Assembly (NCBI RefSeq): GCF_006345805.1
Contig: NC_043010.1
Coordinates: 38,564,001-38,628,000 of the forward strand
Reading direction: 5' to 3'
From: Octopus sinensis
Taxonomy: Eukaryota
DNA length: 64,000 nt
Shown in pieces: positions 1 to 64,000 of this stretch (the first letter of the stretch is position 1; every line of letters begins with the position of its first letter). Made by a program: the position numbers and the translations under genes. A model generated the notes under the pieces. The model was not told the DNA's origin and did no database searches. It saw nothing but the letters and a program-made list of their open reading frames with translations.

Positions 1-136
1 TGGTCGTAAAGACACTATATCAGTGGATAGACTGAAAAAGGCCTTCATAGAGAAAACGGTCCCTGTTCCCACTGCAGACAACACACACACAACATTAGAA
101 ACATGGCCCGCACACCCACCTTCACATTCCATGACT

Positions 137-320
137 GGATTATTTTTCCTGTTTTTTTACTTAATTTTTGAGAGCGGTCAGGTTCACTTTTTTAGTATTC
201 TCATTTGTGAGAGCAGTTAAGTTTATTTCAGATATTCTCACTTTAAAAATCATCTCTGGCTAGTCGTTGAGGGGACATTGGTATTGCTTTGGTGAAGGTC
301 TGTGCTCTCTGAGTGCTTTT
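137..320 (+). mobile_element. Partial non-autonomous Helentron/DINE-like (HINE-like) repeat
   Basis: Near-copy of about 11845-12028. Ends ggtgaaggt...gtgctctctgagtgc (3' hairpin). Confidence 0.5.
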
Positions 321-364
321 ATTATTATTGTTAATATTATTATTTTTTTTCCCCAATATTTCAG

Positions 365-501
365 AAAAGCCGATCAAAACAAGCTGATTCGACATTTCCT
401 GAACATGTATTCAAAAGGCTGTCTCGGATCAATGGGGCTATAAACAAAATGACCAAATCTGAGCTTCTGAAGAAGGTCCATGACTTACAATTGGATTCAA
501 G
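365..501 (+). CDS. ERI1: ERI1 coding exon (first visible; N-terminal part of SAP domain). Upstream exon(s) lie outside the window.
   Basis: Acceptor tttcag ends at 364 and donor gtaagt starts at 502. Translates KSRSKQADSTFPEHVFKRLSRINGAINKMTKSELLKKVHDLQLDS(R), resembling the ERI1 SAP start. Phase 2 matches the next exon. Confidence 0.88.
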
Positions 502-1958
502 GTAAGTTGAAAGTTGCAGAATACAAAGGAATGGGTATTTAGTATTGATTTTTGCCCTTCTAAGGTGGTGAACTGGCAGAATCGTTAGCACATCAGGTAA
601 AACAGCTACCAGCTTATTATATCCTTAGGTTTTGGATATAGACTACACTATAACCATGTTATAATACCACAAAAACTAAATCAGTAACAAACACATAACA
701 AACTTATATCTCTTCTCAATGACTTCTACGACTGCCTTCACAATAGCGACTGCACACCCCACACTGTACGTCACACAGTTAGTACGCATGTGCCTTTATA
801 AGGTTTAGGACTGTTCACTTGCTATCCCACAGGGGTGTCAGGATTTCACAGCAACGCAGTTGAACAACAGGGTTGATATAATTGACTTACCACCTTACCT
901 GAAATTGCTGGCCTTGTGCTTAAATTTGAACGTATTAATTAGATTTATCTGGGATAGAGATGGTGTATTCTCTGGGAAAATTGGTAGTGCCACAGAGAAA
1001 ATTGCAGTATTTTGTTCAGTCTTTTATTCTGGTTTTCTGTCACAGTAAGAAATTGTAAGGATTTTGGGTTGACACAGTTGTTAGAGTGGTATTTCTTTAT
1101 GCTTTTTACATGTTGAGTTCAAATCCTTCTGAGGTCAACTTTGCTTTTCATTTTTTTTTTGAGTTGATAGAATAAAGTACCAGTCAAATACCATGGTTGA
1201 TGTTATTGTCTAACTCCTTTCCTTCAAAATTGCTGGCCTTGTGTCGCAATCAGAATTAATTTATTTTGAGAGTTGGCCGTGGGGACATATTACCTTGCTT
1301 GGAAACAAGTGATGGTTGGTACCGGGAAAGTTGTCCACCTATAGAAAAAAAAATCTACCTCAGCAAATTGTCTGACCCATGCAAGCATGGAAAAGTGGAC
1401 ATTAATACAACAATGTGGATAATGATGATGTTCCAAGTTTGGTTGTTTTAGTCATGTTTGGGTCATAGTAGACTTAGGTCTTCTTCAGGTGCTGGTCTTA
1501 TGGGATAACGTTGTAAGTCTTTTGAATCGAACCCTTTATTAAATCAATTGGGCATAAATTTCATTCCATAATATACATTCCATTATCCTTACCAGAGATA
1601 TTCTCTTATTTAGTTGTTCAGCAACTGTTATTAAAATTATAATTTTCCTGATTGACAACCCTGGCCTTTAGAATCTATCTTACAATATTTAACCCACACT
1701 GTCATCCAACCCATGTCACTGTTCAACCCATGCCAGCATGGACAAAGGATGATTGGTGATGATGATGATGATGACCATGTGTCAGTTTACTATCTTTGTC
1801 ATACCTTAGTTTTCCTATTTACCTGCATAGTCACAAACCGTTTTTGGAATGAGGAACATGTATATGTACACTCACCACTGGCTTAGTGGTTAAGGGCTGT
1901 ACTATCCTTTCTTTTTGAAATTGACGCTCCTAGATTGAACCCATGTTTACATCACCAT

Positions 1959-2190
1959 CATTTAATGTCTGTTTTCCATGCTAGCATGGGTTGGACGGTT
2001 TGACCGGGGTCTGGGAAGCCAGGAGGTTGCACCAGGCTTCAGTCTGATCTGGCAGTGTTTCTACAGCTGGATGCCCTTCCTAATGCCAACCACTCTGTGA
2101 GTGTTGTGGGTGCTTTTTATGTGCCACTGGCATAGGTGCCAGGGAAGGTTGGCAACAGCCACGATCGGTTGATGATTTTTACATGCTACC
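1959..2190 (-). mobile_element. RTE-LINE 3'-tail copy (5'-truncated LINE or RTE-tailed SINE)
   Basis: Matches the 3' UTR of the RTE at 3822-5366 (ttaggaagggcatccagc...aacccatgctagc...gatgatg). Confidence 0.8.
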
Positions 2191-2239
2191 GGCACGGAAG
2201 CCAAAGACAATTAAAACATTGTGTTGATATATAGGACAA

Positions 2240-2494
2240 AGTTCCTTCTGAGTAACTAGCCCTTTGGGTCTTAGACTCAGAGGGCCAATTTCCTGGATTC
2301 TGTGGTGTATATATTCTCCTGGACAGGACACAAGTCCATCACAGGAATACTCATTTATGCTAACTGAGTGGACTGGAGCAACGTGAAATGGAGTGTTTTG
2401 TTCAAGAACACAATGTGTCACCTGGTCCTGGAATCGAAACCACAATCTTACGATCATAAGTCCAACACCCTAATCACTAAGCCACGCACCTCCA
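2240..2494 (-). mobile_element. tRNA-derived SINE, head A + tail X
   Basis: A-box gtggcttagtg and B-box gtttcgattcc, then gtgttcttgaacaaaacac and tgtgatggacttgtgtcctgtccagg. Confidence 0.75.
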
Positions 2495-2619
2495 CAGTAT
2501 AGATATAAATACTGTAAATATACACTCTAAAGATGTGGTTAAATAGTTTAGTTTCAATATTTATAAATTAAAGATTGACCTTCAAGAGTCCTGTTCTGGG
2601 TCCACATGAAAAGTACTTC

Positions 2620-2854
2620 TGGTAGTGTTATGTAAAAGTGCCTGTGTGGTGTCTTGTAAAAGCACCCATGAGGTGCCACTTAAAAGCGCCTGGTGTAGTG
2701 TCACGTAAAAGCACCCAGCACATTCTGTAAAGCGGTTGGTGTTAGGAAGGGCATCCACCCGTAGAAGCCATACCAGATCAGACTGGAGTCTTGTGCAGCT
2801 TGCCAGTTCTGGTCAAACTGCTCAATCTATGCCAGCATGGACAACAGATGTTAA
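2620..2854 (+). mobile_element. RTE-LINE 3'-tail copy, interrupted at its terminal TTAA
   Basis: Same tail sequence. The (GAT)n end resumes after 3327. Confidence 0.7.
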
Positions 2855-3327
2855 CCCTTTCGTTACTGTATTTATTTTGAGATGCTCTGTGATTCTTTCA
2901 ATGACTTTAAATATAACCAAGAATTTAGTAAAATAACTTAGTTATCATTAAGCTTGTGTTAGGAACATAAATTGTGACTAAGGTTTGATGGAAGATTTTA
3001 ATTCCAAACTTATGGAAATGAGATTTATACTCAGAGCCAGAGCTGGTTTCAGCTGGGTTGGTGTCAAAAGGGTTAAGAATTGTTTCTCTATTATATATTT
3101 TAACTGGTTTGTTACCATATTTCTGTTGAGATGTTCTGTATTTCCTTCAATTATTTAAGATATAACAAAGAATTTAATAAAATAACTTAGTTATCATTCA
3201 GCTATTGTTAGGAACATAAATTGTGACTAAGGTTTGGTGGAAGATTTTAATTCAAAACTTATGGAAACAAGATATTTGTACTCAGAGCCAGAGCCGGTTT
3301 CAGCCGGGTTGGTAACGAAAGGGTTAA
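2851..3327. mobile_element. piggyBac-type MITE (internal dimer)
   Basis: TTAA-ccctttcgttac ... gtaacgaaaggg-TTAA, a perfect 12-bp TIR. Two related ~225-bp internal units (2851-3076 and 3100-3327). Confidence 0.75.
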
Positions 3328-3560
3328 ATAATGACAATGATGATGATGATAAATATCATATTTTAAAATGGTTCTGACTCATACCGAATGCAGTGTTACT
3401 GTAACATAGAAAAAGAATTAACATATACATCTAACAGCAAGTGACAATGATGTAGGGTGGGCTTGAATACCCCACCATCATAACACCACATTCCATTACT
3501 ACTCCTGTAGTGTGGCTAACAAATCAGAGGGGTTTCATGTGTTTTCTCTTCTTGTTCCAG

Positions 3561-3771
3561 AGGCAATAAGGGTGTGTTACAGAAACGTTTGAAGATGTAC
3601 TACAAGAAGCACCGGTTACGGGCAGTCAACAGCAGTTTGGTGAAAGAAACTGGTTTTGAATTTCTAATAGTCATTGACTTTGAGGCTACCTGTACACCTT
3701 ACAATGTCAACTTTAAACATGAAATCATTGAGTTCCCCATCATCCTTATTGATGTGCAGCAGAAGAAGATA
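3561..3771 (+). CDS. ERI1: ERI1 coding exon (SAP end, ExoI motif)
   Basis: ttccag acceptor, gtaagt donor. GNKGVLQKRLKMYYKKH...FLIVIDFEATC...HEIIEFP contains the D-x-E of DEDDh ExoI. Confidence 0.95.
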
Positions 3772-3821
3772 GTAAGTAATAGTCTAGACTCTCTCTCTTT
3801 CCATCCATCCTTCTATAGATA

Positions 3822-5366
3822 CATCATCATCATCATCATCGTTTAACGTCCGCTTTCTGCGCTAGCACGGGTTGGACGGTTCGACCGGGTCTGGGAAGCC
3901 AGGGGCCGCTCCAGGCTCCAGTCTGAATCTGGCAGAGTTTCTACGGCTGGATGCCCTTCCTAACGCCAACCACTCCGTGAGTGGATTGGGTGCTTTTTAC
4001 GTGCCACCTGCACAGGGGCCGGAGGGTCCGGCATCGGTCACGATCGGTTCGAGCTTTTAACGTGTCAGCGGCACGGGGGCAACGAGGTCCGGGGTACTTT
4101 GGGGATCGGGGTACTTTGGGGATCCGGGTACTTAGAATGGGTAGGGGGTATGTGGAATTGCTGCAGAAAGCAGCCCGGGTCTTTGTAGTCACAGCATATC
4201 TCCAGAGATCTCGGTCCTTCGCCATTGCCTCAGTGAGGCCCAATGCTCTGAGGTCATGCTTGACTACCTCATCCCATGTCTTCCTGGGTCTACCTCTCCC
4301 CCTGATACCTTCAACTGTTTGGGAGTGGCACTTTTTCACACATCTCTCTTCATCCATCCGCAGCACATGACCATACCATCGCAAGCGTCGCTCTTGCACA
4401 CCACATCTGATGCTTCTTATATCCAGCATTTCTCTCAGGATGCTTACACTCTGTCTTGCGTGCACACTGACACTACACATCCAGCGGATCATGCTAGCTT
4501 CATTTCTTTCAAGTCTACGCATGTCTTCTGCAGTCACAGCCCATGTTTCATTACCGTGAAGCATGGCAGTTCGCACACATGCATCATACAATCTACCTTT
4601 TGCTCTGAGGGAGAGACCTTTTGTTGCCAGTAGGGGTAGGAGCTTTCTGAACTTTGCCCAGGCTATTCGTATTCTAGTGGTGATACTCTCTGTGCATCCA
4701 CCTCCGCTACTAACTTGGTCACCCAGGTAGCGGAAACTATCAACTACTTCTAGTTTCTCTCCCTGGAGTGTGATGGAATCTGTTTCCTGAGTGTCTGTTG
4801 TGTCTATTGTCCCTGTGCATCTGCCGCACATGAAAGCTATCTTATCTGTTAATTCCCTTTAATGTTGCTGCACCTCTTATGTGTCCATAACTTACATTGG
4901 GTGCATCTTATGGAGTTTCTACCTGTACCTTTCCTACAGGTTGAGCAGGGCCACCTACCCGAGGGGGTGTGTGCTGAGTACCTCTTGCTGCTTACTAATA
5001 CTTTGGTCTTTGCTACATTTATTCTAAGGCCCTTTGATTCCAACCCTTGCTTCCACACCTGAATTTCTCTTCTAGTTCCGGTAGTGATTCTGCTATGAGA
5101 GCTAGGTCATCGGCATAGAGGAGCTCCCAGGGGCATCCCGTTTTGAATTCCTCTGTTATTGCCTGAAGGACTATGATGAATAAAAGGGGATTGAGGGCTG
5201 AGCCCTGGTGCACACCTACTTCTACCCGGAATTCTTCACTATATTCGTTGCCAATCCTAACCTTGCTGACAGCCTCTCTGTATAGAGCCTGTACAGCCCT
5301 TATTAGCCATTCTTCAATCTCCAGTTTCCGCATCGACCACCAGATAAGGGAACGGGGAACCCTGTC
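3822..5366 (-). mobile_element. 5'-truncated RTE-clade LINE (RT domain, PHD-like insert, C-terminal domain, 3' UTR, (GAT)n tail), antisense in an ERI1 intron
   Basis: [36 protein letters not shown] and GRGRPRKTW motifs. Frameshifts near 5060 and 4850. (CAT)n at 3822-3840 on the + strand. Confidence 0.93.
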
Positions 5367-5507
5367 ATATATATATATATGGCTGATGAATACGGGACAC
5401 TTGTATTTGCTGCAATTTTTGCAGCTTTTAATAAATCTGTTCTTCGTATGAAACAATTGTACTGAACAACTAATCCATTCTTGTTGCTTTTTTCTTGTAT
5501 ATGTATG

Positions 5508-5566
<59 letters not shown>

Positions 5567-5851
5567 ATGTATGTATATATATGTATGTATATATAGGTAT
5601 GTATGTATATGTATGCATGTATATGTATATATATGTATGTATATATATATGTATATATATGTATGTATATATATATGTATGTATATGTATATATATATAT
5701 ATGGCGGTGCCCCCAGCATGGCCACAGCTCATAAGCTGAAACTAGAATCAATCAATCAATCATATGTATGTATATGTATATATATATATGTATATATATG
5801 TGTATGTATATATATAATATATATGTATATATATGTGTGTATATATTATGT

Positions 5852-5885
<34 letters not shown>

Positions 5886-6550
5886 ATATATATATGCACA
5901 CACACATGCATATATATCATCGTCATCAATCGTCTGCAGATAAAACTATAACATAAATCATTCTCTGTCTCCAACAGCCCTTGTCCCCCATCAAGATTTT
6001 TATTTCAGAATCAGTTTATCCTTGTGCCTATCTGAGCACTTTTAGAAAGACCTTCATTTCTGCTCCTGTGTACCACCTACCTCCTGATGGTGAGCAAAAT
6101 AAAAGCTTAGAAATGGGTCGCTGTCCAGCTCTGACCCAGCAAAGTGTAATCTTTTCTGCCGAATGGTGTCTGACAGCTGTGGCAGGCCTTGGTATATACA
6201 TATATATCTCTGTTGGTTATAAGATCTCTCCAGCTAATACTAAAAGTTCTTCTCAGTATATTAATATATTATCCATTTATTTTTTATTTCTATATTTTGT
6301 GTTAAAATCCAAGATTCTGAGTTGTGTGTAGCAGAATGCTTTCTACCCATGTGCTCTGAAAATTTTAAGTTTTAGTTTTCTGTCCATGTTAGACTTCCAT
6401 ATTTTGTCAAGCTTATTTATTTTGGCCTATGTCAGTCTTTGCCTTACATTGTGTTTGTGGGTGGTTTTTAAAAAAATTTTTATGATATTCATGCTACATT
6501 GATCTCAAACTGCATATCTGATGCTTGTTGTCTTTTCTTTCTTGTTTCAG

Positions 6551-6634
6551 GTGGATAAATTCCATGCTTACTGTAAACCCACAATCAATCCACAGCTTAC
6601 AAAGTTTTGTATAGAATTAACAGGTATCACCCAG
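6551..6634 (+). CDS. ERI1: ERI1 coding exon
   Basis: tttcag acceptor, gtgaga donor, 84 nt in phase 0. VDKFHAYCKPTINPQLTKFCIELTGITQ is a typical ERI1-family segment. Confidence 0.95.
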
Positions 6635-6659
6635 GTGAGAATATTATTATTATTATTAT

Positions 6660-7445
6660 TATTAAGGCAGATGCTTTGTGGCATTTCTTCCAACTTCACA
6701 TTCTGAGGTTGACTTTGCCTTTCATCTTTTCAGGCTCGATAAATTAAGTACTAGTGAAATACTGGGGTCAATATAATCCACTTGCCCCCTCCCCCAAAAT
6801 TTCAGCCCTTGTTGCCTACAGTAGAAAGGATTATTCATCATCGTTTAGCGTCCGCTTTCCATGCTAGCATGGGATTATTATATATTACAGCAGTGAGCTA
6901 GCAGAATTGTTAATATGCTGAGCAAAATATGTTGCAGTATATCATGCATCTTTATGTTCTGAGTTCAAATTCTGCCGAGGTTGACTTTGCCTTTCATCCC
7001 TTTGGAGTCAATAAAATAAGTACCAGTTAAAAACTGGGTAATGTTGATGTAATCAACTTGCCCCCTCTCTTGAACTTACTGGACTTCTTCGAAAGTTTGA
7101 AATCATAATTATTATTATTATTAAGGTAACTGGCAGGTAGATTTGTCAGAGCATTGGATAAGAATACCTTGCAGTATTTATGTTAATGCTGCTTCTATTG
7201 TAAGTTTGAAGCCCTCTGAAGTCATCTTTGCCTTTCGTCTTTTTTGGGGTCAATAATATAAAATACCAGTCAAATCCCGATGTTTAGATTGTCTCCCTTC
7301 AAAATTGCTGGCCTTGTGCCTAAATTAGAACTCATTATTAGGGTGTTAGATTGACAGTATTGTTAGAGTATTGTGAAAAATGCCTTATGGTATTTGTTCA
7401 AACTTTTTACATTTTGAGTTCACGTCTTGTCTTTCTGTCATCTTC
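6660..7445 (+). mobile_element. Cluster of about 4 head-to-tail degenerate SINE2-family copies
   Basis: Repeated ctgagttcaaat B-box and gaggttgactttgcctttcatc...ataaaataagtaccag domain, with copies separated by (ATT)n. Confidence 0.7.
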
Positions 7446-7559
7446 CATACTTGGAAACAAGTGATGGTTGATGACAGGAAGGGCTTCGGGCCATGGAAAA
7501 TCTGCATCAGTGAATTTCATCTAACCCATGCAAGCATGGAAAAGTGAATGTTAAAATCA

Positions 7560-7750
7560 TGCTCATCATCAACATCATTTAACGTCTGTAGTCCATGCTG
7601 GCAAGGGTTGGACAGTTTGACCAAGAGCAGGCAAGCTGGGGAGCTACACCAGACTCCAGTCTGCTTTGGTGTGGTTTGTATGGCTGGATGCCTTTCCTAA
7701 CACCAACCAATTTACAGTGTGTGCTTGGCACATTTTTGTGGCACTGCACA
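7560..7750 (-). mobile_element. RTE-LINE 3'-tail copy
   Basis: Same tail family as 1959-2190. Confidence 0.7.
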
Positions 7751-8340
7751 AGGCGCAGGAGTAGCTGTGTGGTAAGTAGTTTGCTTACCAACCACATGGT
7801 TTTGGGTTCAGTTCCACTGCGTGGTATCTTGGGCAAGCGTCTTCTACTATAGCCTCAGGCCGACCAAAGCCTTGTGAGTGGGTTTGGTAGACGGAAACTG
7901 AAAGAAGCCCATCATCTATATGTATATATATAGGCGCAAGAGTGGTTGTGTGGTAAGTAGCTTGCTTACCAACCACATGGTTTCGGGTTCAGTCCCACTG
8001 CGTGGTACCTCGGGCAAGTGTCTTCTACTATAGCTTCAAGCCGACCAAAGCCTTGTGGGTGGATTTGGTAGACGGAAACTAAAAGAAGCCCGTTGTATAT
8101 ATGTATGTATATATATGTATATATATTTGTGTGTCTGAGTTTGTCCCCCTGACATCGCTTGACAACAGATGCTGATGTGTTTACGTCCCTGTAACTTAGC
8201 AGTTCGGTAAAAGAGACCGATAGAATAAGTGCCAGGTTTACAAAGAATCAGTCTTGGGTTTGATATGCTCGACTAAAGGTGGTGCTCCAGCACGGCCACA
8301 GTTAAATGACTGAAACAAGTAAAAGAATAAAAGAGTAAAG
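7751..8340 (+). mobile_element. SINE1 (tRNA head, CORE-like ccttgggcaagt, internal microsatellite, (AAAGAGT)n tail) with a duplicated head
   Basis: The head ggcgcaggagtggctgtgtggtaagtagcttgcttaccaaccacatgg occurs twice (7751 and ~7932) before a single tail. Confidence 0.85.
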
Positions 8341-8662
8341 AGTGTTTTTATTGGCACTGTGTGAACACTTTTACATGGTTGCTTTTATGTGGCATCACTA
8401 TGAGAGTTTTTCACCACCAGGGGGACCAATTTTAACATTTCTACTGTGGTAGTAATTTTATCAAGAAATCTACAGCCTCCCCATCACTCCAGACAAGAAG
8501 GAGTATATTTTAATATATATTAACGAGCTTCCATTTATTAATCTGAAGGAAATTCCTATGATAGTTTGTCTTATATATCTACAAACAATACAAGCAAATT
8601 TTGTGTAACGTGTGACAAAATTGCATGTGAAATACATGCTAAAAAAAAAAAAATTAATGAGT

Positions 8663-8901
8663 AGGCACAGGAGTGGCTGTGTGGTATGTAGCTTGCTTAC
8701 CAATCACATGGTTCCGGGTTCAGTCATACTGTGTGGCACCTTGCGCAAGTGTCTTCTACTATAGCCTCAGGCTGACCAAAGCCTTGTGAGTGGATTTGAT
8801 AGATGGAAACTGAAAGAAGCCTGTCGTATATATGTATATGCATATATATATATATATGGTATATGTATATATATGTTGTATATGTATATGTATATGTATA
8901 T

Positions 8902-8933
<32 letters not shown>

Positions 8934-8937
8934 GTAT

Positions 8938-8971
<34 letters not shown>

Positions 8972-9010
8972 ATGTATAATATATATTATATATATATGTA
9001 TATATATATG

Positions 9011-9043
<33 letters not shown>

Positions 9044-9081
9044 GTATATATTATATATATATGTATATATATATATATGTA

Positions 9082-9113
<32 letters not shown>

Positions 9114-9334
9114 GTGTGTGTTTATGTGTCTGTGTTTGTCCCCCACAACATTGCTTGACAACCGATGCTGGTGTGTTTATGTCCCCGTAACTTAGCGGTT
9201 CGGCAAAAGAGACTGATAGAATAAGTACTAGGCTTATAAAGAATAAGTCCTGGGGGGTCGATTTGCTCAACTAGAGGCGGTGTTCCAGCATGGCCACAGT
9301 CAAATTACTGAAACAAGTAAAAGAGTAAAAAGAG
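8663..9334 (+). mobile_element. SINE1 full copy with ~300-bp internal (TA)/(TG) expansion
   Basis: Head at 8663, microsatellite at about 8827-9125, tail ends gaaacaagtaaaagagtaaaaagag. Confidence 0.88.
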
Positions 9335-9449
9335 CAATGGGTTTTATGAAATAGAAGAGTATTTTTAAATGTATTTATTTTATTTTCTATGAAACATAAC
9401 TGTAATTTTAAATGAATTTGAATTTTATGTGTGGCCATTATTGTTTCAG

Positions 9450-9583
9450 GAAACTGTCAACAATGCGCAAACATTTCCTCTGGTTATGTCACAAGCTCTA
9501 CAATGGCTTTTATCAAAAGGTTTACTGACCTCTGTCTCAAACAGTTCACATCGAAGAAATAAATTTGCTATTGTGACTGATGG
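9450..9583 (+). CDS. ERI1: ERI1 coding exon
   Basis: tttcag acceptor, gtaaga donor. ETVNNAQTFPLVMSQALQWLLSKGLL...KFAIVTDG; 134 nt, phases consistent with both neighbours. This exon is not in the ORF track. Confidence 0.93.
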
Positions 9584-9607
9584 GTAAGAAAATGCCTCTT
9601 TGATAAT

Positions 9608-9837
9608 TTCACCTTTTCGCATTTAAACCTGTCACATCCACCCAAAATATTCTATCTGTTTTATGTTCAAACTGTCCAGATTTAGCTTCTCTCACTTACC
9701 CTACAATGTCCATTCTAAAAATAAACTATCACATCCATTGAAATCTCAAAGCTACGAAATAATGCATGATTAGTTCAAAACGATCTGAATAAATAAACAA
9801 TACATTTGACAGAGGAATTTGAATGCTAAAGGGTTAA
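9608..9837. mobile_element. Degenerate piggyBac-type MITE
   Basis: ttcaccttttcgcatttaaa vs tttgaatgctaaagggttaa: 16/20 inverted match, ending in TTAA. Confidence 0.55.
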
Positions 9838-10278
9838 AAACACAAAAAATAATTTGTTTGTTTGTGTGGGTAAGGTGTTGGTTTATGGACCTCATTGTCA
9901 TTGTACAGCAGCAAGTGTGTTAATTCATTTTTTAAAATGGTTTAAATCATAAGAAGGGAAGAACCTTTGATCCCTTTTCAAGGAACTGGTGAGAGAAATG
10001 GAGGAAGTTATCCTTACCCAGGAAACTTGGCTCAAATGCTTTTAGCAGAGAGGGTGGGGTGGGGGTGGGACATGCATACACACACCTTTTTTTTTAAAGG
10101 TACTCAATAACCAGGTGTTAGCATTCGACTAAAAGATGGATTAAATTAACTACTGAGAACAAGAATAATTCCTTCAGTAGGCTTCGACACAGTTTCCATC
10201 AACCAAATTTCACTCACAAGGCTTTGGGTTGACCTGTTACGATATATAAATATATATATATATATATCTTAGGTTAGG

Positions 10279-10597
10279 AGCACTCCATCGGTTACGACAA
10301 TGAAGGTCCCAGCTGATATGATCAACGGAACAGCTTGCTCATGAAATTAACGTGCAAGTGGCTGAGCTCTCCACAGACACGTGTACCCCTAACCTAGTTC
10401 TCAGGGAGATTCAGTGTGACACAGAGTGTGACGAGGCTGGCCCGTTTTGAATTACAGGTACCACTCATTTTTGCCAGCTGAGTGAACTGGAGCTACAAGA
10501 AATAAAGTGTCTTGCTCAAGGACACAATGTATCGCCGGGAATTGAACTCATGACCTTACAATCGTGAGCCAAATACCCTAACCACTAAGCCACACAC
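10279..10597 (-). mobile_element. tRNA-derived SINE, head A + tail Y
   Basis: gtggcttagtggttaggg...gagttcaattccc head. Tail ends in cgtaaccgatggagtgct. Confidence 0.85.
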
Positions 10598-10788
10598 ATG
10601 CCATCAGATAAGATACATTATCATGAGTGAGTATCAAACACAGCAGTGTTTTTGCATGAGAAAAAAGAAAGATATCGTGTGTGTGTGCACTTGCTTTCAT
10701 TTTCATTCTATCTGTATGCGTATGTACCTGAAAACTTGTCACGGTAATTCCAGCTCATGTTAATGCATTTTTCCATTATATTTTTCAG

Positions 10789-11194
10789 ACCCTGGGACAT
10801 GGGACGTTTTCTTTACTACCAGTGCCAGTACAGTGGGGTGCAGTTTCCACGATGGGCCCGTCGCTGGATCAACATACGACGGCGCTATGAGAGTTTCTAC
10901 AGTTGCAAGAAAGTAGGTGGTCTGAAAGGCATGCTGGAAATGATGGGGATGTCTTTCGAAGGCCAGCTGCACTGCGGACTTGATGATGCGTACAACATTG
11001 CCAGGATTGCATTGCGACTGATGGCCGACGGATGCTGTTTGAAGATAAATGAATATCTCAATGCACCAATTGTGGATGTATCATCATCATCATCGTCAAC
11101 AACAGCAGCAGCAGAAGGATCGACATCGGTATCTGCTGCGCAAAGCAATTCAGAAGACAGCGATTCCCTGATGACAACACCAATGGCAAAATAA
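10789..11194 (+). CDS. ERI1: ERI1 terminal coding exon (ExoII and ExoIII motifs, Ser/Ala-rich tail, stop)
   Basis: tttcag acceptor. (G)PWDMGRFL gives the ExoII D and HCGLDDAYNIARI gives the ExoIII H and D. TAA at 11192-11194. Confidence 0.95.
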
Positions 11195-11664
11195 AATCAG
11201 TCACAGTTTCAGCCAGAAAGACTTCAGCGCCGACTCACTCGGTAGACATTGATGTAGCGAAAGAAATGAGCAAACTAAGTGTTGACTAACCCTTAGGTTT
11301 ATGGTTCTTCCACCTCGATGAAGACATATTGGGAATTGTCCTTTTACCATCGACTGTGATTCGCACTTCTCAGATTCTGTGATTTCAAATGATTGTCTTT
11401 CAGTTTGGTGTCTCAACAATCAAGGTCAAGTTGTTTCCAGCCATTATTGGAAGAAGCTTTAAAGACTTGAATTGCATACATTAAATTCTTTTTTTATTTA
11501 TATTCATTGCTGGTTTTCTTTCCCATTTTTGTTTCATCTTTTAAAAAATTCTATTTTAATTTCTTCTAATTTTTCTTCTCATTGTTATTGTTGTTACCAT
11601 CACTGTCCTCTCCTTCCTGCTCCTCCTCCTCTTACCATTTTTTTGTCGACATACTCTGCCTTTA

Positions 11665-12028
11665 TAACCTCCACCTTACCATAAGCAGAGGTATTGTATT
11701 CAGTTACGTTTGTTTGTTACTGTGGGCAAGATATCTCAAGAACCGCTGGATGAATTCGTATGAAACTTTCAGGGATGTTTGGCCTTCTAACTGGCACAAA
11801 CTGATTAGATTTTGGGATCAATCTGCTTCCAGACAAGGATTCTGGATTATTTTTCTGTTCTTTTTTACTTAATTTTTTAGAGCAGTCAGCTTCATTTTTA
11901 GTATCCTCGTTTGTGAGAGCAGTTGAGTTTATTTCAGATATTCTTATTTTAAAAATCATCTCTGGCTAATTGTTGAGAGGACGTTGGTGTTGCCTTGGTC
12001 TAGGTTTGCACTCTCTGAGTGCTCTTGT
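11665..12028 (+). mobile_element. Non-autonomous Helentron/DINE-like (HINE-like) repeat, fuller copy
   Basis: 5' acctccacc (11667-11675) is approximately complementary to the subterminal ggtgaaggt of the first copy. Perfect 3' hairpin gcactc-tct-gagtgc at 12008-12022. The class assignment is inference. Confidence 0.5.
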
Positions 12029-13467
12029 TATAATTAATATAAAAAATAATGGCAATGTTATTAAAATAACTTCATTATTAACACTGTATCTAACTTTACC
12101 TTCCACCTGGGCTCCTGTGCAACAGTAATGATTGCAGGTAAAATTAATGGACAGAATCACAAAAAAATTCAGGTGAATAACAATAATAGGCCTATCTCTT
12201 AACTACCATATTTGTTCATTGCAGGCAAACTAATGGACAGAATCACAGAGCGGGGCTGGGGGATTCCCAGGAGAATAACAGTAATAGGTCTATCTTTCAA
12301 CTACTGTATTTGTTCACCTGAATTGCCACTTTCACCAGTTGGTAAAAAAAGAGACGGAGTGGTCAAGGGTGTACCGCCTTTGATTGTGGGTCTGTTTGAT
12401 CAAGGCTAAAGAGTAAAAGAATAACAACAGATGTTTGCACGAGTCATTGAAGAGTCCTTAGAAGCCGCTTGACTTGTTTGAAATAACAGCTAAATTCTTG
12501 AATCACACTGGATGATATTGTCTTGGAATAATAATAAAAAAGAGGATGGTTATAGTTGGAACACCAATGATCGTAAGTCTGGTTGATCAGGGCTAACGTG
12601 GGACTAAACAGCAACAGTATCAACAACAATAATAATGTTGTTGTAGCCGTCCAAGAATTTGGACCTGGAGATCTCCATTTCCAGTGACTTCGAGGGCCAC
12701 CTTCTAGTGGTGTCGGGCGTCAACGAAGAACCCTGGACTACAACAAGACGACCCAAAGTTTTTTTTTTTTTCCAAGGTCTGGGGTCTTCTGCCCCTAAGC
12801 CCTAGACCATCACCTAATCACCCTTACCCGTCTTGTTGCTTAACAACAACAACAACAGCAGCAGCAGTGATTACTTGAAAAAGAAAAGGAACATTACGTA
12901 ACTGCACTTAATGGATTTTGTGTTGTGAAAGAGGAAGACAATTTATTTAACAACATTGACAGCGATTATGGCAATTGTTTCATTAATTCATGCACATAAC
13001 TGGATAAAGTAGTTCTAGCCATTTAAGCATAACAGCAGAAGTTTATGGGGCAGTTGCTAGCAGGGGGTCATCCATCTGTTCTGTTTGGAGAGAATGTAGG
13101 AATTCATAGAAATAGTATTCAAACTTGCGTTGAATCAAGCAAAATTGATTAGAGGAGGTGAAAGGATGAAATCAAGGGACATGGGGTTAACAATTAGTTT
13201 GATTCAGCCATTGCAAAGAAGCCGTTTGTTGTCAGGTGTTGCTTGGACAGCGAATAGTGCAAACTTTTGAGCTATTACTTGTCTGAACTAGCACTCATGT
13301 ATTTGTTGCATTTGGAAGATTTGCAGATTGAGAAAGTTGGGCTCTACTGGCGAACCACTTCCAATGTACCCTCTACCAAACAGTGGAACTGTGTAGCATG
13401 AAACGGTGCATCAAAGCGAATTATCCTGTGTCTGCACCAGACTCAGGATAATTCACTATTTTGATCC

Positions 13468-14008
13468 CAGCGCCGCCTTGACTGGCTTCCGTACCGGTGG
13501 CACGTAAAAAGCACCAACCGATCGTGTACCGTTGCCAGCCTCTCCTGGCACCTGTGCCGATGGCACGTTAAAAGCACCATCTGTACGTGGCCGATGCCAG
13601 CCCCACCTTGTCTGGCTTCCGTGCTGGTAGCACTTAAAAAGCACCAACCGTTCGTGGCCGTTGCCAGCCTCCCCTGGCACCTGTGCCGATGGCACGTAAA
13701 AAGCACCATCTGTACGTGGCCGATGCCAGCGCTGCCTTGACTGGCTTCCGTGCCGGTGGCACGTAAAAAGCACCAACCGTTCGTGGCCGTTGCCAGCCTC
13801 CCCTGGCACCTGTGCCGGTGGCACGTAAAAAGCACCCACTACACTCACGGAGTGGTTGGCGTTAGGAAGGGCATCCAGCTGTAGAAACTCTGCCAGATCA
13901 GACTGGAGCCTGGTGCAGCCACCTGGCTTTCCAGACCCCGGTCGAACCGTCCAACCCATGCTAGCTTGGAAAACGGACGTTAAGCGATGATGATGATGAT
14001 GATGATGA
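13468..14008 (+). mobile_element. RTE 3'-tail element with an internal tandem array
   Basis: Six ggcacgtaaaaagcacc motifs at 13499, 13562, 13629, 13691, 13758 and 13820, followed by the standard tail and (GAT)n. Confidence 0.85.
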
Positions 14009-14505
14009 TTGTTTCATGCTTACCTCTTTACAAAGTTTACTCCCTTGAGTTACATAGTCTAAGGGAAATAACTCCAGAACTAGCATTATTTTTAAATAGT
14101 TAATATTCAAAATGAACGTGAACGCGTTCGGTGTTGTTGGATAAGGGTGTATTTTTTTTTTTATCTCTCAATTATATTATCGTGAGTTCAATTCTTTGAC
14201 CGGATGGTGCGTTGTGACCTTGGACAAGGCAATCCATTTCATGTTGCTGCAGCCCTGCCGACTGTTGGATCAGTTCTTTCGTCCTCCAGCTGTCATCCTG
14301 GAAGTGCTGCTGGGTAAAAACGGAAGGTGTCTATATTTCTGCTTATGACTTCACGGGCACCCAAAACAATTAATAAAAGCATGATGCTTATTACCAAGCC
14401 GTACTCGCTCACCCGTGGCGGCTGGATTTTAGCAATACATTAAGAAATTGTAACTGCATGATGTGCAAATCAGTTGAGATTGATTAAACATCGGAGTATT
14501 TAAAC

Positions 14506-14654
14506 CAGCCACGGGTAAACTGCGACCCGCGGGTCCTTCTGAATGGCACGCTTAAGGAAAAATTACTTTGAATGTATTAGAGATAGTGCGGTTCGCCTGA
14601 TGATGAGCCATTTCTAATACGGCCCGCTTCTCCAAGAAGCGTTGTCCATGCCTG
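14506..14654. mobile_element. Putative hAT-type MITE; second copy at 43499-43641
   Basis: Both copies share ttaaggaaaaatta...gatgatgagcc...catgcctg. Imperfect TIR cagccacg/catgcctg. No clear TSD. Confidence 0.45.
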
Positions 14655-14879
14655 ATACTGAGTTCATTATTTTGAGTTACGTAGACTTTTAAACACGATG
14701 CCAAATATTGTTGCTGCAGTCGATAAAGTCGATTCCTGTACGAGACTGGTACTTATCTTATCGGCCCTGAAAAGATTAAAGATTAAGTTGAACCCGATAG
14801 GATGCGAACTCGCGGCGTAACCGAATGCCAACAAAGCATTTGGTTTCATACGCATCGATTTTACAACCTCACCGTTGTG

Positions 14880-14918
14880 ATGATATAAATACTGCTTATA
14901 GTATTATATATACACATA

Positions 14919-14964
<46 letters not shown>

Positions 14965-15273
14965 TATATATATTACACACAAATAATATATATATATATA
15001 TAATATCTATATACACAACACACATATATATATATATTATATATATTATATATATATACACCACACACACATATAATATATATCTATATATATATATATA
15101 CACACAATATTTATATATACACACATATATATATATATATATATATAATATAAGTAATTAAGGGTTTAGCAACGAATTGCCTTCACCAACACACCGAATT
15201 TAGAAATAGCAGTCAAAAGAGATATAGCTATGTGTAATTATATATATATATATAATATATATATGATATGATA

Positions 15274-15306
<33 letters not shown>

Positions 15307-15348
15307 GTGGTATATATATATATGTGTGTATATTTATATATGTGTGTG

Positions 15349-15381
<33 letters not shown>

Positions 15382-15450
15382 GGTGTATATATTATAGTGT
15401 GTGTAATATATATATATGTCTATATATATATATGTGTGTGTATTATATAT

Positions 15451-15516
<66 letters not shown>

Positions 15517-15520
15517 CACC

Positions 15521-15576
<56 letters not shown>

Positions 15577-15580
15577 GTGA
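14880..15580. repeat. Compound (TA)n/(TG)n microsatellite; similar tracts occur at about 5490-5910, 25290-25830, 27400-27950, 34960-35185, 40190-40510, 42080-42540, 45220-45750, 46950-47630 and 50890-51400
   Basis: Direct reading. These tracts explain the YI/HT/CV/LSIY low-complexity ORFs. Confidence 0.95.
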
Positions 15581-16142
15581 AATAGAAAGATGAATAATCT
15601 TGTAGATTAATCAAAAGCTCAACCGATACTTAGTAGCAAAAATCACAGCAGTAAACAGCACGGTTGGAGGTACAACCATATGGTGTTGCAACCGTGGTTG
15701 GTGCGGATAATTGAAATTAAAATATTATTGGTGAATTGAAGAAATGGAGCTGAACGCAGATTGAACAGAAATCGTTTTATTTCATTCTACACGTGTTCGA
15801 AAGGCACAATTTACCAAAATCCGATGAATAATGGGACCATATTGTGTCTTTCTCTTCAGGAAGAAAATAGGAAAATCCGTTGGAAAAAACAAAAAAACAG
15901 AACAGGCGGAGCAAAAACAAATCGAACTAGGCTCCTAAGAGCCCATGGCGAAACTGTTTATCAGTGTATGTTGAGAACCGGTGGCTGAAGAATTTAGCGG
16001 TTCAGGCATCGGTCAATCATGTGGGTGAGGGTGGTGTAGATGTTCTTTGTGACCGAGAATAAAGTTCTGACTATTTAAGGAATATTGGATGTTTTATAAG
16101 GGGCGAGAAAAAATCTACTTAGAGACGTGAGTGTGTATACTG

Positions 16143-16181
<39 letters not shown>

Positions 16182-16340
16182 TAGTTATCGCCATACTAAT
16201 ATGGCATTCTTATAAAAATAAGAATAAAGCTGACCGCTTATTAGCTCCATGCGCATCGCCTTAAGTTAGCTATTTGATACACAAACTGTATCCATATACC
16301 TTTGAAAAAAGGGAGGTCAGTCGCTCCACACTTGCCGGCA

Positions 16341-16381
16341 GCTACAGACGCGTTTCGGGGTATTGCCCTTTTCAATGCAGC
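16341..16381 (-). ncRNA. Minimal type I hammerhead ribozyme, U3-A8 core variant
   Basis: gctgca UUGAAAA ggg-caauac-ccc GAAA CGCG UC uguagc: stem I 6 bp (one G-U), stem II 3 bp, palindromic stem III ACGCGU, GUC cleavage triplet. Confidence 0.75.
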
Positions 16382-16546
16382 GTAGCCAAACCAGTAGGTG
16401 TCGCTTCCGACAATCTCTGTTCAAAGGTTTTATTTACCTAGCTTCGGTGGAATACATCCACTTGTTTTCAATAATAGAAATATTAAAATTACTAAGTCTC
16501 TCTAAAGAGAACAACGGCAGCGTTCCCGGAAAATATTAGTTATCGC

Positions 16547-16583
16547 CATTGAAAAGGGGCAATACCCGAAACGCGTCTGTAGC
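16547..16583 (+). ncRNA. Second copy of the U3-A8 hammerhead, with 5' strand of stem I truncated
   Basis: ca TTGAAAA ggggcaataccc GAAA CGCGTC tgtagc. Confidence 0.6.
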
Positions 16584-16890
16584 TGCCGGCAAAGTAGTGT
16601 GAGCGACTGACCTCCCTGTTCAAAGGTTATATGGATACAGTTTGGTTATCAAATAGCTAACTTAAGGCGATGGCCTCATGGAGCTAAAAGCGGTCAGCTT
16701 TATTCTTATTTTTATAAGAATGCCATATTAGTATGGCGATAACTAATATTTTCCGGGAACGCTGCCGTTGTTCTCTTTTAGAGAGACTTAGTAATTTTAA
16801 TATTTCTATTATATTATATATATATAATATATATATAATATATATTATATATATATATATTGATCAGTGGGTGTTTGTGCACACACATAC

Positions 16891-17149
16891 ATGATGGCGG
16901 TCCACTCGTGACCGAGGAAGACCATTGCTGACCTTCAGGAACATTGTGCGCTCTAGGACTAACTTATATTTTGCATTTGCGGCTCCGTTGGTGGCTAATG
17001 AGCCCTGCTCTTGACAAGCATACACAATTGCAAACATTGCAAACCAAGCTTTCCCCATTCACTACACCAGGAATGCGCTTTCGAGCAGCACGCTTAAGTT
17101 CTTCATGCAGAATACGTTCTCTCACAAAGGTGTCGACTCCCTCCCTCCA
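16891..17149 (-). mobile_element. 3' end of an RTE-BovB-like LINE with a C-terminal C2H2-like finger
   Basis: WREGVDTFVRERILHEELKRAARKR...CNVCNCVCLSRAGLISHQRS, followed by a short UTR ending cacgagtggaccgccatcat. Confidence 0.7.
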
Positions 17150-17425
17150 TACATGCATGCATGCATGCATGGACGCCAGATAGCCGATTGGTTGAAAAAT
17201 TTGCCTCACAGTCGCGAGGTCTCAGGTTCAATTCCACTGCATGACACCATGGGCAAGTATTTTTTCCCTTTTACTGTATTTTCGGGTTGACTCAAAGTGG
17301 GTTAACGGAAACTATGTAGCATCCCGTCGGATGGATGATACATGTGGTGTACAGATCCGTCCTTCTCACATATTAAGTCATCTTGATCCTGTTTGTGAAT
17401 TTCATTAAGAATATACGTATCTGTG

Positions 17426-17620
17426 AAGGTGGCGAGCTGGGCGAAATGCTTAGCGGTATTTCGTTTGTCTTTATGTTCTGAGTTCAAATTCCGCCGTGGT
17501 CAACTTTGCCTTTCACTCTTTCGGGGTCGATAAGTTAAGTACCAGTTGCGTACTGGGGTCGATCTAATCGACTGACCTCCTTCTCAAAAATTTCGGGCCT
17601 TGTGCCTAGAGTAGAAAAGA
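17426..17620 (+). mobile_element. SINE2 copy with a 19-bp flanking direct repeat
   Basis: aagaatatacgtRtctgtg at 17407-17425 and 17617-17635. Confidence 0.8.
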
Positions 17621-18264
17621 ATATACGTGTCTGTGGAATGGTCAGTCACTTTACACGCTAATTCTGTAAAATGATCGAATAAGTTGATTCCTATCGTCGA
17701 AACCGACGGGGATCCATTTTTCATTACCATTATATCTGATGTTGTGAACTATGGCTAACCACATTGATCGGCTCAATGTTGGATCTAGGGCAACAAACTT
17801 CAGCTTAGGCGCTCACAATCCGTAGACAGTTCAAATTAATTAAAAAGGCATATTTTTTAGTATCTATGATCTGGAGAACTTTTTTTAATAAGAGTCTTCT
17901 GAAATTTATATAGTTTCGGGTCTTACGTGTCTAAAATCAGCACCAAATAAGGTCAACATTTTATATTCCAATGGACAGTTGTAAGTTTTAATTATACTGG
18001 ACATTTAGCCGTAAATATATAAAACAAGGGAGCACAGTTTGTTCCTTTGCCATGAGTAATGGAAATTTGTGGAATTGGCACATTTCTTCAGTTACTTTCC
18101 ATTTGTTTTCCATTAAGTGGAATTCCGTAGCAGAATGGATCCCATTGTGGTGGTAAAGTTAGCGACGTTAAGTAGCAGGAGCACTCTTTAAGTAACGTGT
18201 GTTTAAATTTCACTGCTGGTAATTTTATTTACTGCTCAATTTAGAGTAATTAACATTTTAGAAA

Positions 18265-18540
18265 GTGGAGGCACATGGCCTAGTAGTGAGAGCAGTGGAC
18301 TCGCGGGTTCGAATCTCAGACCGGGCGATGTGTATGTTTATGAGCGAAACACCTAAGCTCTACGCGGCTCCGGCAGAAGGTAATGTCGAACTTCTGCCGA
18401 CTCTTTCGCCACTCTTTCCTCCTGCATCTTGCAGCTCTCCTGCGACGGACCGGCGTCCCGTCCAGTTGGGGAACCTATACGCCAAGGAAACCGGGAAACT
18501 GGCCCTTATGAGCAAGGCATGGCTCGAGAAGGAACAAACA
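18265..18540 (+). mobile_element. tRNA-derived SINE, head B + tail X
   Basis: ggcctagtagtgag...ggttcgaatctc head, gagcgaaacacctaagctc segment, and tgcgacggaccggcgtcccgtccag tail. Confidence 0.8.
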
Positions 18541-18614
18541 ATAGTTTAGAAGGAGTTGAGCTCTGTAGTGTCCCACAGAGCTCTCTAATGAATATGCTAA
18601 TGTAACCGATCAAA

Positions 18615-19080
18615 TTAGGTATTGGTGGGGCATGTGCCATTGCTGCACGTCAGTGCGTTCACCATTTGTCAGTATTTGGTCGGATCGTTGCGGGCAACCC
18701 TGCGAACGGTGTCCCAATCAGTCCTCATCTTTGCGAGACACTTCCTCATCCCGCGTGACTATGAGGCATGTGGCCGACCGGTACGAGCTGTCTCTCTAGC
18801 CGGATCTTCAGAGATGAGAACACGATACGCAGGATTCAACTCGGGAGATCGAGTAACGTGACTTATCAATCTGAGCTGACACATTCCCGAATCATACAAG
18901 AAATAAGACGCATCTGAGTTTCTGAGTTTAGTCGTTGCTTGGATACGAAATCCGACTAACGGTTATCCATAATCCTGTGAAGCGTCCTGGTACCAAAGAA
19001 GTTCAGGCGGCTCCTAAGGGCCCCGGATATTGTCCAAGTTTCGCATCTATGGAGCAAGCCGGGGAAGACCAGAGACCTCT
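18615..19080 (-). mobile_element. 5'-truncated RTE LINE, a third family (ORF2 C-terminus, frameshifted)
   Basis: LVFPGLLHRCETWTISGALRSRLNFFGTRTLHRIM...QLRLISHVTRSPELNPAYRVLISEDP...GRPHAS. Not visible in the ORF track. Confidence 0.8.
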
Positions 19081-19088
19081 CTAATTAT

Positions 19089-19425
19089 ATTATTTACGTT
19101 TGATGGATATTTGTCCTCATCTTGTTTATTGTTAACACAACATTTCAGCTGATATACCCTCCAGCCTTCTTCAGGTGTCCTGGGGAAATTTCGAACCTGG
19201 GTTCTCATTCCTAAGGTATTTTTCAATGTTGTTGTTGTTGTTATTATTATTATAACCTTGAAAAATACCTCAGGAACGAGAACATAGGTTCGAAATTTCC
19301 CCAGGACACCTGAAGAAGGCTGGAGGTTATATAAGCCGAAACGGTGTGTTAATAACAAAAATGAAGACAAATATCCGTCAAATGTAAATAATGTAAATAA
19401 TTCCTCATCTCTTAAATATAGAACT
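19089..19425. mobile_element. Head-to-head inverted pLTR-like element with a HHR motif in each arm
   Basis: Arms 19089-19226 and 19258-19391, with a 31-nt (GTT)/(ATT) spacer. acac CTGAAGA a ggct...agcc GAAA cg(t/g)t gtgt at 19306-19349 (+) and 19135-19178 (-). Confidence 0.8.
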
Positions 19426-21117
19426 GTATCTGTTAATTAATTATGCAATACAATCGCCAGTTTTCCCGACTGTCCTATGAACTTTATTTGCCCTTGTCAA
19501 ACGTGTTTGCATTCATTTTGATCTGTGCTTACTGCAACTGGGAGCGAAATACTGAGCAAAGGATTTAGGCCAAGGATGCGAGCAAAATTGTTCGCATTTG
19601 TCCCTGGTGATATTACAGATCTGCTAAAATCTGTACGATTTTAGGAAATCAGCGTTGCTCGGCATTCACAGTTCTCAACTAAGCTGTGCAATGCAGTCGG
19701 TAGAACTCCAACCCTTGCATTCTATACAAGGTCAATGAAAGGGTGTGCCTTTAAACCTTCATCTCACGTAAAACATCGTTGAGAGACAGTTGAATGTGGG
19801 CTTGGTGTTTGTAGGACGTTGAACAATTTAAACCAAGAGAAAATATCCAATGGAGTCGACCATCTCTACCCGTCAGCCGTCCTAGGCGTAGCTGCTTTTG
19901 GACGCCGAATTATTGCATTATACAACAGCATATATTTTGGTGCCGAAAATAAATTATCATTTATTGGGACCGGTTGACTTCATGTGGTCAGTCCATCAAT
20001 GGTAGCCTCATTTACGGATTTTGTACATTTTAGTTTTTGAGAAATTGTGGAAGTTTTACATACTGAGATTCAGAAAGATAGTGTCTATATATGCAAGTGG
20101 TGTCTCTGAATTTGAGCGTGGATATGCACTAATAAAATGTTGGGGTAAAAAGAGAATAACCTTCGAGGAAAAGACGATGGGTTTATAATTTGGAGTGGGA
20201 AGTCCATCTCGATCAGCATTTGTTGATGGACCAAAGGTTTAATGTAAGTGTTCAAGGTCTGATTTGATCCACATCTCATCGTGAATAAGGATTACGATAA
20301 AGTGGCGATCAGAACGGTTAATATAATTCAATTTTATGTAGGAAGCCTCTGTAAGGACGTTTGGTCTACTAGAAATAACAACCAAATCTTTCCTAGTTCT
20401 CGCCACATTTGTCTTAAATTAATGAAGGAAACCTTGGATAAATACGAGTCGCAGTTATAATGCAGCGGCTTTGATTATGGATCTGCTCATCATGGCTGAT
20501 ATAGTACTCCTCCTCCTCCTCCTCCTCAACACCACCACCACCACCACCACGGAAATGGGTTCAGAAGCTTCTTCGATTCAATTCATAAGGATCGATGGAG
20601 GTAACGGATGTATAGTGTATTAGCGCCTGATAACCGCGCGGATATAGATCTGTTATATATCAGTCTAAACCAGATGAATTTCCTCTTTCGATTCTTGAGG
20701 TGTCTTTAGTCTGTTTCCAATATCAATTCATGGCAAGTATCGAAATATCGTATTTGATTTGCGTTCTGACTTCAAATCTCTGTGATCTGTGTGTATACAG
20801 TGAACTAGTACTGATGCAATTGAGTCTACACATGTACATTTGTATATACGAGGATGCTGCGTATGATGTGACGATCCAACCAAGATGTGCTTCTGAAATG
20901 AAAACAAGTTGGGAAGTGGTGAATTTATGATCTCGATGTAGCGTAGTCTGTTCTGTTTAGGACAGTGCGTGCAGGAGATATATACTTCAAGAAGCATCAT
21001 GTCTAGGAATTCTGTCGTGTTGACGACATCATGTGCATAAAAAGTGGTAATTTGAAGCAGCATCATGTACAATCAGCAATATTTTCTGTGCAGCAACACA
21101 TGTAATAGGGCCGTGTT

Positions 21118-21335
21118 GACCGGCAGCCTGCAATGGCTGAGAAACTGCGAAATACCCAGGGGTTAAGTCAATGACGTCGAACCTTATACTCAAGTGGTAC
21201 TTTTTTTTGTCGACCCCAAAAGGATGAAAGGTAAGTTCGACTCTAGTGGAATTTGAACTTAAAACTTAAGTACGGATGAAATGCTGTTAAGCATTTCGTC
21301 CGGTGTGCCAGCGATTCTGCCAGTTCACTGCCTAA
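21118..21335 (-). mobile_element. SINE2 copy
   Basis: Reverse complement of the gttcaaatt B-box and ctttcatccttttggggtcgac...aagtaccac domain. Confidence 0.65.
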
Positions 21336-21460
21336 AAGACATTAATTATTAAGATTTAGTTTAACTTGGTGAAAAGAGAAAGACTGCATTCTATATTGGC
21401 GAAAGAAAAAAATTACCAAAATTTTCGTGGTCATTGAGAAGCTGAAAATTTATTGTACAT

Positions 21461-21843
21461 AAGCGTAGGAGTGGCTGTGTGGTAAGTAGCTTGCTTACCA
21501 ACCACATAGTTCCGGGCTCAGTCCCACTGCGTGGCACCTTGGGCAAGTGTCTTCTACTATAGCCTCGGGCCGACCAAAGCCTTGTGAGTGGATTTGGTAG
21601 ACGGAAACTGAAAGAAGCTCGTCGTATATATGTTTGTGTGTCTGTGTTTGTCCAGCCATCATCGCTTGACAACCGATGCTAGTGTGTTAACGTCCCCGTA
21701 ACTTAGCGGTTCGGGAAAAGAGACCAATAGAAAAAGTACTAGGCTTACAAAGAATAAGTCCTGGGGTCGATTTGCTCGACTAAAGGCGGTGCTCCAGCAT
21801 GGCCACAGGTAAATGACTGAAACAAGTAAAAGAGTAAAAGAGA
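21461..21843 (+). mobile_element. SINE1 full copy with a minimal internal microsatellite
   Basis: Complete head, core and tail. Best local reference copy. Confidence 0.9.
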
Positions 21844-22010
21844 CGAATATATATATATATATATATATATATTCAAGAATATAAAAAAAATCTGACGTAG
21901 TTTTCTTTAAAAAACTTTTTTTTGTTTGAAAACAAGCAAATGAGCAATTCTGAAATTAAAAACAAAACAAAACAATGAAATAATACAAAGTTTCGAATAT
22001 AATTCATATA

Positions 22011-22650
22011 ACTTTTTATCGCGTAGCAGAAATTCTTGCAAAACGGAATGCAGTCAATAATATAAGAGAACCACTTGTTTTGCTGGTGTACGGTTTGATT
22101 GCTTGAACAATGATTGGCAGTGAAGTTGAATGAGAAAATGCCAAAATTGTTTTGTCTAATAATTGAGTCCAAAGAATAATAATTGAAATGTCTTCTAACA
22201 TCAAAGGGCAGGTTTCAATTGAAGCATAGAAATTCAATTTTGCTTCGATTGAATTTAGTCAATTCAGTCTTGAAATTGACGAGTGAAGCGGTATATTAAG
22301 CGTCAAAGAATCGAAGAATTTCTTTAGTTTATTATGGGAAATGAACTTGCAAACTTAGTTTTATACTTGAGAAATCATTTCACGACACAGCAGAATTAAA
22401 AATATAGTCGATGATTTGGTTGCATGTTAAAGAAAAAAAAAAAAAAAAAAAAAAAGAAAGAAGTAAAAGATAATTAGATCTTTCATGGAGATAAACTTTC
22501 AACAAATAGTATTCCGTCTTTGATAGGAGATATCAAAGATTTTGGTTTTACTAGCCCCCTTGAAAAAAAGCTATTTATAGGATATGCACTCAATGCTTTT
22601 GTATAGACAGGTTCTTATTGGGAAAATTACCAGAATCTGGTCATACCAAT
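22011..22650 (+). pseudogene. Decayed hAT (Charlie/Buster-type) transposase fragment
   Basis: With stops: FYRVAEILAKR...KIVLSNN*VQRIIIEMSSNIK...SQFSLEIDE*, resembling KIPLSNNTVQRRI..MS and FSLQLDES. Later PSLIG and LYRQVLI resemble the APSMIG and HRE segments. Confidence 0.6.
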
Positions 22651-23319
22651 AGTCAGTCTGGTGAAACTAATACTTTCTAAGAAGGTAAGACTTGCTCAAA
22701 CAGCAAGAACGACTTGCTCAAGCAGCCTTCCAAAGCCCTGGATTCTCATCGTAGGTTTTAATTATGTAATAATTAAAGAGTTGATGATGTTTGTATTAAA
22801 ATCATGCTAACAGATGTAGAGCAAAATAAATGAAAATTTGAAATATCATTGAAAGCTTTTGTTTTCTCTTCTTGTAAATATTTTGCCCAAACACTCGTCG
22901 TTGCCAGTTTGAATTTTATGTAAATTATGATAAGGTTATGGGAATAAAGTTTTAATATGCAGGAATTTAACGTTGCGTTATAAGAACTAAACACTTGTAT
23001 TTGTGGATATATATACTTACAGTCCTTAAGCACTCAACCAAAATATCACACACACACACTCACACACACACACATTTGAACATAGTATGTGGACAGGGGT
23101 ATGATCCAAGCTATGTCTTCTTGAAGCATATCTGCTTATTCTGGTACTTCAACAATGTATGTAGATGTTATAGTGGTGCCAAGTATTCAGAAGAGTTGAA
23201 AAATACCGCTAAATAGTTTTCAAGAGCAGTTACATAACAATACAGGAAATTGTGGGAAATGAGACACGTGTAATGGTAAATAAATAATACCAAATATATG
23301 TATGTATATATATATACTT

Positions 23320-23630
23320 ATGTGGAGGCGCAATGGCCTAGTGGTTAGGGCAGCGAACTCGCGATCGAAGGATCACGGTTTCGATTCCCAGACCGGGCGT
23401 TGTGTGTGTTTATTGAGCGAAAACACCTAAAGCTCCACGAGGCTCCGGCAGGGGGGTGGGTGGCAACCCCTGTTGTACTCTTTCGCCCCAACTTTGTCTC
23501 ACTCTTTCTTCCTGTTTCTTGGGTAACGATGCGATGTACTGGCGTCCTGTCCAGCTGGGGGGAACACATACGCCACAGAAACCGGGAAACCGGGCCCATG
23601 AGCCTGGTTGGGCTTGAAAAGGGCGCAAAA
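23320..23630 (+). mobile_element. tRNA-derived SINE, head B + tail X
   Basis: ggaggcgcaatggcctagtggttaggg...gtttcgattccc, and tgcgatgtactggcgtcctgtccagc tail. Confidence 0.85.
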
Positions 23631-23691
23631 AAAGTATACTAAAGCAAATATGTATATATATTCAAATATATAAGTGTATATATTGTTAAGT

Positions 23692-23741
<50 letters not shown>

Positions 23742-24169
23742 TTAACTATATCTACGTGTGTGTAAGTATAAACAAAGTAACATTTGTTTCATTTGAAGCA
23801 TTGAAATATTTTTGTCGAACGCAGAATTGCCGTTAAAATCAGCAGAAATACTGGGTAACCTACCCTTACAAAACGAAAAAATTGTCAATAAACAGCCAAA
23901 GGACTCGAACTCACATCCATCAAGAGTCCGGCTGAGTATTTTAATAGTAAGCTCAGCTGCCTGCTGACTAATTTTTAACCACCGATTTAGACGGCAAATA
24001 GCTCATTGAACAACACGTGTATATAAAGACAAATAAACTAATATTTGTTTTATTCGGCACGTCGAAATGTGTATTGTACAATTCAAACAAGAAGATATAA
24101 TGATATGTAATTGTAAGATTCAAGGACCTAGGTTTAGAAAGTTAATATACTTCGAGCAGTCCGAAATAT

Positions 24170-24370
24170 GTGACCGCGTGTGTACCGTTGGCGATTTTTT
24201 TCCTCCGTCTTCCCTTCTTTCGATCTTTCCTTTTCCTATGTTTCTGACGAAGAGCTCCGCTCGAAACGCTAAACCCTCCTTCTTTCCTGAGCGTCCAATA
24301 ATACTATACTTGTTCCACGTCCTCGCGTTGTTGTGTTTTCTCCTCGTGTTTCCATGTTTGGATTAACTAC
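24170..24370 (+). mobile_element. pLTR-like element with a HHR motif (one core substitution)
   Basis: gttt CTGACGA a gagc-tcc-gctc GAAA CG C T aaac at 24240-24274; U16.1 reads C. Ends in (TA)n. Confidence 0.65.
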
Positions 24371-24386
24371 ATATATATATATATAG

Positions 24387-24575
24387 GGATCTAATGCGCT
24401 TGGCTTAGATTTCCCTTGGGGGCTGCCCAGGTCGGAGCAATCTCAAGATTAATCAGCCGAAATCGCGAAGATGATCCGGTTCTTGACTGATGACTGAGGC
24501 TTCGAATGTCCCGTCCTGTGTTTCTTTTGTCGTCTCCTAGGTGTTTTACGTTTTGTCCCAATTTGTATATATTTT
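24387..24575 (+). repeat. (TA)n-embedded dispersed element homologous to the 706-bp satellite unit
   Basis: atctaatgc...gcttag...cttgggggctg...ggagcaa...cagccgaaat...gatgat...gactgatgactgaggcttcgaatg aligns by eye with the same stretch of each satellite unit. Confidence 0.75.
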
Positions 24576-24588
24576 ACTTTTTACATAT

Positions 24589-24630
<42 letters not shown>

Positions 24631-25556
24631 ATATATATTATATCATATATAATATATATATATATATATATAAACACAACTTTCAGGAACAATAATAGTT
24701 TATTGGCGCAGAAGGCTTTCCCATAGGTTTGTTGCAGGTTTTTCCCATATCGAAGTTAGTTCGATAATCTGAAAAAGTTTTTTTTTATTGTTTACTGTTA
24801 GCATCTAGTATTGCTATGAATGCGAATAAAAATCCAACTTCAGGGAATGGAGCAGGTAAAATTCAGGCTACATATGTTTCTTATCTAGCAAAACCTCGGA
24901 AATAATAATTACTCAATGAGGGGTGTTACACTAGCGACTCATCAGGTCGCAGATGCCTTAGTTAAATGGAGGTTAAATTGTCGGCAAGCGATTCCAAGTT
25001 AACACGCAGGAGATGTGATTTAAAATGACTGCATCGATTAGTATTTAACGTCTATGACTACTATATATATATATATATTGTATTTATATCTATTTATATT
25101 TATATCTATTTGTATTTATATCTATTTATATTTATTTATTATATCCTCTTGTAATGATTATGCCTATTGTATTGTATTACTCATTCATGTACGCTGTTTT
25201 GTTTAACCTTAATGTTCTTATGTAGTGGTTCAATAAAGTATGTGATTGTGTATTATCTGATAGTTGATTAATGATTTAGATGGATTTCTCCATTTTCTGA
25301 TTTTGTATATATATATATATATAATATAATATATATATATTATATATATATATGTGGTGGGTGTGTGTGTGTGTGTGAGAGTGGTGTGTGTTTATAAGTA
25401 TGTGTGTGTGTGTGATTAATCTATACATACATTATATATATATGCGCACACACCACATATGTGTTGTTTGTGTGTGTGTGGAAGTGTATGTGTGTATATG
25501 TGTTGTTTATATATGCATATATATATATGTATACACAATATATATCTATATATCTA

Positions 25557-25618
<62 letters not shown>

Positions 25619-25637
25619 CTCTCTCTATATATATTAT

Positions 25638-25779
<142 letters not shown>

Positions 25780-25831
25780 TATATATATATATATAATATA
25801 TATATATTATATATATACATAGACACATATA

Positions 25832-26690
25832 CAGGGCGTGGTGAAAAACTGTCGTCGTCTAAATTACACAAAAATTAAAATAACACTATCTCATTTTAAC
25901 AGATATATTTAAATTTACCAAAATTACATAAAAATATCTTGAAATACTAAAGAGTAAGTTTATTCAATAAAATCGCCATTGGCTTCAACTACGGCTTCCA
26001 GACAACTTTGGAATCTCCTGCAATTCTTCTGGACGATCTCCTTGTTTAAGTTGGTGAATGCTGCCATAATCCTTGTCTACAGTTCCTCTTAGGTGTTACA
26101 GGGAGTTTTGTTGGTCTCTCGCTCAACTGCACCTCACCCAAAATAATCAAGGGGGTTGCCGTCTGGGGAGGTAGGTGGGCAAATGTTAAGGGTGATGTGG
26201 TCGCAGAAATTGTCTGACAGCCGTCACTGGGTTCTCCTGCTTGTGTGGTATGATGCAGAGTCCTGTTGCCAGACGCTGTGTCTTCCAGCAGCCACCCTCT
26301 TGACCCAGGGCAGCATTACCTCTTCCAGACACTTGATGTAGGTCTCCGTGTCGAGTCTGAGAACGTGTGGGAAGATGAATGGGGCCATAACGTCGCCATC
26401 ACTAGTGATCACTCTAAACACCATGATGTTGACTGGATGTTTGATTTTTATCACTCTCGGTACATGTCCTCAGATTGATATCCAAACACTCTGAAATGTT
26501 TGTATTGGAGCTTCCTGCGCGAATGCCAAGAAGTGCAGCATGTCGTTTCCAAGTTTCTGGCAGAGTGAAATGCGTCCAACGACCCTCCTTCTTTGTTTTC
26601 ATTCGGTTTCCCTGTGTCTTCACTGTCCCGTTTTTGTTTCCAGCTTTGACCGTCCATAAATTCTAAATTTTATTTTGGTATTTATGGGAG
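25832..26690 (-). mobile_element. Internally deleted Tc1/mariner-superfamily maT (DD37D) transposon
   Basis: TA-CAGGGCGTG terminus. WQQD...(37 aa)...SPDGNPLDY. N-terminal LPETWKRHAALLGIRAG is joined to the catalytic domain across a deletion. Several stops; second TIR not seen. Confidence 0.8.
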
Positions 26691-26918
26691 CAACTGTCTA
26701 CGAAGACTCATATTGTCGTTGAATGCTCGAAATGAGGAGTAGATAGACAGCCGACAACTGATGAAGGGTCGTTCTTTGCGTTACTTGTCCTATTTTCCAT
26801 TCTTTTCTCTCGGTTGCGTATTTAACTCATTCGTTTTCGTATTCATGTTGTTTACTGTTGGTAACGTCTTATATCCATATATATATATATATATTATATA
26901 ATATATAGATATATATGC

Positions 26919-27020
<102 letters not shown>

Positions 27021-27445
27021 TTATTTATTTATTTATTTATCTATCTATCTATCTGTATATGTAAACAGCCAGACTATACAAAATGAAATAAGAAATACTA
27101 ATTTAGAAATATTTTAATTAAAAACACGTTTTCTGAAAAAATTGCTTCTGTATGAGTTTTTTAATGCAACTAAATCTGATATATTTTTTTGAAATAAAAC
27201 CTAAAATAGCAAATATTTAATTTTTCATTTGTTGCACTTAATTTGAATTTGCTAATAGGTAAAAATTAAAATTAGATTTGCACTTATTTTCTGATGCAAC
27301 GAAATTTAAACACATACATACAAACATATACAAACACAAACATTGATACACACACATATAAATGTATATGAGTATATATTTATATAGCATATGTATGCAT
27401 CTGTATGTGCATATACACACACACACGCACACACACACACGCACG

Positions 27446-27476
<31 letters not shown>

Positions 27477-27549
27477 GTATGTGTATATATATATATATGT
27501 ATATATATATGTATATGTATATATATATATGTATATATATATGTATATG

Positions 27550-27585
<36 letters not shown>

Positions 27586-27808
27586 TGTATGTATGTACAT
27601 TTATATTCATACGCACATATGTAGATGTACATACACACACATATGCAAGTGTGGCTGTGTGGTAAGGAGCTTATTTCACAACCGCAAGGTTCCGGGTTCA
27701 GTCCCATTGCGTGGCACCTTGGGCAAGTGTCTTCTATTATAGCCACGGGCTGACCATAGCTTTGTGAGTGGAAATAGTAGACGGAAACTGAAAGAAGCTC
27801 GTCGTGTA

Positions 27809-27891
<83 letters not shown>

Positions 27892-27895
27892 ATAT

Positions 27896-27954
<59 letters not shown>

Positions 27955-29143
27955 GGTGATTGAAAAGTAACTCCCTATTTTAAAATACTTACAATTTATT
28001 TATTAACTATAATTTTTAGAAAAAACGAATATGTAAAGAAAGTGTATTGCATGGAAATTTATTTAAAATTTGATTTAGGCACCAGCATTCACCACCAGCT
28101 TCTGAAGCTTCCAGAATGCGAACGATTCTACCAGCTCACCACCTCAAAAGCAGCAAGAACATATGAAATAGTAATGTTCATTTGCCAACAGAATGTGGCG
28201 GTCCTATAAAACAAAGGTTCTCAACCTATTTTGGCCAAAGGCTCCCATTTGACCTTTGGAGTTACAAATGCCACCCCCACCAGAAAATATTTCCTTTAAT
28301 CAATATTCTACTTATTGTGATATCAGCAGGTGATGGTTAAAAAAATAAAGGACGTCGTTTTACATATGTGAAAAGAGAAACGAAATGAATTGAAAGATTC
28401 GCAGTTTATTTCAACCATACGACACTTATGAAATCAACGTTTTGTCTATCGAAAGAGTGCTCTTTGGTACAAGAGAGCCCTTTGCTCCAAAACGCCCCCT
28501 TCGAGCTCAAAATGGTCACCGGATAGCCATATGGCCCCCGTTTAGAACCTTCACTATAAAGGACGATGTTAATGTAGTTTGAACTGCCACATTCTGTTGG
28601 CAAATAAACTTTACTATTCACTACTGTTACTGTATTTCTCCCGCTGAGAGATTTAAAACAAATATATTAAATACTTTTATAGAAAATATTTTCATTCTAA
28701 ATTTTCATCGTTCTCTTAAATTTAAATGTGTTTTTTTAATTAAAGGAAAAAGAAAAGAAGCATTGTGTGTTTGTTTTCGAAAGAAATATATTGTCAATAA
28801 ATATTTTTTATATGTTTTTGATCCAACTAAATTTGACTTTTATTTTTTTAAAACCAAAAATAGCAGACATTTAAGTTTTTCATTGTTACATTTAATTCTA
28901 ATTTGCAAATAGATAAAAACTTAGAATTTGGTTTGTACGTGTTTTCTGATTCAGCTAAAATATTAACTTTACTTTTCAATATATAAACATTTATATATTT
29001 TCAATGTTTTTTCCCTGAATTTTCAGTTAAAAATTAATAAAGAAAGTAATTATGCAGCAGAAAAAGACAAAATGTCTGCCTGTCATATGACAGAAACAGA
29101 TGAGAAATTATTTCTATGATACGCACGAAGCCACACATTTCTC

Positions 29144-29467
29144 GTGAAGGCACATGGCTTAGTGGTTAGGGGCATTTCGGCTTACGATCGTAACGTCGTG
29201 AGCTCAATTCCCGGTGACGTGTTATGTCCTTGAGCAAGACACTTTATTTCACGTTGCTCCAGTCCACTCAGCTGGCAAAAACGACTAGTATCTGTAATTC
29301 AAAGGGCTAGCCTTGACATACTCTGTGTCACGCTGAATCTCTATGAGAGCTACGTTAAGGGTACACGTGTCTGTGGAATGCTCAGCCACTTGCACGTTAA
29401 TTTCACGAATAAGCTGTTCCGTTGATCGTATCAGCTGGGCTACTCGTCGTCGTAACCGACGGAATAC
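29144..29467 (+). mobile_element. tRNA-derived SINE, head A + tail Y
   Basis: Full copy ending in the hairpin cgtcg-taac-cgacg. Confidence 0.85.
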
Positions 29468-29604
29468 TTCCTTTTAACATATTTCTCTCTCTCTCAGTAT
29501 ATATATATATTCTTTTACTCTTTTATTTTTTTACTTGTTTCAGTCATTTGACTGTGGCCATGCTGGAGCACCGCCTTTAATTAAATATCATCACTGGTGG
29601 GTAT

Positions 29605-29652
<48 letters not shown>

Positions 29653-29750
29653 TATATTATATATATATAAGAAGAAATAAGTATTCAGTAATCTGGATGG
29701 TTTATATTTACAGATTTTTATTAATATGTCACATGTTTTTATAAATCATA

Positions 29751-29790
29751 TATTAGCGCTTGCATCCACTCTAGTGGATTCTTCAGATTT
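29751..29790 (-). ncRNA. Decayed hammerhead-like motif (fourth family)
   Basis: aat CUGAAGA auccac-uaga-guggau GCAA GCGC UA aua: 6-bp stem II and palindromic AGCGCU, but A13 is C and stem I is weak. Confidence 0.45.
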
Positions 29791-30071
29791 CTGAGTACCT
29801 TATTTCTTCTTACATATAATGCCTTTACATCACCTCCAAACTTCTGATATATATATGAAAAATTGATATAGACAGTCGTGTGCAATGTGTTAACAAAAAG
29901 GAAAACTATAATTATCACTAAATACGACTAGGGTGTTAGAACACCTACATTGCTAGAAGAGCTAATAGCTCTATGTATACAATTATGTGCTTTAACTACA
30001 GCATCAGAACTTTTAAGCTCTTATTTTTAGCGATGCAGGTGCTTTATCATCCTAATCATATCTAATGACAG

Positions 30072-30149
<78 letters not shown>

Positions 30150-30420
30150 GCACACACACACATATATATATATACACACGCACACTCTTTTACTTGTTTC
30201 AGTCATTTGACTGCGGCCTTGCTGGAGCACCGCCTTTGGTCGAATTAATCGACTCCAGGACTTATTCTTCGTAAGCCTGGTATTTATTCCATCAGTCTCT
30301 TTTGCCGAACTGCTAAGTTACGGGGAGGTAAACTCATCAACATCGATTGTCAAGTGATGGTGGGAGGTGGGGACAAACACAGACACTTATTTATATGCAT
30401 ACATACATACATACATACAT

Positions 30421-30820
30421 AGGCGCAGGAGTGGCTGTGAGGTAAGTAGCTTGCTAACCAACCACATGGTTCCGGGTTCAGTCCCACTGCGTGGCATCTT
30501 GGACAAGTGTCTTCTGCTATAGCCTCGGGCCGACCAAAGCCTTGTGAGTGGATTTGGTAGACGGAAACTGAAAGAAGCCTGTCGTATATATGTATATATA
30601 TATGTGTGTGTGTGTATGTGTGTGTTTGTCCCCCTAGCATTGCTTGACAACCGATGCTGGTGTGTTTACGTCCCCGTCACTTAGCGGTTCGGCAAAAGAG
30701 ACCGATAGAATAAGTATTGGGCTTACAAAAGAATAAGTCCTGGGGTCGATTTGCTCGACTAAAAGGCGGTGCTCCAGCATGGCCGCAGTCAAATGACTGA
30801 AACAAGTAAAAGAGTAAAAG
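30421..30820 (+). mobile_element. SINE1 full copy, head to head with a minus-strand SINE1 3' half (30187-30390)
   Basis: Standard head, core and tail. Confidence 0.88.
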
Positions 30821-30827
30821 ACACACA

Positions 30828-30858
<31 letters not shown>

Positions 30859-31113
30859 TACACACACATTTTTGGTTGGTGCATAATTATTGTGGCTTTT
30901 TTCAATAAATTCTATTCAACAAAAAATTTAAACAAAACGCTAAGCAGAAATTGAAGCAGATTGTGAATATGCTCCGGAACAATAATTTAAAGATGTTTTT
31001 GTTAAATAGTTATTGTTTTTGTTGAATAAATTGATTGAAAGAAAAAGCTGCAATAATTATGCACCAACCTAATATATATATATATAATATATATAATTAT
31101 ATATATTATATAG

Positions 31114-31205
<92 letters not shown>

Positions 31206-31460
31206 TATAATGTTATATAATCTCTGACTTGTTTCAATCATTAGAATGTGGCCATGTTGGGGCACCGCCTTGAAATATTTAGTCCCGTGGTTCACAACTA
31301 GGGTCCATATGACCCTTTAGGGTCCTATGAGACTTTGTTGTTAAAATTTATGTTTAATAAATAGCTTATATTTCTGCAATAAACAAGATATTAAAATTTT
31401 TGTTATGCAATTCCTAATAATGTTTAATTATGAAAGATACAGTTGGATCTTTTTTTATAT

Positions 31461-32122
31461 AGGCGCAGGAGTGGCTGTGTGGTAAGTAGCTTGCTTACAC
31501 ATCACATGGTTCCGGGTTCAGTACCATCGCGTGGCGCCTTGGGCAAGTGTCTTCCACTATAGCCTCGGGCCGACCAAAGCCTTGTGATTGGGAGGTAAAC
31601 TCATCAACATCGATTGTCAAGTGATGGTGGGAGGTGGGGACAAACACAGACACTTATTTATATGCATACATACATACATACATACATACATAGGCGCAGG
31701 AGTGGCTGTGAGGTAAGTAGCTTGCTAACCAACCACATGGTTCCGGGTTCAGTCCCACTGCGTGGCATCTTGGACAAGTGTCTTCTGCTATAGCCTCGGG
31801 CCGACCAATGCCTTGTGATTGGATTTGGTAGACGGAAACTGAAAGAAGCTTGTCGTATATAAATATATATATATATATGTGTGTGTGTGCGTGCGTGTGT
31901 GTGTGTGTGTGTGTGTTTGTGTGTCTGTGTTTGTCTCCGCAACATCGCTTGACAACCGATGCTGGTTTGTTTGAGTTCCCGTAGCTTAGCGGTTCGGCAA
32001 AAGAGACCGATAGAGTAAGTACTAGGCTTGCAAGAAATACGTCCTGGGGTCGATTTGCCCCACTAAAGTCGGTGCTCCAGTATGGCCGCAGTAAATGACT
32101 GAAACAAATAAAAGAATAAAAG
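31461..32122 (+). mobile_element. SINE1 containing a templated copy of 30323-30538
   Basis: 31590-31810 is nearly identical to 30323-30538. Confidence 0.8.
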
Positions 32123-32885
32123 AAAATGCAGTGAATGGCTATGGAGGTCCAGTAAAACAGGAATCAAAGGGATCTATAGGGGCAAAAATAAAAGAAAAAA
32201 ATGGTCGAGAATCACAAATCGACTCATGGACGTCTGTTTTAAAGCCTGGTATTTATTCAATTTCTTTTGACGAACCTCCAGGTTACTGGGCCGTAAATAA
32301 CCAACACTGGTTGCCAGGTGTTGGTGAGGGACAGATACAAACACAAAGACACACACACACAGAACAGGCTTCTTTCAGCTTCCGTCTACCAAATCCGCTC
32401 ACAAGACTTTGGCAGGTCCGGGGTTATGTAGAAGAAACTTGCTCAAGGGGTCCACGCAATGGGACTGAATCCGGAACCATGTTCTTGGGAAGCAAACATC
32501 TTACCATACATCGTTACCACGCAACCGCTCTAGGAACGGTAAATCTCGAAGCAAATTAAGCTATAAATAGGAGTGTGTAAATTTTGGGCTGAAAAACTAT
32601 TTGAATAGAAAATGTTGAACGCTGCCATAGGACTCGAACCCGCATCTCCCGTGAACATGATAGGTGTTCCACCATAGAACCAAAACAACCCTGCCAATTT
32701 CTTCATCCATTTCAGCGTGAGTAGTATGTTGTTTACGTCATAAGAAATTAGAAAACGCGAAATAATTATATATCTTTTTAGGAACAATGCATCTAGAAGC
32801 AAATAAACTATAATAATAACACAAACACACAAATACATACATACATACATACATACATACATACATACATACATACATACATACA

Positions 32886-32919
<34 letters not shown>

Positions 32920-33068
32920 CGACGGCCTTTCAGTTTCTGTCTACCCTGAATCATAAGGTTGGGAAGTAAGCTTCTTACCACACAGCCGCTCCTGCTCTCT
33001 CTCTCACTCTCTTTCACTCACTCACTCACTCACTCACTCACTCACTCACTCACTCACTCACTCACTCA

Positions 33069-33113
<45 letters not shown>

Positions 33114-33269
33114 AGGACGCTGCTGGTAAGAAGTTAGCTTCCCAACCACATGGTTCTGGGTTCAGTCCCACTGCAGAGCATCTAGGGCTAGTGTCTTCTA
33201 CTATACTCTCGGGCTGACCAAAACCTTGTGGGCAGATTTGGTAGAGAGAAACTGAAAGAAGTACTTTGT

Positions 33270-33336
<67 letters not shown>

Positions 33337-33339
33337 CCT

Positions 33340-33711
33340 ATATATAGTTACATAGGAACACTCCGTCGGTTACGACGACTAGGGTCCCAGCTGATACGAT
33401 CAACGGAACAGCCTGCTCGTGAAATTAACGTGCAAATGATTGAGCACTCCACAGACACGCGTACCCCTAACGTAGTTCTCAGGGAGATTCAGCGTGACAC
33501 AGAGTGTGACAAGGCCGGCCCTTTGAAATACAGGTACAACTCATTTTTGCCAGCTGAGTGGACTGGAGCAACGTGAAATAAAGTGTCTTGCTCAAAGACA
33601 CAACGCGTCGCCGGGAATCGAACTCACGACCTTACAATCGTGAGTCGAATGCCCTAACCACTAAGCCACGCGCCTTCACCTACCTACCTACCTACCTACC
33701 TACCTACCTAC

Positions 33712-33806
<95 letters not shown>

Positions 33807-34185
33807 CCTATATATAGTTACATAGGAACACTCCGTCGGTTACGACGACTAGGGTCCCAGCTGATACGATCAACGGAACAGCCTGCTCGTGAAATTAACG
33901 TGCAAATGATTGAGCACTCCACAGACACGCGTACCCCTAACGTAGTTCTCAGGGAGATTCAGCGTGACACAGAGTGTGACAAGGCCGGCCCTTTGAAATA
34001 CAGGTACAACTCATTTTTGCCAGCTGAGTGGACTGGAGCAACGTGAAATAAAGTGTCTTGCTCAAAGACACAACGCGTCGCCGGGAATCGAACTCACGAC
34101 CTTACAATCGTGAGTCGAATGCCCTAACCACTAAGCCACGCGCCTTCACCTACCTACCTACCTACCTACCTACCTACCTACCTAC

Positions 34186-34240
<55 letters not shown>
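33340..34240 (-). repeat. Exact 470-bp tandem duplication of a head A + tail Y SINE bounded by (TACC)n(TATC)n
   Basis: cataggaaca at 33351 and 33821. The SINE bodies appear identical. Confidence 0.9.
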
Positions 34241-34242
<2 letters not shown>

Positions 34243-34485
34243 CAGCTATCTATCTGTTTGTCTATGTCCACAGAGTTGTTGAATGTAATTCTATATACAA
34301 ATGTGCGTCACTGGGTATTTGTAGGAGTAATGACAACATCAGAAAATTACCTTTCAACTGTTCGGGTTATTGACCGACAACTAAAATTATCTTATTACCC
34401 CTCTCTTAAAGGAAGCATTACATCTAATTATGCATACATAAATACATACATATATACATGTGTGCATGCATGTATATATATACAT

Positions 34486-34516
<31 letters not shown>

Positions 34517-34545
34517 CACACACACCACACACACACATACATATG

Positions 34546-34576
<31 letters not shown>

Positions 34577-35184
34577 ATATGTATGTGTCTGTGTGTGCGT
34601 GCGTGTACGTGCATGTGCGAGCGTATCACCTTACATAAAGACTATTAAATACTGCATCCTTGCTTCTTAGTAAATATTTACCTGTATAAAGGTCACACAC
34701 ACACTTACGCATACATACACACATATGTTTATATACAGACCCACGCGCAAACACCGATATGTATTGACTTACTTATGCATCTATATACACACGTTCACAC
34801 ATGAAAGAGTGAAGAAATGTAGTCAAATAGATGATGCGTTACTCAGTATTCCCAGAAATGTTAAAATTACCCAAATATTTATTGGAATGGTTAAGTTTAT
34901 TGACCAATAACGAACACTTTTCGACTCCGTTATGGTGACCGTACCTCGGTGTTCATTGTTGCACGTATGTATGTATGTATGTATGTATGTATGTATGTTT
35001 GTATGTATGTATGTATGTATGTATGTATGTATGTATGTATGTATGTATGTATGTTTGTATGTATGTATGTATGTATGTATGTATGTATGTATGTATGTAT
35101 GTATGTGTGCATGTATGTATGTATGTATGTATGTATGTATGTATGTATGTATGTATGTATGTATGTGTGCATGTATGTATGTAT

Positions 35185-35414
35185 AACTCTTTTATTCTTT
35201 CATTTGTTTCTGACATATGACCACGACCATTCTGGAGCACCGCAGGACTTATTCTTTGTAAGCCTAGTACTTATTCTATCGGTCTCTTTTGCCGAACCGC
35301 TAAGTTACGGGAACGTAAACACACCAGCATCGGTTGTCAAGCGATGGTGTGTGTGTGTGTGTGGGGGGGGGGGCAAACACAGACACACAAACATACACAC
35401 ATATATGCACACAT

Positions 35415-35460
<46 letters not shown>

Positions 35461-35592
35461 GGCTTTCTTTCAGTTTCCGTCTACCAAATCCACTCACAAG
35501 GATTTGCTCAGCCCGAGGCTATAGAAGACACTTAGCCAAGATGTCACGTAGTGGGACTGAACCCGGAACCATGTGGTTGATAAGCAAGCTAC
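35185..35592 (-). mobile_element. SINE1 lacking its first ~25 nt, abutting the 3' end of the Tx1 element
   Basis: The head begins at gtagcttgctta directly after the LINE's ttaaataaa end. Confidence 0.8.
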
Positions 35593-38430
35593 TTTATTTA
35601 ATAAAATTTGCCATGAAGGCATTACAAAGAGGAGACGAACACGGACAAATATAAAATGGTGTAGTAGCTTTAAAAATTTATGATAAATTTATGATACAAT
35701 TTAAAAATTACAAATTTCAATTTACAAATTACAAATTACTAATTACCAATTACATGATAACATGTTACTCATTGCGATTTGCAATGACTTCCCTGAAGGA
35801 AAGGCATCCGATCACCAGGGTAGAACCCTTGCTTTCGCTTTCCTTTTCTTTTTTTTTTTGGACTCCACTTACCTGGAGGCAATCGCTCCCAACTTCCTTG
35901 CCATAGGCTTCCATCTTTTCATGAATCTATCTCGTGACAGGTACCTCTTCTCCAGCCTGATCTTACTACTGAGGTGGTAACTAAAATAGTTAACCAACCC
36001 CTGGTCGGATACAAAGTTACCCGTCACTATGCCTCTCACACGCGTCTTCCATGCTGCTTCTTTCAGTATGGCTACTACGCAGAAAAAGCAAGCTTTATTT
36101 TCCCTCTTAAGGGAAGGAGGTAGCACAATCTCGATGATAGATTCAGCTGATAGCTGTACTCTACCCATCGATGACAACAGTTGTTCTGTGAATGCTATCA
36201 GTCTCGTTAATTCCGGACATTCCACAAATGCGTGCGAGACGGTTTCCCTGTCCCGCCCTCACATAGAACATGTCAGCGAGACCGCACTTCTGTGCATTGG
36301 CAGTTTATCACGAACAGGTAATGTCGCACGGAAGCACTGCCAAACTGAAGGCCTTACTGCTGTATGTCATATCAAGGATGACTAGCTCACCTTCAGGGTC
36401 TACATAGACTGTACTTGTCCGCAGAGCCAAGTCTTTCCGGACTAGTACTACTACACCTCCTCTCCCTCTGGTCTGGCTAGGAGACATTATTTTCTCATAG
36501 TCATTCAGGAGGAGCGAGAAGGCTTGTAGACTGTCCAGCTTGGTCTCTGTAGCAACCATCACATGCATATCGTGTGATCTGAGGTCGTCGAGGAAACAAG
36601 CTTGCTTCCACTTCGAGCTCAGACCACGCACATTCAAACACCCAAGACTAAGTGTAGCCAAAACAAGGAAAAAAATACAAAGGTTCTACTTACCCTTCAC
36701 TAGTGATGTTGGGGCTGACCTCACAACACACAAAGCAGCCCTTTCCTCCTTCAAATATTCTGGAAGGTCCGGGATACTCCTGATGGTCTTTGGATACCTG
36801 TCCTCCAGTTGCCTGTAAAGGCCTTCCCCTATTCAGGCACATCTTTCTCTTAAGTCCTTGTGCTGTTCAAACAGCGTGGTGGTGTGGTGATCTTTTACAA
36901 TATCCTCAATTTATTTGTCTCTGGTGTCATATTTTACCAGGGTTTTCTGTTCGTTATCTTTCGTCTTTTTCTTTTTTTTCCTTGTGGGACAATGGGACGG
37001 GTTCGTTTCTTTTTTTGTGGTGTGGTGCTTCCTTTTTCGTTTTCTTTTGTGGGGGATGTGGATGGGGAAGGTGCGTCTGTTCGTTTCCGAACTGCTGTGA
37101 ACTCCCCCTCAACCACCTCCATGGTGTCGTCCGGGGGAGTTACATGTTCTGGTGCCACTTTAGAGGGGGTGGGTGTTTTTGACGTTGTCGGGACTGGTGT
37201 AAGCATGGTCTGGGGTTTTTGGGTGTCATGTTTGGGGGCGGGCACCACAGATGGGGGAGTGGGAACTTTTGTTTCTGAGGGGGATAATGCATGTGCAGGT
37301 TTGGGGTCTTTTTTGTAATTGAGGGGCCTGCTGCCTGTGCCACTTTTCTTTTCCATTGTTCACAGTCTATACGGAAGTGGCCTTTTTTTGCCACATTCGT
37401 AACACGTTGGCTTTTTGCTCTCTACTTGTATTCTGAGCATCCTCTCTGGAAGCATTTTGATGTCTTCTTGAGTTCCCTGAATAATGGCAGAAATGCTCTG
37501 CCCGAGCCAGTTTTGTGGGGCAGAGCGTGTGATCTGAAGGAAGGCGATTTTGTCCGTCACCGCCCTTACATCAACTTCAGGTGGCACTTCTGTCACTCTT
37601 ACTCGAGCAGTTCGTCTCCCCATGTAGGTTGGCAGAAGTACCAACTCCTTCGTTTTCAAGGGACTCACTGAGTGCTCTTGGGCTTTTACTTCTGTTTCAA
37701 ATCTGACCTCTATTTTGCCATAAGTACGGCCCCTCGCTATATACTTTATGTCTTCCCATATGGGAGCCAGACATTTTTCAATTTTGCACTGCTCAAAGTG
37801 CTTAAATTTCTTTGTTGAAGGACAGTATGTTTTGAAAACAACTGTCCTTCTTTTCAATTTTTCAACACAAGGTGAGGGTAATATTTTTATATCACCCCAC
37901 TCTTTCATTTGTTTCAAAAATCTCGGAGAGCTTTTCCTTTGGTAGTTCGACGTTTTCAGTAGCCACCACTGTAACTGCTGAAAATTTCTTAACTGGCTCT
38001 TCCAGTGAATTTTTCTTTGAAATTATTTCGACCGATTTAATCCCAGAAAACAGGAAACCCATAATGTTTTCCCTTTTTTTTCTCTCAACGAGGACAACAG
38101 TTCAAATCCCACCCCCGCTGGGTGCGAGACGTAACAACAAAGCCTACAAGGGTCAAAGTTAAATTTTTCACAGAATAATAAAAATACGGTATCCCAAAAA
38201 ACTGGAAACCTATAATATGTTTTTTTCCTCACAACGAGGACAACAGTTCAAATCTCACCCCCACTAGGGGCGGGGTGCCACAATAGAGCCTACAACGGGT
38301 AACATTAAATTTTTCACACAATAATAAATTAATTATCCCCCCAAAACGGGAAACCTATAATATTTTTTCCTCTTAATGAGGATAACAGTTCAAATCCAAC
38401 CCCGCTGGGGTAGGGTGGGGGGCACGACAA
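35593..38430 (-). mobile_element. Tx1/L1-clade LINE with ORF1 (CCHC knuckle), the APE N-terminus and the zf-RVT C-terminus, lacking the RT domain
   Basis: ORF1 CYECGKK/GHFRIDC across a frameshift near 37390. ORF2 from 36661: GCLNVRGL, ATETKL, GGVVVLV. At about 36345 it jumps to QCFRATLPVRDKL...CSM*GRDRETVSHAFVEC. AATAAA at the 3' end. Confidence 0.85.
38050..38430. repeat. Three ~144-bp tandem monomers upstream of the Tx1 ORF1
   Basis: aggaYaacagttcaaatc at 38091, 38237 and 38379. Confidence 0.85.
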
Positions 38431-38599
38431 TAAATTTCCACTTATTTCTTATTTTTATTTTTCTAAAATTTTCGTTGCGTCTTGCAACCTTTTCAATAGT
38501 CTTTACTACTGAAAAATAAGAAATAAGTGGAAATTTTACTGATGAGTGTGTTAAATTATAAGGCACAAAAAGAAAATGATTCTCCCCAGACACAACCAA

Positions 38600-40182
38600 A
38601 TATAAATTGCAAGACCAAACGTGCCCACGATGCAATGTAAACTATGTTGGGGTCTGGTTGCTAAGAACGAGGACGAGGTGGCGAACAAGGTGGCAGAAAT
38701 GGGCTGAGATGAAGTTGTCCCTGAAAGGTCGGGCAGAGGTGGCGAATGCTTACTTTGCCTCCGTTATCATTTATCGCCCAACTGTCGTCCCTTGTCCCAG
38801 TTACTGCTTGACAAGGTTGGAGCGTCTCTTATTTAAATTCTTGTCGAAGAGACACGTTCCAATGGTCAGGCAGTCAGTCTGTTGCCAGTATCCTTTGAGT
38901 GGTGGATTAGGGATGCGGTGGCTCCTAATGCGTAGACACGCTCTTAGGACACGCCACCTGCAACGATTTCTGGACAGTGAGCGTGTGTGGGCTCCGTTTA
39001 TGAGGCTCGTTTTTCCTCAACTCGTCTCCTTGACGGAGCTGCAGCCCTGGGTGAAGAAAAGACCGAGTCTGGGTGCCTGGTACCTAGAATATCGTTAGAG
39101 GCTCACAGCCCTCAACCAGTCGGGCAATGAGATCGGTGGATGTTCCGCTTTAGAAATTTATTAAGGATTAGTAGCGGGGAAGTGCGACGACGTTCTCGGG
39201 GAGACTCTGGGTACCGACGAGAACGAACTGGCTAGTCTGTTATGGAGGACTTTCCTGTCGGGAACTATGATGGATAATTTCCAGATGTCCTTGGCCTGGC
39301 AGTGCTACCGTAGGGCGCTACCGGGGGGCGCTACCGGGGGGCGCTACCGGTTCGAGATAAACTCTACAAGCACGGATGTGCTGTCAGATGGGCTTTTCTG
39401 AGGTGAGCGCAGAGTGACGAAGTCGTTCTGCACGCCCTTGTTCAGTGTCCAGGCATTGCTGGCTTGTGGGGTTATGTCGAACACCTGTTGTCACGTGCGG
39501 GATAGATCCGTCTGTCGGCCGAGTCTATAGTGACGACAGCCCCGCAGCCCTCCTTCAATCGGTCAGGCAAGGCAGTTTTCCTTTGCTTGGTGGCTGTGGC
39601 GAAAGAGGTTGTTTGGTGGACAAGGTTGAAAAGCACGAGTACAGATACATTCCTCTTTAGTAGAGCTCTCATCGACTTCTTCAAGTTTCACTTGAAAAGG
39701 AAGTTGAGAGTGGAGAGGGAAGTGCTATCCTCGAGTGGGTTTACTGAAAGGTGAGTGAAAGTTGCGAAAATAGCAAGACTGTGCTACCTCTCTAAGTGTA
39801 GACCTGTGAGTCGGAGAAAAGGAATTGGAGAGGGCATTGCTCTTGGGGGTTTCAGGGAAATCTCGGATGGTGGGTTCGTCGATTATCCCTAGAGGTCTTC
39901 CTGTATCAGGAGGGCCACATCTCTATCATCCTCCCGCCACTTTTTTCTTTTTTTTCTAAACCTTCGTATGGTATGCATATGTCCCTTCTTTTCAGTGTAT
40001 ACCCTGTATACGTTCATTCTTTCTTTCTTTCTTTCTTTCTTTCTGCCTTCCTTCCTTCCTTCCTTCCTTTCTTCCTTCCTTCCTTTTTTTCATTTTTTAA
40101 TCATTTCATTATATGTAAACCCTCACACTTTGTCTGTCTTTGTATTGTTCCCCTCATCCTTCGCCCTTGTAGTAAATAAATG

Positions 40183-40185
<3 letters not shown>
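38600..40185 (+). mobile_element. 5'-truncated Tx1/L1-clade LINE (post-RT ORF2 and 3' UTR), a different family from its neighbour
   Basis: YVGVW...LSLKGRAEVANAY...GGLGM...SLAWQCYRRALP..VRDKL...HALVQCP with several stops. Ends aaataaa before (ATC)n(ATT)n. Confidence 0.85.
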
Positions 40186-40213
<28 letters not shown>

Positions 40214-40243
40214 TATTATTATTATTATTATTATTACTATTAC

Positions 40244-40293
<50 letters not shown>

Positions 40294-40336
40294 TATTATT
40301 ATTATTATCATCATTATTAGCCTACAATATAGTATA

Positions 40337-40376
<40 letters not shown>

Positions 40377-40377
40377 C

Positions 40378-40473
<96 letters not shown>

Positions 40474-41882
40474 GTATATGTATATGTACGTATATATACA
40501 TATATATATATAAATAATGCATAGAAACCCACACATGTATGCGCAGAAGTCTCTCATACACTTTGTCCTTTAATTCTCACATTTAGCTATTTCTTGATTC
40601 AGCAATGACCATCTTTAATTACCAACTTCGTTGTTTCTTTCTATATCCCTTATCCATTCCCATCAAATCTACATTATCTTATTTTATCTTCGTCTTCTCG
40701 TTATGCTCTCACACAGCAATGGCAGACTTACTTAACGATGTGTCACGTGATAATTCTGTAACTCTTTTGAATAAGGAGATCAGTTAAATTGTGCGTGGCA
40801 ATTAAATATCGTCCGCTATGCGAATTTTATGTATTTTTGTTGTTTCTTTTTTTGTTGTTATTGCCTCCTCCCACCTCGATCCGCCTCCGTTCCAGTGTTG
40901 CCCATTAGTAACGCGTTTGTTTGTTTGTCGTTTCTGGAATTGAGAGGAGACTATCAGAGAAAGTTTCGAATATCAAGATGAACACGTATCAAAGGCAAAA
41001 AGAAAAATGATAGGTAGAGCGAATATAGAAATAGAGAAAGCAAGTGAAAGAATGAGAGAAAGAGATAGATAGATAGATAGATAGAGAGAGGGAGAGGAAG
41101 AGAGAGGGAGAAAGAGTGAGAGATTGATAGATTGATAGATAGATCGATAGAAAGGGAGAAGGAGAGGGAGTATAAGAGAGAGAGAGAGAAAGATAGATAG
41201 ATTGATAGATAGAGAGAGAGGGAGAGTGAGAGGGAGAAAGAGGGAGAGAGAGAGATAAAAAGAGAAACAGGGAGATAGAGAATGAGATATAGATAGATTG
41301 ATAGATTGATAGATAGATCGATAGAGAGAGAGAAGGAGGGTAAGAGAGAGAGAGAAAGTGTGAGAGAAAGATAGATAGATTGATAGATAGAGAGGGAGAG
41401 TAAGAGAGAGAAAGAGGGGAGAGAAAGAAAGAAAGAGAGAAAATAAGAGAGAAAGAGAGAAAGAGAGAGAGAAATAGGAAGACGATTCTGGCGTTGTTTT
41501 CCTTTTACTGTTTTCCTCGGCAATCTTCAGAATAATAGCAGGAGTGACAATGGTAAGAAATGGCACGTTAAAGAAACAAGGAAGGAAAGAGACGGTGAGT
41601 AAGAGGGAAAGGAACGAGTGACAGATAAAGAAAGAGAGGAGAGGAACACGAAGAGAATGGTTGTGGTCTGCTAAGAGATAATTATTTATCTCCTTACTAT
41701 GAGTTCAGTTTTAATTAAGTCTCTATTTTAATTGATTATTTTAAGTATGTGGATTTCACTATCATCATCATCATCATCATTATTATGTTTGAATTTTGCT
41801 TTACATTTGTACAAGTTGGTTCCAAGTCTCACCTAGAGACCTCAAGAGACAGCAAGTTGGAAGTTCATGTTGGTGTTATGCC

Positions 41883-41937
<55 letters not shown>

Positions 41938-42078
41938 CATCATCATCATCATCATCATCATCAGTGAAACGAGTTGGGTGGGGTTAATCTGTCTACAAAT
42001 GCCCTAATTATATCAATCTTGTGTAATCCCTAAACAATCTGCATTACACACACACACATGATGATAACACTTCGTTTC

Positions 42079-42148
<70 letters not shown>

Positions 42149-42440
42149 GTCTGTCTATCTGTCTGTCTGTCTGTCTGTCTGTCTGTTTATCTGTCTTTGT
42201 GTGTGCTTCTATCTGTCTGTATGTATGTATGTATGTATGTATGTATGTATGTATGTATGTATGTATGTATCTGTCTGTCTGTCTGTCCGTCTGTCTATGT
42301 GTGTGTCTGTATGTATGTATGCATGTATGTATGTATGTATGTATGTATGTATCTATCTATCTATCTATCTAACTGTCGGTTTGTCTGTCTGTCAGTGTGT
42401 GTGTATGTCTATGTACTTATGCATGTATGTATGTATATAA

Positions 42441-42540
<100 letters not shown>

Positions 42541-43121
42541 AGAGGTGAGCTAAATGCTTTAACAACATACAATTTATGGTGCCGAATGCGAAATCTGAAA
42601 CCGTTGGCATGGGTTCGAATAGACTGTTAATACAGCTAAATGTTGACCACTTTTACGAGAAGAAAAAAAAACCCAATGTAAACACATGAAATCAAAGAAT
42701 TCCACTCGTCATCGCTATGAAATTACTGGCAACCGTTGCTTAGGAATCGATCGATGTATAATCTTAGAAACCATTACGCGTTACCGTTTAAACCGTAATC
42801 GCTTTTAAAGGAAGGTTAATAGGCAAGGTCACAAGGTCATGAGGTTAAAATGTTCGATTTGTAATTAGGTTTTCCGACTTTGATCCCACATTGTAATATG
42901 GTTAGTCAAGTCTTTAACCATAGTCTCGAGTTAACCGTTGTGGCGACATATATTGACCCCAGAGTCGTCTTAACAGCATTAAAATCAATGTACTGGGTCC
43001 TATAGCCTTTATTTATTGACTGCAAACTACGGTATATATGGATTAAAAATGGATTCATGGATCCAGTGGGCCCCCAGATAACTGCCCAATGTGTCTTAAG
43101 ACGGTACTGATTGGAGCTGGC

Positions 43122-43340
43122 AGAAACGTTTGCACGCCGGGCGAAATGCTTAGCGGTATTTCGTCTGCGTTACGTTGTGAGTTCAAATTCCGCCGAGGTC
43201 GACTTTGCCTTTCATCCTTTCAGGGTCGATAAATTAAGTACCAGTTACGCACTGGGGTCGATGTAATCGACTTAATACCTATGTCTGTCCTTGTTTGTCC
43301 GCTCTGTGTTTAGCCCCTTGTGGGTAATAAAGAAATAGGT
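43122..43340 (+). mobile_element. SINE2 well-preserved copy
   Basis: gagctggcagaaacg...gagttcaaattccgccgaggtcgactttgcctttcatcctttcagggtcgataaattaagtaccag. Confidence 0.85.
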
Positions 43341-44158
43341 ACTGATTGGGCCACTCTGAAAATGTGACTTAGCTGACAGAATTAATTTCCTTTAAGTTGC
43401 AATCTTGTCTCCGTATAGGGTGAACATAAGGAGGATATCCTAGGCAGAGGGCGTTCCTAAGACATTTGGTAGATATTTGTGATTTATGTGACTCTAAACA
43501 ATCATGGGTAATCTACGGGCTGCGGGACTATGAATAACGCGTTTAAGGAAAAATTATTTTGAAATTTTTAGTAGTACGGACCGCAAGATGATGAGCCGTG
43601 TCTCATGTGACTAGCTTCTCGAAAAATGCTTCTCATGCCTGCTCTCTGATGTAAATGTTTCTCAATGAAGGAGGAAGTCACTTCTTTTAAAGTTATAGGT
43701 CCGACATAAAGAATCGAGCGTTACGGTTGGTTGGTTGGTTGGTTCCCCACATTGGAACGTTTCTACACTGAAACGTTTGAGTCAATAGTGCGTGACAAAT
43801 ATGTAACAAATATGTTGAAGTGAGTAACGTTGCTATTCTTCCATTTAATAAACTTACTGATACAGTTCCGTCTAACCACCGCCTGGGATTCTTTCAAAAG
43901 TTGACCTCGGTGGAATTCGAACTCCGTGGGGCATCTTTTCCGTCTGCTTGTTCTTCTGACACTGGCATTAAGCTGTATCGGCCTTACTCTTTTCTTGGTG
44001 TCGAGAGGGAAAAACTGGCAAACTGAAATGCATTGTTAGTCTTTAACAAAAATCCTTGATCAGGCATTTATCGTGGAGAAGAATTTTCCTGGTATGGAAA
44101 GCCTTGGTCAATCGTTATAGAACAATGCTCTATAAACTCACAGACACATGCGCACCAG

Positions 44159-44292
<134 letters not shown>

Positions 44293-44757
44293 CCTTCTTG
44301 GCTCGATCTGTAGATAGACGTCGTTTTCTATATAAACAGACGTCGGTGTAGGCAGACATATACGTATTTAGTGAGAGAGGCACCAACATGTAGCTTTTTG
44401 AATTGATAGACATACCTATAGATTGAATGGCGGTGCCCCAGCATGGCAACAGCTCGTGAGCTGAAACTAGATAAAATGAAAAATACAAGTACCAATAAAT
44501 AGACAATTATATACATCTATTAATAATCCGTCGTCTCCCGCGAACGAGTATGGCTTGATAATTAACAAAAGCATGGTACTTATAATAAGTAGCATGCTTT
44601 TGTTAATTCTTTTAGGTGCCTATGTAAGTCTTGAGCAGACATATAGTCATCTTGTCGTCTCTCATAATTTGTATCAGCAGCAAATCCAGGATGTAAGAGC
44701 TGGAAGTAGATAAGCTGATAGATAGAAAGAGAGAGGAAGAGAGAGAGAGAGAAAGAA

Positions 44758-44788
<31 letters not shown>

Positions 44789-45231
44789 GAGAGAGAGAGA
44801 GCATTCGGCTGGTGCTAATTTTCAGCTGAGTTCAGTGGAGCAACGTGAGAACTGACTTGCGCAAAAACACACCGCACCACCTGGTCCAGGAACTGAACCC
44901 ATGGAATTATGATCATGAGGCAGATACCGTAACTACCAGGCCATAGGCCTTCACATATGATGATGATGATGATCAGTGGCGGACTGGGTGTAAAAATACT
45001 GGTTGCCAGGGGACTAAGGGAGCCCACCCGCAACTACAAGGGGGTTCACCTGCAATTACAATGCTATCACAGTGTATCATACGTCCGGTGTTGATGTGAT
45101 CGCGGAGTAACCTGAGATGAAGTGTATTGTTCAAGAACACAGCGCACCACCCGGTCCAGGACTTGAAATCACGATCTCGCAATCATGAGAACAACACCCT
45201 AACCACTGGTCCATCTGCCCTCTCTCTCTCT

Positions 45232-45281
<50 letters not shown>

Positions 45282-45373
45282 ACACACACACACCACACAC
45301 ACACACACACACAGATGCTTATACACACACACACAGATGCTTATACACACGTGTGTGTATAAGCATACCAACA

Positions 45374-45522
<149 letters not shown>

Positions 45523-45598
45523 GTCTGTCTGCCTTTCTGTCTGCCCGTCTGCCTATTATAGTGTTCTGTCTTACTCTTTTTCTCTCTATCTCTCTCTC

Positions 45599-45629
<31 letters not shown>

Positions 45630-46236
45630 ACACATACACACACACAGATATATACACACACACACACGCACACACACAAGCACGCACACATTCACTCACA
45701 GATTAGATATACACACACACACGCACACGCGCACACACACACATACTCATATTTATCGTCGGAAATAGTCTCACTTTGTTGGTAAATGTTGAAGCAATTG
45801 TTTCATTTCACACGAACATTACTTGCTCACCGGAAGTTAAACATAGTAGGCGTTTCGTGATGTTTTTCTAATTTCGTGCGATACTCGCGTGATCTTGTAT
45901 GGTTTTTGGGTTATATTATTTTCAGCGTAACCTAAAGCCGATCTAACAATCGTATTGAATGAAGCGAACAATCGAACAAGAAGATTAAACAGGAATACCA
46001 ACCCAATTTTAGAATCCCTCTTTAAATGAAAAGGTCACTGGAATAGTAGAGTGCCGGAGTAAAAAGTGAGGGATGGGGGTTTGGTTTGGGGTGGGGGATA
46101 TTGGGGGAAAAAGGAAATCGTCCGATATTGTATTACTCATTGGATTTCCTTTCTAGATATCATAATAATACAGGCGCGCTCCGACACGAACCGTTGCGGT
46201 GTTGCGCATGAGCAAGTGGTGTGTATGTGCGTGCGA

Positions 46237-46276
<40 letters not shown>

Positions 46277-46332
46277 ATGCGTATGTGTGTGTATATGTAT
46301 ATATGTGTGTGTGTGTGAATGTGTGAATGTGT

Positions 46333-46432
46333 NNNNNNNNNNNNNNNNNNNNNNNNNNNNNNNNNNNNNNNNNNNNNNNNNNNNNNNNNNNNNNNNNNNN
46401 NNNNNNNNNNNNNNNNNNNNNNNNNNNNNNNN
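46333..46432. other. Assembly gap (100 N)
   Basis: A run of N flanked by microsatellite. Confidence 1.
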
Positions 46433-46951
46433 ATAAATATGGATGTGTATATATATATATATGTATACATATATGTTGTATGAAATATGTTAATATATCT
46501 TTATAACGTGTATATATACGCATAAGTGTATATATATATATATATAAATATACACATACATATTTATATCTATGTATATATATATTCGCACACACACACA
46601 CGCGCGTATATATATTTACTGAAAGACAAAATCATAAAAGTTCCCCCGATTCCTTAATGAATAATAAAAGAATCCCACAAAACCGAAAAAACAGAACCCC
46701 GAAACATAGCTATACACAAACGTAAATTCATAAAACGTACGCTACTCATTATACGCTTCTAACGAAAATTGTTCATGGGATCATATTCAGAATAAAACGT
46801 GATATCAGAAACAAAAAAATATGAAGAAATGGGAAACTAAAAAAAATCAGGCAACAAAACAAAGGAAAAAAACCCCAAAAAAACCCCAATCTTATTCACG
46901 AACAGGAATGCAATGTTCATTCTTTTAAGGAGTTGCGAATATGTTTATGTG

Positions 46952-47005
<54 letters not shown>

Positions 47006-47056
47006 ATATATTATTATATATATATATATATATATAATATATATATATTATATGTT

Positions 47057-47091
<35 letters not shown>

Positions 47092-47094
47092 ATG

Positions 47095-47130
<36 letters not shown>

Positions 47131-47147
47131 ATATAATACATATATAT

Positions 47148-47192
<45 letters not shown>

Positions 47193-47484
47193 GTACGCAT
47201 GTATATATACAGATGACTAAAGCAATTAAAAACAAAATAACGTATTCTTTTATTGTCTGTCTATATATACATATATAAATATATACATATCTTTGAGGAG
47301 TTGTATGTTTAACATAAGTAATATACCTTCATTATTCCTATATATAGAAAAACAAAGGCAATTATTTTGGTGTATCATGCTCTGACAGCTGGCATTGAAG
47401 GACGGTGGGAAGAAACCCACTATATTTAACACAGAAAGTATGTACATATATAAACAGTTATGTGTTGTTTTGTATAGATATATA

Positions 47485-47530
<46 letters not shown>

Positions 47531-47571
47531 TATATATTGTATTTCACGTTATTTATTATGTAAAGGTTTAT

Positions 47572-47629
<58 letters not shown>

Positions 47630-47656
47630 AAATAAAAACATGATGCGAAGGATTCA

Positions 47657-47733
47657 GCGGTACATAGTTTCGGGCCTTTATTAGACAGATTTATAACAAT
47701 GCATAATGTATGTCTGTGGCCTTCTTCAGCCGC
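47657..47733 (-). ncRNA. Type I hammerhead ribozyme with intact core and extended stem II (fifth family)
   Basis: gcgg CUGAAGA a ggcc...acaga..ucugu...ggccc GAAA C uau G UA ccgc: stem I 4 G-C pairs, stem III 2 bp with a 3-nt loop, GUA triplet. The register at the base of stem II has one mismatch or bulge. Confidence 0.65.
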
Positions 47734-50271
47734 GCACAACAGCTTCCACAAGGACATGTGTTACATCAAAGTTCTTGGTTGGGGATGCAAATCCTCTCAT
47801 TCACGTACGACATAATGCGGCAGCAGCATAGAGTTGAAGCGTCCATCTCTTTCTTCTCTCAATGTAGAATGAGAAAATTGGATGTTGAGGTAATGTAAAT
47901 AAATAAATACATATATAGAGGTGAAGATGGAGGGGCGAGAGTTCGGGACGAGGGATAAAAATGTATAAAAAGTTAAGTATAGAATAATATAAAAAGTAGA
48001 GGATAAAGGGTGTAAGGAGATGTAAAGGGGGTATAAAGAAATATAAAGTAAAAAATAGAAATAGAAATAAAAGTAAAAAAACCTGATAAAAACATGATAA
48101 AAGTGTAAAGAATGTAAAGATAAGGATGTATAGAGGTTATGGACCAAGTATGGTGGTCAGGAGATTGATAAAATTTAGTTGTAGAATTGTCAGTACATCA
48201 ACAGTTTCGTCTGGGGACTTAATGCGTTGTAAATCAGAGCTGATGAGCATTTATCTGGTTTCTTGAATTAAATGGACTTCTAGTACATACATATCATCAT
48301 GGATATATACACCCACATACACGCGCACATATACGCCTCCAACCTATAAGCATACACACGCACTCGCGTGTAAACACGTACATAAACACACACGCACCCA
48401 CACGCACGCGCGTACACACACATACATACAACAGAATATCCGCATATATACACGGACCTTACGCGCGTACACGCTCCACATGCATATACGCGTGCCCATC
48501 ACTACATACAACACGTATATGCCCACGCCTCTAGGTCCAGGTATAAGATATTAAGGATGTGTATAAGAACGTATGTAAAGAATCCCGTACTCATGTCAAT
48601 ACGCGCACGCACTAGATCTATATTCAAATGTCTATGTCTATGCATACCTATACGTACATACACACGTACACACAAACGCACTGAAACATATCACAAACAC
48701 ACGCACATGCACAGAGGCACACACAGAGACATATAAGTATGCATTTACTTACAGACAGAGCGCAAGATAAATATGTATATATACATATATATATATGTTT
48801 GTATGTATGTATTTAGGCCTACTGACATACATGCACATATATGTGTATATATACATATTGCAATTATATGCCTCTAAGTCTCAGTGATATATATAAATAA
48901 ATGTTTTTATATATTTGTACGTAAATGTATGTGTATCTGTGCAACCTTTTTTTCATAATCTCAATATACACACCTATAGATATATCTTTAGTGATAGGAA
49001 AATTATAAAAACATTGGAACACCTGCATAAAAACTGCACATTTCCACTTCATGTATACATCATTGTTTTTAAAAATATATAATTTACATATGCATCATTT
49101 ATAAATCGTACATTTTAACATAAGCACACTTCTTATGCAGTTTATACCTGAGCTCTAAAAGGAGACTGACGCAGAAATAACGGAATCCAATAGAATATCT
49201 TCTACATTGCTGTTGTAGTTACTAGGAATAACAACCAAATATTCCTCCAGTCTAGCTATACCTCCATAAATGTAGTCTTACACTCTGGATTACACTGTGC
49301 ACTGGCAGTTATCCTGCTTTTAGTGACGAAATCACGTTGATACCCATTAAGCAGCTGATGAAGGAAATTCCTAGATTGTGTGATACTCAACTTTATAACA
49401 TAATTATGACTGCAAGCCGTTACTGTCCGAAGATTTGTCTTCTTTGGTTTTCGTTTTTGTATTTTGGAGCACTTTACTAGCATTACACAGGTTCTTGGCT
49501 AATTTCTGACACTAGTTATGCGGTTAGATATGGTTTTATTTTTATTGAAACATGTTGTAAGTAATTATAGCTAATATGGTAATATCAATGTTATAAGGCA
49601 AATATGAAATCTGAGAAAAAGAAAAATGAGTTGATGAGGGATGCAAAAGAAAAACGAGTGCTGGAACAGATGTAGTCTGGCATTAAACAACGAGAATAAC
49701 AAGAACAACGACGACGACGAGGAAAGAAGGATGTACTGGAGTTAGAGTAGACTGAACGTTAGAAAATTGTTCAGTGTAAAACAATATTAGGGAAATAGAG
49801 AAATTGGAACAGATTTCGAGGGGGAAGTGAAAGGAATTTGTATCGAGAAGGGTCGAAATCAAGCCATCGTTGTGCTTCTTCGTCGAGTTCGTTCATAAAA
49901 AAAAGAGAAAAAAATATTGATTTTTGTTAAGGTGGAAATTTTTTCAATGACTAATTTCTCCCATCGGCATAAGATAATATACATTTCTTTTTTAAATTTG
50001 AAGATAAAATTTAGCTTTTTTGTTTCTTTCTACAACAGTCAATTTGACGCCGTTTCATAGGAATATTAACAGCCCCAATCTCATTGGTCCCGGAGGGCCT
50101 GTTGCCAATTATGAACACCAGCCCATTTATAATGACCGATAAATAAATAACTACTATTCGCAAATTTATAACCTTAGGGCAGTTCTGCAATTAGTTCAGC
50201 ACTTTAAACTATCTAGTGGTATGATCCTATGGCAATAACGGTTTCCTGCACGAGACGTGCAGGCTCCATCC

Positions 50272-50638
50272 GTGGCACACCGTCGGTTACGACGACAAGG
50301 GTTCTAGTTGATCCGATCAACGGAACAGCCCGCTCGTGAAATTAACGTGCAAATAGATGAGCACGCCACAGACACGTTTACCCTTAAGATTCAGCATGAC
50401 ACAGAGTGTGACAAGGCTGGCCCTTTGAAATACAGGTACAACAGAAACAGGAGGAAAGAGTGAGAGAAAGTTGTGGTGAAAGAGTACAGCAGGGTTCGCC
50501 ACAACCCTGTGTCGGAGCATCGTGGAGCTTTAGGTGTTTTCGCTGAATAAACACTCACAACGCCCGGTATAGGAATCGAAACCGCAATCCTACGACCGCG
50601 AGTCCGCTGCCCTAACAACTGGGCAATTACGACTCCAC
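50272..50638 (-). mobile_element. tRNA-derived SINE, head B + tail Y
   Basis: Head B (cagcgaaaacacctaaagctcc) is joined to tail Y (...cgtcgtaaccgacgg). Confidence 0.8.
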
Positions 50639-51409
50639 CACAGGCCCCATTATTTAGAGAAGTTCAAGAGAGGAAATGTGATTTATGAAGAGAAGTTACT
50701 TAAAGCCATCGGAATTGAAACTGGACGTAGATTTCAATAATCAGAAAGTATTCTGAGTATTCTACGACACAACCTGGAAAAATAAAACGAATATTTAAAG
50801 AAATATAATGTTTAAATTGTCTCTTCACGAATGTATTTTGTAGAATGTATTTTGTAGAATATTTAGTGTTTGTAGCCTGGGTAAATACGTACGTACGTAC
50901 GTACGTACGTACGTATGTATGTATGTATGTATGTATGTATGTATGTATGTATGTATGTATGTATGTATGTATGTATGTATGCATGTATGTATGTATCTAT
51001 GTATGTGTGTATGTATCTAACTATGCACCTATTCGCCTAGGTATGTCTAAATGTATATATAAATATATGTACTCATATACATATATGTAAATAGATATAT
51101 ATAAATACATGCAATATATATATATGTATGTGTAAATATATATATTAATATATCATATATTGTATATATTTATCTATATGTCTATATATTTATTGATGTG
51201 TATACATATGTACGTGTATATGTATATATATATATGTATATATCTAATGTTTATATATATATATATATATATAATATATATGTAGTGATGTGTATACATA
51301 TATATGTGTGCATGTTTATACACACACATATACATATATGTATAGAGAGATTTAGATATCTATGTATGAATTGATGTATATACATACATACATTACATCC
51401 ATCCATCCA

Positions 51410-54400
51410 GAGCAAATATCAGAATTGAACAGCCGAAATTTGCTATGATGATTCGGTGTCTGACTGAAGATTGAAGGCTTCGAATGATTTGTCTGTGTTC
51501 CGTGTTCGTCCCTTCCTGTATTTCACGTTCATTATATATAAAAACATTCATTCTTATATTATTGCGGCGTTACGTGCACCCCCCCGTTTGTTTGTCCAAT
51601 TTTAAACCCTGCACGACTTCTATACACACTGTCTTTTACTACCCGCCATTGCTTCTTCACCAAACTTTTTGGCGCCCTCCGATTCTTCCCCTCTCTTCCT
51701 CCCCTCTTCCTCCCATCCTCCTTAATCCCTTCTTTCTCCTTTTCTCTTGGTCACTGATTCTGTCCCCTGCCTTCCAGCCTCTTTGATTCCCTCTCTCTCT
51801 GTCTCTCTCTTTCTCTCTCTCCTGCGACCTGCTGCTTCTTAAACCATTCTGTTGGCCTTCGTATCTCGACCAACATGTGTCCCCGCTACCGAAACGGTAA
51901 TTATTTCTACGCCAGCTATGTTGTTGTTGTGTTTTTGTCTCATTTGGTCTAAAGTCGTATGACAACCATCGTTATATATGTTTTGTTTATTCATTACTGT
52001 TTTCAATTTCGTTTTCGTCTCTTGTATTCACATCCGTCTTGTGCGTTCACATTCCTGTCTTCTACCAAGAAATCTAATGCTTACAGCTTAGTTTTTTTCT
52101 TGGGGCTGGCCGAGTTGGAGCAAATATCAGAATTGAACAGCCGAAATTTGCTATGATGATTCGGTGTCTGACTGAAGATTGAAGGCTTCGAATGATTTGT
52201 CTGTGTTCCGTGTTCGTCCCTTCCTGTATTTCACGTTCATTATATATAAAAACATTCATTCTTATATTATTGCGGCGTTACGTGCACCCCCCCGTTTGTT
52301 TGTCCAATTTTAAACCCTGCACGACTTCTATACACACTGTCTTTTACTACCCGCCATTGCTTCTTCTCACCAAACTTTTTGGCGCCCTCCGATTCTTCCC
52401 CTCTCTTCCTCCCCTCTTCCTCCCATCCTCCTTAATCCCTTCTTTCTCCTTTTCTCTGGTCACTGATTCTGTCCCCTGCCTTCCAGCCTCTTTGATTCCC
52501 TCTCTCTCTGTCTCTTTTTCTCTCTCTCCTGCGACCTGCTGCTTCTAAACCATTCTGTTGGCCTTCGTATCTCGACCAACATGTGTCCCCGCTACCGAAA
52601 CGGTAATTATTTCTACGCCAGCTATGTTGTTGTTGTGTTTTTGTCTCATTTGGTCTAAAGTCGTATGACAACCATCGTTATATATGTTTTGTTTATTCAT
52701 TACTGTTTTCAATTTCGTTTTCGTCTCTTGTATTCACATCCGTCTTGTGCGTTCACATTCCTGTCTTCTACCAAGAAATCTAATGCTTACAGCTTAGTTT
52801 TTTTCTTGGGGCTGGCCGAGTTGGAGCAAATATCAGAATTGAACAGCCGAAATTTGCTATGATGATTCGGTGTCTGACTGAAGATTGAAGGCTTCGAATG
52901 ATTTGTCTGTGTTCCGTGTTCGTCCCTTCCTGTATTTCACGTTCATTATATATAAAAACATTCATTCTTATATTATTGCGGCGTTACGTGCACCCCCCCC
53001 GTTTGTTTGTCCAATTTTAAACCCTGCACGACTTCTATACACACTGTCTTTTACTACCCGCCATTGCTTCTTCACCAAACTTTTTGGCGCCCTCCGATTC
53101 TTCCCCTCTCTTCCTCCCTCTTCCTCCCATCCTCCTTAATCCCTTCTTTCTCCTTTTCTCTTGGTCACTGATTCTGTCCCCTGCCTTCCAGCCTCTTTGA
53201 TTCCCTCTCTCTCTGTCTCTCTTTCTCTCTCTCTCTGCGACCTGCTGCTTCTTAAACCATTCTGTTGGCCTTCGTATCTCGACCAACATGTGTCCCCGCT
53301 ACCGAAACGGTAATTATTTCTACTACGCCAGCTATGTTGTTGTTGTGTTTTGTCTCATTTGGTCTAAAGTCGTATGACAACCATCGTTATATATGTTTTG
53401 TTTATTCATTACTGTTTTCAATTTCGTTTTCGTCTCTTGTATTCACATCCGTCTTGTGCGTTCACATTCCTGTCTTCTACCAAGAAATCTAATGCTTACG
53501 CTTTTTTTTTTTTCTTGGGGCTGGCCGAGTTGGAGCAAATATCAGAATTGAACAGCCGAAATTTGCTATGATGATTCGGTGTCTGACTGAAGATTGAAGG
53601 CTTCGAATGATTTGTCTGTGTTCCGTGTTCGTCCCTTCCTGTATTTCACGTTCATTATATATAAAAACATTCATTCTTATATTATTGCGGCGTTACGTGC
53701 ACCCCCCCCGTTTGTTTGTCCAATTTTAAACCCTGCACGACTTCTATACACACTGTCTTTTACTACCCGCCATTGCTTCTTCACCAAACTTTTTGGCGCC
53801 CTCCGATTCTTCCCCTCTCTTCCCCCCCTCTTCCTCCCATCCTCCTTAATCCCTTCTTTCTCCTTTTCTCTTGGTCACTGATTCTGTCCCCTGCCTTCCA
53901 GCCTCTTTGATTCCCTCTCTCTCTGTCTCTCTTTCTCTCTCTCCTGCGACCTGCTGCTTCTTAAACCATTCTGTTGGCCTTCGTATCTCGACCAACATGT
54001 GTCCCCGCTACCGAAACGGTAATTATTTCTACGCCAGCTATGTTGTTGTTGTGTTTTTGTCTCATTTGGTCTAAAGTCGTATGACAACCATCGTTATATA
54101 TGTTTTGTTTATTCATTACTGTTTTCAATTTCGTTTTCGTCTCTTGTATTCACATCCGTCTTGTGCGTTCACATTCCTGTCTTCTACCAAGAAATCTAAT
54201 GCTTACAGCTTAGTTTTTTCTTGGGGCTGGCCGAGTTGGAGCAAATATCAGAATTGAACAGCCGAAATTTGCTATGATGATTCGGTGTCTGACTGAAGAT
54301 TGAAGGCTTCGAATGATTTGTCTGTGTTCCGTGTTCGTCCCTTCCTGTATTTCACGTTCATTATATATAAAAACATTCATTCTTATATTATTGCGGCGTT

Positions 54401-57400
54401 ACGTGCACCCCCCCGTTTGTTTGTCCAATTTTAAACCCTGCACGACTTCTATACACACTGTCTTTTACTACCCGCCATTGCTTCTTCACCAAACTTTTTG
54501 GCGCCCTCCGATTCTTCCCCTCTCTTCCTCCCATCCTCCTCCCCTCCTCCTTAATCCCTTCTTTCTCCTTTTCTCTTGGTCACTGATTCTCTTTGATTCC
54601 CTCTCTCTCTGTCTCTCTTTCTCTCTCTCTCCTGCGACCTGCTGCTTCTTAAACCATTCTGTTGGCCTTCGTATCTCGACCAACATGTGTCCCCGCTACC
54701 GAAACGGTAATTATTTCTACGCCAGCTATGTTGTTGTTGTGTTTTTGTCTCATTTGGTCTAAAGTCGTATGACAACCATCGTTATATATGTTTTGTTTAT
54801 TCATTACTGTTTTCAATTTCGTTTTCGTCTCTTGTATTCACATCCGTCTTGTGCGTTCACATTCCTGTCTTCTACCAAGAAATCTAATGCTTACAGCTTA
54901 GTTTTTTTCTTGGGGCTGGCCGAGTTGGAGCAAATATCAGAATTGAACAGCCGAAATTTGCTATGATGATTCGGTGTCTGACTGAAGATTGAAGGCTTCG
55001 AATGATTTGTCTGTGTTCCGTGTTCGTCCCTTCCTGTATTTCACGTTCATTATATATAAAAACATTCATTCTTATATTATTGCGGCGTTACGTGCACCCC
55101 CCCGTTTGTTTGTCCAATTTTAAACCCTGCACGACTTCTATACACACTGTCTTTTACTACCCGCCATTGCTTCTTCACCAAACTTTTTGGCGCCCTCCGA
55201 TTCTTCCCCTCTCTTCCTCCCCTCTTCCTCCCATCCTCCTTAATCCCTTCTTTCTCCTTTTCTCTGGTCACTGATTCTGTCCCCTGCCTTCCAGCCTCTT
55301 TGATTCCCTCTCTCTCTGTCTCTCTTTCTCTCTCTCCTGCGACCTGCTGCTTCTTAAACCATTCTGTTGGCCTTCGTATCTCGACCAACATGTGTCCCCG
55401 CTACCGAAACGGTAATTATTTCTACGCCAGCTATGTTGTTGTTGTGTTTTGTCTCATTTGGTCTAAAGTCGTATGACAACCATCGTTATATATGTTTTGT
55501 TTATTCATTACTGTTTTCAATTTCGTTTTCGTCTCTTGTATTCACATCCGTCTTGTGCGTTCACATTCCTGTCTTCTACCAAGAAATCTAATGCTTACAG
55601 CTTAGTTTTTTTCTTGGGGCTGGCCGAGTTGGAGCAAATATCAGAATTGAACAGCCGAAATTTGCTATGATGATTCGGTGTCTGACTGAAGATTGAAGGC
55701 TTCGAATGATTTGTCTGTGTTCCGTGTTCGTCCCTTCCTGTATTTCACGTTCATTATATATAAAAACATTCATTCTTATATTATTGCGGCGTTACGTGCA
55801 CCCCCCCGTTTGTTTGTCCAATTTTAAACCCTGCACGACTTCTATACACACTGTCTTTTACTACCCGCCATTGCTTCTTCACCAAACTTTTTGGCGCCCT
55901 CCGATCTTCTTCCTCTTCTCTCTTCCTCCCTCTTCCTCCCATCCTCCTTAATCCCTTCTTTCTCCTTTTCTCTTGGTCACTGATTCTGTCCCCTGCCTTC
56001 CAGCCTCTTTGATTCCCTCTCTCTCTGTCTCTCTTCTCTCTCTCCTGCGACCTGCTGCTTCTTAACCATTCTGTTGGCCTTCGTATCTCGACCAACATGT
56101 GTCCCCGCTACCGAAACGGTAATTATTTCTACGCCAGCTATGTTGTTGTTGTGTTTTTGTCTCATTTGGTCTAAAGTCGTATGACAACCATCGTTATATA
56201 TGTTTTGTTTATTCATTACTGTTTTCAATTTCGTTTTCGTCTCTTGTATTCACATCCGTCTTGTGCGTTCACATTCCTGTCTTCTACCAAGAAATCTAAT
56301 GCTTACAGCTTAGTTTTTTTCTTGGGGCTGGCCGAGTTGGAGCAAATATCAGAATTGAACAGCCGAAATTTGCTATGATGATTCGGTGTCTGACTGAAGA
56401 TTGAAGGCTTCGAATGATTTGTCTGTGTTCCGTGTTCGTCCCTTCCTGTATTTCACGTTCATTATATATAAAAACATTCATTCTTATATTATTGCGGCGT
56501 TACGTGCACCCCCCCGTTTGTTTGTCCAATTTTAAACCCTGCACGACTTCTATACACACTGTCTTTTACTACCCGCCATTGCTTCTCACCACCACTTTTG
56601 GCGCCCTCCGATTCTTCCCCTCTCTTCCTCCCCTCTTCCTCCATCCTCCTTAATCCCTTCTTTCTCCTTTTCTCTTGGTCACTGATTCTGTCCCCTGCCT
56701 TCCAGCCTCTTTGATTCCCTCTCTCTCTGTCTCTCTTTTCTCTCTCTCCTGCGACCTGCTGCTTCTTAAACCATTCTGTTGGCCTTCGTATCTCGACCAA
56801 CATGTGTCCCCGCTACCGAAACGGTAATTATTTCTACGCCAGCTATGTTGTTGTTGTGTTTTTGTCTCATTTGGTCTAAAGTCGTATGACAACCATCGTT
56901 ATATATGTTTTGTTTATTCATTACTGTTTTCAATTTCGTTTTCGTCTCTTGTATTCACATCCGTCTTGTGCGTTCACATTCCTGTCTTCTACCAAGAAAT
57001 CTAATGCTTACAGCTTAGTTTTTTTTTCTTGGGGCTGGCCGAGTTGGAGCAAATATCAGAATTGAACAGCCGAAATTTGCTATGATGATTCGGTGTCTGA
57101 CTGAAGATTGAAGGCTTCGAATGATTTGTCTGTGTTCCGTGTTCGTCCCTTCCTGTATTTCACGTTCATTATATATAAAAACATTCATTCTTATATTATT
57201 GCGGCGTTACGTGCCCCCCCCGTTTGTTTGTCCAATTTTAAACCCTGCACGACTTCTATACACACTGTCTTTTACTACCCGCCATTGCTTCTTCCACCAA
57301 ACTTTTGGCGCCCTCCGATTCTTCCCCTCTCTTCCTCCCCTCTTCCTCCCATCCTCCTTAATCCCTTCTTTCTCCTTTTCTCTTGGTCACTGATTCTGTC

Positions 57401-57893
57401 CCCTGCCTTCCAGCCTCTTTGATTCCCTCTCTCTCTGTCTCTCTTTCTCTCTCCTGCGACCTGCTGCTTCTTAAACCATTCTGTTGGCCTTCGTATCTCG
57501 ACCAACATGTGTCCCCGCTACCGAAACGGTAATTATTTCTACGCCAGCTATGTTGTTGTTGTGTTTTTGTCTCATTTGGTCTAAAGTCGTATGACAACCA
57601 TCGTTATATATGTTTTGTTTATTCATTACTGTTTTCAATTTCGTTTTCGTCTCTTGTATTCACATCCGTCCTGTGCGTTCACATTCCTGTCTTCTACCAA
57701 GAAATCTAATGCTTACAGCTTAGTTTTTTTCTTGGGGCTGGCCGAGTTGGAGCAAATATCAGAATTGAACAGCCGAAATTTGCTATGATGATTCGGTGTC
57801 TGACTGAAGATTGAAGGCTTCGAATGATTTGTCTGTGTTCCGTGTTCGTCCCTTCCTGTATTTCACGTTCATTATATATAAAAACATTCATTC
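51410..57893 (+). repeat. Tandem array (satellite) of ~706-bp units: 9 full copies plus a 143-bp partial copy
   Basis: agcaaatatc at 51411, 52119, 52825, 53534, 54240, 54929, 55633, 56341, 57048 and 57751. All repeated ORFs in the track derive from this array. Confidence 0.97.
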
Positions 57894-57946
57894 ATTTATA
57901 TATATATATACATGGATATATAACACACACACACACACACACTCAC

Positions 57947-57977
<31 letters not shown>

Positions 57978-58829
57978 CACATAGATATATAGCATATAGA
58001 TATATACATACATATGTATATGTGTTTATACAGACATACGCCAAATAATAGATTCATATCGCCCCACTTAATCCTTTTTACCAACAACTAAAGAGATAAA
58101 AACACAAAACAAAACAAATAAAGACTTCGAATCAGTTTCTGATTCCAGAGAATCGAATAAATAAAATGAAAAGAAATGAGACAACATGTAAAGGAAACCT
58201 TTTTATAAAGGGACAATAGTCATATGTAAGATTATATTTTCCCCAGTATCTCTGTGTAAAACATTGAATATATTACACTATATACCTGGACACACACACA
58301 CACACACACACACACAGATACGCACATGTAGACAAATGCATGCATACATACGTACGTGCATGCACACATACATTCATATGTGCTAGTTATTATTTTTGGC
58401 AGCCACAACCTATATATATATGCTAAACAGATACGAACGTGTTACGAATGTATGTAGCTACATGATAACAGGCGATTAAAAGTAATGCTTAAAAACAGAC
58501 AATAATTTATGGTGTCTAAGCAATCATACTACAATAGTAAGATATTGATACATAGGCATACACACATACATATATACATAATTTCATATATATATATATT
58601 ATATATATATATATTATATATATATATATATATTATATATATATATACGTACTTGTATGCATTGTGAATGATTTGAAACGCCTACAAAAATCAATATCAC
58701 ATACACACACAGACACGTACATACGTTCTCCATTATGGCACTGCGAGTCAATCTGTGATGTTTACAAGTTTACATTTGTTATAAATAGTCTATAGCTATA
58801 CTTCTCTCTTGGATGTAGAACGACATACA

Positions 58830-58950
58830 CTATTGACATTATTTACATTGGACGGATATGTGTCCTCATCTTGTTTGTTGTTACCACAACACTTCGGCTG
58901 ATTTACTCTCCAGCCTTCATCAGGTGTTCTGGTAGAATTTTGAACTCAAC
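58830..58950 (-). mobile_element. pLTR-like element of the 19-kb family with a degenerate HHR
   Basis: acac CTGATGA a ggctg..cagcc GAAG TGTT gtg at 58885-58927. Confidence 0.7.
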
Positions 58951-59006
58951 CCGTGAAGCTCTGTTTGGTTATTACATGAAAATATTTCAGTTGATTGATG
59001 TCTTTA

Positions 59007-59291
59007 AAGCCTCGATCTCATATTTGTTGAAAGTTGAAGTGTTTTCACATGATGCCATAATACAGAAGACTTTATAGAAGCATTGAGCTCATCCACTTCT
59101 GTTCCTCTTGGAACAACTGGTAGTGTTTGTCGAAAGTCTCCTGACGATAATACTGTGACATTTTCCATCATGGAATTGCAATTTCTAATGTCTTATAATG
59201 TTCTGTCAACAGCTTCAAAAGCTAGAGTGGTGAGAACCTCAACAATTGCGATAAAGATATTGCAATCTTGCAAATGCAGCCGCTTGGACAG
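59007..59291 (-). pseudogene. Helitron Pif1-like helicase fragment
   Basis: LAFEAVDRTL*DIRNCNSMMENVTVLSSGDFRQTLPVVPRGTEVDELNASIKSSVLWHHVKTLQLSTNMR. GDFRQTLPV is the Helitron/Pif1 motif III. Not in the ORF track. Confidence 0.82.
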
Positions 59292-59883
59292 GTATTTTAG
59301 TTATCAACCCCGAAAAAAAAAAAAAAGAATGAAAATTGATTTCCGTGAGACTAGAACTCAAAACGCTACGACATGGGGTACTCTATCGCTCGCCCGGGGA
59401 TATCCTACTAATCTAAAAATATTTCAGCCAACTGCTACAAAAAAGTTAGAATTAATATTAAAGTGAAGGCAGAATCGTTACTGCGCCGGGTAAAATGCTT
59501 AGTGGCATTTCGTCCGTCTTTACATTGAGTTCAAATTCCACCGATAAAGTAAGTACCAGTTGAACATTGGAATTGATGTTATCAACTTATCCCATCCCTC
59601 GAAATTGCTGGCACAATACTATTTAGATTTGGGAGAAGTTCTTGCCCTGCTAAACTCTGGGCCCCTTTTATGTTGGAAAGGTAGTAATTACAGGGAAGGA
59701 AAAATAGAATTCTATGAAAAATATATCGGTAATTTTGCGGGATCTTTTCGTATTCTTTTTCGTTTAATACGATTAGGTTTATGATACGTGACATCGGGAA
59801 TAGAAAAATTGGTTGTGTGTCGTCAAGTCGAAATTAAAACAATATATACATACATATACATATATACATGTGTGTATGTATGT

Positions 59884-59918
<35 letters not shown>

Positions 59919-59985
59919 TATTATATATATATATATACATACATATATACATACTTACATATACATATATACATGTGTGCATGTA

Positions 59986-60016
<31 letters not shown>

Positions 60017-60515
60017 CTTGTATACACACACGCATACAAATACACACACACACACACATATATATATGTAACAATCACAATAACGGCAAGTATCTTTCTT
60101 AGAGAATTAAAAGACACAGTATACAATGGAAAGAAATATTGATCTTCCAGTCTTTATATCACAAATTCAATTTATTTTGAAGACAAAAAAAAATACAAAT
60201 ACAATGAAGCCATACATATATTTATGCAGTAGTAGATGTTGTAGAATACTATGAATATATATACATAATTAAATCTCTGTAAGCATGTATATATACATAT
60301 ATACATATATACATATATATCCACACACATATATGTGTGTATATATATATAAGTATATATAGAGAAAGACAGACAGACAGAGGTGTCTAAGCACGTGTAT
60401 ATGAATATATATATGTGTGTGTGTATACACACGTATATGCTTATATACACATTTGGTATTTGTATCTAATGTATCCATATATATATATGGAAAACAGACA
60501 TTAAATGATGATGAT

Positions 60516-60930
60516 GATGGTAGACGGAAACTGAAAGAACCCTGTCATGTGTGTGTATGTGGTAAGAAGTTGCTTCCCAACCACATAGTTCTGAGTTCAG
60601 TCCCACTGCATGGCACTTTGGGCAAGTGTCTTCTACTATAGCCTTGGACCAACCTAAACAGAAACTGAAAGAAGTCCATCGTACATATGTGTGTGTGCAT
60701 GTGTGTGTGGGTGTGTGTCTTTGTGTCTATGTTTGTCCTCCACCATCACTTGACAAGTGGTGTTGTTGTGTTTATGCCCCATAACTTAGTGGTTCAGCAA
60801 AAGCGACTGACAGAATAAGTACCAGGCTTAAAAAAAGTGCTGGGGTCAATTCATTCAACTAATAATTTTTCAAGGTGGTGCCCCAGCATGACCGCAGTTT
60901 CATGACTGAAACGAATAAAAGATAAAAGAA
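60516..60930 (+). mobile_element. Diverged SINE1 copy
   Basis: Head, core and tail recognisable. Confidence 0.7.
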
Positions 60931-61350
60931 AGATATATATATATATATAATATATATATATATATATTATATATATGTATATATCCAACAATGTGTGTAG
61001 ACAGGAAGCCTTAGAATACAAACACTGGGTGATATGTTGACAAGGGACAAAAGACACATATGTAGAACCTATATATTGTATTCAAAGGAAATACATTTAA
61101 TATGGATTGCGTATTTACCTGTGCGTATTTGCGTGTGCGCGTATCGTATGAGAAAGAGGAAAAGGAGTGTTTGTTATATCTCTAATATCCTATTATCTGG
61201 AACAGTCAACATACAGACACAAATACATAAACACACACGCATGTATATACATATATATATATATATAAATAGAGAGATACGTACGTATATGTATAAATAT
61301 ATATCATATATATGTATATATATACAAGCAGATAATAATACATACATACG

Positions 61351-61381
<31 letters not shown>

Positions 61382-61431
61382 TATAATATATATATTATAT
61401 ATATATATATAATATAAATATATATATTATA

Positions 61432-61470
<39 letters not shown>

Positions 61471-61920
61471 TATATAAATATATACTGACAGGAACTGTAA
61501 TCGTTTTTTTAACGACAGCATTAGAGCTTAGTCACATTTAATATAACAATTATAGTTTTCATTTTTGGTAACACATTGCGCACGTCTGTCTATCTATCTA
61601 TCTATGTATCTATCTCTATCTGTCTGTCTGTTTGTCTGTCTGTATGTATGTATATGTATACGTATATATATATATATATATATATATACGTGAAGATGTT
61701 TATGCAGAGTATATTTAAATAAGATTAAAGCACTAAACAGTCTTGCCACTATACGTAGATGCGATTATGTAAATTACGTAATGTGATTGTTTGTGTCTGA
61801 GTGTTTGTGTGTGTGTGAGAAGAAGAAGAAGAAGAAGAAGAAGAAGAAGAAGAAGAAGAAGAAGAAGAAGAGAAGAAGAAGAAGAAGAAGAAGAAGAAGT
61901 GTCTGCTTAGTATTACTACT

Positions 61921-62054
61921 GTTCTATATTTTAGAGATGAGGAATTCTGTTCATTATTTACATTGGACAAATACATGTCCTCATTTTGTTTTTTGTTACC
62001 ACAACGTTTCGGCTGATTTACTCTCCAGCCATCATCAGGTGTCCTGGTAGAATT
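61921..62054 (-). mobile_element. pLTR-like element of the 19-kb family
   Basis: Shares the aattcctcatctct..aatatagaac end with 19400-19425. Confidence 0.75.
62000..62041 (-). ncRNA. Minimal type I hammerhead with intact core
   Basis: cac CUGAUGA u ggcug-gagaguaaau-cagcc GAAA CG U U gug: palindromic stem III ACGU, GUU triplet. Confidence 0.7.
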
Positions 62055-62329
62055 ATTTCTACTTCAATTATTACATGGTTTTCTCTTATAGAAATATCAT
62101 ATCATTGTCATTACTGTATAGATAAATAAAATAATACATACAACCCACTTATTATTGTCATATCATAAAGAAACACAAGTTCATGTATGATATTCATCTT
62201 TCTTCTACTTTAATTATTACATGGTTTGTCTTCTAAAAATACACACAGTCAGGAGTAAATTATACATATAATACTTTCAATGTGGTCACGATAAACAGTA
62301 AAAGAAATTACTGGATCAACGAAAGGGGT

Positions 62330-62515
62330 TTTTAGATCGTTAACCACTACACACATTTTAATTCTCTCCTTGTTTTTTTCTGTGTCCCTTTCTGTAGAAG
62401 AGTGTAGGCTCGAAACTTAAAAATCTTTTACTATTCCTGAGCGTTATACTAATACATCTGTTTGTTTTGTACACCACCTGTCTTCGTCTTTTGTATTTTT
62501 CGTAAACTCTCATAA
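62330..62515 (+). mobile_element. pLTR-like element related to the 24.2-kb element, with a degenerate HHR
   Basis: ttt CTGTAGA a gag-tgtagg-ctc GAAA CTTA aaa at 62389-62422, followed by ttcctgagcgt as in the 24.2-kb element. Confidence 0.55.
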
Positions 62516-62963
62516 ATGTTTCATAAAAAAAAATAATTTACAAATGTCACTAAATGTGACTAGGTTGTTAGGAAACAACTAGATTCCTAGAAATAAGAGC
62601 TAAACCGCTCTGGTGCTGTAGTCAACGTACATGAATGAAAGCATATGCACTAACAGGGATCATAATGTCCGAAAAGTGCCGATCGAGAATTCGTAATACT
62701 AACGCGTCAGTTTCGGCAATTCCGTTGCCTCATCATTTAAGACAGCTTGAATGTTCGGCCCTTTCCGGACTCCTTTCACCATTAGTATATATATTTTCGT
62801 CATCCAAATAATTGGATAATTTAGCGATTCTCTTATGTATGTGTATAAATTTAATATAAACAACTGTTTGGAATGTTTCACCAAATAAGGCGAATTATAA
62901 ATGTTAGAAAATGTAACTACAATGTTAGGAAACACCTGCATTTCTAGAAAGTATTAAACGGCT

Positions 62964-62998
<35 letters not shown>

Positions 62999-63043
62999 AT
63001 GTGTATAATATATATATATTTGTATGTATAATAAGTGTATATA

Positions 63044-63078
<35 letters not shown>

Positions 63079-63092
63079 TGTGTATATATATA

Positions 63093-63428
63093 AAGTCAAG
63101 GTAGAAAATGCTAAAATAATATTATACAAAAACATTTCAGTACCGGTTTCAGTCATTGTAACTTTTTAACTGTATGGAAAACAATTAAATTTTGGACACA
63201 ACGGCCTCGAACCCACAAGAGTAAACAAAAGAGAGGCAGAGACAGACAGAAACAAGGAAAATACCCCTTGTATTTGAATACTATACAAATATTCTTTAAA
63301 AAAATTTTTCTTTTGATTCTTCCAAAATTTAATTGTTTTCCATACTTACAGTTGAAAAAGTTTCAATGCCTGAAACCGGTACTGAAATGATTTTTATAAA
63401 ATTATTTTAGCCTTTTCTACCTTGACTT
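63093..63428. mobile_element. Long-TIR foldback/MITE
   Basis: ~105-bp imperfect inverted arms at 63093-63196 and 63321-63428, with microsatellite flanks. Confidence 0.8.
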
Positions 63429-63485
63429 GTTTACATATATATCAACTCGTGTGTTCTTTTTCAACCTTCTACACACACACACACA

Positions 63486-63584
<99 letters not shown>

Positions 63585-64000
63585 GAGTGTGTGTCAGTGA
63601 GTGTTTGTGTGTTTTTGCGTCTGCATGTCCCTCACTATCGCTTGACAACTGGGGTTGGTGTGCTTATCTCCTCGTAACGGAGCAGTTCAGTAAAAGAGAC
63701 CGATAGAGTAAGTACCCTGTTTAGAAAATAATAAGTACTATGCTCAATTCATTCGACTAAAAAATCCTTGAGGCTGTGCCCCAGCATGGTCGCAGTGTAA
63801 TGACTGAAGTAAGAGATAAAAGCTAAAACTAAGCGATAAAAGCGTCAAGTTTACTTCCTAACCTCATCGACTTCACAGGGGTCCAAGAAAAACAACAAAA
63901 AAAGCAAAAACAAAATAAAAAAAACAAGCAAACAAATAGAAAATAACCTCAAACTCAAAAGGTACTGTTTCTTTTGAATTTCGCAATAACAAAAATAAAA

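What the first reader, a model, noticed from the sequence alone, without database searches (positions are those of the whole stretch)
51410..57893. 706-bp satellite built from a dispersed, (TA)n-embedded element: possible rolling-circle or retrozyme multimer
Seen: 9.2 nearly identical units. Differences are mostly indels in homopolymer and CT tracts; unit 5 is 689 bp with a ~17-bp deletion. About 130-200 bp of each unit aligns with the lone element at 24387-24575. The array starts inside that homologous segment and ends at its 3' end, followed by (TA)n, leaving a 143-bp terminal redundancy. Each unit contains CTGAAGA, a ggctg...cagcc-GAAA stem, agcaaat/atttgct and taccg-aaa-cggta hairpins, and a strongly pyrimidine-skewed + strand. 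Inference: a single young amplification from a circular or tandem intermediate, as for Penelope pLTR arrays or ribozyme-bearing satellites, rather than an old centromeric satellite.
Basis: partly seen in the sequence, partly recalled or inferred. Interest (0 to 1): 0.72.

Follow-up and report, generated by a model that had tools for sequence, protein, structure and literature searches.

The report
Young 706-bp tandem array, no ribozyme
A 6.5-kb stretch made of nine near-identical 706-bp copies is real and was seeded by an old dispersed repeat that sits in (TA)n tracts, but it carries no self-cleaving RNA motif and looks like an ordinary, recently expanded non-coding tandem repeat.

Summary
Bases 51410-57893 are 9.2 head-to-tail copies of a 689-709 bp unit, 96-99% identical. 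They differ mostly by indels in homopolymer and CT tracts. About 190 bp of each unit ("H") is significantly homologous to a lone copy at 24387-24575 (65-73% identity; nhmmer E=1e-15; alignment z about 20).

The array begins inside H, 68 nt from its 5' end, and ends at H's 3' end. Three of the four element or array boundaries abut (TA)n.

The ribozyme/retrozyme reading fails:
- Rfam gives no ribozyme match, even at E<=10.
- No hammerhead core is present on either strand.
- The unit RNA folds no better than shuffled sequence (z about 0).
- No reverse transcriptase or GIY-YIG coding remnant lies near either locus.

Best reading: a (TA)n-associated, 5'-truncation-prone dispersed element left two direct copies here. 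Unequal exchange or replication slippage between them then expanded the interval into a young array with no function needed.

Still open: whether the whole 706 bp is the mobile element, possibly mobilised by a hammerhead-less Naiad-type Penelope-like element. Testing that needs the rest of the genome, which these tools could not reach. Ordinary; low interest.

The parts
51410..57893 (+). Tandem array: a 144-bp partial copy followed by nine units of 689-709 bp (9.18 units in all)
51410..51553 (+). First, 5'-truncated copy of the H segment. It lacks the first 68 nt of H and abuts a (CATA/CATC)n microsatellite.
52068..52261 (+). H segment inside a unit (example). It is the about 194-bp part that is homologous to the lone element. 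It recurs every ~706 bp; the last copy is about 57700-57893.
52262..52773 (+). Y segment of a unit (example): about 512 bp, pyrimidine-rich with CT tracts. It has no relative elsewhere in the window and opens with the TA-like 10-mer TTATATTATT at the H/Y junction.
54231..54919 (+). Unit 5: 689 bp, with a 19-bp deletion that is private to this unit
24387..24575 (+). Lone dispersed copy of the H element, 65-73% identical to the copies in the array
24371..24385 (.). (TA)n tract directly 5' of the lone copy
24585..24672 (.). (AT)45 tract about 10 nt 3' of the lone copy
57897..57911 (.). (TA)n tract 4 nt 3' of the end of the array
51380..51409 (.). (CATA)n/(CATC)n microsatellite at the 5' junction of the array. 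It follows an impure TA-rich stretch at 51042-51320.

Best explanation
This is a young, non-coding, locally expanded tandem array: a nascent tandem repeat derived from a transposable element.

An old dispersed element, H, is found in (TA)n tracts and can be truncated at its 5' end. That pattern suggests a retroposon whose sense strand is the + strand. H left two direct copies at this site: a 144-bp 5'-truncated copy on the left and a complete copy about 560 bp to its right.

Out-of-register recombination (unequal exchange) or replication slippage between the two copies duplicated the interval again and again. The result is (H'-Y-H)n, that is, 9 units plus a 144-bp terminal redundancy.

Two sub-versions remain open:
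- (a) H alone (about 200 bp) is the element, and the 512-bp Y segment is ordinary intervening DNA.
- (b) The whole ~700-bp unit is the element, inserted twice at one TA-rich target, and the lone copy is a 5'-truncated relative.

No RNA catalysis, coding capacity or cellular function is needed or indicated.

Shown here: the array, the homology, the boundaries, the link with (TA)n, and the absence of ribozyme, RNA structure and reading frames. Inferred: the recombination mechanism and the retroposon nature of H.
For: **Array and age**
- The array and its exact limits are established.
- Units are about 98-99% identical, while H in the array is only 65-73% identical to the lone copy. So an old family underwent a recent local expansion.

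**Boundaries**
- Both array ends fall in H. The left end is at H position 68 and the right end is at H's 3' end. This is what exchange between two direct H copies predicts. It is unlikely for a random 706-bp duplication; my rough estimate is about 1%.
- Three of the four element or array boundaries lie within 10 nt of a (TA)>=6 tract. Only 6% of window positions do, which points to TA-targeted insertion.
- The H/Y junction inside each unit keeps a TA-like 10-mer. McGurk and Barbash 2018 (PMC5932611) describe tandems that form by double insertion at a preferred target, keep the target at the junction, and later expand by unequal exchange.

**Nothing coding or structured**
- No reading frame is conserved between units.
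- No ribozyme or other Rfam family matches.
- The RNA shows no excess structure.

**Context**
- The same window holds several other local tandem duplications, some of which contain SINE sequence. Duplications of this kind therefore recur in this stretch.
Against: - No other genomic copies could be examined, so the two sub-versions cannot be told apart. The retroposon nature of H rests on one truncated copy.
- The 5' edge of H inside the unit has no TA tract. This fits sub-version (b), or a one-step multimer, better than sub-version (a).
- Adjacent units are no more alike than distant ones. Stepwise exchange therefore has no direct signature here; a single burst fits equally well.
- Many differences between units look like long-read homopolymer errors, so the exact copy number and the apparent age are soft.
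Confidence: 0.6

Rival explanations
1. The multimer formed during retrotransposition. On this view the ~700-bp unit is a non-autonomous element copied by the machinery of a Penelope-like element, such as the hammerhead-less, (TA)n-targeting Naiad clade. It was inserted as a head-to-tail concatemer with a 5'-truncated first copy, either by template switching or by reverse transcription of a circular or multimeric RNA.
For: - The form matches partial tandems of Penelope-like elements: a truncated copy upstream of full copies, in one orientation, ending at the element's 3' end.
- The element is associated with (TA)n.
- Craig et al. 2021 (PMC8557442) report that Naiads prefer (TA)n, lack canonical hammerheads, form partial tandems, and survive as remnants in cephalopods.
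- A 2026 preprint links tandem retrozymes to Penelope-like elements.
- Units show no neighbour structure, which is compatible with a single burst.
Against: - No RVT or GIY-YIG coding remnant was found in 19.5-29.5, 40.5-51.4 or 57.9-64 kb. The only reverse transcriptase in the window is a LINE fragment 46 kb away.
- No inverted truncated copy is present.
- Nine copies is far more than the usual two-copy pseudo-LTR structure.
- No 3'-end match to any Penelope-like element could be tested.
- Per the same paper, Naiads in cephalopods were inactivated long ago, whereas this array is young.
Confidence: 0.15
2. A retrozyme or ribozyme-bearing satellite. Each unit would encode a self-cleaving RNA, and the array would be transcribed, cut into monomers and circularised.
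For: Only the tandem arrangement and the short strings CTGAAGA and CAGCC-GAAA.
Against: - No hammerhead, twister, pistol, hatchet, HDV-like or other Rfam ribozyme matches at E<=10 on either strand, and none at gathering score anywhere in the window.
- No CUGANGA-helix II-GAAA core was found. The motifs lie in the wrong order.
- Fold z is about 0 on both strands. Metazoan retrozymes are 150-450 nt and highly self-paired, with a type I hammerhead in each monomer (PMC7229834).
- Stems are not conserved in the lone copy.
Confidence: 0.02
3. A DNA rolling-circle product of the Helitron or Helentron type. The array would have been generated or carried by a rolling-circle transposon.
For: - TA flanks are compatible with Helitron insertion between A and T.
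- H starts with A|TC in both copies.
- A PIF1-like helicase fragment lies 1.1 kb downstream, at 59007-59300.
Against: - No conserved CTRR 3' end or subterminal hairpin is present in H.
- The helicase fragment covers only about 100 aa, is decayed, lies on the opposite strand and is cut off by another repeat.
- No Rep domain was found anywhere nearby.
Confidence: 0.04
4. An assembly artefact. On this view a 1-3 copy repeat was inflated by long-read mis-assembly, and the differences between units are read errors.
For: - Most differences are homopolymer or CT-tract indels, typical of uncorrected long reads.
- A scaffold gap lies 5 kb upstream, at 46333-46432.
Against: - Some units carry private, non-homopolymer variants: the 19-bp deletion in unit 5, 3-4-bp insertions in units 3 and 7, and a few substitutions.
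- Both junctions with unique flanks are clean.
- A 6.5-kb array is within the span of single long reads.
Confidence: 0.1

Closest known systems
Tandem arrays derived from transposable elements and expanded by unequal exchange (double-insertion model; McGurk and Barbash 2018, PMC5932611)
   Same: - Head-to-tail units contain a dispersed-repeat sequence.
- The array is bounded by the repeat, which leaves a terminal redundancy.
- A target-like TA sequence is kept at the junction.
- The expansion is young and confined to one locus, comparable to the roughly 16-copy hobo array described there.
   Different: - The founding element is unclassified.
- It is not known whether the unit is one whole element, or an element plus 512 bp of other DNA.
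- There are no population data.
Partial tandems (pseudo-LTRs) of Penelope-like elements, especially the Naiad clade (Craig et al. 2021, PMC8557442)
   Same: - A 5'-truncated copy sits directly upstream of full copies in the same orientation.
- The site is embedded in (TA)n.
- No hammerhead is present, as in Naiads.
   Different: - There is no reverse transcriptase or GIY-YIG reading frame in or near the array.
- The unit is 0.7 kb, not 3.4-4.4 kb.
- There are nine copies instead of about two.
- There is no inverted copy.
- No tested sequence links it to any Penelope-like element.
Metazoan non-LTR retrozymes (Cervera and de la Pena 2020, PMC7229834)
   Same: Non-coding monomers in head-to-tail multimers, within an AT-rich invertebrate genome.
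   Different: - There is no type I hammerhead.
- The monomer is 706 bp, against 150-450 bp.
- The RNA is not unusually self-paired.

Membership tests
Metazoan non-LTR retrozyme | A type I hammerhead ribozyme in every monomer | tested here: not met
   Rfam cmscan at E<=10 over more than two units, both strands, gave no ribozyme family. A custom scan for the hammerhead core found none.
Metazoan non-LTR retrozyme | Monomer of about 150-450 bp giving a highly self-paired RNA | tested here: not met
   The unit is 706 bp. Its minimum free energy equals that of shuffles (z -0.06 and +0.03).
Metazoan non-LTR retrozyme | Head-to-tail multimers | tested here: met
   9.18 units on one strand
Metazoan non-LTR retrozyme | Expressed as linear and circular monomer RNA | not testable with these tools
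   No transcriptome data are available here.
Penelope-like element (partial tandem / pseudo-LTR) | A reading frame with a Penelope-type reverse transcriptase and a GIY-YIG endonuclease, in the element or as a linked autonomous partner | tested here: not met
   Units have no conserved reading frame. Pfam found no RVT or GIY-YIG in stop-free segments of 50 aa or more within about 10 kb (6 kb on the array's 3' side, where the window ends) of the array or 5 kb of the lone copy. A partner elsewhere in the genome could not be searched for.
Penelope-like element (partial tandem / pseudo-LTR) | A 5'-truncated copy directly upstream of a full copy in the same orientation | tested here: met
   A 144-bp truncated first copy is followed by full units.
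Penelope-like element (partial tandem / pseudo-LTR) | Insertion bias for microsatellites ((TA)n in the Naiad clade) | tested here: inconclusive
   Three of four boundaries lie within 10 nt of a (TA)>=6 tract, against 6% of window positions. Only two loci are available.
Penelope-like element (partial tandem / pseudo-LTR) | An adjacent inverted 5'-truncated copy (frequent but not obligatory) | tested here: not met
   The unit has no minus-strand match anywhere in the window.
Penelope-like element (partial tandem / pseudo-LTR) | A 3' end shared with an autonomous Penelope-like element of the same genome | not testable with these tools
The paper's supplement is not held.
Tandem array derived from a transposable element by unequal exchange | Near-identical head-to-tail units that contain sequence of a dispersed repeat | tested here: met
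Tandem array derived from a transposable element by unequal exchange | Array ends fall within the repeated element, leaving a terminal redundancy | tested here: met
   The array starts at H position 68 and ends at H's 3' end.
Satellite DNA in the strict sense | Long arrays and high genomic abundance | not testable with these tools
   Only one 6.5-kb array is visible. No relatives turned up in the protein and metagenome collections searched.
Helitron/Helentron-borne tandem repeat | A 5' TC and 3' CTRR terminus with a subterminal hairpin, plus Rep/Hel linkage | tested here: not met
   H starts with TC in both copies, but no conserved CTRR end or hairpin is present. The only helicase sequence is a decayed PIF1 fragment on the other strand, 1.1 kb away.
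tRNA-derived SINE | A tRNA-like head with A and B boxes | tested here: not met
   ARAGORN found no tRNA. Rfam gave no tRNA match at E<=10. The strings TGGCCGAGTTGG and GGCTTCGAATG only resemble the boxes, and no D or T stems are present.

The most novel reading that the evidence does not exclude
The 706-bp unit is a complete, hammerhead-less non-autonomous retroelement. It would be mobilised by a (TA)n-targeting Penelope-like element of the Naiad type and inserted as a multimer. That would make it a ribozyme-free counterpart of animal retrozymes.
Probability: 0.12. Interest if true: 0.55.

Novelty: new member of a known kind. Interest (0 to 1): 0.2.

Why it matters
As it stands this is a routine example of how a dispersed repeat can seed a young tandem array. 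Its use is for repeat annotation and as a locus likely to vary in copy number.

It would matter more only if genome-wide data showed the whole unit to be mobile and to insert as multimers into (TA)n. That would show Penelope-like machinery making tandem non-autonomous elements without any ribozyme. It would bear on the open question of what hammerheads contribute to such elements.

Tried and rejected
**Motif, structure and coding tests**
1. Ribozymes. Rfam at gathering score on the whole window, Rfam at E<=10 on the array and on the lone locus, and a custom hammerhead-core scan found nothing. The only hits were chance matches of microRNA and snoRNA models to the flanking microsatellites.
2. 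RNA structure. Whole-unit folds on both strands gave z about 0. The RNAalifold consensus of the lone and unit H segments gave z -1.8 and -2.2. It had 6 compensatory pairs, against 4.3 +/- 1.8 in column shuffles. This is not significant.
3. tRNA or SINE head. ARAGORN found none.
4. Coding. Reading frames differ between units. Pfam found no RVT or GIY-YIG near either locus.
5. Larger element around the array. There are no LTR- or TIR-like repeats in the flanks and no inverted copy.
6. Extension of the homology beyond H. The lone copy's flanks against the rest of the unit were not significant. The unit has no internal sub-repeats.

**Searches for further copies**
7. Further copies elsewhere were not found.
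   - Exact look-ups of window reading frames found nothing.
   - Two protein searches with translations of the unit found nothing.
   - Two DNA-pattern scans of metagenome contigs gave 0 and 38 hits. The 38 were chance matches without extended similarity.
   - The Craig et al. supplement with consensus sequences of Penelope-like elements is not held.

**Source organism**
8. The source organism was not identified.
   - An ERI1-like exon finds its best relative at 89% amino-acid and 84.5% nucleotide identity in a Logan contig from run SRR11869391.
   - That run accession appears in no paper searched.
   - From memory only, the abundant SINE looks octopod.
Full report
**Setting.** The window is eukaryotic. 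It is dense in microsatellites (124 Tandem Repeats Finder rows, many of them (TA)n) and in SINE copies, and it has a scaffold gap at 46333-46432. It holds an ERI1-like exonuclease gene at about 3.5-11.2 kb, whose relatives carry PF00929. The closest sequence I could reach is 84.5% identical over 857 nt, in a Logan contig from run SRR11869391, so the source species itself is not in the collections. From memory only, the common SINE looks octopod. I could not verify this.

**The observation.** blastn of one unit against the window gives nine full copies plus two partial ones, all on the + strand. Periods are 689-709 bp and identity is 95.9-99.3%.

That is 6484 bp, or 9.18 units.

Unit 5 (54231-54919) is 689 bp and has a private 19-bp deletion. 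Units 3 and 7 have private 3-4-bp insertions. Most other differences are length changes in C/T runs and CT tracts.

Pairwise, units differ by about 7 mismatch columns and about 5 indel events. About 0.8% of columns differ outside the CT-rich block. Adjacent units are no more alike than distant ones.

The + strand of the unit is 67% pyrimidine. The unit has no internal sub-repeat.

**The dispersed relative.** A stretch of about 194 bp in each unit (H; for example 52068-52261) aligns with 24387-24575.
- The Smith-Waterman score is 137, against 34 +/- 5 for shuffles.
- nhmmer with the unit's H alone finds the lone copy at E=1.2e-15.
- Identity is 65% over 190 nt and 73% over the first 135.
- The remaining 512 bp of the unit (Y) has no relative elsewhere in the window.
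- The lone copy's flanks do not match the rest of the unit.

The family is therefore old and the array is young.

**Boundaries.** The array begins at H position 68, next to a (CATA/CATC)n microsatellite. It ends at H's 3' end (…AAAAACATTCATTC), 4 nt before a (TA)n tract.

The lone copy lies between a (TA)n tract (24371-24385) and (AT)45 (24585-24672). Only 6.1% of window positions lie within 10 nt of a perfect (TA)>=6 tract. Three of four boundaries doing so is unlikely by chance; my rough estimate is p of about 0.004-0.01.

Inside each unit, H's 3' end is followed by the TA-like TTATATTATT. H's 5' edge has no TA tract.

**Test of the ribozyme/retrozyme idea.**
- Rfam finds nothing at gathering score in the whole window. 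It finds no ribozyme family at E<=10 in 51300-53000 or in 23700-24700, on either strand.
- A direct scan for CUGANGA, a helix II of at least 3 bp, and GAAA finds nothing in a unit dimer or at the lone locus.
- The unit RNA folds at -113.4 kcal/mol (+ strand) and -130.7 kcal/mol (- strand). Shuffles give -113.1 and -130.9, so z is -0.06 and +0.03.
- For H, the consensus fold of the lone and unit copies has z of -1.8 and -2.2. It has 6 compensatory pairs, against 4.3 +/- 1.8 in column shuffles; 28% of shuffles reach 6.
- The AGCAAAT/ATTTGCT stem loses two of its pairs in the lone copy.

Metazoan retrozymes are defined by a type I hammerhead in each 150-450-bp monomer and by highly self-paired RNA (PMC7229834). 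Those features were tested here and were not met.

**Test of the Penelope and rolling-circle ideas.**
- The units have no shared reading frame.
- A Pfam scan covered every stop-free segment of 50 aa or more in 19.5-29.5, 40.5-51.4 and 57.9-64 kb. It finds only a PIF1-like helicase fragment at 59007-59300 on the minus strand. The fragment is decayed, covers about 100 aa and is cut off by another repeat.
- The only reverse transcriptase in the window is a LINE fragment at 3.9-5.7 kb.
- No inverted copy of the unit and no LTR- or TIR-like repeats flank the array.
- H has no conserved Helitron 3' end.

On the other side, Craig et al. 2021 report that Naiad Penelope-like elements prefer (TA)n, lack canonical hammerheads and form partial tandems with a truncated upstream copy. 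They persist as old remnants in cephalopods (PMC8557442). The form of the array fits that description. Nothing in the sequence ties it to such an element.

**Most likely mechanism.** The array has the structure H'-(Y-H)x9. This is what out-of-register recombination or slippage between two direct copies of H produces. It is not what duplication of an arbitrary 706-bp segment produces, because such an array would have whole-number copies with ends unrelated to H.

The truncated left copy and the TA association point to a retroposon-like element with a target preference. McGurk and Barbash 2018 show that target preference makes tandem or near-tandem double insertions common. They also show that such tandems can expand by unequal exchange and keep the target sequence at the junction (PMC5932611).

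Two versions remain. In one, H alone is the element and Y is ordinary DNA. In the other, the whole unit is the element. The second fits the missing TA tract at H's internal 5' edge and the TA-like junction somewhat better. I put the local-expansion reading, either version, at about 0.6. I put a one-step multimer made during Penelope-type retrotransposition at about 0.15, an inflated assembly at about 0.1, a Helitron-type origin at about 0.04 and a true ribozyme element at about 0.02.

**What could not be done.** No further copies of H or Y could be fetched.
- Exact look-ups found nothing.
- Two protein searches with unit translations found nothing.
- Two metagenome pattern scans gave nothing beyond chance matches.
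- Reads, transcripts and sister genomes were out of reach.

The genome-wide search in the next-steps list is what would separate the remaining readings.

**Verdict.** The ribozyme/retrozyme part does not hold, and a Penelope-like origin is unproven. It is a new, unnamed member of a well-known kind of sequence, and its interest is low.

Noticed in passing
window 3520-11191 (+), with 3941-5732 (-): An ERI1-like 3'-5' exonuclease gene, with exons around 3520-3843, 6503-6703 and 10748-11191. Its relatives carry PF00929 RNase_T. A LINE reverse-transcriptase fragment (RVT_1) lies antisense in one of its introns.
   Followed up: partly
window 59007-59300 (-): A decayed PIF1-like (Helitron-type) helicase fragment: PF05970, E=9e-18, about 100 aa, with a stop. 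It is cut off at about 58950 by a repeat that also occurs at 61952-62054.
   Followed up: partly
window 33271-34255; 7751-8113; 13463-13836; 38074-38410: Other local tandem duplications: 470 bp x2.1 (99% identical, made of (TATC)n plus a SINE piece), 181 bp x2, 129/67 bp x2.9-5.4, and 146 bp x2.3. Tandem duplications of sequence containing repeats recur in this stretch.
   Followed up: no
window 24244-24268 (+): A hammerhead-core look-alike, CTGACGA-AGAGCTCCGCTC-GAAAC, about 120 nt upstream of the lone element and inside a pyrimidine-rich repeat. It has an extra A before helix II and no helix I. Rfam gives no match at E<=10.
   Followed up: yes
window 46333-46432: A run of 100 N (a scaffold gap) 5 kb upstream of the array.
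   Followed up: no
L039 (Logan SRR11869391), 92-930, vs window 10748-11583: A genomic contig from another species is 84.5% identical over 857 nt, non-coding sequence included, and ends in the start of the same SINE family. A related genome therefore exists in public read sets but could not be named.
   Followed up: partly
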